NCBI GenBank assembly: GCA_001803875.1
Contig: MHEO01000019.1
Span: forward strand, 4,394-43,039
Direction: 5' to 3'
Source: Nitrospirae bacterium RIFCSPHIGHO2_01_FULL_66_17
GTDB taxonomy: Bacteria > Nitrospirota > Nitrospiria > 2-01-FULL-66-17
Length of the DNA stretch: 38,646 nt
Position numbers and translations under genes: made by a program. Positions 1 to 38,646 of the stretch are shown in pieces; within the stretch, counting starts at the first letter, position 1; each line of letters begins with the position of its first letter. Under the pieces are notes generated by a model that was not told where the DNA came from, made no database searches, and was given only the letters and a program-made list of their open reading frames with translations.

Positions 1-611
1 CGTTCCCGTCGCCGGTGCTGATGGCCGAGATTCGACGCCCGGGAACGCCGTCGGGCGAACCGTCCCTCTGGTGGGATGTTCGGAGCGAGACATTTCCCCA
101 AGAATGGGAAGTGGGGGTGACGTCGGATCAGCCGGGGGTCCCGGTCACGCTGACTTGGACGGCTCCCCCGACGGTGGCCGGTCAGTGCGGCCAGGTGTCG
201 TGGACGATGCGGGACATGCTGACCAGCCAGCCGATTGACTTGACGGCGTCCGCCGCCACGCATGGCTACGCCAACCAGGTCGGGACCGTAAGACGATTCC
301 TCGTGACGGCCGCCGTCGTTTCCGCCGGGTCGCCGCCTCCCGCGCCGTTTAACGTGTGGATCCCTCGTCAGGGCCGCGGCAGCGCGTATCTCGCGTGGTC
401 GGGACCTCGGGATCCGGCCTTGCGGTATCACGTGTATCGCGAGGATGGCCGGGGCCGGGTGCGGGTCACGTCGTTTCCCCAGAGCGCCGCGAGTTATCTG
501 GACTCCGGGCTCGACGGCGCCGGATCGGTCACGTACCGGGTGACGGCGGTGGATGCCCAGGGCTGCGAGAGTGCCGACTCTCCCGCCGCGGTCGTCGCGC
601 ACCGCCGGTAG
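1..611 (+). CDS. 5'-truncated protein with C-terminal fibronectin type III-like domain
   Basis: The reading frame is open to the window edge, with no in-frame stop upstream of the ATG at 15. The last ~90 aa (PPAPFNVWIPRQGRGSAYLAWSG..YHVYRED..VTYRVTAVDAQGCES) show an FN3-like strand pattern. Stop TAG at 609-611. Confidence 0.55.
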   Translation, partial: FPSPVLMAEIRRPGTPSGEPSLWWDVRSETFPQEWEVGVTSDQPGVPVTLTWTAPPTVAGQCGQVSWTMRDMLTSQPIDLTASAATHGYANQVGTVRRFLVTAAVVSAGSPPPAPFNVWIPRQGRGSAYLAWSGPRDPALRYHVYREDGRGRVRVTSFPQSAASYLDSGLDGAGSVTYRVTAVDAQGCESADSPAAVVAHRR

Positions 612-617
612 CGAGCG

Positions 618-947
618 ATGGAAAAACAACAGCGGACCCGGCGAACCAAGCGGATCGAAGTTCGGTTCGGTCCCGAACGGCCCACCGACCTGGGATTTAC
701 GATCGACGTGTCGGAGACGGGGCTGTTCGTCAAAAGCAATACGGTCTATCCACCCGACACCCGGTTGGTGTTGGAGCTCTCCCTCTCCGACAGGCGCGTG
801 CTCTCGCTTCGCGGCCGGGTGATGTGGGCCAAGCGCGTGCCGCCTCAGTTGGCCCGTCACCTCAGGAAGACCGGCATGGGCGTTGAGTTGATCGACCCTC
901 CCTCCGAGTATCTCGATCTGGTCAAGGCGTTGTCCTCCGCGGTTTGA
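618..947 (+). CDS. PilZ domain (c-di-GMP binding) protein, 109 aa
   Basis: Canonical PilZ motifs are present: RxxxR (RRTKR) near the N-terminus and DxSxxG (DVSETG). Confidence 0.8.
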   Translation: MEKQQRTRRTKRIEVRFGPERPTDLGFTIDVSETGLFVKSNTVYPPDTRLVLELSLSDRRVLSLRGRVMWAKRVPPQLARHLRKTGMGVELIDPPSEYLDLVKALSSAV

Positions 948-973
948 CTTCATTTTCCGCCGCTCGCTATAAT
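944..973 (+). promoter_or_regulatory. sigma70-type promoter for thiS (TTGACT-18-TATAAT)
   Basis: TTGACT at 944-949, an 18-nt spacer, and TATAAT at 968-973. The thiS ATG at 990 leaves only a ~10-nt leader. Confidence 0.5.
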
Positions 974-989
974 CGACCAGCGGAGCGAC

Positions 990-1226
990 ATGGCGAGCGT
1001 GGGCACTCATGACTTCGTGACGGTCACCGTCAACGGGGCGGTTTCCGCGCTGCCCCGCGGGACGACGATTGATCGACTGCTCGCCGATCTCGGCGTCATC
1101 GCGGATCGCGTGGTGGTCGAAGTGAATCTGTCGGTCGTCGAGCGGGGCGCCTTCGCGACCACGACGATCGAGGAGGGGGATCGCGTTGAAATCGTCAATT
1201 TCGTCGGAGGCGGGCATGGCGGATGA
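990..1226 (+). CDS. thiS: Sulfur carrier protein ThiS (ubiquitin-fold), 78 aa
   Basis: Small protein ending in ..VGGGHGG (C-terminal Gly-Gly). It lies immediately upstream of thiG and overlaps it. Confidence 0.85.
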
Positions 1227-1992
1227 CCGCTTGCGCATCGGCTCGATCGAGCTGAAATCCCGCCTGATCGTCGGAACCGGGAAATTCAAGGACTTCGCGG
1301 AAACCAAGCGGGTGATCGACGCCTCCGGCGCCGACATGGTGACGGTCGCGGTCCGACGCGTCAACATTACCGATCGCGCCAGTGAAAACCTGCTGGACTA
1401 CCTTAACCCCAAAGAGTATCGGATTCTGCCGAATACCGCAGGATGCTATACCGCTGAGGAGGCGATTCGCACGGCGCGCCTCGCGCGCGCGGCCGGCGTG
1501 TCCGATCTGGTCAAGCTCGAGGTGATCGGCGACCAGCGGACGCTCTTTCCGGACACCGACGCGCTGTTGCAGGCCGCCAAGGTCCTGGTCAAGGAAGGAT
1601 TCGTCGTTCTGCCGTACACCACGGATGACCCGATCATGGCCAAGAAGCTCGAGGATGCCGGGTGCGCGGCGGTGATGCCGCTGGCGGCGCCGATCGGATC
1701 GGGATTGGGCATCCGCAACCCCTATAATCTTCGAATCATCCTGGAAACGATCAAGGTGCCGGTCATCGTGGACGCGGGGGTCGGAACCGCGTCCGACGCG
1801 GCGATCGCCATGGAGCTGGGGTGCGCCGGCGTGCTGATGAACACCGCCATCGCGGGCGCGCGCGATCCGTTCATGATGGCGGAGGCCATGCGAAGCGCGG
1901 TCCTGGCCGGGCGGCTGGCCTATCGCGCCGGTCGGATCCGAAAGCGGCTCTACGCCACCGCCTCGAGCCCGCTGGACGATCTGATCGAATAG
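1216..1992 (+). CDS. thiG: Thiazole synthase ThiG
   Basis: Strong family resemblance (LIVGTGKF.., [42 protein letters not shown]). I prefer the ATG at 1216, preceded by a GGAGG RBS at ~1203, over the track start at 1186. It overlaps the thiS stop by 11 nt. Confidence 0.95.
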
Positions 1993-2079
1993 GGGCGCCA
2001 GCCGGTCTGAATAAACGGCGAGCGACCACGGTTTTCCCTGTAGGCGGAGAATACCCGCCGTGAAGCCCGCGGGGTTCGG

Positions 2080-2811
2080 ATGACGCCCGATTGGTTGCTC
2101 TACCTGATCACCGATCGCCATCTCATCGGTGATCGTCCGTTGACCGAAGTGGTGGCCGCCGCCTTGCATGGCGGAATCCGCGCCATTCAGCTCCGCGAGA
2201 AAGACCTCTCCAGCCGCGATCTGCTCCGCCACGCGACCGACCTCATCCCCCTGACCCGCAGCGCGGGAGCCGTCCTGCTCATCAACGATCGGATCGATGT
2301 AGCGTTGGCGGTCGGGGCCGACGGAGTCCATCTGCGGACCGACAGCCTGCCGACGCGGGTCGTGCGACGCGTCCTCGGCCCCCGAAAGCTGATCGGCGTC
2401 TCGACCCACTCGCTCGCCGACGTTCGCCGGGCCGCCGAGGAGGGCGCCGACTTCGTCACCTTCGGGCCGGTGTTCGCGACGCCGTCAAAAGCCCGATACG
2501 GCCGGCCGCTGGGGCTCGACGCGCTCGCCGAGGTGTGTCGGTGGAGCCCGATTCCGGTGTATGCGCTGGGCGGCATGGGAGGGGACCGCATCGCGTCGGC
2601 GATGGCCGCGGGCGCGCGGGGCGTCGCCATGATCTCCGCAGTCATGTCTCAACGGGATGTTCGCTCGGCGGCGGCGGCGTGCCTGGCGGCCGCCGAAGTG
2701 CACGGGCCGGCCGCGCGGTTGACCCACGTTTCCGCGGGTGTTACAATTCAGTCACACACAGGCGCCTCGCGGAATACCTCGATAGGATTATTAGGAAGGG
2801 AGGGGCCATGA
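2080..2811 (+). CDS. thiE: Thiamine-phosphate synthase ThiE with ~35-40 aa C-terminal extension
   Basis: ThiE-like sequence (LYLITD.., [50 protein letters not shown]). The stop TGA at 2809-2811 overlaps the mpa ATG (ATGA). Confidence 0.9.
2719..2747 (+). promoter_or_regulatory. Internal sigma70-type promoter for the Pup-proteasome operon, inside the thiE 3' end
   Basis: TTGACC at 2719-2724, a 17-nt spacer containing an extended -10 TG, and TACAAT at 2742-2747. A locally AT-richer leader follows, with a GGAAGGGAGGGG RBS before the ATG at 2808. Confidence 0.5.
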
Positions 2812-4559
2812 GCGAGTCAAAACGACAATCGGGCAAGCTCAATTCCTTAAAATCCACGCTCAGAAAGTTGCAGGACCAGCTGGCCGGCAACGATTCCGAC
2901 GAGCCCTTGGCCTATCGCCGCGAGATCGAGAAGCTGCAAGTCCAGATCCGAACGATGGAAGAGGAGCTCCACGAGACGGCGCAATCTCGGGATCAGCTCC
3001 AGCAGGCCCATCGACAGAACGAAAAGCTGATCCTGGCATTGCAGGAGGCGCGGGAGCAGATCGAGGCGCTCAAGATCGAGGTCGAAAAGCTCACCGCCCC
3101 GCCGTCCTCGTATGCGATTTTCTCCGACTCGAACGACGACGGGACCGTCAACATCTACATCGCGGGCCGGAAGATGAAGGTGAATCTCCACCCTGATGTG
3201 AAGGTTGGGGAGCTGCGGAAGGGGCAACAACTCGTCCTCAACGAGGCGCTCAATGTGGTGGAGGCGTGCGACTTTGAGATCCAGGGCGAGGTGGTCCGGC
3301 TCAAGGATCTGCTGAGCGAACACCGCGCGATCGTGTCGTTGCGGGGCGATGAAGAGCGGGTCGCGGAAATCGCCGCCCCCTTGCTCGGCGAGCGCCTGAG
3401 CGTGGGGGACCACGTCCTGTTTGACACGCGTTCGGGCTACCTGCTGGAGAAGCTGCCCAAATCCGAGGTCGAGGAAGTGGTGTTGGAAGAGGTGCCCGAC
3501 GTGAGCTACGAGCAGATCGGGGGCCTGACGGACCAGATCGAACAGATTCGCGACGCCGTCGAACTGCCCTTCCTCCATAAAGATCTCTTCGCGGAATATC
3601 ACCTGTCTCCGCCCAAGGGCATCCTGCTGTACGGTCCTCCCGGGTGCGGCAAGACGCTGATCGCGAAGGCGGTGGCCAACTCGATCGCGAAGAAGCTGGG
3701 CCACCTGACGGGGCGTGAGGTGAAGAGCTTCTTCCTGCACGTCAAAGGTCCAGAGTTGCTGAACAAATACGTGGGTGAAAGCGAGCGCCAGATCCGCGAG
3801 GTGTTCAAAAAGGCCAAAGAAAGAGCCCAGGAAGGGATGCCCGTCATCGTCTTCTTCGACGAGATGGACTCGCTCTTCCGCACGCGGGGGACGGGTATCT
3901 CATCGGATGTGGAGTCCACCATCGTGCCACAGTTCCTGGCCGAGATCGACGGAGTGGAGCGGCTCCGGAACGTGATCGTGATCGGGGCGAGCAATCGGCA
4001 GGATTTGATCGATCCGGCCGTCCTGCGTCCCGGTCGCCTCGACGTGAAGATTCGGATCGATCGGCCCGATCGCCGTGCGGCGAAGGACATCTTGGGGAAA
4101 TACCTCTCGACCGATCTCCCGTATCACCTCTCCGACGGCCGGACGGTCGCGGAGGTCGTGCCCGACCTGATCGACCAGGTGGTCGATCACATGTACAGCG
4201 CAAGCGAGGAGAACAAGTTCCTCGAAGTGACCTACGCCAATGGTGAGAAGGAGACGCTGTATTTTAAGGATTTCGCCAGCGGAGCGGTCATCGAAGGGGT
4301 CGTTTCGCGCGCGAAGAAATACGCGATCAAGCGCATCATCGCGACCAGCGAGCGCGGCATCCGCCTCGAGGACCTCCTCAAGGCCGTGCGGGATGAGTTC
4401 CGCGAGCAGGAGGATCTTCCAAACACCACCAACCCGGACGACTGGGCGAAGATCGCCGGGCGCAAGACCGAGAAGATCGTCCATGTCCGGACGATCACGA
4501 CCAGCCGGGCCACCGAATCGCGGAAGATCGAGACCGTCACAACCGGGCACTATTTATGA
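2808..4559 (+). CDS. mpa: Proteasome-associated AAA+ ATPase Mpa/ARC, 583 aa
   Basis: Long N-terminal coiled coil ([33 protein letters not shown]), Walker A GPPGCGKT, Walker [10 protein letters not shown], and a C-terminal GHYL (cf. the GQYL proteasome-docking motif). ATG at 2808 with a strong RBS. The track ORF 2535-4559 is an upstream extension. Confidence 0.95.
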
Positions 4560-6034
4560 CGCCTCGCATCCTCGGCACCGAGACGGAATTCGGGGTTGCG
4601 GTGAAGGACGCCGGTGTCCAGGACCCGGTGTCGAACGCCATTCTGTTGGTCAACAGCGTTGCCGCGGTGCCGTCCCGCACCACGCTGTGGGATTACGAGA
4701 ACGAGAACCCCCTCGTCGATGCCCGCGGGTTTGAGGTGGAAGGGGAGAAGGAGCGTCCCGCGCCGGACTACAATCGGTTGCTCAACAAGCTACTCGGAAA
4801 CGGCGGGCGCCTATACGTAGACGGGGCGCACCCCGAGTATGCGACGCCAGAGTGCACGCGGATCGCGGACGTCGTGCGGTATGAAAAAGCCGGCGAGCGG
4901 ATTGTGGAAGCGTGCCGGATGGGCGCCGACCGCACGAGCGGCGATCGTCGGTTCGTGATCTACAAGAACAACACCGACGGGAAGGGAAACAGTTACGGTT
5001 ACCACGAAAATTACCTCGTCTCGCGCTCCGTTCCCTTCATGCGGTTCGCGACGCATCTGACCCCCTTTTTCGTCACCCGGCAGATTTTCGCGGGGGCGGG
5101 CAAGGTGGGGGCGGAAAACCGCGCGGACTCCGCGCCGTACCAGATGTCGCAGCGCGCGGACTTCTTTGAGGTCCTGGTAGATTTGAACACCATGGTCAAG
5201 CGTCCGATCATCAACACGCGAGACGAACCCCACGCCGACCCCGCGAAGTACCGAAGGCTGCACGTGATCGTCGGCGATGCGAACATGTCCGAGGTCACGA
5301 CGTACCTCAAGTTGGGGGTCACGGCCCTCGTCGTGTCGATGATCGAAGAGGGCTACATGGTCAAGGAACCGAAGTTGGCCGACGCGGTGCGCTCGATCAA
5401 GGACGTGTCGCGCGATCTGACGCTCAAGCAGCCGATCGCGCTGGACGACGGCCGCCAATGGACTGCGGTGCAGGTCCAGGAGTATTATTTAGAAACCGCG
5501 CACCGTTATTGTGCGGAGCGCGGCGCCGATCCCGAAACCAAAGATATCCTGGCCCGCTGGGAGCGGGTGCTGAGGCTGCTGGCGAGCGATCCGTCGCAGT
5601 TGTCGCGTGAGATTGATTGGGTGATCAAGCAGGATCTCCTGCAATCGTACATCGACCGCAAGGGCTGCGATTGGGATGACCCTCGCGTGGCCATGATGGA
5701 TTTGCAGTACCACGATCTTCGGCCGGAGAAAGGCTTGTTTGCCACGTTGGACAAGGGTGGGTACGTCGATCGGCTCGTCGATCCGAACACCATCGACGAG
5801 GCGTTGACGGCGCCTCCGACCGATACCCGGGCGTATTTTCGAGGGCGATGCCTCCAAAAGTTTCCGGACCGAGTCTACGCCGCCAGTTGGGCGTCGATTC
5901 TCTTTGATGTGGGGCAGGCGGTGGTCAAACGCATTCCCCTCAATGAACCCGCGCGGGGGACCAAGGCGCTGGTCGGCGCCTTGCTGGACGAGTCGGACAC
6001 GGTGGAGGCGCTCGTCTCGCGCCTCAGCGCTTAA
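4556..6034 (+). CDS. dop: Pup deamidase/depupylase Dop, 492 aa
   Basis: Dop/PafA-family fold with Dop-specific features: [17 protein letters not shown] and an extra loop, plus a C-terminal [43 protein letters not shown]. The ATG overlaps the mpa stop (ATGA). Confidence 0.9.
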
Positions 6035-6093
6035 CCGGCCTGGGGCGTGCGGGCGCCGCGGGTTCCTAGCCTGCCGCAAGGGGGGTGATGACG

Positions 6094-6291
6094 ATGTCGC
6101 AGGAGAAGAAACGAGACCTGAAAAAAGTGGGTCGGCGCGACGAAGCGTCGGCAAGCCCCAACCCTGAAACCGTCGAAAAAGGAAAGAAGATGAAGGAAAA
6201 CATCGACAAGCTGCTCGATGAAATCGACGAGGTGTTGGAAGAGAACGCCGAGGAGTTTGTCAAAAACTACGTTCAAAAAGGAGGCGAGTGA
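6094..6291 (+). CDS. pup: Prokaryotic ubiquitin-like protein Pup, ending in GGE
   Basis: C-terminal half IDKLLDEIDEVLEENAEEFVKNYVQKGGE closely matches the conserved Pup helix and tail. The AAGGGGG RBS at ~6079-6085 favours the ATG at 6094; alternative starts are GTG 6085 and ATG 6088. Confidence 0.95.
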   Translation: MSQEKKRDLKKVGRRDEASASPNPETVEKGKKMKENIDKLLDEIDEVLEENAEEFVKNYVQKGGE

Positions 6292-7103
6292 CGGTGGTCT
6301 TCGACCCCGAACAGCTCGGATCAAGTTTTTACGATTTACTGATCACCCAGTACCCGCATCTCAGCCCCGGCCGTCCGATTCCTTGGACGGCCGGTCCGTC
6401 CCATGCGGACGCGTCTCCGCTTGCGGCGGCGGTTCCTCACGGGACCACGATTTTGGCCATTCGGTACGCGGGGGGGGTGGTGATTGCCGGCGATCGCCGG
6501 GCCACCGAGGGGTATCAAATCTCGGGCCGTCGCATCGAGAAGGTGTATAAGGTTGATGACTGGTCCGCGATGGCGATCGCCGGGGCGGCCGGTCCGTGCC
6601 TCGATATGGTCCGCCTGTTTCAAACCGAGTTGGAACACTACGAAAAACTCGAGGGCACCCCGCTGTCCGTCGACGGCAAGGCGAACAAGCTGGCCCAAAT
6701 GGTCAAAGGCAATTTGCCGTCGGCGTTCCAGGGGCTGATCGTGATCCCGCTCTTCGCCGGTTACGACGCGCGCCAGCGTGAGGGGCGGATTTTCAAATAC
6801 GACATCGCGGGGGGACGGTACGAAGAGACCGATTACCACGCGACCGGTTCCGGCGGGAAAGACGCCAAAACGGCGATCAAGCAGTATTATAAATCCGGTC
6901 TGAACGAGCATGAAGCGATCGGGTTGGCGGTGGAGGCGTTGTGCAATGCGGCCGAAGAGGACGTCGCGACCGGCGGACCGGATCCCAACCGGGGCATCTA
7001 TCCGACGGTGAAAACCGTGTCTGCGGCGGGGATTGTCGACGTCCCCTCCGAACGGATCGCGCCGTTTTATACGGCGTTCTTGGAAAAGCGGCGGGAGCGC
7101 TAA
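6288..7103 (+). CDS. prcB: 20S proteasome beta subunit PrcB with ~52-aa propeptide
   Basis: The HG|TTILAIRYAGGVVIAGDRRAT motif marks the propeptide cleavage site before the catalytic Thr. The GTG start overlaps the pup stop (GTGA). Confidence 0.95.
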   Translation: MTVVFDPEQLGSSFYDLLITQYPHLSPGRPIPWTAGPSHADASPLAAAVPHGTTILAIRYAGGVVIAGDRRATEGYQISGRRIEKVYKVDDWSAMAIAGAAGPCLDMVRLFQTELEHYEKLEGTPLSVDGKANKLAQMVKGNLPSAFQGLIVIPLFAGYDARQREGRIFKYDIAGGRYEETDYHATGSGGKDAKTAIKQYYKSGLNEHEAIGLAVEALCNAAEEDVATGGPDPNRGIYPTVKTVSAAGIVDVPSERIAPFYTAFLEKRRER

Positions 7104-7781
7104 ATGGCCTTACCCTACTACGTCTCGCCCGAACTGATCATGCAGGACAAGGCCGAGTATGCCAAGAAGGGCATCGCCCGCGGGCGCTCGACCGTCGCCA
7201 TGGAGTACGAGCACGGCGTGGTGCTCATGGCGGACAACCCCAGCGTGTCACTCAACAAGATCTCTGAGATCTACGACCACATCGCCTTCGCCGGCGCGGG
7301 GAAATACAGCGAGTTTGAGAATCTTCGGAAGGCGGGGATTCGTCACGCGGACATGAAGGGGTATCTCTACAGCCGAGAAGACGTGACGACCAAATCCTTG
7401 GCGAACGCCTACTCCCAGAGCCTTGGGACCATCTTCAGCCAGGAGATCAAGCCCCTGGAGGTCGAGATCCTGGTGGTCGGGCTTGGCGAGGGCGAGACCT
7501 CCGAGATGTACCGGATCTCGTTCGACGGCAGCATCTTTGACGAGAAGCTCGTCGCGGTGATCGGTGGTCGATCTGAGGCGATTATGGCGCACCTCAAGCA
7601 GCAGGTCGAGGGCCCGCGGCCCCTCCCTGACGCGCTCAAAAAAGGGTTGGAGGCGCTGGCGAGCGTCGGGCAACCGGAGCTTCGCTTGCAGCAGATGGAG
7701 ATCGCCGTGCTGGATCGCCGCCGATCCGGACGGAAGTTCAGGCGGTTGTCGCAGGCGGAGCTGATCGACCTCAGCGGGTGA
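7104..7781 (+). CDS. prcA: 20S proteasome alpha subunit PrcA
   Basis: Alpha-subunit-like sequence (YYVSPELIMQDKAEYAKKGIARGRS..). The ATG immediately follows the prcB TAA with a 0-nt gap. Confidence 0.93.
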   Translation: MALPYYVSPELIMQDKAEYAKKGIARGRSTVAMEYEHGVVLMADNPSVSLNKISEIYDHIAFAGAGKYSEFENLRKAGIRHADMKGYLYSREDVTTKSLANAYSQSLGTIFSQEIKPLEVEILVVGLGEGETSEMYRISFDGSIFDEKLVAVIGGRSEAIMAHLKQQVEGPRPLPDALKKGLEALASVGQPELRLQQMEIAVLDRRRSGRKFRRLSQAELIDLSG

Positions 7782-9166
7782 CTCGAATGATGCCCCCACG
7801 CATATTCGGACTCGAGAACGAATACGGGTTGATCTTTTCTCCCAACGGCCGGGTGTATCTGCCGATGGAGAAAATTCTGGGATACATCTTCGAAGGACTC
7901 ATCCCCAACAGTTGGCCGTCCAACGCCTTTTTGTGCAACGGGGCTCGGTTTTATCAAGACACCGGCTGTCACCCGGAGTACTCCACACCGGAATGCGATC
8001 ACCTGCGAGACCTTGTCATCCACGACAAAGCCGGCGAGCGGCTCTTGGAAGCCTGCCTACCGATGGCGGAGAAGCGCCTGCGCGAAGAAGGCCTCATCGG
8101 CGAGATTTACATTTTCAAGAACAACACCGATTCGATGGGGAACACCTACGGGTGTCACGAAAATTATCTGATGCGGCGCGATCTCGATTTCTGGAAAATC
8201 ACGGAGCAACTCATCCCGTTTTTCGTCACGCGCCAGATCTTTGCGGGAGCGGGCAAGGTGCTGAAAGTCTCCGGCCGGACCCATTTCTTTCTGTCCCAGC
8301 GGGCGCAGCACATCCACGAAAAGACCTCGTCCTCGACGACCTCGTCGCGGAGCATCATCAACACACGGGATGAGCCCCACGCGGACGCCGAAAAATATCG
8401 CCGGTTGCACATCATCGTCGGTGACTCGAACATGTCCGAACTGGCAACCTATCTGAAAGTCGGCACGACGGCGGTCGTACTCTCGATGATCGAGGAAGGA
8501 TTCACGGTCAAGGGTATGGAACTCGAGGATCCCGTCAAGGCGATCCGGGACATCTCCCGCGATCCGACGCTGAAGAAGCGCGTTCGACTCGAGGACGGCC
8601 GCGAATGGACGGCCCTTGAGATCCAGATGACGTACTGGGAGCGGGCGCAGGCGTACCTCGCGGCCCTGGGGTCGAGCGCCGACGAGACGACCCGGGACCT
8701 GATCGAGTATTGGGGAGACGTGTTACAGAAGTTGGCGACGAATCCGATGGAATTGGCTCAGGAGCTTGACTGGGTCATCAAAAAGAACGTGATGGATTCG
8801 TTCATCGCGCGCAAGAACTGCGGATGGGACGATCCCCGCGTCGCATTGATGGATCTCCAGTATCACGACGTGAAGCGGAATCGCGGGCTGTACTACCTGT
8901 TGGAGCGGCAGGATGTGGTCGAGCGGTTGGCGACCGAAGAGGAGATTCAGCGGGCCATGACGGTGCCGCCCCAGTCCACGCGGGCAAAAGTCCGTGGTGA
9001 TTTCATCAAGTTTGCGAAGGAGAAGAACCGGTCCTACACCGTCGACTGGACCTATTTGAAACTCAACGGGTACTGGGAGGAGACGATCCTCTGCATGGAC
9101 CCCTTCTCCAGTTCGAACAAACGCGTCGACGAACTGATCGCGGGCGTCGCTGTTTCCCACCGCTGA
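7778..9166 (+). CDS. pafA: Pup ligase PafA, 462 aa
   Basis: PafA-type sequence: [81 protein letters not shown], and a C-terminal VDWTYLKLN. GTG 7778 overlaps the prcA stop; ATG 7787 and 7790 are alternative starts. Confidence 0.93.
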   Translation: MTRMMPPRIFGLENEYGLIFSPNGRVYLPMEKILGYIFEGLIPNSWPSNAFLCNGARFYQDTGCHPEYSTPECDHLRDLVIHDKAGERLLEACLPMAEKRLREEGLIGEIYIFKNNTDSMGNTYGCHENYLMRRDLDFWKITEQLIPFFVTRQIFAGAGKVLKVSGRTHFFLSQRAQHIHEKTSSSTTSSRSIINTRDEPHADAEKYRRLHIIVGDSNMSELATYLKVGTTAVVLSMIEEGFTVKGMELEDPVKAIRDISRDPTLKKRVRLEDGREWTALEIQMTYWERAQAYLAALGSSADETTRDLIEYWGDVLQKLATNPMELAQELDWVIKKNVMDSFIARKNCGWDDPRVALMDLQYHDVKRNRGLYYLLERQDVVERLATEEEIQRAMTVPPQSTRAKVRGDFIKFAKEKNRSYTVDWTYLKLNGYWEETILCMDPFSSSNKRVDELIAGVAVSHR

Positions 9167-9167
9167 C

Positions 9168-10067
9168 GTGACGCCCATTCGCTTCTGGCTGCCACTTTTG
9201 CTGCTCATCACTGCCGGCCCGACGACCGCGGTGCAAGGACAGGAGGCGGCCGGCGCCGATGTCCGAACCGTCAGGCAGGGCGACGTCATTGCGCTGACCT
9301 TTCCCGTCCGAGATGGGATGCAGGCGGTCAGCCTCGACGCGCTCGTCGGGCGGTTTCAGGGACGGGAGGTGCCGGCGTTTTCAGATCCCGACGGGGTGGC
9401 GGTGCTGCTCGGCGTCGACATGGAAGACGCGCCCGGAACGAGCGACTTCGTGTTGGAACGCGGGGCCGGAGAGGAGAGGCGGGTGGGCGAGCGTGTGTCG
9501 ATCACGGTGACGCCTGGCGATTTCGGCGTTCAGGCGCTCTCGCTTCCCGATAAGCAGGTCGATCTCGATTCAGAGACGCTGCGGCGCGTTGAAATCGAAC
9601 AGCGGACGATGCTGACGGCCATGCAGCGCGTCACGCCGCGCGCGTGGGACGGTGCGTTCATCCTCCCCTCCGACGGGAACATTCAGAACACCTTCGGCCT
9701 GCGCCGGGTGATCAACGGCCAGCCGCGTCGCCCCCACACCGGCGAAGACATCAGCGCGCCGGCCGGGGCTCCCGTGTCGGCCATCAACCACGGAACGATC
9801 CGGCTCGTCGCCGACCATTTTTTCAGCGGCAAGAGCGTGGTCATCGATCATGGGCTCGGCCTGTATTCGATGTATTTTCACCTGTCGGATGTGACGGTCC
9901 ATGCGGGCGAGCGGGTCGCGAGGTCGCAGGTCATCGGCGCCGTCGGCGCGACCGGACGGACATCGGGTCCCCATCTGCACTGGGGGGTCCGCCTGAACGG
10001 CGCGCGGGTCAACCCACTGTCTCTCCCCGCGGCAACGGTCTCGCTCGGGATGCGAGACATTCCTTAG
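9168..10067 (+). CDS. Exported M23 (LytM-type) metallopeptidase
   Basis: N-terminal signal peptide (FWLPLLLLITAGPTTAVQG). Intact M23 catalytic motifs HxxxD (HTGEDI) and HxH (HLHWGV). The GTG start lies 1 nt after the pafA stop. Confidence 0.88.
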   Translation: MTPIRFWLPLLLLITAGPTTAVQGQEAAGADVRTVRQGDVIALTFPVRDGMQAVSLDALVGRFQGREVPAFSDPDGVAVLLGVDMEDAPGTSDFVLERGAGEERRVGERVSITVTPGDFGVQALSLPDKQVDLDSETLRRVEIEQRTMLTAMQRVTPRAWDGAFILPSDGNIQNTFGLRRVINGQPRRPHTGEDISAPAGAPVSAINHGTIRLVADHFFSGKSVVIDHGLGLYSMYFHLSDVTVHAGERVARSQVIGAVGATGRTSGPHLHWGVRLNGARVNPLSLPAATVSLGMRDIP

Positions 10068-10113
10068 CAGTATTTCCTCTCCGTCCTCCGCTGCGGTCGG
10101 TTCCCTGGATTTC

Positions 10114-10142
10114 TTGTCGAAACCGGATGCGCCGATTATAAT
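10114..10142 (+). promoter_or_regulatory. sigma70-type promoter (TTGTCG-17-TATAAT)
   Basis: TTGTCG at 10114-10119, a 17-nt spacer, and TATAAT at 10137-10142, about 30 nt upstream of the ATG at 10175. Confidence 0.5.
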
Positions 10143-10174
10143 CAATATGCCGGACCGAGCGACGGAGCACGCCG

Positions 10175-10747
10175 ATGGAGTCGACGCACCGCATCAGTGA
10201 CCAGCATCCTCTCCGGATGTTCTTCACCATCTTGACCGAGAAGAATTTCTATGAGCAGCTCGGGTGGGTGGACCACGGGGTGATTCGCTACGTGGCCGAT
10301 CTCCTGGCCGACTTTTCACATGCCGATCGCGTGTATCGCTTCCAGGACCGGGACGGCCGGCGGTGCACCCTGGTGTCGGAGATGCTGCGCGATGCCGAAT
10401 CGGGATCGTCCGGCGTGCCGGAGCGCGACGTCCATCGCCAGATCGGGGATTTCACGCTGTTCATGATGGGGCTGTTCCCCGAGCACCTCGCCCGTCTGAA
10501 AACCAGGATTCTGGTGTCGGGGGGGGATTTCCTGCTCGACTACGTCAAGGTCGGCAAACGATCGTACCGGATTGTCTCGGAACTGCCCGAGGCGGCCGGT
10601 GAAGACGGCCAGGATGAGGCTCCCCTGTTCCGAAAACTCTCGGACCACTTTGAACTGTGCGTCGCGGGCCTGGGCTGTATCCGCGAGGATCTTCGGCGCG
10701 AACCCGACACCCCCCTGGACCGGTTTCGGGAACGGTTTCTCAACTGA
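10175..10747 (+). CDS. Hypothetical protein, 190 aa, no family recognised
   Basis: Clean ORF with its own promoter-like element. The amino-acid composition looks protein-like (FYEQLGWVDHGVIRYVADLLADF..IGDFTLFMMGLFPEHL). I recognise no motif. Confidence 0.6.
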   Translation: MESTHRISDQHPLRMFFTILTEKNFYEQLGWVDHGVIRYVADLLADFSHADRVYRFQDRDGRRCTLVSEMLRDAESGSSGVPERDVHRQIGDFTLFMMGLFPEHLARLKTRILVSGGDFLLDYVKVGKRSYRIVSELPEAAGEDGQDEAPLFRKLSDHFELCVAGLGCIREDLRREPDTPLDRFRERFLN

Positions 10748-10752
10748 CGCGG

Positions 10753-11457
10753 CTAGAGCTTTCGTTCTTCGATGACGACGTCGGCGCTCCGGCGCATGGC
10801 GTCCATGTAGGCGTTGAGGGTCCTCTCCTGCTTCTGGGGGAGCGGCGAAGGGAGGGTGGCGTCGGACGTTGGGCCGGGGTTCTGGGCCGCCTGGCGCGCC
10901 CGGGCGGCTTCCCAGTCGGGGGCGGACACGGCGGTCGAGTCGCCGACCAGCGACTTGACCTTGGCGATGAGCAGCTCGTCGCGTTGGTTGGTCTCGAAGG
11001 CCTCGGGCGTCATGTGATTGTTCTTGAGCACCCGGCGATACAGCTCGGGGTCAAACCGCCCGGTGTCTTCGCGCTGAAAGGCCTTTATGGCGGCGATGGA
11101 ATCGGCAAGCTCCTGAGGCGAGAGAGTGACGCTCATTCGGCGAGCGGTCTTCAGCCACAGCTCCCGCTCGACCAACGTGTTGATCACCTGGTGTTTGAGG
11201 TCAAGCTGCTTGAGCAGATCGGCGTTGAATTGGTCTTTGAACATGTCCCGGTAAAAGCGTTCCGCGTTGCGGTACGCGCGCTCGTACTCGTCGGAGGTGA
11301 TCGAGCGGTCGCCGATCTGCGCCACCACCGTGGACGCCTCGTCGTCGCCGAAGCCCCACCACCCCATGGTGATGACGAACGTGATCGCGATCACGAGCAT
11401 GATGCCGCGAAAAACCCAAGGATTCTCAATCGCGCCCTGCCGAAGGAACTTGATCAT
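10753..11457 (-). CDS. Membrane-anchored SurA_N/PpiD-like periplasmic chaperone lacking a PPIase domain, 234 aa
   Basis: The N-terminus (MIKFLRQGAIENPWVFRGIMLVIAITFVI) resembles the PpiD-type TM anchor. It is followed by a SurA_N-like region (VVAQIGDRSITSDEYERAY..LKHQVINTLVERELW). Confidence 0.7.
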   Translation of the reverse strand: MIKFLRQGAIENPWVFRGIMLVIAITFVITMGWWGFGDDEASTVVAQIGDRSITSDEYERAYRNAERFYRDMFKDQFNADLLKQLDLKHQVINTLVERELWLKTARRMSVTLSPQELADSIAAIKAFQREDTGRFDPELYRRVLKNNHMTPEAFETNQRDELLIAKVKSLVGDSTAVSAPDWEAARARQAAQNPGPTSDATLPSPLPQKQERTLNAYMDAMRRSADVVIEERKL

Positions 11458-11534
11458 CGACGCCCCCGCAATGGACGCTATTCTAGGGGATGCCGGCGTC
11501 CAAAAGCAACCCCCGCATTCCTGAGCGGGAGACC

Positions 11535-11563
11535 TTGCGCGGGCGGGCGATGTTCCCTATAAT
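11535..11563 (+). promoter_or_regulatory. sigma70-type promoter (TTGCGC-17-TATAAT)
   Basis: TTGCGC at 11535-11540, a 17-nt spacer, and TATAAT at 11558-11563. A GGAG RBS at 11570-11573 precedes the ATG at 11579. Confidence 0.5.
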
Positions 11564-11578
11564 GCACCCGGAGTTGTG

Positions 11579-13151
<1,573 letters not shown>

Positions 13152-13170
13152 GGCGCGGCGACTTTTCGGG

Positions 13171-13995
13171 ATGGGACAGTCCGTTTCCGGTTCGAAGCGG
13201 GTGTGGCTGGTGGCGGCCGGACTCGCCGTCCTGATCGGCGTCCTCGTCATCCCGGACTGGCAACGGCGCCCCGCCGCCGTCGTCGAACGTCCGGTGGCGG
13301 GCCTCTTCGGCGGCGTGCAGCGGGTCTTGACCTCGACCTCGTCCTGGATCCGCGGCGTCTGGTCGGGCTATCTCGCGTTGGTCGATCTTCGGCGGGACCA
13401 TCAGCGCCTGCAGGACGATCTCGATCGCACGGTGCGGGAGCGGGACGCGCTCCGGGAAGTGATCGCCGAGAACCGGCGGTTGACCGCGTTGCTGGCGTTT
13501 CAGGCGACGACGACGAGGCCATCCCACGGCGCCCGGGTGATCGGACGGGATCCCTCGCGCTGGTACCAGTCGCTCACGATCGACCGCGGGAGCCGGAGCG
13601 GGGCGGCTGCCGATCAGGGCGTTGAACTGCCGACCGGGGTCGTGGGCACCGTGATCAAGGTGTTCCCCACCGCCTCCGTCGTGCTGTTGATCAGCGACAC
13701 GCACAGCGCCGTGCCGGTCCTGGTTCAGCGCACCCGCGAGCAGGGGATCGTCGAGGGCACGTTCGGAGGGCGCCTGCGGCTCAAGTATCTCCCGCCGTCG
13801 TCCGACATCCGAGCGGGCGACGTGATCGTGACCTCGGGGCTGACGGATCCCTTTCCCAGGGGGTTGATGGTGGGCGCGGTGAACCGGGTCGAACGCCCGG
13901 AGGGCGACCTGTACCCCGACGTCGAGGTGATCCCGTCGGTGGATCTCTCAACGCTGGAGGAGGTGCTGGTCATCGAGCGGTTGCCGGCGCCGTGA
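13171..13995 (+). CDS. mreC: Rod shape-determining protein MreC
   Basis: Sits between mreB and mreD. It has an N-terminal TM segment, a coiled-coil region (LQDDLDRTVRERDALREVIAENRRL) and MreC beta-domain motifs (GLVGTV-like VVGTVIKV, VTSGL..FPRGLMVG). Confidence 0.9.
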   Translation: MGQSVSGSKRVWLVAAGLAVLIGVLVIPDWQRRPAAVVERPVAGLFGGVQRVLTSTSSWIRGVWSGYLALVDLRRDHQRLQDDLDRTVRERDALREVIAENRRLTALLAFQATTTRPSHGARVIGRDPSRWYQSLTIDRGSRSGAAADQGVELPTGVVGTVIKVFPTASVVLLISDTHSAVPVLVQRTREQGIVEGTFGGRLRLKYLPPSSDIRAGDVIVTSGLTDPFPRGLMVGAVNRVERPEGDLYPDVEVIPSVDLSTLEEVLVIERLPAP

Positions 13996-14582
13996 GGATG
14001 GGTCCGCCGTGGGGTGCTTCGGGAGCCCGCCGGGATCTGGCGCGGCGCGTCGGGTGGGGCGCGCTCCTGGTGTTGGCGGTGCCGCTTCAATCCACGGTGA
14101 TGGGCAGCGTGGCGATCGGCGGGATCGTTCCGGATGCGCCGCTCTTGTGTCTTCTCCTGTTTGCGGTGTTCAACGGACCGACGGCGGGGTTCGCGGCGGG
14201 CGCCGCGCTGGGGTTGGCGATCGACCTCTTCTCCGCGGGGGTCACGGTGTTCTACGCCGTCGTGTACGCCGCGTTGGGCGTGGGGGCCGCGCTGGTGGGG
14301 CGTGTGACCGCGAACCTCCACACCGCCGTGCTCATCGCCGTGGTGGCGGCGGCGTCCCTCCTGCTCGGCGTGAGCCAGGCGCTCTGGTTTGGGCCATTCG
14401 ACCGCGCGGAGGACATGGTACGCTGGATGATTTCCGGACTCGTTCCCCAGACACTGTACGACACCACGCTGGGGGGCGCGCTCTACGGCGTCTGGTTCTT
14501 CAGGCACCGGCCCACGCGCCACACATTCAAGGATCAAGATGACTTCTTTGCCTCAGGACGATTTTCAGGACCTGTACGATAG
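13992..14582 (+). CDS. mreD: Rod shape-determining protein MreD (polytopic membrane protein)
   Basis: Highly hydrophobic ORF directly after mreC, with a GTGA overlap. The call rests mainly on position. The 3' end overlaps mrdA by ~44 nt. Confidence 0.7.
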   Translation: MRMGPPWGASGARRDLARRVGWGALLVLAVPLQSTVMGSVAIGGIVPDAPLLCLLLFAVFNGPTAGFAAGAALGLAIDLFSAGVTVFYAVVYAALGVGAALVGRVTANLHTAVLIAVVAAASLLLGVSQALWFGPFDRAEDMVRWMISGLVPQTLYDTTLGGALYGVWFFRHRPTRHTFKDQDDFFASGRFSGPVR

Positions 14583-16392
14583 GATCACGTGGGGAGCCGT
14601 CGCCATCGTGGTGTTGATCGGTCTCCTGCTTGCTCGCGCGTGGTACCTGCAGATCGTCACGGGCCACGCGTACCGCGAGCTCGCGGACAATAACCGCGTT
14701 CGGGTGGTCGGCGTGCCGCCCCAACGGGGATTTATCTACGACCGGCGGGGACGGCTGCTGGTCGATAACACGCCCGGGTTCACCCTCTACCTCGTTCTCG
14801 AAGACGCGCCCACACCGCTCGATCCGCTCCTCGAACGCCTCGCTCCCTACCTCGGCATGACCGACGAGGACATTCGCGACCGCGTCACGAACCGCCGGAG
14901 CGGGGGGCCGTACACGCCCGTGCTGATCAAAAGTCACCTCACCCTGAAGGAGGTGGCGCTGATCGAATCGCACCGTCTGGAGTTTCCCGGCGTCAAGATC
15001 GAGGTGGAAGCTCAGCGGAACTACCCGCGCGGGGCGTGGGCGTCTCATCTGTTGGGGTACGTGAGCGAGGTGTCCGCCGCCCAGCGCGAGACGGACGAGT
15101 ACACGGGTTTCCCTCCCGGTATGCAGGTGGGCCAGTACGGCGCGGAGCTGGCCTACGACGCGGTCCTGCGCGGTCAACCGGGCGAAAAGGGGGTCGAGGT
15201 CGACGCGGTGGGGCACGAGCGGCGCATTGTGCGACAGACGCGGCCGGTCCGCGGCGACGATCTGTACCTGACCCTCGACGCCGACGTGCAGCGCGTCGCC
15301 GAGGACGCGCTGGAGGGCAAGGCGGGGGTGGTCGTCGCGCTTGATCCCGCCACCGGCGACGTGATCGCGTCGGTGAGCCACCCGGATTTCGATCCGAACG
15401 TCCTCTCGGTGGGGCTCACGGTGCCGCGATGGGCCGCACTGCTGGCCGACCCCGGCCGGCCCCTCAACAACCGCGCCATCCAGGGGCAGTACCCGCCGGG
15501 GTCCATCTTCAAGATCGTCGTGGCGACCGCGGCGCTGGAGCGGAAGGCGGTCACCGCCGACTCGCGGACCACGTGTCTCGGGGGCATGTTCTTCGGCAAC
15601 CGACGGTTTCGGGACTGGAAGGCCGGCGGGCATGGGATCGTCGACCTGCACCGCGCGATCGTGGAGTCGTGCGATGTGTATTTCTACGAGGTGGGCAATC
15701 AGATTGGCGTCGACGCGATTGCGGAATTCGCCAGGGCGTATGGGTTGGGCGAACCGACGGGCATCCGCCTGCCCTCCGAGAAAAAGGGCCTCATCCCGTC
15801 CACCGGGTGGAAACTGGCGGCGCGGCGCGAACCGTGGTATCCGGGCGAGACCCTCTCGGTCGCCATCGGTCAAGGCTACGTCAACGTGACGCCGCTTCAG
15901 ATGGCGATGATGATCGGCACGGTCGCGATGGGCGGGGAGCGGCACCGCCCGCGCTACGTGCAGTCGATCCATCGCCGGGACGGCACGGTGGACGATCCCG
16001 AAGCCGACGCGTCCCTCAACCCGATGCAGGTGAGTGCGAAGACCTTCGCGCTGCTGCGCCAGGCCCTTCGGGGCGTGGTGGTCGAGCCGGGCGGCACCGG
16101 GGGCGCGGCGCGCTCCGCGGTGACCGAGATCGCGGGCAAGACCGGAACGGCCCAGGTCGTCGGGATCCCGCAGGCGGGCCGGCGTCCCGGAGAGAATCCG
16201 ATCGAGGACCATGCGTGGTTTGTGGCGTTCGCCCCCATGGCGTCTCCTCGCATCGCGGTGGCGGTCCTGGTCGAGCACGGGGGGCACGGCGGCAGCGCCG
16301 CCGCGCCCATCGCCAAGAAGGTCATCGAGGCCTATCTGGGGGCCGCGGGCGAGCCGACGCCAGCCGTCGTGGCGACACGCGCGGCGCTGTAA
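14539..16392 (+). CDS. mrdA: Penicillin-binding protein 2 (elongasome class B transpeptidase)
   Basis: N-terminal TM segment, and transpeptidase motifs SxxK (GSIFK), SxD/N (ESCDVYF) and KTG (GKTGTAQ). Located between mreD and rodA. Confidence 0.93.
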   Translation: MTSLPQDDFQDLYDRITWGAVAIVVLIGLLLARAWYLQIVTGHAYRELADNNRVRVVGVPPQRGFIYDRRGRLLVDNTPGFTLYLVLEDAPTPLDPLLERLAPYLGMTDEDIRDRVTNRRSGGPYTPVLIKSHLTLKEVALIESHRLEFPGVKIEVEAQRNYPRGAWASHLLGYVSEVSAAQRETDEYTGFPPGMQVGQYGAELAYDAVLRGQPGEKGVEVDAVGHERRIVRQTRPVRGDDLYLTLDADVQRVAEDALEGKAGVVVALDPATGDVIASVSHPDFDPNVLSVGLTVPRWAALLADPGRPLNNRAIQGQYPPGSIFKIVVATAALERKAVTADSRTTCLGGMFFGNRRFRDWKAGGHGIVDLHRAIVESCDVYFYEVGNQIGVDAIAEFARAYGLGEPTGIRLPSEKKGLIPSTGWKLAARREPWYPGETLSVAIGQGYVNVTPLQMAMMIGTVAMGGERHRPRYVQSIHRRDGTVDDPEADASLNPMQVSAKTFALLRQALRGVVVEPGGTGGAARSAVTEIAGKTGTAQVVGIPQAGRRPGENPIEDHAWFVAFAPMASPRIAVAVLVEHGGHGGSAAAPIAKKVIEAYLGAAGEPTPAVVATRAAL

Positions 16393-16394
16393 GG

Positions 16395-17516
16395 ATGGTC
16401 AGACTTGATCGCACACGGATCGGGAGCCTGGACTGGAAAGTCTTGGTCGCCATCGGCGTGATCGTCGCCGCGGGGGTGGCCACGATTTACAGCGCGACGA
16501 CGCACCAGGCCGGGAGCCCTTCGGCCCTGTACCTCAAGCAAGCGGCGTGGGCCGGGTTGGGGGTGGCGGTCTTCGCGATCGCGGCGCTCGTCGACTATCA
16601 CACCCTGGCGCGGTACGCGTGGGCCGGGTACGCGGCCGTCGTCGTGCTGTTGATCGGCGTGTTGTTCGTCGGTCGGGTGGGGATGGGGGCGCGCCGGTGG
16701 ATCTCGCTCGGGGTGTTCGACGTTCAACCCTCGGAACTCGCCAAGCTGGCGCTGATCCTTCTCCTGGCGCGGTATTGTGCCGAGAAGCACGTCCGGGGGG
16801 GCCTGGGGCCCGTCCAGCTCCTCGCGCCGCTGGCGGTGGCCGCGATTCCGATCGGGCTGATTCTCAAACAGCCGGACCTCGGCACAGGGCTGACGCTGAT
16901 GGCCATCGCCCTCTGTCTGATGTTGCTGGTTGGCATTCGATACCAATCGATCGTGTTCCTGGGGCTATCGGGGTTGATGCTCTTCCCCTTCTTTTGGCAC
17001 CTGCTCTGGAATTCGCTGAAGGGCTACCAGCGGAATCGCCTGTTGACCTTCGTGAACCCGTCGTCCGATCCGTTGGGGATGGGCTATCACGTCATCCAAT
17101 CGAAGATCGCGATCGGGTCGGGCGGGTTTTGGGGAAAGGGGTTTCTGGGGAGCACGCAGAGCCAACTCAAATTCTTGCCGGAGGGACACACCGACTTTGT
17201 GTTCGCGGTGTTTGCCGAGGAATGGGGATTCGTCGGCGTGCTGGTTCTGCTGGCGCTCTACGGATTCGTTCTGTTCTGGATCGTGGAAACCGCGTACAAG
17301 GCGAAGGACCGATTGGGCGCGTTCCTCGCAGTCGGTGTCGCGGCGATGGTCGCGTTCTCCCTGGCGGTCAACATCGGGATGACCCTGGGGATGATGCCGG
17401 TCGTCGGCGTGCCCTTGCTGCTGATGAGCTACGGCGGGTCCTCGATGTTGACGGTCTTCGCCGCGCTGGGGCTGGTCATGAATGTACGTCTGCGACGGTT
17501 TATGTTATTTTACTGA
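16395..17516 (+). CDS. rodA: SEDS glycosyltransferase RodA
   Basis: The start MVRLDRTRIGSLDWKVL.. is an ATG at 16395, 2 nt after the mrdA stop. FtsW/RodA motifs are present (QPSELAKLALIL, KQPDLGT, PEGHTDFVFAV, GVPLLLMSYGGSS). The track ORF 15429-17516 is an upstream extension. Confidence 0.93.
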   Translation: MVRLDRTRIGSLDWKVLVAIGVIVAAGVATIYSATTHQAGSPSALYLKQAAWAGLGVAVFAIAALVDYHTLARYAWAGYAAVVVLLIGVLFVGRVGMGARRWISLGVFDVQPSELAKLALILLLARYCAEKHVRGGLGPVQLLAPLAVAAIPIGLILKQPDLGTGLTLMAIALCLMLLVGIRYQSIVFLGLSGLMLFPFFWHLLWNSLKGYQRNRLLTFVNPSSDPLGMGYHVIQSKIAIGSGGFWGKGFLGSTQSQLKFLPEGHTDFVFAVFAEEWGFVGVLVLLALYGFVLFWIVETAYKAKDRLGAFLAVGVAAMVAFSLAVNIGMTLGMMPVVGVPLLLMSYGGSSMLTVFAALGLVMNVRLRRFMLFY

Positions 17517-17517
17517 C

Positions 17518-17540
17518 CCGCGGCGCGTGGACCGCCGCGG
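17518..17540 (+). terminator. GC-rich hairpin just after the rodA stop (no U-tract)
   Basis: CCGCGGCG (17518-17525) pairs with CGCCGCGG (17533-17540) around a 7-nt loop. It could be a terminator, an attenuator or a processing site. Weak call. Confidence 0.25.
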
Positions 17541-17610
17541 CCATGGCGCCGCCTTGGGCCGGGCCGTCTAAGCCCTGGTCTGCGCCGGTCAAACCAAGTG
17601 GGGGAGTGGG

Positions 17611-19179
17611 ATGGGCGTTGAAATCGTGATCAATCCGGCTCCCGAGGAAACTCGGGTCGCGCTGATCGAGAACCAGATCCTGACGGAGCTGTACATCGAT
17701 CGCAAGCGGGACCGCGGCATCGTCGGGAACGTGTATAAGGGTCGGGTCGTCAAGGTGCTGCCCGGGATGCAGGCCTCGTTCGTTGACATTGGCGTGGAGC
17801 GGGCCGCGTTTCTCTACGTGGCGGACATCACGACCGCGACCGACGAGGATCAACCGCCGTCGGAGTCGGAGCCGCCCGAGGTCGCCGATGAGGGGGAGGG
17901 AGCCGACGAGGGCGCCCAGGATCGGGAGGAGCCGGAGGACGAGACGGCGAAAGCCGCGCCCCGGCGCGGCCGGGCTCACCGGTCCATCGAAGAACTCCTG
18001 AAGGAGGGGCAGGAGATCGTGGTCCAGGTGACGAAGGACCCGATCGGGACCAAGGGATGCCGCGTCACCACGTACCTGTCGCTGCCCGGGCGCTACCTCG
18101 TCTACATGCCGACGGTGAACCACATCGGCATCTCGCGGCGCATCGGCGACGAGGCCGAGCGCGCCCGGCTGAGGGAGATGATGATGCGTCTGCGTCAACC
18201 CGGCGCCGGCTACATCATCCGCACGGTGAGCGAGGGGACGAGCGAAGACGAGTTCCGGATGGACGTGGAGTTTTTGGAGCGGCTCTGGCAGACGATTCGG
18301 GATGAGGGCCAGCGGCGATCGGCGCCCGCGCTGCTGCACGCCGATCTGGACCTCTCGTTGCGGACGGTTCGGGACCTGCTGACGCACAAGGTCGATCGGT
18401 TGACCGTCGGGTCGCGGTCCGAGTACGACCGCATTCGGCAGTTCGTGGGCACCTATCTGCCGAACCTCGTCCAGAAGATCCATCTGTATGCTCAGGACGA
18501 ACCCATCTTCGATCGGTACGGCATCGAGATCGAGATCTCCAAGGCCCTGGGGCGCCGGGTGTGGCTCAAGTCCGGCGGGTACCTGGTGATCGAACCGACC
18601 GAGGCGCTCACCGTCGTCGACGTCAACACCGGGCGGTACGTCGGCAAGCGGGATCTCGAGGAGACGATCTTCAAGACCAACCTCGAGGCGGCGAAGGAGA
18701 TCGCCTACCAGCTTCGGCTGCGGAATATCGGCGGCATCATCATCATCGACTTCATCGACATGGAGAAGGAGAAAAACCGCGAGCGGGTCTTCGCGGCCCT
18801 GAGCGAGGCGCTGACGTACGACCGCGCGCGGAGCAACATTCTCAGGATTTCCGAGTTGGGGTTGGTGGAGATGTCGCGGGAGCGCGTGCGCGAAGACCTC
18901 ATGCGGGTGCTCTGCGACGGCTGTGCGTACTGCGAGAAGCGTGGGTACGTCAAGTCGGCCACGACGATCTGCTACGAGATCTTTCGCGAAATCAGGCGGG
19001 CCGGCGCGTCGCGCGAGGAGAGCAAGGTTGTCGTCACCGTGCATCCCAGCGTGGCCAACCTGCTGTTCGACGAGGAGCGAAGCGGCGTGGAACTCCTCGA
19101 GCGCGAATACAACAAACGCCTTGTCATCAAGGCCGATCCGCATCTCCACCAAGAGCAGTACGACATCATGATGGTCTAG
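17611..19179 (+). CDS. rng: Ribonuclease G/E family endoribonuclease (Rng/CafA-like) with acidic insert
   Basis: S1 domain (GNVYKGRVVKVLPGMQASFVDIG), a catalytic core (VVDVNTG, GGIIIIDFIDM, ELGLVEMSRER) and a GGGGAG RBS. Confidence 0.92.
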   Translation: MGVEIVINPAPEETRVALIENQILTELYIDRKRDRGIVGNVYKGRVVKVLPGMQASFVDIGVERAAFLYVADITTATDEDQPPSESEPPEVADEGEGADEGAQDREEPEDETAKAAPRRGRAHRSIEELLKEGQEIVVQVTKDPIGTKGCRVTTYLSLPGRYLVYMPTVNHIGISRRIGDEAERARLREMMMRLRQPGAGYIIRTVSEGTSEDEFRMDVEFLERLWQTIRDEGQRRSAPALLHADLDLSLRTVRDLLTHKVDRLTVGSRSEYDRIRQFVGTYLPNLVQKIHLYAQDEPIFDRYGIEIEISKALGRRVWLKSGGYLVIEPTEALTVVDVNTGRYVGKRDLEETIFKTNLEAAKEIAYQLRLRNIGGIIIIDFIDMEKEKNRERVFAALSEALTYDRARSNILRISELGLVEMSRERVREDLMRVLCDGCAYCEKRGYVKSATTICYEIFREIRRAGASREESKVVVTVHPSVANLLFDEERSGVELLEREYNKRLVIKADPHLHQEQYDIMMV

Positions 19180-19185
19180 GCGCCC

Positions 19186-20328
19186 GTGGCGACGACCTCC
19201 TCCGAGCGCGAGGGGTGGGCCGCGTGGCTTGCCCTGTCGCGCGTGGCCGGCGTGGGGCCCGTGACGTACCGGACGCTGATCGAGACGTTCGGCTCGCCGG
19301 AGGAGGTGTTCCGTGCGTCCCCGTCGGTGCTGCACGGCGCGGGACGGTGTCCCCCCCGGGTGGCGGCCGCGATCCGCGGTTTTTCGGCGTGGGATGAGGT
19401 CGACGGCGAGCTCGTGCGGCTCGCGGCGGTCGGCGGGATGTTGATCACGTGGTCCGATCCCCGGTACCCCGTTCATCTGAAGACGATCCATGATCCCCCA
19501 CCCGTGCTCTACGCGCTCGGCGACCTCGCGCCCGGCGAACGTCGGGTCGTGGCGGTGGTGGGGTCCCGCCGGGCGACGCCCTACGGTGTTGCGGTCGCGA
19601 GCCGGATCGCCGGGGAACTGGCGCGGGCGAGGTTCGTCGTGGTGAGCGGGATGGCGCGCGGGGTCGACGAGGCCGCGCACCGGGGGGCGCTGGCCGCCGG
19701 CGGGTTCACGGTGGGGGTGCTGGGGTGCGGCGTGGACGTGGCCTATCCCCCCGAAAGCCGTGCGCTCAAAGCGGCCGTGCGGGCGCGGGGTGCGATCCTG
19801 TCGGAGCTGCCGATGGGCGCGCCGCCGGATCCCCACCACTTCCCCGCGCGCAACCGGATCATCAGCGGGATGTCGTTGGGCGTGCTCGTGATCGAAGCCA
19901 CGGCGGAGAGCGGATCCCTGATCACGGCTCGTCTCGCCCTCGAACAGAACCGCGAGGTCTTCGCCGTGCCGGGCAACGTCGGCGCGGCGACGAGCGTGGG
20001 GACCAACCGGTTGATCAAGGCCGGGGCCACGCTGGTCGAAACCGCCGATGATCTGATCGCGGAGCTGCTGAGCCAACTGGGGGAATCGGGATCCGGGAAG
20101 ACGGTCGATCCTCCCGCGGGCTGCGCCGTGCCGACGGTCGAACTGACCACGGAGGAAGCGCGGGTGGTCGAGTTCCTCTCGTGGGAGCCGGCCCACGTCG
20201 ACGAGCTCACGAGCCGGGCGGGCATCCCGCCCGAGCAACTCGCCGGGGTGCTCCTAGGGCTCGAGCTCAAGGGCGTGGCGCGGCATCTGGCCGGCCACCT
20301 GTACGTCCGCCACGACGGGGCGGCGTGA
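19186..20328 (+). CDS. dprA: DNA processing protein DprA/Smf
   Basis: DprA Rossmann motifs (VAVVGSRRATPYG, VVSGMARGVDEAAHRGAL, VLGCGVDVAYP, FPARNRIISG, VIEA..SGSLITA) and the conserved position upstream of topA. Confidence 0.92.
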   Translation: MATTSSEREGWAAWLALSRVAGVGPVTYRTLIETFGSPEEVFRASPSVLHGAGRCPPRVAAAIRGFSAWDEVDGELVRLAAVGGMLITWSDPRYPVHLKTIHDPPPVLYALGDLAPGERRVVAVVGSRRATPYGVAVASRIAGELARARFVVVSGMARGVDEAAHRGALAAGGFTVGVLGCGVDVAYPPESRALKAAVRARGAILSELPMGAPPDPHHFPARNRIISGMSLGVLVIEATAESGSLITARLALEQNREVFAVPGNVGAATSVGTNRLIKAGATLVETADDLIAELLSQLGESGSGKTVDPPAGCAVPTVELTTEEARVVEFLSWEPAHVDELTSRAGIPPEQLAGVLLGLELKGVARHLAGHLYVRHDGAA

Positions 20329-20352
20329 CGCGCCCGAAGAATCGGGTATAAT
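20325..20352 (+). promoter_or_regulatory. Possible promoter for topA (GTGACG-16-TATAAT)
   Basis: A perfect TATAAT at 20347-20352, 36 nt upstream of the topA ATG. The -35 element (GTGACG, 20325-20330) is weak. Confidence 0.35.
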
Positions 20353-20387
20353 CCACACAGCATGAGGGTACCGGAGCACGCACCGGC

Positions 20388-22661
20388 ATGAAGAAATCGC
20401 TGGTCATCGTCGAATCGCCGTCGAAAGCCAAGACGCTGAGCAAGTATTTGGGCAAGAAATATACCGTAATGGCGTCTATCGGCCACGTGAGAGACCTGCC
20501 GAAGAGCAAGTTCGGCGTGGACGTCGAGCACGACTTTCAGCCCCAGTACCAGGTCATCCGCGGGAAGAAGAAAGTGCTGGACGAGATCAAGAAGGCCGGC
20601 AAAACGGCCGACCGCATCTATCTGGCCCCCGACCCCGATCGCGAGGGCGAGGCCATCGCCTGGCACATCGCCGAGGAGCTCAACGGCGCGAAGGGGAAGG
20701 TGCAGCGCGTCCTCTTTCATGAGATCACCGAGCGCGCCGTCAAGCAGGCGATCGAGCATCCGGTGCCGCTCGATCTGCACAAGGTCGACGCCCAGCAGGC
20801 CCGCCGGATCCTCGATCGCATTGTGGGGTATACGATCAGCCCGCTGCTCTGGGAGAAGGTGCGTCGAGGCCTCTCGGCGGGCCGCGTGCAGTCGGTTGCG
20901 GTCCGGATCATCTGTGAACGCGAGCGGGCGATTACGGCCTTCCAGAGCGTGGAGTATTGGTCCATCGCCGCGATGTTGGAGGGCAACGCCCCCCCGGCGT
21001 TTGACACCAAGCTGTTCAAATGGCGGGGCGCGGATGTCGCGCTGGCCAGCGAGGCGGCCGCGGCCGATGTGATCCGGGCTCTCCAAGGTGTTCCATACGC
21101 CGTTAGTCAGATCGAAAAGAAGGAGCGGCGCAAAAATCCGCCGGCTCCGTTTACGACCAGTAAGCTTCAGCAGGAGGCGTCGCGCAAGTTGCGGTTCTCG
21201 CCGAAACGGACCATGGCGCTGGCCCAGCGTCTCTATGAAGGGGTCGAGGTTGGAAGCGAAGGTCCGGTCGGTTTGATCACCTACATGCGCACCGATTCCA
21301 CGCGGATTTCGCCGGATGCCCAGGCGGAGACCACCGCGTTCGTGCGCGAGCGGTTCGGCGCGGACTATGTGCCGACGACCCCGAACGTGTTCAAGAACAA
21401 AAAGGGCGCACAGGACGCGCACGAGGCCATTCGCCCCACCGCCGTCACGCGGGATCCCGAACAATTGAAAACGCTGCTCGAACGCGACCTGTATAACCTC
21501 TACACGATGATTTGGAAACGGTTTGTCGCGAGCCAGATGACGCCCGCGATCATGGAGCAGACCCGGGTGGACATCGTGGCGGGCGAGGGGCTCTTCAGGG
21601 CCACCGGCGCCGTCGTGCTGTTCCCGGGCTTCACCACGCTCTACACCGAAACGGCGGAACCGTCGCCGGCCGGCGCGAGGGCGGAGGAGGAGCAGGACGA
21701 GGAGCGGCGTCTGCCGGCGCTTGCCGAGGGGGATCGCCTGCGGCTGCACGAACTGCTCCCGCGCCAGCACTTCACCCAACCGCCGCCGCGGTTCACCGAA
21801 TCCCTTTTGATCAAAGAGCTGGAAGAGCAGGGGATCGGGCGGCCCAGCACGTACGCGGCGATTATCTCCACGATCCAGGATCGCAAATACGTCGCGAAAG
21901 TTGAGGGCCGGCTTCGGCCGACGGAATTGGGCGTCGTGGTCAACGATCTCCTGGTCCAGCATTTTCCCGAGGTCCTCAACGTCCAGTTCACGGCCCACAT
22001 GGAGGAGGATCTCGATCAGATCGAGGAGGGGAACAAGCCGTGGGTGGAGACCGTGCGGGAGTTCTACGGTCCGTTTACCACCTACCTCTCCAAGGCCACC
22101 TCGGAAATGCGCAACGTGAAGCGGGAGGAGCGTCCCACCGAGATCGAGTGCGAACGGTGTCATCGCAAGCTGGTCATCAAGTGGGGCCGCAACGGGCGGT
22201 TTTTGGCCTGTCCGGGGTATCCCGAGTGCAAGAACACGAAGGAGTTCCGCGAAGACGCCGACGGCACGATCGTCGTGGTGCCCAAGGAGACCGAGACATC
22301 GGAGGTCTGCGAGAAATGCGGGAGTCCGATGGTGATCAAGACCGGCCGGTTCGGCCGATTCCTCGCGTGCTCCGGCTATCCCGCGTGCAAGACGACCCGC
22401 TCCCTCGGCACCGGCGTGACGTGCCCGAAACCCGGCTGCGGCGGCCAACTCCTCGAGAAGCGGACCAAGAAGGGTCGGATATTTTACTCGTGCGCGAACT
22501 ACCCCAAGTGCGACTACGCCCTGTGGGAGCGCCCGCTGCCCAAACCCTGCCCGCAGTGCCATGCCCCATTCGTCGTCCAGAAAACGGCGCGCGGTGCGGA
22601 GCCCCGGGCGCACTGCATCGCCGAGGGCTGCGGCTACGAAGAAGAAGAGCCCGCGGCGTAA
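20388..22661 (+). CDS. topA: DNA topoisomerase I with four C-terminal zinc ribbons
   Basis: Toprim (LVIVESPSKAKT), the catalytic Tyr region (GLITYMRTDSTR) and four CxxC..CxxC-type modules (CERCHRK..CPGYPEC, CEKCGSP..CSGYPAC, CPKPGCGG..CANYPKC, CPQCHAP..CIAEGC). Confidence 0.97.
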   Translation: MKKSLVIVESPSKAKTLSKYLGKKYTVMASIGHVRDLPKSKFGVDVEHDFQPQYQVIRGKKKVLDEIKKAGKTADRIYLAPDPDREGEAIAWHIAEELNGAKGKVQRVLFHEITERAVKQAIEHPVPLDLHKVDAQQARRILDRIVGYTISPLLWEKVRRGLSAGRVQSVAVRIICERERAITAFQSVEYWSIAAMLEGNAPPAFDTKLFKWRGADVALASEAAAADVIRALQGVPYAVSQIEKKERRKNPPAPFTTSKLQQEASRKLRFSPKRTMALAQRLYEGVEVGSEGPVGLITYMRTDSTRISPDAQAETTAFVRERFGADYVPTTPNVFKNKKGAQDAHEAIRPTAVTRDPEQLKTLLERDLYNLYTMIWKRFVASQMTPAIMEQTRVDIVAGEGLFRATGAVVLFPGFTTLYTETAEPSPAGARAEEEQDEERRLPALAEGDRLRLHELLPRQHFTQPPPRFTESLLIKELEEQGIGRPSTYAAIISTIQDRKYVAKVEGRLRPTELGVVVNDLLVQHFPEVLNVQFTAHMEEDLDQIEEGNKPWVETVREFYGPFTTYLSKATSEMRNVKREERPTEIECERCHRKLVIKWGRNGRFLACPGYPECKNTKEFREDADGTIVVVPKETETSEVCEKCGSPMVIKTGRFGRFLACSGYPACKTTRSLGTGVTCPKPGCGGQLLEKRTKKGRIFYSCANYPKCDYALWERPLPKPCPQCHAPFVVQKTARGAEPRAHCIAEGCGYEEEEPAA

Positions 22662-22754
22662 GCAGACAATGAGGCCGAAGGCCCTCCCTGTGGGCCGTGC
22701 AGCCACCCGCCGCGTAGCCTGTCGCTGAGGCCGCAGGACTTCCCGACCATCCGC

Positions 22755-22784
22755 TTGATGCTCCCGTGAGCGCCGTGGTATGAT
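22755..22784 (+). promoter_or_regulatory. sigma70-type promoter (TTGATG-18-TATGAT) for the ATP-grasp/kamA/dcd unit
   Basis: TTGATG at 22755-22760, an 18-nt spacer with TGG immediately before the -10 element, and TATGAT at 22779-22784. Confidence 0.45.
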
Positions 22785-22805
22785 CTTTCACATGTCGGTC
22801 GAGCC

Positions 22806-24386
22806 GTGTCCGAACCGGTGCGCGCTCACGGAACGTGGGGAGAGATCGATCCCGTCTCCGTGGGCACCGGTTCACCTTCCGGGAGTGGCGATCCGCCCTT
22901 GAACGTGTTTTTAGGTCCGGACACCAGGCTGCCTGCGGACCATCGGCCTCCTTCCCTCGCGGGGCCGAACTCGGCGGCGGACGCTTGCCGCGTGCTGTCG
23001 GCGGTGCGGCGCGAGGGGTTGTACGAACGTCGCGAGGGCGACGGCCTGCCCCGCTGGCGGGTGAGCCCTGAGCCGTACTGGTTGGCGCCGGCGGACGTGG
23101 AGGTGCTCGAACGGCTGGGGCCGATCCTCCTCGCCTTCTACCGATCGCTCAATCGCCTCTATTACCTGAGCGTCAAGACCCCCAAGCTCGCGTGGGTTCA
23201 TCGCTACCTCGATCAGGGCAAGCCGGAGTCGGTGATCGAGTACGGCCGGATGCGCCGGGTTCGCGAGCAGGTCCCCGGGATCCTGCGGCCCGACCTCTTC
23301 GTGACCGAGACCGGCTTGATCGCCTCGGAACTCGATTCGGTGCCCGGGGGATTCGGGCTGACGGCCGCGTTTCAGGCGGTCTACGGCGAGTTGGGGCACC
23401 CCCTCGTCGGCGGGCCCGACGGCGTGGTCCGCGCGTTCGCGGACATGGTTGGTCCCGGGTCCCGCGTGGCGATCGTCGTGTCGGACGAGTCCACCGATTA
23501 CCGCGCCGAGATGGCCTGGATCGCGCGGGCGCTGACCGCCCATGGAACACCCGCGGACGCGGTCGCCCCAGGCGAGGTCACGTTCACGGAGGAGGGGTTG
23601 ACCGTCGGGCCAGCGGCCAGCTCCCGGCGCGTCGACGTGCTCTACCGCTTCTTTGAGCTGTTCGACCTCAAGAACGTCCCGAAGTCGGATCTCTTCCTCT
23701 ACGCCGCCAAGAAGGGCGCCGTCAGGATGACCCCTCCCGCCAAGGCGTTTCTCGAAGAGAAATCTGCGATGGCGCTCTGGCATCACCCGGCGCTGGAGGT
23801 GTGGTGGCGGGACGATCTGGGAGCGGAGGTCGCCGACGCGCTCTCGCGGCTGTTTCCAAAGACCTGGATCCTGGATCCGTCCGAGGTGCCGCCGCACGCG
23901 GTGATTCCCGGCTTCACGCTCGGCGGGCGGCCGGTCCGCGATTGGCGGGACCTCGCGGCCGCGAGCCAGCGGGAACGCCGACTGGTGATCAAGCCGTCCG
24001 GCTTTTCGGAGCGGGCATGGGGAAGCCGCGGGGTGGTGGTTGGACACGACCGCTCGTCGGAAGCCTGGTCCGCGGCGGTGGATGAGGCCCTCCGAGCCTT
24101 CCCGACGACCCCCCACGTCCTGCAGGAATTCCATACGGCGCGGCGGGACGACGTGGCGTATTACGACGAAGGGAGCGACGCGATCCGGCCCATGAGCGGC
24201 CGGACGCGCCTGTCCCCCTACTATTTCGTGTCCGGTGACGACGTGGTGTTGGGCGGGGTTCTCGCGACGGTGTGCGCGCTGGATAAGAAGCTGATCCACG
24301 GGATGGCCGACGCCGTCCTCGCGCCGTGCGCCGTGCGCGCCGCGCCAGGCCGCGCCGCGACCGATGGCCAAGGAGCGAACGCGTGA
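22806..24386 (+). CDS. ATP-grasp-like amidoligase (glutathionylspermidine-synthase / permuted ATP-grasp-like), 526 aa; function unknown
   Basis: Central ILRPDLFVTETGLIASELDSVPGGFGL resembles the R-x-D...E-x-N/D-x-x-P-G core of GspS/CP-ATP-grasp ligases. The C-terminal LVIKPSGFSERAWGSRGVVVG ... HVLQEF ... resembles ATP-grasp nucleotide-binding strands. The coding call is solid; the family assignment is from memory only. The exact start is uncertain because GTG 22806 has no clear RBS. Confidence 0.6.
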   Translation: MSEPVRAHGTWGEIDPVSVGTGSPSGSGDPPLNVFLGPDTRLPADHRPPSLAGPNSAADACRVLSAVRREGLYERREGDGLPRWRVSPEPYWLAPADVEVLERLGPILLAFYRSLNRLYYLSVKTPKLAWVHRYLDQGKPESVIEYGRMRRVREQVPGILRPDLFVTETGLIASELDSVPGGFGLTAAFQAVYGELGHPLVGGPDGVVRAFADMVGPGSRVAIVVSDESTDYRAEMAWIARALTAHGTPADAVAPGEVTFTEEGLTVGPAASSRRVDVLYRFFELFDLKNVPKSDLFLYAAKKGAVRMTPPAKAFLEEKSAMALWHHPALEVWWRDDLGAEVADALSRLFPKTWILDPSEVPPHAVIPGFTLGGRPVRDWRDLAAASQRERRLVIKPSGFSERAWGSRGVVVGHDRSSEAWSAAVDEALRAFPTTPHVLQEFHTARRDDVAYYDEGSDAIRPMSGRTRLSPYYFVSGDDVVLGGVLATVCALDKKLIHGMADAVLAPCAVRAAPGRAATDGQGANA

Positions 24387-25510
24387 CCGACCAATGGAAA
24401 TATGACCTCCGGGACAGTCTGGAGGCGACGGAGGATCTCATCGAGCGCCTGGGGCTCTCGACGCGTGAAGCCGACCGCCTACGCGAGGTGGTGACGCGCT
24501 ACCCGATGCGCATCACGCCCCACGTCCTCAAGACCATCCGGTACCAGGGCGATCCCATCTGGCTGCAGGTGGTGCCGACCACCGAGGAGATGGAGCTCGA
24601 CTACGAAATGCAGGACGATCCGTTGAACGAGGAGGGCGACATGGTCGTTCCGCACCTCGTGCATCGCTATCCGGACCGGGTCCTGCTCTTCGTCACCAAT
24701 CAGTGTCCCGTCTATTGCCGGTTTTGCACCCGCAAGCGCTTCGTCGGGTCGCCGGGGGGCACCATCACGCCCGAGGCGATCGAGGTCGTCACGGACTACA
24801 TCCGATCGCACCCCGAGATCCGCGACATCATCTTCTCCGGCGGAGACCCGCTCCTCCTGGTCGACAGTCTTCTCGAACGGATCCTGTCCGCGCTCCGCAC
24901 AATCCCGCACCTTGAGATTATCCGCATCGGATCGCGCGTGCCGGGCACGCTCCCGTCGCGGATCACGCCCGAGCTGTGCGCGATGCTCCGGCGCTATCAC
25001 CCGCTGTACATGAACCTCCACTTCAACCACCCGGACGAGATCACGCCCGAGGTCGCCGAGGCGTGTGGTCGACTGGCCGACGCCGGCATCCCGCTCGGCA
25101 GCCAGACCGTGTTGCTCAAGGGGGTCAACGACGACCCCGACACGATGAAGCGCCTCATGCATGCGCTGCTGAAGATCCGAGTGAAGCCCTACTATCTCTA
25201 CCAGGCCGACCTGGTGACGGGCACCCACCAGTTCCGCACCCCGGTCGAGACCGGCCTCAACATCCTCAGGGCCCTCCACGGCCACACGTCGGGGATGGCA
25301 ATCCCGCGCTACGTGATCGATGCGCCGGGCGGCGGCGGCAAGATCACGGTGGTCCCTCCCGAGTTCGTGCTCGAGATCAACGCCCGCGAGGTGATTCTGA
25401 AGAACTACGAGGACCAGGTGTACCGATACCCGCAGGTTGAGGCCGTCCCGGACGCCGTCCCCGCGGATGATCCCGCGCGGCTGACTCCCCTGCAACGATT
25501 ACCCTCATGA
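24383..25510 (+). CDS. kamA: Lysine 2,3-aminomutase (KamA-family radical SAM/PLP enzyme), ~375 aa
   Basis: [27 protein letters not shown] contains the CxxxCxxC cluster. Also present are [27 protein letters not shown], and YQAD and [10 protein letters not shown], which carry the lysine-binding Asp equivalents and the PLP Lys. GTG 24383 overlaps the upstream stop (GTGA). The track start at 24326 is an upstream extension. Confidence 0.92.
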
Positions 25511-25530
25511 AGGCGGAAGGAGTGGGAGCA

Positions 25531-26082
25531 ATGGTCAAAAACGACCGCTGGATTCGACGAATGGCCAAAGAGCACGGGATGATCACGCCGTTCGAGGAAA
25601 AGCAGGTCCGGGAAGGCACGATCTCTTACGGCCTCTCGTCGTATGGCTACGATCTGAGAATCTCGGATGATTTCAAGATCTTCACGAACATCAACCACAC
25701 GACGGTCGATCCCAAGGACTTCGACGTGAAGTCCTTCGTGGATTTCAAGGGCGAGGTCTGCATCATTCCTCCGAACTCGTTCGCGCTGGGGCGCAGCGTC
25801 GAATATGTCAAGATTCCCCGCAGCGTGATCACGGTGTGCGTGGGCAAGTCCACCTACGCGCGCTGCGGCATCATCACCAACGTGACCCCCTTCGAGCCCG
25901 AGTGGGAGGGCCATGTGACGCTCGAAGTGTCCAACACCACTCCGCTTCCGGCCAAAATCTACGCGTTCGAAGGGATCGCGCAAGTCCTGTTCTTCGAGAG
26001 CGACGAGGAATGCGAAACGTCGTACGCCGATCGCCGGGGCAAATACCAGGCTCAGCGAGGTATCACGCTCCCCCGCCTGTGA
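25531..26082 (+). CDS. dcd: dCTP deaminase
   Basis: [89 protein letters not shown]. An AAGGAG RBS favours the ATG at 25531 over the track start at 25507. Confidence 0.93.
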
Positions 26083-26280
26083 TCGTCGCGAGCCGTTTGG
26101 CGTGGTAAATTCTTATCCATCTTTGCCGATCGTCTGAGCCGTGATGGGTTCCGAGCGACGAATGAGCGGGGAAGATGCGGGTTATCGGCCTAAACATCCC
26201 CAAGTTTCGGCGTTGAGACGGGTGAGGACATTATATAACCGTTTGGCGGGCCACCGAATTCCCCAAAAGATGAAAAATGC

Positions 26281-26309
26281 TTGACACCGGAATGGGCGTT
26301 TGCTATAAG
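26281..26309 (+). promoter_or_regulatory. Strong sigma70 promoter for the cold-shock gene (TTGACA-17-TATAAG) with an upstream A-rich tract
   Basis: A consensus TTGACA at 26281-26286, a 17-nt spacer, and TATAAG at 26304-26309. The A-rich CCCCAAAAGATGAAAAATGC lies immediately upstream and looks UP-element-like. The implied 5' UTR is ~80 nt. Confidence 0.65.
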
Positions 26310-26395
26310 CAAACATGCCGATGGCAGCAGGTCGGCAGTGTTCGTGACAGGTTCGGTTTCCAGCAAGGGTTTGTTCCGAAAGGAGGGTACGCGCA

Positions 26396-26596
26396 GTGGC
26401 ACGAGGAAAGGTAAAGTGGTTCAACGCCAGCAAGGGGTACGGGTTCATCTCCCAGGACGACGGGAGCGACGTGTTCGTCCACTTCTCGGCAATTCAGGGT
26501 GATGGGTTCAAAACCCTGGATGAAGGCCAGGAGGTCGAGTTCGACGTCATTAAGGGGGCCAAGGGTCCGCAAGCGGCCAACGTCGTCAAAGCCTGA
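26396..26596 (+). CDS. cspA: Cold-shock protein (CspA family), 66 aa
   Basis: RNP1/RNP2 motifs (KGYGFI, VFVHF). GTG start preceded by an AGGAGGG RBS at 26381-26387. Confidence 0.95.
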
Positions 26597-26625
26597 ACGC
26601 GTTTACCCTCCCACACGCATGTTAA

Positions 26626-26657
26626 GGCGCCCTTTCGGCACGTTCCGGAAGGGCGCC
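26626..26657. terminator. Hairpin between the convergent csp and hemW genes (putative bidirectional terminator)
   Basis: GGCGCCCTTTCGG (26626-26638) pairs with CCGGAAGGGCGCC (26645-26657). This gives 13 bp including one G-U pair, with a 6-nt loop. There is no strong U-tract on either strand. Confidence 0.5.
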
Positions 26658-26672
26658 CGCGGTTCTGACCGT

Positions 26673-27848
26673 TTACAGGAACTCCTCGGCGATCATGTCC
26701 GCGAGATTGAGCCCCCGGGGTGTGAGTCGAATGAGGGGGCGCCTCGGCTCGACCAAGCCCATCGCGATCAGACGGTCGAGGGGCTGAGCGTAGCGCTCCC
26801 ACGGGTCGACGGTGAAGCGCACCCGCAGACGGTCGCCATCGATGCCCCCGATCATCCGGATCCCGAACGCGAGCGCCTCGGCGAGACGGCGCTCCGGGGT
26901 GAGTTGCTCCCGGTCCGCCGTCCAGCGCCCGTCCTCCCCTTCCCGGACGTAGTCGTCCGCGTCGAAGTGGTTCCACCAGCGCCGGCCGTCGACGTGCGAG
27001 TGTGCGCTGGCACCCAGCCCCAGCCAGTCGTCGCCCGACCAGTACAGCAGATTGTGCCGGCACGCGCGGCCGGGCCTGGCATAATTGGAAATCTCGTAGC
27101 GATTGAACCCGGCCGCGTCGAGCCGGTCGTGCAGGACGGCCTCGAGTGTGTCGACCTCGTCATCGGATGGCAGCGCGGCGCGCCCCTCCTCGACGGCGAG
27201 TCCGAAGGCCGTGCCGGCCTCGGGGGTCAGCGCGTACGCGGACAGGTGGTCGGGCTCCAGCGCCAGCGCCGCATCGACGGTGGCGGTCCACGTCTCGGGA
27301 GCTTGGTCGGGGATCCCGTAGATCAAGTCGAGGCTCAGGTTGGCGCAGCCCGCGCGCCGCGCCGCCTCCCACGCCCGCACGACGCGCTCGGACGAGTGGG
27401 CCCGTCGGAGCGCGGTCAACTCGCGCGGGTCGAAGGACTGAACGCCCAGGCTGATGCGGGTGACGCCGGCGTCGAGGAAGCCGCGGAGCCGGTCGTACGA
27501 AACCGTCTCGGGGTTCGCCTCGAGGGTGATCTCGGCGTTGGGCGCCAGGGCGAACGCCCGCCGACAATGGTCGATCAAGGCCGCGATCTCGGAGGGCGCG
27601 GCGAGCGAGGGGGTGCCCCCGCCGAAGTACAGGGTGCGGGCGGTTCGCCCCGCGTACGCGCCGCCGTGGGCGTGCGCGTCGATCTCGCGATGCACCGCGT
27701 CCTGGTACGCCGAGATGATCCCGCGCGAAGCGGGGCCGGAGCTAAACGCGCAATAGGCGCACTTGCTCACGCAGAACGGGATGTGGAGGTACACACCGAA
27801 ATCGGGGTCGGACGCGGTGCGCGCCTCGGCGGGGATGGGCAAAACCAT
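26673..27848 (-). CDS. hemW: Radical SAM heme chaperone HemW (HemN-like coproporphyrinogen III oxidase family), 391 aa
   Basis: YLHIPFCVSKCAYCAF contains the CxxxCxxC cluster. Also present are FGGGTPS, ISLGVQSF, YEISNYARPG and HNLLYW. I prefer the internal ATG (complement of 27846-27848) over the 452-aa track ORF, whose Pro/Arg-rich N-terminus looks non-coding. Confidence 0.9.
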   Translation of the reverse strand: MVLPIPAEARTASDPDFGVYLHIPFCVSKCAYCAFSSGPASRGIISAYQDAVHREIDAHAHGGAYAGRTARTLYFGGGTPSLAAPSEIAALIDHCRRAFALAPNAEITLEANPETVSYDRLRGFLDAGVTRISLGVQSFDPRELTALRRAHSSERVVRAWEAARRAGCANLSLDLIYGIPDQAPETWTATVDAALALEPDHLSAYALTPEAGTAFGLAVEEGRAALPSDDEVDTLEAVLHDRLDAAGFNRYEISNYARPGRACRHNLLYWSGDDWLGLGASAHSHVDGRRWWNHFDADDYVREGEDGRWTADREQLTPERRLAEALAFGIRMIGGIDGDRLRVRFTVDPWERYAQPLDRLIAMGLVEPRRPLIRLTPRGLNLADMIAEEFL

Positions 27849-28029
27849 GCGTGCTCTGGGCTCGGAATCCGTGGTATGATCCCACCCGCATGGACCGCTG
27901 TCAAGAGCGCGCGCTCCGCGCCGAGGGCTTGCCCGAGCCTCGGGCGGGGCGCTTCGGAACTCAGGGATGGGGCGATCGCACGTGGGCAGTGGCCGGACCG
28001 GTTGGGGTGATGACGCGTGGATGAGGGGC

Positions 28030-30324
28030 ATGGCGTCATCGCGTAGGCCCCGCCGTCGCCGCCGCGGTCGCTGGGCGGTCTGGCTTGTCCTCGCCGTGGG
28101 GGCGGGCTATCTCGGCTCGCTATACCTGACGGTCACGTCCCGATTCGAGGGGCCGCGGTGGAAGGTGCCCTCCACGGTGTACGCCGAACCGGTCACAATC
28201 TATCCCGGGATGGATCTGGCCGCCCACCAGATCCACGATCGACTCCTGCGTCTCGGGTACGGCCCGGTCGCGGGCGGGCCCACTCGTCCCGGTGAATTTC
28301 GATGGACCGACGACCGCCTGGATTTGTACTTGCAGGATTTCGTCTATCCCGACCATCGCGTTCAGGGATTTCCGGTCGCCGCCGATCTCCGCAACCACCG
28401 GGTGGAGCGGCTCGTCCGTTCGGACGACGGTGTCTCGATCCCCAGCGTCGACCTGGAGCCCGAGGTGATCGCGGGCCTCTTCGACGAAAGCTGGGAGGGG
28501 CGCCGGCTGGTCCGCCTCGCCGACGTGCCGCCGGCCCTCGTGGACGCGATCGTCTCCATCGAGGATGTCCGGTTTTACAACCACTGGGGCATCGATCCGC
28601 GCGCGATCGCTCGGGCCCTGTGGACCGACCTGAAGGAGAGAGAATTCGCCCAGGGCGGCAGCACGCTGACCCAGCAACTCGTCAAGAATTTCTATCTCAC
28701 CCAGGAGCGGACGCTGTACCGAAAGGCCACCGAGGCCCTCATGGCGCTGATGCTCGAGGCACGGTACAGCAAGGGCGAGATCCTGGAGGCATACCTCAAC
28801 GAGATCTATCTCGGCCAGCGGGGCGACATGGGGGTGTACGGGGTGGGCGAGGCGTCGATCCTCTATTTCGGGAAGGACGTCGAGCGCCTCACCCCGGCGG
28901 AGTCCGCCCTCCTGGCCGGGATGATTCGCTCGCCCCGCGCCTACAACCCGCAGACCGACCCGGACCGCGCGCGCGCCCGGCGGGATCGGGTGATCCGTCG
29001 CATGGTGGAGCTGGGGAAGATCGGCGCCGCCAACGCCGACGCGGCCCTGACGGATCCGGTGCCGACGCGCCCCAAGGCGCGCACCGCGGTACGCGCGCCC
29101 TACGTGGCCGACGTGGTCCGTGAGCAGCTCGAACGTCTCTATTCGCGCGACGTGCTCACGTCGGAGGGGCTTCGCATCTTCACGAGCCTCGACGTGGAGA
29201 AGCAGCGCGCGGCCGAGGAGGCGCTGCGGGCCGGTCTTGCCGGTCTCGAGCGGCGCCTGCCGAAGGGGCCCGAGCCGTTGCAGGGCGGGGTGATCGTCAT
29301 GCAGCCGCAGACCGGCCATATCCTAGCCCTGATCGGCGGCCGGGACTACGGCGAGACCCAGTTCAACCGGATGACCCAGGCGCGGCGGCAGCCCGGCTCG
29401 CTGTTCAAGCCGATCGCGTACCTGGCCGCGCTGCGCAAGGACGCGGAGACCGGCGCCCCGCGCTACACGCCGGTGAGCGTGGTTGAGGATGTCCCCGTGA
29501 CGGTGATGGCGAACGGCCAGCCGTGGACGCCGCAGAACTACGACAAGGTCTACCACGGCCCGGTCACGCTGCGCACCGCCCTCGAATACTCGTTCAATGC
29601 CGCGGCGGTCGGCGTCGCCCAGGCGATCGGGGTCGAGCGCATCATCGAGACGGCACGGGCGCTGGGCCTCACGACGCCTCTCCCGCCGGTGCCGTCGCTG
29701 GTGCTCGGCACGTCGGAGGTCATCCCCCTGGAGCTGGCCGCGGCCTACGCCGTGCTGGCGAACTTCGGCGCCAGGACGGAGCCCTTGATGATCAAGGCGG
29801 TCATGGACCGGGACGGCCAAGTCCTGGCCCGCAAGGAGATCGCGGTCGACCAGGTCGTCTCGCCCGAGGAGGCGTACCTGATCACGTCGCTCTTGCGGGG
29901 CGTGGTCGAGCGCGGCACCGGTCGCGGCGTGCGCGCGCTGGGGTTTGACCGGCCGGTCGCGGGGAAAACGGGCACCACCAGCGACTTCCGGGACGCCTGG
30001 TTCGTCGGCTACACCCCGGAAACGCTGGCGCTCGTGTGGGTGGGGTACGACCACAATCAGTCGCTCCACCTCACGGGGGCGCAGGCGGCGTTGCCGATCT
30101 GGACCGACGTCATGCGCCGCGTGACGGCCGGGGAGCCGATCACCGACTTCACGCCGCCCCCCGGGATCGTGCTGCGCCGCATCGATCCGGCGAGCGGTCT
30201 GTTGAGCAACAGCCGGTGCCCCGACGCGATCACCGAGGCGTTCCTGGCCGGCACCGAGCCGACCGGATCGTGCGCGGGCGGCCCGCCTCGCTTCCTGCGA
30301 TGGCTGCGCCAGGTGTGGGGGTGA
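28030..30324 (+). CDS. mrcB: Class A penicillin-binding protein, PBP1B-like (TM + UB2H-like insert + glycosyltransferase + transpeptidase)
   Basis: Arg-rich N-terminus and TM segment (WAVWLVLAVGAGYL). About 130 aa lie between the TM and GT51 domains, where PBP1B carries UB2H. GT51 motifs are present (IEDVRFYNHWGID, GGSTLTQQLVKN, RKATEALMALMLE). So are the TP motifs SxxK (GSLFK), SxN (SFN) and KTG (GKTGTT). Confidence 0.9.
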   Translation: MASSRRPRRRRRGRWAVWLVLAVGAGYLGSLYLTVTSRFEGPRWKVPSTVYAEPVTIYPGMDLAAHQIHDRLLRLGYGPVAGGPTRPGEFRWTDDRLDLYLQDFVYPDHRVQGFPVAADLRNHRVERLVRSDDGVSIPSVDLEPEVIAGLFDESWEGRRLVRLADVPPALVDAIVSIEDVRFYNHWGIDPRAIARALWTDLKEREFAQGGSTLTQQLVKNFYLTQERTLYRKATEALMALMLEARYSKGEILEAYLNEIYLGQRGDMGVYGVGEASILYFGKDVERLTPAESALLAGMIRSPRAYNPQTDPDRARARRDRVIRRMVELGKIGAANADAALTDPVPTRPKARTAVRAPYVADVVREQLERLYSRDVLTSEGLRIFTSLDVEKQRAAEEALRAGLAGLERRLPKGPEPLQGGVIVMQPQTGHILALIGGRDYGETQFNRMTQARRQPGSLFKPIAYLAALRKDAETGAPRYTPVSVVEDVPVTVMANGQPWTPQNYDKVYHGPVTLRTALEYSFNAAAVGVAQAIGVERIIETARALGLTTPLPPVPSLVLGTSEVIPLELAAAYAVLANFGARTEPLMIKAVMDRDGQVLARKEIAVDQVVSPEEAYLITSLLRGVVERGTGRGVRALGFDRPVAGKTGTTSDFRDAWFVGYTPETLALVWVGYDHNQSLHLTGAQAALPIWTDVMRRVTAGEPITDFTPPPGIVLRRIDPASGLLSNSRCPDAITEAFLAGTEPTGSCAGGPPRFLRWLRQVWG

Positions 30325-30827
30325 CCATCCGGGTTCGCATCGCGCTCGCGACCGTCGCGCTGCTGGGCGGGCTTCTCGCCTGCGCGCTCGAACGGCCGCT
30401 GCCCTCCGACGAGCCGATTCCGCCGGACGCCTCGGCGGCGCCGCAGGTGGTCGCCGCGTATCACCTCGTCGAAGATGGGCGGCAGCAACTGGCGATCGGC
30501 CAGACGGCCGCGGCGATCGCGACCTTCCAGAAGGCCCTCGCGCTGGCGCCGTCGAGTCCCCACGCCAATTTCGCGCTGGGCGAGGCGAAACTCCGGCAGG
30601 CGGACTATCGCGCGGCGCTGATCTATGGCGATCGGGTGGCCCGCCTGGTGGGGAACGATCCCGAGTGGCGGCGGCGCGTGGCGCTGCTGCGCGGCCAGGC
30701 GTACGAAGGCGCCGGGGACATGGCGCGCGCGCGCGAGGCGTACCTCGACGTCCTCAGGCTTGACCCCGGCAGCGGCGAAGCGCGCGACGGTCTGGGGCGC
30801 CTCGGCGACGCCCCGCCCATCCCGTAA
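30321..30827 (+). CDS. TPR-repeat lipoprotein, candidate LpoP-like PBP1B partner
   Basis: Signal peptide with a lipobox (ALLGGLLAC), a Pro-rich linker (ERPLPSDEPIPPDASAAPQ), then TPR-like repeats (AIATFQKALALAPSSPHANFALGEA.., GDMARAREAYLDVLRLDPGSGEA). GTG 30321 overlaps the mrcB stop (GTGA); ATG 30300 is an alternative start. The track ORF 30036-30827 is an upstream extension. Confidence 0.7.
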   Translation: MTIRVRIALATVALLGGLLACALERPLPSDEPIPPDASAAPQVVAAYHLVEDGRQQLAIGQTAAAIATFQKALALAPSSPHANFALGEAKLRQADYRAALIYGDRVARLVGNDPEWRRRVALLRGQAYEGAGDMARAREAYLDVLRLDPGSGEARDGLGRLGDAPPIP

Positions 30828-30875
30828 CGGCGCAATGGTCTCGCCGTCATCGGGCTCCGCTTCCTGGAGCGTCGC

Positions 30876-33065
30876 ATGACGCGGCGTCGGTGGCCCCTGT
30901 CCGGTGGACGGCGGGCGCTCGGAGCGGCCGCGCTTGCGGTCGGCCTGCTGGTCCTCGCGCTCGCCGCGGTTCCGTTCTTTGTCGATCTCGATCGGTACCG
31001 GGACCGGTGGCTGCCCGCCGTCGAATCCGCGCTCGGGCACCGGGTGGAGGTGGGGCGCGTCGAGCTCACGGTGCTGACGGGGCTGGGCGCGCGGGTGGAC
31101 GGTCTGGCGGTCCACGGCGATCCGGCCGACCCCGAGCCCCTCCTCGCGGTGGAGTCGGTCCGCCTCCGCGTCCGGCTGCTTCCGCTCCTCCGCGGCCGCG
31201 TGGTCGTTGCGCGGGCGGTCCTCATCCGCCCCGCCCTTCGGTTCGTTGCACGCGCCGCCGGCCCGCCCGCCGCGGACGGCCCGCACGCCGGCGTCGGCGC
31301 ATCCCCCGACCAGCCGCCTGATTCGGCCCAGCCGAACGCATCCCGTTTCGGGCTGGCCGCCCTGTCGCTCGCCGACCTGACGATCCGGGACGGCTTGCTC
31401 TCCTACGAGGACCGGTCGGGAGGGGGGGCGGCCCGCTACGAATTGGATCGGATCGACGCGACACTCGCGCGCGTCGCGGTCGGCGAGACCCTCGCGGTGG
31501 ACGCGACGGGGCGTCTCGCGGGTGCCGACCTCCCGGTCTCGCTCACCGCGACGGCGGGCCCGCTGGACGCCACGTTCAAGCCCGCCGCTCTCGACGCGGC
31601 GCTCCAGATCGGCGACAGCCGCGTGACGCTCACCGGCACAACCGAGGCGGCGGGGCTCTCCCTGTCGGCTCGGGCCGAGCGCCTTGACCTGACGCAGCTT
31701 CTTGCGGCGACCCGCCGACTGACCGGTGCCGTGCCCGCGGCCCTCGCGCTCTCGGGTTCGGGCGCGTTCGCGCTGGCGGCGCGGCCGGCTGGCGATCGGT
31801 ACGAGCTCGACGGCCGGATCGACCTCGATGCCGCCCGCGTCGCTTACGGGACGTGGTTTGCGAAGCCCGAAGGCGTGCCGTGCTCGGCGGCGTTCACCGG
31901 CGCGTTGAGTCGGGACGAGGCGCGGACGCCTCAGGTGGCGCTGTCCGCCGTCACGGTGCGCCTGCATACCGTCGAGGCCACAGGGCGCGCGACGGTCGCG
32001 CTCGGCGGCCGCTTCTTGGTGCCGTTTTACGAGCGGATCGTCGGACGGGGGGAGCTCGACACAGGCGATACGCCGCTTGACGGCTGGGAGCGCCTCGTCC
32101 CGGCCCTGGGGGGCGGCGCGCTGTCCGGGCGCGCGCGGCTCCGGGCGGCGTGGGCGCTCGACGCGGCTCACCCGCCCGCGTACACCGCGTCGGTCCGCCT
32201 CACCGACGCGCGGGTGGCGGTTGGGGGATGGGCCAAGCCGATCGAGGGCGTCACCGGCACGGTGGCGCTGGAGCGCGGGGTGGTGGTGCTCAAGTCGGTC
32301 ACGGCGAGGGTGGACGACGGCGCCGTGACCCTCCGCGGCCGGATCGACCCGTTCGCGCCGAAGCCCGCGTTCGATCTCGACGTCGGCGTGGATCGGGTGC
32401 AGGCGGCCGACGTCTTGGCGCGCTTCACCTCGCTCAAGGACTTTCTTTCCGGTCGGCTGACGGGCCAGGTGGCGCTCTCGGGGGTGGGGACGACGTGGGA
32501 AGACCTCGCGCCCACGCTGACCGGGCGGGGCGAGCTGGCGGTGACGGAGGGCGTGTTTCGGACGTTCAACGTCCTCAAGGATCTGCTGGGATCGGCGGAG
32601 GCGCTGGAGACGAGCCGGCTGGCCGAGCGGCCCGACACGCCGTTCGACCGCTTTGCGGCCTTGATCGAGATCCGCGACCAGGCGCTGCGCATCCAGGACG
32701 CCCGGCTTTCCGCGGGGGAGTTCGGCGCGACCGCTGATGGTGTCGTCGGGTTCGACTCGTCGATCGATGCCCGGGCGCGGGTGAGCGTGCCGCGGGCGTC
32801 GGTCGGCGGATTCGCCAACACCGCCATCGGAGCCGCACTGGCGGGCGACGACGGTCGCCTCCACATCCCGGTCCGCCTTTCGGGACGGCTTCCGAAGCCG
32901 GCCGTCGCCCTGGACCGGACCGCAGCGCTGGATGAGGCGACGCAGCGCCTGCGCAAGCGGGCGAGCGAGACGCTGCGCGAGTTCCTGGATCAGCCGGAGT
33001 CGGATGGGAAAGCGTCCCCCCGGGACCTGCTCAAAGGGTTGCTGAAGCGGGAAGACGGTCGGTGA
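30876..33065 (+). CDS. AsmA family outer-membrane biogenesis / lipid transport protein, 729 aa
   Basis: N-terminal TM anchor followed by AsmA-like repeats (VGRVELTVLTGLGARVDGLAV.., LLRGRVVVARAVLIRP, C-terminal LSGRLPKPAVALD). Long beta-rich periplasmic protein. Confidence 0.75.
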   Translation: MTRRRWPLSGGRRALGAAALAVGLLVLALAAVPFFVDLDRYRDRWLPAVESALGHRVEVGRVELTVLTGLGARVDGLAVHGDPADPEPLLAVESVRLRVRLLPLLRGRVVVARAVLIRPALRFVARAAGPPAADGPHAGVGASPDQPPDSAQPNASRFGLAALSLADLTIRDGLLSYEDRSGGGAARYELDRIDATLARVAVGETLAVDATGRLAGADLPVSLTATAGPLDATFKPAALDAALQIGDSRVTLTGTTEAAGLSLSARAERLDLTQLLAATRRLTGAVPAALALSGSGAFALAARPAGDRYELDGRIDLDAARVAYGTWFAKPEGVPCSAAFTGALSRDEARTPQVALSAVTVRLHTVEATGRATVALGGRFLVPFYERIVGRGELDTGDTPLDGWERLVPALGGGALSGRARLRAAWALDAAHPPAYTASVRLTDARVAVGGWAKPIEGVTGTVALERGVVVLKSVTARVDDGAVTLRGRIDPFAPKPAFDLDVGVDRVQAADVLARFTSLKDFLSGRLTGQVALSGVGTTWEDLAPTLTGRGELAVTEGVFRTFNVLKDLLGSAEALETSRLAERPDTPFDRFAALIEIRDQALRIQDARLSAGEFGATADGVVGFDSSIDARARVSVPRASVGGFANTAIGAALAGDDGRLHIPVRLSGRLPKPAVALDRTAALDEATQRLRKRASETLREFLDQPESDGKASPRDLLKGLLKREDGR

Positions 33066-33071
33066 CGGGTC

Positions 33072-33089
33072 GTCGCGCGATCGCGCGAC
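33072..33089. terminator. Perfect 18-nt palindrome in the 24-nt gap between convergent genes
   Basis: GTCGCGCGATCGCGCGAC is fully self-complementary. It could act as a bidirectional hairpin terminator or as a protein-binding site. Confidence 0.3.
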
Positions 33090-33755
33090 CTACCGCGAGC
33101 GGGAACGGCCGCGCGGCTTCTTGTCCGCGACGGCGAGCCGGCACTCCTGGATCCGCTTGCGGAGGGTGTTCCGGTTCATCCCCAGCAGGTCGGCCGCGCG
33201 GCGCTGGTTGCCGCCGGTCTCCTTGAGCGCGAACGCGATCAAGGGCCGCTCGACCTCCTTCATCAAGAAGCCGTAGAGATCCCGGCCGCCGCTCTCGCTG
33301 AAGGCGTGGACGAACGCCTGGAGCTTCTTCTGGACGAAGCCGTCCAGGAACTCCCCTTCAGGGCTTTCCTGTGCCGGCGAGGTTGTGGCGGTGCGCGCCT
33401 GGCCGGGCGGCGAGGACAGGGCCCGCCCGACGGCCTGGATCTCGGCCGCGGTCTGCTGGAGCAGGGGGCCGGGGGCGATGATGACGTAGCTTTTGGATTT
33501 GGTCTCGATCAGGCGGCGAAGGCGCGCGCCGTCCTTGTCCCACTCGGCGGGCGTCTCCGCGACGATCATCCCGAACCGGTCTGCCTCGATCGGCGGGACC
33601 TGCGTCAGCCGCCTGCGGGTGATGGTCACGCCGGCGTCGGCCCCGTCCGGAAACGCGAGCGGCAACTGGGCGCTCGCGTTGACCACGAGCATCCGAAGCC
33701 GTTTCGCGTCGGGGGAGGGAGCGGGAATGGATTTGGCTTTCGATCGGGCGAGCAT
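33090..33755 (-). CDS. Fis-family DNA-binding protein with an uncharacterised N-terminal domain, 221 aa
   Basis: The C-terminal ~70 aa parallel Fis (DLYGFLMKEVERPLIAFALKETGGNQRRAADLLGMNRNTLRKRI). I could not assign the N-terminal ~110 aa; it may be a degenerate receiver-like fold. Confidence 0.75.
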   Translation of the reverse strand: MLARSKAKSIPAPSPDAKRLRMLVVNASAQLPLAFPDGADAGVTITRRRLTQVPPIEADRFGMIVAETPAEWDKDGARLRRLIETKSKSYVIIAPGPLLQQTAAEIQAVGRALSSPPGQARTATTSPAQESPEGEFLDGFVQKKLQAFVHAFSESGGRDLYGFLMKEVERPLIAFALKETGGNQRRAADLLGMNRNTLRKRIQECRLAVADKKPRGRSRSR

Positions 33756-33846
33756 GCGCGAAGAAGACGTTGGGTGCCAGTCGTTTCGGCTCCGTTAAGG
33801 AGCACTCTTCTAGCACAGAGCGTCGGGACGTGTCAACCGCGCGCTG

Positions 33847-34455
33847 TCACGCCGCGGGACGCGCGGCGACGAGCCGGCGCAGAAAGTAGCGGTGGACGCG
33901 GTCGTCGTCGGTCAGCTCGGGGTGAAACGCGCTCGCCAGGATCGCGCCCTCGCGGACCAGGACCGCGCGGTCGCGCCAGCGGGCGAGGATCTCGACCAGA
34001 GGTCCCGCCTCCGCGACGAACGGCGCGCGGATGAACAGCGCGCGGAGCGGCGACGCGCCGAAGAGGGGCGCGTCGATCACGGTCTCGCAGCTCTCGATCT
34101 GCCGGCCGAACGCGTTGCGCCGTACGGTGACGTCGAGCAGACCGAGACGGGGTTGGTCCGGCGTCTCCTCGATCCGCTTCGCGAGGAGGATCAGCCCCGC
34201 GCACGTTCCGAAGAGGGGCAGGCCGCGCCGTCGGTGGTGGTCCTGGATGGCCGCGTCGAGGCCGCTCTTCTTCAGCAGCAGGCCGATCGTGGTGCTCTCG
34301 CCGCCGGGCAGGATGAGGCCGTCGATGCGGTCAAGATCGGCGGGCGACTTCACGGGGAGGGGGATGGCGCCGAGGCGCGCGAGGACCTCGCAGTGGGGAC
34401 CCACGTCGCCCTGGACCGCCAGCACGCCGATCCGGAGCTCGGAGGGCGTCACCAT
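33847..34455 (-). CDS. pdxT: Pyridoxal 5'-phosphate synthase glutaminase subunit PdxT, 202 aa
   Basis: [28 protein letters not shown] (catalytic Cys) and FHPELT. The ATG overlaps the pdxS stop by 7 nt. The track ORF 33847-35316 is an upstream extension antisense-frame artefact. Confidence 0.93.
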
Positions 34456-35330
34456 CCGCGGTGTTGGAGCAACTCCTTCTCGTCGAGCTTGCGGACGTCG
34501 AGTCCTTCCATGGCGCCGGGCAGGTCCTCCGACACCCGGGCCACGACCTCGGGTTGGTCGTAGTAGGTGGTCGCCTCCACGATGGCGCGCGCGCGGGCCT
34601 TGGGGTCGCGCGACTTGAAGATCCCCGAGCCCACGAACAGGGCCTCGGCGCCGAGCAGCCGCAGGAGCGCGGCGTCGGCGGGCGTGGCGATGCCGCCCGC
34701 GGCGAAGTTCGGCACGGGCAGCTTGCCGGTCTTCGCCACCTCGACCACCAAGTGGTACGGCGCGCCGAGCGTCTTGGCTTCGGCCATGAGTGTTTCGGAC
34801 GGCGCGACCGACAGGCGGCGCATCTGTTCCACGATCTGCCGCAGGTGGCGCACGGCTTCGACCACGTTGCCGGAGCCGGCCTCGCCCTTGGTGCGGATCA
34901 TCGCCGCGCCCTCGCCGATCCGGCGGAGGGCCTCGCCCAGGTCCCGGGCGCCGCAGACGAAGGGCGCCTCGAAGCGGTGCTTGTCGACGTGGTGATGCTC
35001 GTCGGCGGGCGTGAGGACCTCGCTCTCGTCGATGAAGTCGACGCCGAGGTGCTGGAGGATCTGGGCTTCGGCGAGGTGGCCGATCCGGCACTTGGCCATC
35101 ACGGGGATGGTGACCGCCTCCATGATCGCCTTGATGATCTTGGGGTCCGCCATGCGCGCGACACCGCCCTGGGCCCGGATGTCGGCGGGCACGCGCTCCA
35201 GCGCCATCACCGCGACGGCGCCCGCCTCCTCGGCGATGCGCGCCTGATCGGGCGTGGTAACGTCCATGATCACGCCGCCCTTGAGCATCTCGGCCAGCCC
35301 CACCTTCACCTTCCACGTGCCCTGTTCCAT
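34449..35330 (-). CDS. pdxS: Pyridoxal 5'-phosphate synthase lyase subunit PdxS, 293 aa
   Basis: [77 protein letters not shown] at the complement of 35328-35330, with an AGGGGAGG RBS. Only the 3' 882 nt of the 1112-aa track ORF are genic. Confidence 0.96.
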
Positions 35331-35393
35331 CGCCTCCCCTTTCCGCGTCTCGGTGCGGCCATTATAGTCGATCCGCCGGTCAAAATCCACGGC

Positions 35394-35423
35394 TTGAATT
35401 CCCGGCGGACGGCTTGGTATGCT
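35394..35423 (+). promoter_or_regulatory. Possible promoter for the GH57 gene (TTGAAT-18-TATGCT with a TG extension)
   Basis: TTGAAT at 35394-35399, an 18-nt spacer ending in TGG, and TATGCT at 35418-35423, about 34 nt upstream of the ATG at 35457. Confidence 0.4.
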
Positions 35424-35456
35424 CGGGGCGTCATCGCCAGCCGGACGCCCCAAACC

Positions 35457-37634
35457 ATGCAGCCGACCGTCGCCTTTGTCTGGCACATGCACCAACCCTA
35501 CTACGTGGACCGCGCCGCGATGACGACGCCGCTCCCCTGGGTGCGCCTCCACGGCATCAAGGCCTACTACGACATGGCCGTGCTGGCCGAGGCGTTTCCC
35601 GAGGCGCGGCAGACGTTCAACCTGACGCCGTCGCTCGTCGCGCAGATCCTCGAGCTCGCGGAGGGCCGCGTGACGGACCGGTACCGTGAGGTCACCCTGA
35701 CGCCCCCCGCGGACCTCTTCCCCCTGGACCGCGTGTTCGTGCTCCAGCACTTCTTCATGGCGCACTGGGATTCCATGATCAAGCCCGCCGCCCGCTACTG
35801 GAGCCTGCTGCTCAAGCGCGGGGTGACGGTCGACCCCGCGCAGTGGGCGGCCGTGACGCGGCGGTTCTCCACCCAGGACTTCCTCGACCTGCAGGTGTGG
35901 TTCAACCTCGCGTGGTTCGGCCACGCCGCCCGGGCCCGCCACCCGGAGATCGAGGAACTGCGGGCCAAGGGCGAGCGCTTCACCGAGGAGGACAAGCGCG
36001 TCGTGCTCGACCTCCAGTCGGCGGTGCTGCGCGACATCATCCCGAAGTATCGCGCCCTCCAGGAGGCCGGCGTGGTCGAGCTGACCACCAGCCCCTTCTA
36101 CCACCCGATCCTGCCCCTGCTGATCGACTCCGACGCAGCGCTGCGCGCCCAGCCCGACGCGCGTTTGCCGCAGCGCCTCACCGTGCCGGAGGACGCCCGC
36201 GAGCAGCTCGCGCGGGGGGTGGCCCTGCACGAGCGCGTCTTTGGCCGCCGGCCGGCGGGGCTCTGGCCGTCGGAGGGCTCGGTGTCGCCGGATCTCATCC
36301 CGCTCGTGCACGAGCAGGGGATCCGGTGGATCGCGACCGACGAGGGGATCCTGGCCAAGTCGCTGTCGGGCGGCGAGGCGGCGACGAGCCCCTACGTCCC
36401 CTATCGCGTGACGGTGCGCGACGCCGAGGTCGCCGTCGTCTTCCGCGACCGCACGCTGTCGGACCTCATCGGCTTTACCTACGCGAGAAACGCGCCGGAG
36501 GCGGCGGCCCGCGATTTCTTCGACCGCGTGGAGGCGATCGGCGCGCGCGAGCGGCCGCGCCCCGCGCTGGTCGCGGTGATCCTGGATGGCGAGAATCCCT
36601 GGGAAGCGTATCCCGACGGCGGCAAGGAGTTCCTGACGCAGGTGTATCGCCGCCTGGCCGCGCGCCAGGGGGCGCAGGCCTCGACCGTCGGCGACGCGAT
36701 CCGGAGCGCGCCGCTCGTCCAGCCGCTCGCCCACCTGCACAGCGGGTCGTGGATCAACCAGAATTTCAAGATCTGGATCGGCCACTCCGAGGACAACCAG
36801 GCGTGGACCTCGCTGCGCCGGACCCGCCAATTCCTCGCGAGCCGGGCGGCCCAGCCCGAGCGGTCGCCGGAGGCGGTCGCGGAGGCCTGGGACGCGCTGT
36901 ACGCCGCGGAGGGCAGCGACTGGTTCTGGTGGTACGGCGACGAATTTTCGAGCACGCTGGCCCCGGAGTTCGACCGGATCTTCCGCGGCCACCTCGCCCG
37001 CGTCTATTCGCTCTTCGGCGAGCCGGCGCCCCCCTTTCTCAAGCAGCCGATCAAGCTCGAGCGCGGCGAGCTGCCGATCCGGGAGCCGGTCGGCTTCATC
37101 ACCCCGACCATCGACGGCGTGGCGACCTCGTTCTACGAGTGGTGGTCCGCGAGCCACTACGTCGTCCGGAGCGACGCCGCCCAGATGTACTGCCCGGTGT
37201 CGTACCTCGATGGGATCTGGTACGGGTTCGACCGCGAGCACTTCTACCTGCGCCTCGACCTCGCGCCCGCCCTGGTCGGCGACGCGGGGCCGTACGACGG
37301 CTGCTGCCGGATCCTCGCCCCCCGCCCGGTCAAGCTCGTCTTCCCCTTCGCGCGCGACGCGGCGCGGTGCACGCTCCTGCGGGGGGACGGTTCGGTGAGC
37401 GACGGTGGCGAGGCCCCGTGGGCGGCCGCGCCGACGACCGCGCGGGTCGCGATCCGGAAGATCGTCGAGCTGGCGGTGCCGTTCGCCGATCTCGGGGTCA
37501 AGGAGGGCGAGCGGGTGGAGTTCGTCGTGGAGGTGTCCGAGGGCGGGATCGAACTCGACCACTATCCCGCCAAGCGGCCGTGCACGTTCGTCGTGCCGGG
37601 GCCGGATTTCGAAGCGATGATGTGGAGCGTGTGA
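35457..37634 (+). CDS. Glycoside hydrolase family 57 protein (alpha-glucan acting), 725 aa
   Basis: GH57 conserved regions are present: [19 protein letters not shown] (nucleophile Glu region), [10 protein letters not shown] (acid/base Asp region) and SDWFWWYG. The ATG at 35457 is in frame within the 1057-aa track ORF, whose 5' 1 kb is antisense to pdxS/pdxT. Confidence 0.9.
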
Positions 37635-37650
37635 ACCTGGGGGGAGCGTG

Positions 37651-38646
37651 ATGCCCGAACTGCGGAAGGACCCCATCGTCAACCGGTGGGTGATCATCTC
37701 GACGGAGCGGTGGAAACGCCCCTCCGATTTCAAGATCCGCCGCGACCTGCCGGGGCGCTCGGCGCTGTGCCCGTTCTGTCCGGGCAACGAGGCGCTGACC
37801 CCGGCCGAGGTGCTCGCCTACCGCCCCGAGGGGGGGAAGGCGAACGCGCCCGGGTGGACCCTGCGCGTGGTGCCGAACAAATTCCCCGCGCTGCAGATCG
37901 AGGGCGCGTTGAACCGCGAGGGCGTCGGGATGTTCGACAAGATGACCGGCATCGGGGCGCACGAGGTGATCATCGAGTCGCCCGACCACAAGACGACACT
38001 CTCGTCCCTCCCCGACAAGGCGCTGGAGAACACCTTCTGGGCATACCGGGACCGGATCCTGGACCTGCGCAAGGACTCCCGCCTCCGCTACATCCTCATC
38101 TTCAAGAACCACGGCGTCGAGGCCGGCGCCTCGCTGGAGCACACCCACTCGCAGCTCATCGCGCTGCCGATCATCCCGATCCACGTCCTGGATGAATTGC
38201 ACGGCGCGAAGGAGCACTTCGCGGAGAAGGAGCGGTGCATCTACTGCGACATCCTCAAGCAGGAGATCAGCGACGGCAGCCGCCTCGTGTGCGAGAACGG
38301 CGATTTCGCGTGCCTGGCCCCGTTCGCCCCGCGCTTTCCCTTCGAGGTCTGGGTCCTGCCGAAGGCCCACGCCTCGAACTTCGAGGAGAGCCAGAAGTCG
38401 CAGTTTGAGTCGCTCGCGCGCCTGTTCTCGGAGGTCATGCGCCGCCTCGACCGCGCCCTCGACACGCCGCCCTACAACTTCATCCTCCACAGCGCGCCCC
38501 TGCGCGAGAAGGCCGACGACTACCACCACTGGCACTTCGAGATCATGCCGCGGCTCTCCGAGGTGGCGGGTTTCGAGCGCGGCTCGGGCTTCTACCTCAA
38601 CCCGACCCCGCCCGAGGAGGCGGCGAAGTTTTTGCGGGAGGTGGAG
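37651..38646 (+). CDS. GalT-type (HIT superfamily branch III) hexose-1-phosphate nucleotidyltransferase / ADP-glucose phosphorylase-like, 3' truncated by the window end
   Basis: My own translation from the ATG at 37651 gives 332 codons with no stop before the window edge, so this ORF is absent from the track. Motifs: CPFCPGNE (Zn site), [25 protein letters not shown], and [11 protein letters not shown] (the HxHxQ active site). Confidence 0.85.

Follow-up and report, generated by a model that had tools for sequence, protein, structure and literature searches.

A compact and very probably canonical Pup-proteasome operon in an uncultured bacterium of the class Nitrospiria

The closest described counterparts of the locus studied here are the Pup-proteasome system of Actinobacteria (Mycobacterium tuberculosis, Rhodococcus), that of Nitrospirae, and the UBact-proteasome system. 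A Pup-proteasome operon is ordinary for the class Nitrospiria, and the system has been known in its phylum, Nitrospirota, since 2008: it was described in 2008, 2012, and 2020, and is attributed in this literature to an ancient transfer from Actinobacteria (PMC2588565, PMC3511204, PMC7947786). The described loci include the L1 locus of Leptospirillum and the Dop and PafA of Nitrospira (Hecht et al. 2020). The UBact system (Lehmann et al. 2017, PMID 28087277, as cited in PMC5751360) has a homologous six-gene architecture, with an ATPase, a Dop-like enzyme, a small tag, a beta and an alpha subunit, and a PafA-like enzyme.

Our locus comes from a metagenome-assembled genome (MAG) of an uncultured bacterium of the class Nitrospiria (Nitrospirota), which is 65% complete and has a bin contamination of 0.35%. 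In what follows, the window is the whole stretch of DNA that was analyzed (38,646 nt). Its positions 2808-9166 hold mpa, dop, pup, prcB, prcA, and pafA on the plus strand, as six intact open frames. These are the same six components, in the same order, as in the actinobacterial system and in the described loci of the phylum. Unlike in Actinobacteria, the host belongs to Nitrospirota and is diderm, the six genes form one tight cluster in which pafA directly follows prcA, the gene after pafA encodes an exported M23 peptidase and not PafB or PafC, and the encoded Pup ends in GGE, whereas that of mycobacteria ends in GGQ. Relative to the described Nitrospirae loci, this one belongs to a different lineage (an uncultured family of Nitrospiria), its Dop shares 57-65% identity with the Dop proteins of Nitrospira-like genomes, and its pup lies inside the cluster, whereas it is found elsewhere in the Nitrospira-like family (f3). 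We found no match to the Bpa/PafE family (PF10759) in 41 genomes of the class, nor in any control genome.

The six genes and their products

Genes were identified with Pfam and with NCBIfam equivalog models using their curated cut-offs, and all six components scored above the latter (Table 1). Their order is the same in relatives. The thiE/mpa and mpa/dop junctions are ATGA overlaps, those of pup/prcB and prcA/pafA are GTGA overlaps, and prcB and prcA are separated by 0 nt. The spacer between dop and pup measures 50-59 nt, depending on the start of pup, and has no conserved element in the family alignment except the ribosome-binding site. No terminator-like site was found at the plus-strand junctions of the cluster. 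The initial annotation had proposed a complete and intact module with these overlaps and with its hallmark motifs preserved. The model scores and coordinates agree with this, and the Walker A/B motifs and GHYL end of Mpa, as well as the Gly/Thr-Thr junction of PrcB with Thr1, Asp17, and Lys33, are all seen in the translations.

Table 1. Features of the window discussed in the text, with the evidence for each.
Feature	Position	Strand	Description	Evidence
thiE	2080-2811	+	thiamine-phosphate synthase, upstream neighbor	Pfam TMP-TENI, residues 7-188; TIGR00693, 187 bits
promoter-like site	2719-2747	+	sigma-70 type, TTGACC-17-TACAAT, TG at extended -10	consensus scan, 10/12 matches
Shine-Dalgarno region	2793-2805	+	AGGAAGGGAGGGG, ahead of mpa	direct sequence reading
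mpa/arc	2808-4559	+	proteasomal AAA+ ATPase, 583 aa	TIGR03689 (pup_AAA), 745 bits (cut-off 504.75)
dop	4556-6034	+	depupylase/deamidase, 492 aa	TIGR03688, 577.6 bits (cut-off 492.3)
pup	6094-6291	+	65 aa from ATG 6094; in-frame alternative starts GTG 6085, ATG 6088	PF05639, E=6.6e-21; TIGR03687, 65.3 bits (cut-off 41.45)
prcB	6288-7103	+	20S beta subunit, 271 aa	TIGR03690, 304.2 bits (cut-off 191.9)
prcA	7104-7781	+	20S alpha subunit, 225 aa	TIGR03691, 286.6 bits (cut-off 139.05)
pafA	7778-9166	+	Pup-protein ligase, 462 aa	TIGR03686, 567.2 bits (cut-off 551.3)
M23 peptidase gene	9168-10067	+	exported peptidoglycan metallopeptidase, one base after pafA	Peptidase_M23, E=3e-28
SurA_N_3 gene	10753-11457	-		
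AsmA/DUF748	30876-33065			

The window proteins align over nearly their full length with M. tuberculosis Mpa, Acidothermus Dop, Corynebacterium glutamicum PafA, and the Rhodococcus 20S subunits. Mpa combines a coiled coil at its N-terminus with two OB domains, an AAA module, and TGHYL at the C-terminus (Pfam domains Prot_ATP_ID_OB_N, Prot_ATP_ID_OB_C, and AAA). In the PDB it best matches Mpa of M. tuberculosis (7px9, 654.8 bits, residues 28-582), and in this alignment the final tghyL stands opposite gqyL. PrcB has a propeptide of 52 residues with a predicted cleavage between G52 and T53. Its sequence reads VPHG before the cleavage point and TTILAIRYAGGVVIAGD after it, with EK further on, which gives Thr1, Asp17, and Lys33. 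It aligns with the Rhodococcus beta subunit (2h6j, 251 bits), where the phgtt motif is conserved, and the top PDB match of PrcA is the Rhodococcus alpha subunit (1q5q, 213.6 bits). A PrcB propeptide with a Gly-Thr junction and a C-terminal QYL or HYL tail in Mpa are thus common to this locus and the actinobacterial system.

The two homologous enzymes can be told apart by their scores. Dop reaches 422.3 bits on the PafA model, under the cut-off of 551.3, and PafA reaches 431.5 bits on the Dop model, under the cut-off of 492.3. Dop is 50.6% identical to Acidothermus Dop (4B0R, 513.6 bits, residues 4-490), including the Dop-specific loop region 40-80, whereas PafA, which is 42% identical to that of C. 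glutamicum (4B0T, 385 bits, residues 5-458), has no such loop. In both enzymes, the active-site stretch YxD...HPEY aligns with 4B0R and 4B0T. Pup ends in YVQKGGE; across the family, its motif GGGGTGATGACnATGTC is conserved.

Promoter, upstream thi genes, and downstream peptidase

The frame of thiE extends around 36 codons beyond the ThiE domain, across the promoter-like site and the ribosome-binding site of mpa, and ends at a TGA overlapping the mpa ATG. The initial annotation had read this as translational coupling. The overlap is real in the host genome, but it is found only there: five other genomes of the family have the thiE stop 58-74 nt ahead of the mpa ATG, and in more distant relatives the gaps between the thiE and mpa matches are 110-280 nt. 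The promoter-like site itself is common to the six family genomes (the host and the five relatives), in which GGTTGACC and GGTGTTAnAAT are invariant and the flanks vary. In the Shine-Dalgarno region, the family alignment shows conservation of GAAAGGAGGGGC. Since the relatives' thiE ends earlier and the promoter-like site is shared by the six genomes, the thiE/mpa overlap is, judging from the alignment, an accident of the host genome and no conserved coupling.

The consensus match and its conservation indicate that this site is probably the promoter of the Pup-proteasome operon. Transcription would then most likely start within the 3' end of thiE and produce an mpa-dop-pup-prcB-prcA-pafA transcript of overlapping or abutting cistrons, which may continue into the M23 peptidase gene. 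Co-transcription, start site, and activity of the operon are all predictions. One could instead propose that the operon is really thiS-thiG-thiE-mpa through pafA, expressed from a promoter-like site at 944-973 ahead of thiS and with true coupling of thiE to mpa. That upstream site has 11/12 consensus matches, thiS-thiG-thiE precede mpa throughout the class, the thiE-mpa interval has no terminator-like site, and the overlap exists in the host. Yet neither the overlap nor the short distance is kept in the relatives, and each of the six genomes has an invariant -35/extended -10 island after the ThiE domain and ahead of mpa. Read-through from thiS may contribute to expression, but it is not required. 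Hence, we consider the longer operon unlikely and retain a Pup-proteasome operon with its own putative promoter.

In translation, the M23 peptidase shows a signal peptide and the motifs HTGED and HLH. In most Nitrospiria loci with a contig that reaches past pafA, its gene comes after pafA, and it may be co-transcribed with the operon, although it does not belong to the Pup machinery. In the window, pafA is not followed by a WYL/PafBC-like gene. The absence of pafB and pafC from this position, with an M23 peptidase in their place, had been pointed out in the initial annotation. Both observations stand, but the peptidase is a class-wide conserved neighbor and not a local replacement of pafBC.

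Distribution and origin of the system

Pup-ligase genes (PF03136) and pup (PF05639) were found in 41/41 relatives of the class, and the synteny thiS-thiG-thiE-mpa-dop-(pup)-prcB-prcA-pafA-M23 holds class-wide. The window proteins are 57-84% (Dop) and 72-95% (PafA) identical to other Nitrospirota copies. At the level of the phylum, the system is present in 52 of the 121 genomes sampled and is limited to certain lineages. The initial annotation was therefore correct in likening the module to Nitrospirota pupylation, but its description of pupylation as sporadic outside Actinobacteria does not apply within the class, where the system is universal.

The position of pup varies in the class. Most Nitrospiraceae loci have no pup in the dop-prcB interval (tblastn and motif scan), and in the Nitrospira-like family f3 the gene has moved out of the cluster, to 45-60 kb from it or to another contig. 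A loss of pup in Nitrospira-like genomes was rejected, since the PF05639 search found one pup per genome.

The gene content of the host makes it a diderm, non-actinobacterial bacterium, as it encodes Omp85/BamA and as LpxC was found in 5/5 relatives of the genus and family. LpxC was not found in the host's own assembly, which is expected given its completeness of 65%. The AsmA and SurA_N neighbors named in the initial annotation were both recovered (Table 1); a plus-strand frame at 10657-11562 was rejected as a gene, as it is a shadow frame of SurA_N_3 on the minus strand. Among species genomes, the best 80 relatives of Dop are all Nitrospirota/Nitrospiria records, with a top identity of 84%, which likewise bears out the earlier placement of the host outside Actinobacteria.

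Same-genus relatives of the host carry a second, divergent proteasome cluster of the UBact type; in the 65% of the host genome that is assembled, we found no UBact gene. Such mpa2-dop2-UBact-prcB2-prcA2-pafA2 clusters, which also occur in other Nitrospiria genomes, could suggest that the window module is itself of the UBact type, is some other non-canonical tagging system, or is a decaying remnant. We also found no bench proof of Nitrospirota pupylation in the literature searched. The proteins argue against such a reading. The window tag ends in GGE and matches the Pup models (TIGR03687, PF05639); of the two tag models TIGR03687 and NF033388, it matched only the former, whereas the UBact tag has an RTGE end, and NF033388 gives 76.8-85.7 bits for the UBact ORFs found in relatives. 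The window enzymes all pass the Pup-system cut-offs, whereas the UBact-cluster proteins of relatives fall under them and are 25-43% identical to the window proteins. The six frames are open, with intact catalytic residues. In a tree of Dop and PafA, the window pair sits with the actinobacterial orthologs, apart from the UBact-cluster pair, and PafA groups with 4B0T (support 91/98), although the tree has only two actinobacterial sequences, both long-branched, and weak deep nodes (77/81). A UBact-type identity is contradicted by the model scores, and we consider this whole reading very unlikely.

Even less probable is a recent gain from an actinobacterium, or an actinobacterial contig binned into the MAG, which could account for the top solved-structure matches being all actinobacterial, for the lower G+C of the cluster (0.60-0.62, 3-8 points under the 0.64-0.70 of its flanks), and for the actinobacterial origin inferred in the literature. 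A recent event is refuted by the presence of the cluster with its thi and M23 neighbors in 41/41 class genomes and by the best 80 relatives of Dop, all from Nitrospirota. Also against this reading are the identities to Nitrospirota copies, above the 51% (Dop) and 42% (PafA) to actinobacterial proteins, the diderm genes on the same contig (AsmA, the SurA_N protein, and PBP1B with UB2H), and the low contamination of the bin. Since the cluster is conserved class-wide, we attribute its lower G+C to protein constraint. From the same lines of evidence, any transfer would date far back, to the root of the class or earlier; for its direction we rely on the published trees and take none from ours. By these comparisons, the class has long carried this cluster and passed it on by vertical inheritance; it is no recent acquisition. 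Very probably, the locus is thus a single compact operon for the canonical Pup-proteasome system of its Nitrospiria host.

Predicted function and significance

The proposed mechanism follows from orthology to Actinobacteria and from the biochemistry established there. PafA, with ATP, would couple Pup, through its C-terminal glutamate, to lysines of the target proteins, and since Pup is encoded with a GGE end it should be ready for ligation without prior deamidation. The coiled coils of the Mpa hexamer would capture Pup, and Mpa would unfold the tagged protein while docking on the 20S core through its GHYL tail. The propeptide of PrcB is expected to be removed autocatalytically at Gly52/Thr53, after which the PrcA/PrcB core would degrade the protein. 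Dop would act as depupylase, removing or recycling the tag.

A bolder interpretation would hold that this lineage, like its genus relatives, runs Pup-type and UBact-type systems in parallel, that the Pup operon is tied to envelope or cell-shape physiology through the class-wide linkage to the M23 gene and the mreBCD region, and that the relocation of pup in family f3 departs, in a way not yet described, from the published rule by which pup is always next to a PafA-family gene. We regard this combination as decidedly improbable.

The locus carries little weight as a discovery: the Nitrospirae system has been in the literature since 2008, and standard annotation models name all six genes. Its value is in the context: the universality and synteny of the system across the class, its own conserved putative promoter, and its frequent co-existence with a paralogous system of the UBact type. 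Nitrospiria are key nitrite oxidizers, and we found no report of a Nitrospiria pupylome in the literature searched. Hence, a cultured Nitrospira would be a reasonable organism in which to study the role of two parallel proteasome systems in a Gram-negative cell.

The Pup-proteasome cluster and its host

The initial annotation had described a complete Pup-proteasome module in the window. The ORF listing and the translations confirmed six contiguous genes, mpa, dop, pup, prcB, prcA and pafA. Their Pfam matches comprise AAA and both proteasomal-ATPase OB domains, two Pup_ligase, one Pup and two Proteasome domains. The NCBIfam equivalog models, which tell paralogues apart, gave 745 bits for pup_AAA, 577.6 for Dop, 65.3 for Pup, 304.2 for 20S beta, 286.6 for 20S alpha and 567.2 for PafA, and all six proteins score above the curated cut-offs. 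We consider these sequence-based family assignments firm. The expected hallmark motifs are present in the translations: Mpa has a Walker A (GPPGCGKT), a Walker B (FFDEMD) and a C-terminal TGHYL, Pup ends in YVQKGGE, and the PrcB cleavage site, VPHG followed by TTILAIRYAGGVVIAGD and further on by IEK, places Thr1, Asp17 and Lys33 after a 52-residue propeptide. Among the in-frame starts of pup, the one at 6094 is best placed relative to a ribosome-binding site, GGGGGG. The nearest solved structures are actinobacterial orthologues, aligned over almost the full length: M. tuberculosis Mpa (654.8 bits), Acidothermus Dop (513.6 bits, 50.6% identity), C. glutamicum PafA (385 bits, 42% identity), and the Rhodococcus 20S beta and alpha subunits for PrcB (251 bits) and PrcA (214 bits).

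Coordinates of the genes discussed, in the window or in fetched loci (L) of related genomes
Feature	Sequence	Positions	Strand	Basis or remark
mpa	window	2808-4559	+	ORF listing and translation
dop	window	4556-6034	+	ORF listing and translation
pup	window	6085-6291	+	ORF listing and translation; further in-frame ATGs at 6088 and 6094
prcB	window	6288-7103	+	ORF listing and translation
prcA	window	7104-7781	+	ORF listing and translation
pafA	window	7778-9166	+	ORF listing and translation
M23 peptidoglycan peptidase, exported	window	9168-10067		starts one base past the pafA stop
SurA_N_3 gene	window	10753-11457	-	family match, E=4.6e-43
pup ending in GGQ	L008	11480-11689
pup ending in GGQ	L012	11452-11685
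pup ending in GGQ	L018	11468-11719
Second cluster	L087 (same genus)	4210-10685		also in L088, L089 and L090

A placement of the contig inside Actinobacteria is contradicted by the relatives of Dop. In a scan covering a single genome for each prokaryotic species, the best 80 loci were titled Nitrospirota, Nitrospiria, Nitrospirales, Nitrospiraceae or Nitrospira, save two titled "uncultured Nitrosospira sp." (L048 and L085), whose synteny and identity range match those of the other loci. The closest, a "Nitrospiria bacterium", is 84% identical, and the others of the best 80 range from 57 to 65%. The contig sits in a 1.4-Mb MAG (65% complete, 0.35% contamination) that encodes an Omp85/BamA protein (209 bits). 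LpxC was not found in this assembly, as is expected for an incomplete genome, and is present in 5/5 relatives from the genus and family of the MAG. The window also carries AsmA/DUF748, a PBP1B with UB2H, mreBCD-mrdA-rodA and a SurA_N_3 gene. Taken together, these genes and the Nitrospirota relatives of Dop show that the host is diderm and non-actinobacterial, which bears out the initial reading. A long plus-strand ORF at 10657-11562 was rejected as a gene, as it has no family match and is a shadow of the SurA_N_3 gene.

Junctions and predicted transcription

The cluster had been called translationally coupled, and the junctions are indeed as described: ATGA overlaps at thiE/mpa and mpa/dop, GTGA overlaps at pup/prcB and prcA/pafA, and a zero gap between prcB and prcA. 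The dop-pup spacer (50-59 nt) has no conserved element other than the ribosome-binding site. The coupling of thiE to mpa is the part that did not stand. A consensus scan found a promoter-like site, TTGACC-17-TACAAT with an extended -10 TG, at 2719-2747, within the terminal 36 codons of the thiE frame and past the ThiE domain. We aligned this junction of the window with those fetched from five other genomes of the family: GGTTGACC and GGTGTTAnAAT are invariant and equally spaced while the surrounding bases vary, and conservation extends to the ribosome-binding site and the first few codons of mpa. The thiE genes of all five relatives end 58-74 nt ahead of the mpa ATG. Only the window lacks this normal stop, and its frame reads around 36 extra codons (2700-2811), through the promoter-like site and the mpa ribosome-binding site, to the TGA within ATGA. 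Given the earlier stop in the relatives and the invariant promoter-like site, the overlap is a local accident of this genome, and mpa most likely has its own, predicted promoter.

The window scan revealed no terminator-like site in the plus-strand junctions, which fits a single predicted transcript from around position 2754 through pafA. Since the M23 gene starts so close to pafA and the next promoter-like site lies at 10114-10142, this gene may ride on the same transcript. Throughout the class, it is a conserved neighbour on the downstream side of pafA (86-locus tblastn). Its product carries a signal peptide, retains the HxxxD and HxH motifs intact, and is predicted to be periplasmic and to stand outside the Pup machinery. 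On the other side, upstream of thiS-thiG-thiE, the window encodes a small PilZ-domain protein of 109 aa (618-947).

Distribution in Nitrospirota, second clusters and relocated pup genes

Pup-ligase family genes are present in 41/41 sampled genomes of the class of the window, and so is a Pup gene (41/41). We searched 86 related loci by tblastn with the proteins of the window, and nearly all those on long enough contigs share the order thiS-thiG-thiE, mpa, dop, (pup), prcB, prcA, pafA and M23 peptidase, with PafA identities of 72-95%. In a survey across the phylum, limited to 121 genomes of at least 85% completeness, the Pup-ligase family occurs in 52. These include 27/27 genomes of the class (26 relatives and the genome of the window) and three further families. 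The Pup-ligase family is missing in this survey from many other families of Nitrospirota, one of which lacks it in all 26 genomes (f17). The view that the system is sporadic outside Actinobacteria, for example in Nitrospirota, does not hold within this class, where it is universal. The system is thus fixed in certain lineages of the phylum and not sporadic there.

Many relatives have four Pup-ligase genes. In four of them (G001, of the same genus, G003, G035 and G009), the extra pair is part of another complete cluster, mpa2-dop2-small ORF-prcB2-prcA2-pafA2, whose proteins are only 25-43% identical to those of the window. The small ORF ends in QRTGE and is UBact by NF033388 (85.7 and 76.8 bits, cut-off 35), and the enzymes of this cluster score below the Pup-system NCBIfam cut-offs. 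The UBact cluster is present in many Nitrospiria; a search of the assembled 65% of the genome of the window did not find its tag gene. In a small tree with weak deep support, window-type Dop and PafA group with Acidothermus Dop and C. glutamicum PafA, apart from the UBact-cluster pair; with these two actinobacterial sequences only, the tree cannot orient a transfer. Away from the Pup cluster, the genome of the window has a third match to the Proteasome family (PF00227; contig C12, 7140-7646, 75.5 bits), probably an HslV- or Anbu-like protein.

A Nitrospira-like family (f3) lacks pup at the usual position between dop and prcB. The spacer is just 23 nt in G035 (L098 285-309), where an intact pup with a GGE end is found on a different contig (L096 3147-3344). 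It is flanked there by a putative recJ-like gene and by a gene whose product, a polytopic membrane protein of 684 aa, was judged by eye to be a putative proton-pumping pyrophosphatase. In other genomes of the family, pup is 45-60 kb away from the cluster. This is at odds with the general rule in the literature that a PafA-family gene always adjoins pup (PMC2588565). We came across no published description of such a relocation.

Known occurrence and predicted function

The presence in nitrospirae of Pup, paralogues of PafA and linked genes for the proteasome was reported by Iyer, Burroughs and Aravind in 2008 (PMC2588565). According to Barandun, Delley and Weber-Ban (2012), nitrospirae probably acquired this machinery from Acidimicrobiales through horizontal transfer, and Leptospirillum ferrooxidans carries two full copies, one with a Pup lacking GGE (PMC3511204). 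Hecht et al. also cover the system in Nitrospirae. In view of these publications, the cluster is already known in kind: a further instance, in ordinary textbook form, of what is expected in the phylum.

By orthology and by analogy with the actinobacterial system, PafA would attach Pup-GGE to lysines, Mpa would recognise Pup, unfold the substrate and dock to the 20S particle through its GHYL tail, and PrcAB would degrade the substrate. Dop would serve as depupylase, because a GGE tag needs no deamidation. Tags of Nitrospiria end in GGE in most loci, including the window, and in GGQ in three. The occurrence of both suggests that deamidation by Dop would still be needed in some relatives, and that this need varies within the class.

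Follow-up and report, generated by a model that had tools for sequence, protein, structure and literature searches.

A GSH-synthetase/GspS-like ATP-grasp ligase gene overlapping a lysine 2,3-aminomutase gene in a Nitrospirae bacterium: a candidate beta-lysine ligation module

Introduction

In primary metabolism, beta-lysine made by KamA, the lysine 2,3-aminomutase, has two known fates, acetylation (giving the osmolyte N-epsilon-acetyl-beta-lysine) and lysylation of EF-P. In a 38,646-nt stretch of DNA from Nitrospirae bacterium RIFCSPHIGHO2_01_FULL_66_17 (GCA_001803875.1, MHEO01000019.1:4394-43039; the window), a kamA gene overlaps a gene, here ORF-A, for which an earlier note had proposed an ATP-grasp ligase, and the locus raises the question of whether the two enzymes together ligate beta-lysine. 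An ATP-grasp route, if true, would add another fate of KamA-made beta-lysine. The literature was searched for an ATP-grasp and lysine 2,3-aminomutase pair and for beta-lysine in Nitrospira or Nitrospina, and neither was found.

Gene organisation of the locus

The ORF-A-kamA pair lies in a chromosomal housekeeping context, with topA upstream and dcd downstream. The features of the locus are as follows.

22755..22784, + strand: sigma-70-like promoter candidate (TTGATG, 18-nt spacer, TATGAT, with TG upstream of TATGAT), in the 144-nt gap after topA
22806-24386, + strand: maximal frame of ORF-A, GTG start, 526 aa
22806..22991, + strand: 5' extension of ORF-A, probably leader and not coding (codon-position GC, no conservation, disorder)
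22992..24386, + strand: likely coding sequence of ORF-A, a 464-aa ATP-grasp ligase, GTG start at 22992 (fold, motifs, gene call)
24370..24375, + strand: ribosome-binding site of kamA, AAGGAG, inside the 3' end of ORF-A and 7 nt before the GTG at 24383
24383..25510, + strand: kamA, radical SAM/PLP lysine 2,3-aminomutase, 375 aa, GTG start (TIGR00238, 2A5H alignment)
25531..26082, + strand: dcd, dCTP deaminase, 183 aa (TIGR02274, 165 bits, cut-off 92.8)

The promoter-like element described in the earlier note is present, and it is the sole sigma-70-type match in the 4.3 kb between 22400 and 26700, where shuffled sequences lead one to expect 0.6. Such a single match is weak evidence of a promoter by itself, to which the position in the gap between topA and ORF-A adds. 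The leader of approximately 330 nt gave no Rfam match to a lysine or other riboswitch.

The 526-aa frame read in the earlier note exists, but the likely protein is the 464-aa one that starts at GTG 22992. Position-specific GC is 0.69/0.64/0.70 over codons 1-62 of the maximal frame, as in intergenic DNA, and 0.71/0.50/0.87 in the gene body. Residues 1-47 show no conservation and are disordered in the structure model, and 464 aa is the called length of a 99%-identical database protein on contig L095. The coding sequence is therefore most likely 22992-24386. On this near-identical contig, an independent gene call agrees on the boundaries of ORF-A, kamA and dcd.

The TGA of ORF-A (24384-24386) and the GTG of kamA (24383-24385) share a 4-nt overlap, GTGA, as had been noticed earlier, and the same boundaries are called on L095. 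The earlier placing of dcd 20 nt after kamA was also correct: the kamA stop is at 25510, GGAAGGAG lies at 25515-25522 and the ATG of dcd is at 25531. dcd is probably in the same transcript as ORF-A and kamA, and a DCD gene, in one of two different forms, follows kamA throughout the sampled Nitrospirota. Since dcd, a gene for a nucleotide enzyme, is linked as tightly in Nitrospirota, operon membership is not proof of a shared pathway.

Within the window there is no transporter or osmoregulatory gene, no biosynthetic gene besides the pair that would supply a partner substrate, and none of the neighbours typical of Nitrospira loci (Grx-like, long DCD, MprF-C-like and others). The possibility that the locus is a defence system or mobile element was considered and rejected, as the defence-system models of PADLOC gave no meaningful match and no homologue was found in plasmid and phage collections.

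The aminomutase

KamA scored 297.4 bits against TIGR00238 (cut-off 199.2), and its domains PF04055 (radical SAM) and PF12544 (LAM_C) were both above gathering thresholds. It is 49% identical to the lysine 2,3-aminomutase (LAM) of C. subterminale (PDB 2A5H) and 36% identical to EpmB. It falls below every equivalog cut-off, with 434 bits (cut-off 525) for AblA, 394 (650) for the glutamate, 354 (600) for the arginine and 242 (369) for the EpmB model.

In the alignment to 2A5H, residues C108, C112, C115, R117, D276, D313 and K320 correspond to C125, C129, C132, R134, D293, D330 and K337, where CPVYCRFC is the site of the three cysteines, YQAD contains D293 and a 10-residue stretch covers both D330 and K337. 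All the residues named in the earlier note, namely CxxxCxxC, the PLP lysine and the two aspartates (D293, D330), are present. The arginine (R134) binds the carboxylate of the substrate and the two aspartates its epsilon-amine; the aspartates are replaced in glutamate 2,3-aminomutases. The seven residues are kept in every complete ORF-A-linked KamA examined, in 50 of 52 alignment rows, which include the window protein and the 2A5H reference; the remaining two rows are gapped or contain X. Judged by its active-site residues, KamA is a lysine-type aminomutase.

The ligase

Sequence models and searches do not see ORF-A. Pfam and NCBIfam HMMs, the Pfam models PF03738, PF14403, PF04174, PF03917 and PF08443 among them, gave no match at E<=1, and a PDB sequence search (phmmer, then profile) gave none. 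PF03738 (GSP_synth) and PF14403 (CP_ATPgrasp_2), two of the models that the earlier note had put forward, did not match the window protein and were marginal in 5 of 67 relatives only. Alignment of ORF-A family profiles to E. coli YgiC with hhalign had a sensible topology at an insignificant E of 0.07-0.2.

The AF2 model (pLDDT 81, pTM 0.83) was matched by Foldseek with probability 1.0 and E values of 1e-14 to 1e-7 to 8fbz, 2hgs, 3kal, 5oes, 3n6x, 9cjn, 7uka, 7uk6 and 2io7, so that the proposed check by predicted structure returned ATP-grasp ligases. These are glutathione and homoglutathione synthetases, GspS/TryS, YgiC/YjfC, Cp1B, a nematode GS-like effector and a putative GspS, all of them small-molecule amide ligases or close homologues; the annotation of YgiC is peptide--spermidine ligase, and the role of Cp1B, by which it is placed in this group, is taken from PMC12568646. 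The protein-modifying RimK matched the model with an E value of 2e-5 and a TM of 0.23.

Conservation was assessed over the 67 relatives, which are 28-50% identical to ORF-A. The invariant positions are R161, D163, K396, G399, Q440, R468 and H498; those that hardly vary are E175 and D177 (>=90%) and E317-E318-K319, and the KP...G-rich motif is invariant or nearly so. ORF-A also has an acidic region, S226-D-E-S-x-D-Y-R-x-E235. The segment R161-P-D163-x11-E175-L-D177 has a spacing identical to that of R316-x-D318-x11-E330-x-N332 in E. coli Gss. By analogy with GspS, we take R-x-D...E-x-N/D, KP with its glycine-rich loop and the hinge Q/E to be the Mg/ATP and acyl-phosphate motifs. The ATP-grasp/GspS-like motifs claimed for ORF-A are accordingly real at the level of motif (Gss spacing) and fold (Foldseek), though invisible to HMMs.

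Because of its fold matches and the identical R-x-D-x11-E-x-N/D spacing, ORF-A is, on the structure model, a member of a large unmodelled clade of GSH-synthetase/GspS-like (circularly permuted) ATP-grasp ligases. The protein lies outside every characterised family; membership of an unrelated one had been named in the earlier note as a ground for dropping its proposal. The search gave more than 7,279 homologues; clustered at 90% identity the family still has over 7,000 clusters, and at 50% identity with E<=1e-30 approximately 390. Pfam and NCBIfam do not see the family. Identification of the product would let thousands of hypothetical proteins be annotated.

Conservation of the pair across genomes

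The suggested synteny of ORF-A orthologues with kamA was borne out: kamA lies directly downstream of ORF-A in 61 of 77 informative loci from seven phylum-level lineages (Nitrospirota, Nitrospinota, Armatimonadota, Chloroflexota, two Bacillota and a gammaproteobacterium). The genes often overlap or are less than 100 nt apart, with start/stop overlaps in several phyla; at L026, L049 and L079 they overlap or are at most 5 nt apart. Across the seven lineages every other neighbour changes and the pair persists, and at L088 it is found in a rearranged operon, KamA-VTT-unknown-ORF-A.

No adjacent kamA was present at the other 16 of the 77 loci (Poribacteria, Latescibacterota, Eremiobacterota, Vulcanimicrobiota, Dormibacterota), nor beside most family members of 28-40% identity. 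Many members being without an adjacent kamA, the core reaction of the family may not need beta-lysine. In one such case, the 6,153,064-bp chromosome of a member of the Poribacteria (L019), a close KamA (P0317) is encoded elsewhere.

The family occurs in marine Nitrospinota and sponge-associated Poribacteria, and in Nitrospirota of freshwater, groundwater, soil and wastewater. ORF-A looks conserved in several candidate phyla and in those lineages of Nitrospira and Nitrospina that were sampled, which are the chief oxidisers of nitrite in soils, oceans and wastewater plants. Once identified, the product could prove to be a new metabolite, redox buffer or modification in bacteria that are difficult to grow.

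A gene for a CPxC glutaredoxin/GST-N-like protein joins the pair at 55 of the 80 loci. The window lacks this gene; most Nitrospirota and Nitrospinota have it as a third gene of the module. At 29 Nitrospira loci an MprF-C-like gene lies upstream in divergent orientation. ABC-2 exporter genes belong to the operon at L049 and lie near ORF-A at L045, L066 and L072. Lgt overlaps kamA at L079, and the protein encoded between kamA and ORF-A at L088 is of the VTT/DedA type.

Known partners of KamA and similar KamAs in other operons

The known partner genes were sought by tblastn and neighbour scans, and neither epmA and efp nor an ablB-type gene was found in the window or beside any of the 80 ORF-A loci. 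E. coli EF-P and EpmA gave no tblastn match in the window or within 6 kb at the 80 loci, and a GNAT acetyltransferase (AblB type) does not adjoin the pair in the window, where topA and dcd flank it, nor did a GNAT model match any of the recurrent clusters of neighbours that were scanned at the 80 loci.

KamAs similar to that of the window were also found in other surroundings. At least one Ddl-like ATP-grasp gene is present in 33 of 80 metagenomic KamA loci, mostly as two such genes and a GNAT gene directly upstream of kamA. This operon is found in Desulfuromonas carbonis (CP015080) and on many metagenome contigs, and its KamA is 58% identical to the ORF-A-linked KamA of Chloroflexota. The coupling of KamA with an ATP-grasp enzyme therefore recurs. 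The operon suggests a wider, unexplored beta-lysine peptide chemistry, and we know of no characterisation of it.

At L112, a metagenomic KamA of the same range of similarity adjoins efp and epmA. Another arrangement, at L103-L106 and L121, has genes after kamA that were considered as kdd/kamDE of lysine fermentation; PDB searches identified them as USP-like, transglutaminase-like and ABC ATPase genes, and the kdd/kamDE reading was rejected.

Comparison with known systems

The best structural matches of ORF-A are the eukaryotic-type GSH and homoglutathione synthetases (2HGS, 8FBZ, 3KAL, 1M0W), with E values of 1e-14 to 1e-11, TM of 0.59/0.67 and approximately 500 aligned columns. These ATP-grasp enzymes form an acyl-phosphate and then an amide, and homoglutathione synthetase adds beta-alanine, a beta-amino acid. 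They are 13-15% identical to ORF-A, which the Pfam GSH-synthetase models miss, and the gene partner of ORF-A encodes an aminomutase and is not gshA.

The GspS family (Gss, YgiC/YjfC, trypanothione synthetase), together with CP_ATPgrasp 3N6X, shares the fold of ORF-A (E 7e-12 to 1e-5). Besides the identical spacing given above, KP...G and (I/V)xQ(Q/E)F correspond, and the family ligates a carboxylate to the amine of a polyamine, to which beta-lysine is comparable as a diamine. ORF-A differs in having no amidase domain, in the insignificant hhalign score and in the marginal PF03738/PF14403 matches of its relatives.

PylB/PylC of pyrrolysine biosynthesis follow the same logic: PylB, a radical SAM enzyme that rearranges lysine, yields a non-proteinogenic diamino acid, which the ATP-grasp enzyme PylC then links through an amide bond. 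The likeness is one of analogy only, as PylB is not of the KamA family, PylC is of the Ddl/CPS type and the ORF-A locus has no pylD, pylS or pylT. In AblA/AblB and EpmB/EpmA, a KamA-family enzyme acts first and an adjacent enzyme conjugates its product, but the conjugating enzyme is a GNAT and a LysRS paralogue, respectively. The operon with two Ddl-like genes differs in its ATP-grasp family (D-Ala-D-Ala-ligase-like) and in its extra GNAT.

Proposed function and alternative explanations

Four points are direct observations: ORF-A has the fold and the catalytic motifs described above, KamA has a lysine-type active site, the two genes overlap, and their synteny extends across phyla. The pair points to an undescribed beta-lysine-containing product. 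On balance we slightly favour a module for the ligation of beta-lysine, with a small-molecule beta-lysine amide as its product. ORF-A and kamA would be co-translated as one module. KamA would use radical SAM/PLP chemistry to turn L-lysine into beta-lysine (3,6-diaminohexanoate). ORF-A, at the expense of ATP, would convert a carboxylate to an acyl-phosphate and couple this activated group to an amine. Beta-lysine would presumably be one of the two substrates of ORF-A, the assignment of carboxylate and amine between them being provisional, and the amide would be released as a free metabolite. The interpretation of the earlier note is supported overall, with beta-lysine as the presumed substrate and an amide as the presumed product, and none of its refuting conditions that could be checked came true.

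It is unlikely that the acceptor of beta-lysine is instead a macromolecule, be it a protein or part of the cell envelope, with ORF-A acting either as a tRNA-synthetase-independent functional analogue of EpmA that beta-lysylates Lys34 of EF-P, or on a lipid or wall polymer before its export or flipping. The position between topA and dcd would suit such a role, the E. coli KamA homologue EpmB serves EF-P, the L112 KamA lies next to efp and epmA, and membrane, lipid and export neighbours recur (MprF-C-like, ABC-2, Lgt, VTT/DedA and the KamA-USP-transglutaminase-like-ABC operon). Yet no such neighbour is present in the window, efp and epmA are missing within 6 kb in the window and the 80 loci, KamA is closer to AblA (434 bits) and LAM (49%) than to EpmB (242 bits against a cut-off of 369, and 36%), and the nearest structures of ORF-A are small-molecule ligases or homologues, with RimK only at E 2e-5 and TM 0.23. 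The adjacency might also be operonic without a common pathway, ORF-A ligating substrates other than beta-lysine (for example as the glutathione-type peptide synthetase of phyla without canonical GshB) and the product of KamA having its fate elsewhere. We give this a similarly low probability. Many family members stand alone, no structure matches ORF-A better than the glutathione synthetases do, 55 of the 80 loci have a glutaredoxin/GST-N-like gene together with ORF-A, and dcd shows that unrelated housekeeping genes share the operon. Against this, the pair is kept over seven lineages and in rearranged order while the other neighbours change, start/stop overlaps occur in several phyla, a second ATP-grasp type (Ddl-like) stands independently beside similar KamAs, and some loci lacking kamA belong to genomes with a close KamA elsewhere.

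More improbable than either is a compatible solute, in which a charge-balanced beta-lysine amide would act as an osmolyte parallel to the AblA/AblB product or to the GNAT and ATP-grasp route to the dipeptide NAGGN. The closest model to KamA is AblA, the family occurs in marine Nitrospinota and sponge-associated Poribacteria, and the operon of two Ddl-like genes, GNAT and KamA resembles the logic of NAGGN synthesis. Conservation is however equal in Nitrospirota of freshwater, groundwater, soil and wastewater, the operon is a constitutive housekeeping one, the window contains neither a transporter gene nor an osmoregulatory one, and the glutaredoxin-like partner would be left unexplained.

The glutaredoxin-like protein, where it belongs to the module, is a hint that the partner substrate or the product contains a thiol. 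A bolder extension of the small-molecule amide reading, which we hold to be rather improbable, is that in Nitrospirota, Nitrospinota and allied phyla ORF-A, KamA and the CPxC glutaredoxin/GST-N-like protein make and use a new thiol of low molecular weight. By analogy, candidates would be gamma-Glu-Cys-beta-Lys, an analogue of homoglutathione with beta-lysine replacing beta-alanine, or a glutathionyl-beta-lysine amide like glutathionylspermidine, and the small redoxin would be the dedicated oxidoreductase of the new thiol. The same small protein had also been considered as a LysW-type carrier, a reading that was dropped because its C-termini are not conserved.

Gene arrangement and start of ORF-A

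The pair lies among housekeeping genes on a Nitrospirota-like chromosome of 66% GC (thiG, Pup-proteasome cluster, mreBCD-PBP2, RNase G, dprA, topA, ORF-A, kamA, dcd, cspA, hemW, PBP1A), and this gene order is repeated in the relatives L095 and L096.

22755-22784 (+): sigma-70-like element TTGATG-18-TATGAT (sequence match)
22806-24386 (+): maximal ORF-A, candidate ATP-grasp ligase, 526 aa, its TGA within a GTGA overlap with the next ORF
24370-24375 (+): ribosome-binding site AAGGAG, 7 nt ahead of the kamA GTG
24383-25510 (+): kamA, lysine 2,3-aminomutase family, 375 aa, GTG start shared with the ORF-A TGA
25531 (+): ATG of dcd, 20 nt past the kamA stop, with GGAAGGAG at 25515-25522

The overlap reported in the earlier note was read directly at 24383-24386, with the ribosome-binding site inside ORF-A, and the spacing to dcd was likewise as described. 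The promoter-like element is present and is the sole such match in 4.3 kb (0.6 expected by chance). The length of 526 aa was revised: codons 1-62 have a codon-position GC of 0.69/0.64/0.70, like intergenic DNA, against a coding signature of 0.71/0.50/0.87 in the remainder, and the N-terminal residues are not conserved and are disordered in the structural model. An independent gene call on L095, a near-identical ENA contig, gave products of 464, 375, 183 (Dcd) and 66 aa (CSD), the first two genes sharing a 4-nt overlap. Because of this evidence, the true start is most likely GTG 22992, predicting 464 aa. The ~200-nt leader ahead of it had no match in Rfam.

Aminomutase

Assignment of the downstream product to the KamA family was upheld by TIGR00238 (297 bits, cut-off 199) and by the radical SAM and aminomutase domains PF04055 and PF12544. 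Its sequence identity is 49% to Clostridium subterminale lysine 2,3-aminomutase (LAM) and 36% to E. coli EpmB, and it falls under all NCBIfam equivalog cut-offs (best AblA, 434 bits vs 525). The cysteine motif, PLP lysine and two aspartates noticed previously align with the LAM structure 2A5H as C125, C129, C132, K337, D293 and D330; these and R134 are retained here and in every complete ORF-A-linked KamA.

Fold and family of ORF-A

ORF-A had no match at E<=1 in Pfam or NCBIfam, and none among PDB sequences using phmmer or a family profile. More than 7,279 homologues were found, all labelled 'hypothetical' and none with a precomputed Pfam domain; a search of 50%-identity representatives gave 1,670 clusters at the E<=1e-3 level, of which 392 reached E<=1e-30. 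In 67 relatives (28-50% identity), R161, P162, D163, P180, G184, R391, K396, G399, Q440, R468 and H498 are invariant, and E175, D177 and E317-E318-K319 nearly so.

With 31 homologues as input, AlphaFold2 gave a model (pLDDT 81, pTM 0.83) that matched ATP-grasp ligases over ~500 columns with probability 1.0, E-values of 1e-14 to 1e-5 and best TM-scores of 0.59/0.67. Matches comprised eukaryotic glutathione synthetase, homoglutathione synthetase, a nematode GS-like effector, 3N6X (a CP_ATPgrasp protein), Cp1B (the ligase of the E-64 pathway; PMC12568646), YgiC/YjfC, GspS and trypanothione synthetase. The LRPDLFVTETGLIASELDSVPGG block reads R-x-D-x11-E-x-(N/D), with spacing identical to R316/D318/E330/N332 of E. 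coli Gss (GRMDFCMDERGLKVYEYNADSAS); the YgiC spacing is off by one residue. Using hhalign, family motifs 'VIKPSGFS...G' and 'VLQEFH' fell onto YgiC 'VVKPIFSREG' and 'IVQQFH', at statistically insignificant scores. The ATP-grasp/GspS-like motifs of the earlier note are thus borne out by fold and spacing; its proposed Pfam search drew a blank for the window protein itself and gave marginal CP_ATPgrasp_2 or GSP_synth matches in 5 of the 67 relatives. From the model matches, invariant residues, Gss-like spacing and these marginal hits, we conclude that ORF-A belongs, as an active-looking predicted member, to a GSH-synthetase/GspS-like clade of ATP-grasp ligases that is so far unmodelled.

Conservation of the pair

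ORF-A relatives were scanned using one genome per species, and the best 80 of at least 592 were analysed. Synteny, which the earlier note had proposed to check, was strong: kamA lies directly downstream on the same strand at 61 of 77 informative loci (50 Nitrospirota, 5 Nitrospinota, 2 Chloroflexota, 2 Bacillota, 1 Armatimonadota, 1 Acidiferrobacteraceae), overlapping or <=5 nt apart at L026, L049 and L079 and within ~40 nt at L045 and L071. The other 16 (Poribacteria, Latescibacterota, Eremiobacterota, Vulcanimicrobiota, Dormibacterota) have no adjacent kamA; at least one of these Poribacteria genomes retains the gene, as the 6,153,064-bp chromosome with locus L019 encodes a close KamA elsewhere (P0317), beside a cyclophilin gene and pyrG. 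Distant relatives (28-40% identity) are mostly stand-alone, and for one 42%-identity relative the operon order is changed to KamA / VTT-DedA membrane protein / unknown / ORF-A. At this locus (L088 439-5454) the membrane protein has 408 aa and a weak C-terminal papain-like signal (NlpC/P60, C92), the unknown protein has 267 aa, and the ORF-A homologue is extended N-terminally by 128 aa.

A ~80-aa CPxC thioredoxin-fold gene (Grx-like) occurs at 55 of the same best 80 loci. In Nitrospirota and Nitrospinota this gene separates ORF-A from kamA, in Armatimonadota it comes after kamA, and the window and L001 lack it. Its product carries 'VPVL.DG..L.E(T/S)..I..(Y/H)L' and matches GST_N_3 and Glutaredoxin, with YruB, mycoredoxin and Uxx-star families below cut-offs. 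No report of it as a third member of the module was found in the literature searched.

A dCTP deaminase gene follows kamA throughout the sampled Nitrospirota in two non-orthologous forms: a short 183-aa Dcd in the window (25531-26082), L001, L067, L095 and L096, and a 383-aa two-domain DCD (PRK07559) at 34 Nitrospira loci, its start overlapping the kamA stop by 4 nt (L053 9204-10355; L004 9091-10242). A CTP synthase gene follows kamA in a Poribacteria genome; together with the deaminases this hints at a possible link to cytidine nucleotides.

Partners of related aminomutases

Contexts of 80 metagenomic loci with KamAs 52-84% identical to a Desulfuromonas relative
At least one D-Ala-D-Ala-ligase-like (Ddl-like) ATP-grasp directly upstream, mostly two plus GNAT: 33/80
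GNAT only, on short contigs: ~6 more
ORF-A and/or Grx-like gene: 8/80
KamA / USP-like / transglutaminase-like / ABC exporter: 5/80
epmA and efp: 1/80

In this sample the commonest partners were ATP-grasp ligases of two unrelated clades, which gives independent support to the earlier note's idea that the ATP-grasp enzyme consumes beta-lysine. Given these several neighbour classes, very similar lysine aminomutases are paired with different conjugating enzymes.

The operon of two Ddl-like genes, a RimI-like GNAT and KamA (L099 5449-9086, Desulfuromonas carbonis CP015080) is widespread, occurring also at L101, L102, L108, L111 and ~30 other metagenome loci. Its members all fall under NCBIfam cut-offs, and we know of no characterisation of it. 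Another operon, of KamA with a tandem-USP-like protein, a transglutaminase-like protein (PDB 3ISR-like), an ABC ATPase and a large putative permease, was seen at L104 2468-8477, L105 5379-11474 and L121 6001-10293.

Proposed function

We lean towards KamA making beta-lysine and ORF-A joining it by an amide bond into a small-molecule conjugate. ORF-A would form an acyl-phosphate and then the amide, with beta-lysine as either amine or carboxylate partner. In structure, ORF-A comes closest to small-molecule ligases or homologues of these; the substrate of homoglutathione synthetase includes a beta-amino acid, and GspS and YgiC use polyamines. The invariant acidic stretch S226-D-E-S-x-D-Y-R-x-E235, roughly where GspS has D-I-E391-E392-N-Y, would suit a cationic substrate. 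The arrangement resembles PylB/PylC, AblA/AblB and EpmB/EpmA as aminomutase plus amide ligase. Both folds and both chemistries are already known; the unmodelled ligase family and its coupling to KamA across phyla are new.

Membrane- and export-related genes recur near ORF-A: a divergent upstream MprF-C-like gene at 29 Nitrospira loci, ABC-2 exporter genes at L045, L049, L066 and L072, and Lgt at L079; the window contains none of them. We judge it unlikely that the pair serves to modify a protein or the cell envelope, an EpmA-independent EF-P route included. We consider it similarly improbable that ORF-A is a GSH-type peptide synthetase unrelated to beta-lysine and linked to kamA by operon neighbourhood alone, the stand-alone distant relatives being set beside adjacency at 61 of 77 loci. 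As to the product, a compatible solute seems quite unlikely, and we would give about as little weight to a beta-lysine-containing low-molecular-weight thiol, suggested by the glutaredoxin/GST-N-like partner and the GSH-synthetase fold. As a lead, the pairing of KamA with the ligase is well supported and directly testable, with the small-molecule conjugate as its candidate product.

Other observations

The MprF-C-like protein at L053 4243-5760 (-) has 505 aa, combines an N-terminal CxxCxxCC domain with an LPG_synthase_C (aminoacyl-phosphatidylglycerol synthase) domain of the MprF type, and has no NCBIfam match. A gene four positions downstream of ORF-A in one Poribacteria genome (L017 10794-11672) encodes a protein with a CAP12/Pycsar-type TIR effector domain and is probably an unrelated defence gene. 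Within the window, five high-GC3 ORFs have no Pfam match (30057-32864 (-), 15-611 (+), 10175-10747 (+), 11483-12187 (-), 16332-16946 (-)), one of them of 934 aa. The Pup-proteasome cluster at 2535-9166 is complete (Mpa/ARC ATPase, two Pup-ligase-family genes (dop/pafA), prcB, prcA). The cspA CDS (26396-26596 (+)) encodes a 66-aa cold-shock protein behind a ~245-nt 5' UTR, and 26149-26658 scored 80.9 bits against the cspA thermoregulator RF01766, barely over the gathering score of 78; for this enterobacterial model, a 66%-GC Nitrospirota-like genome is an unusual place.
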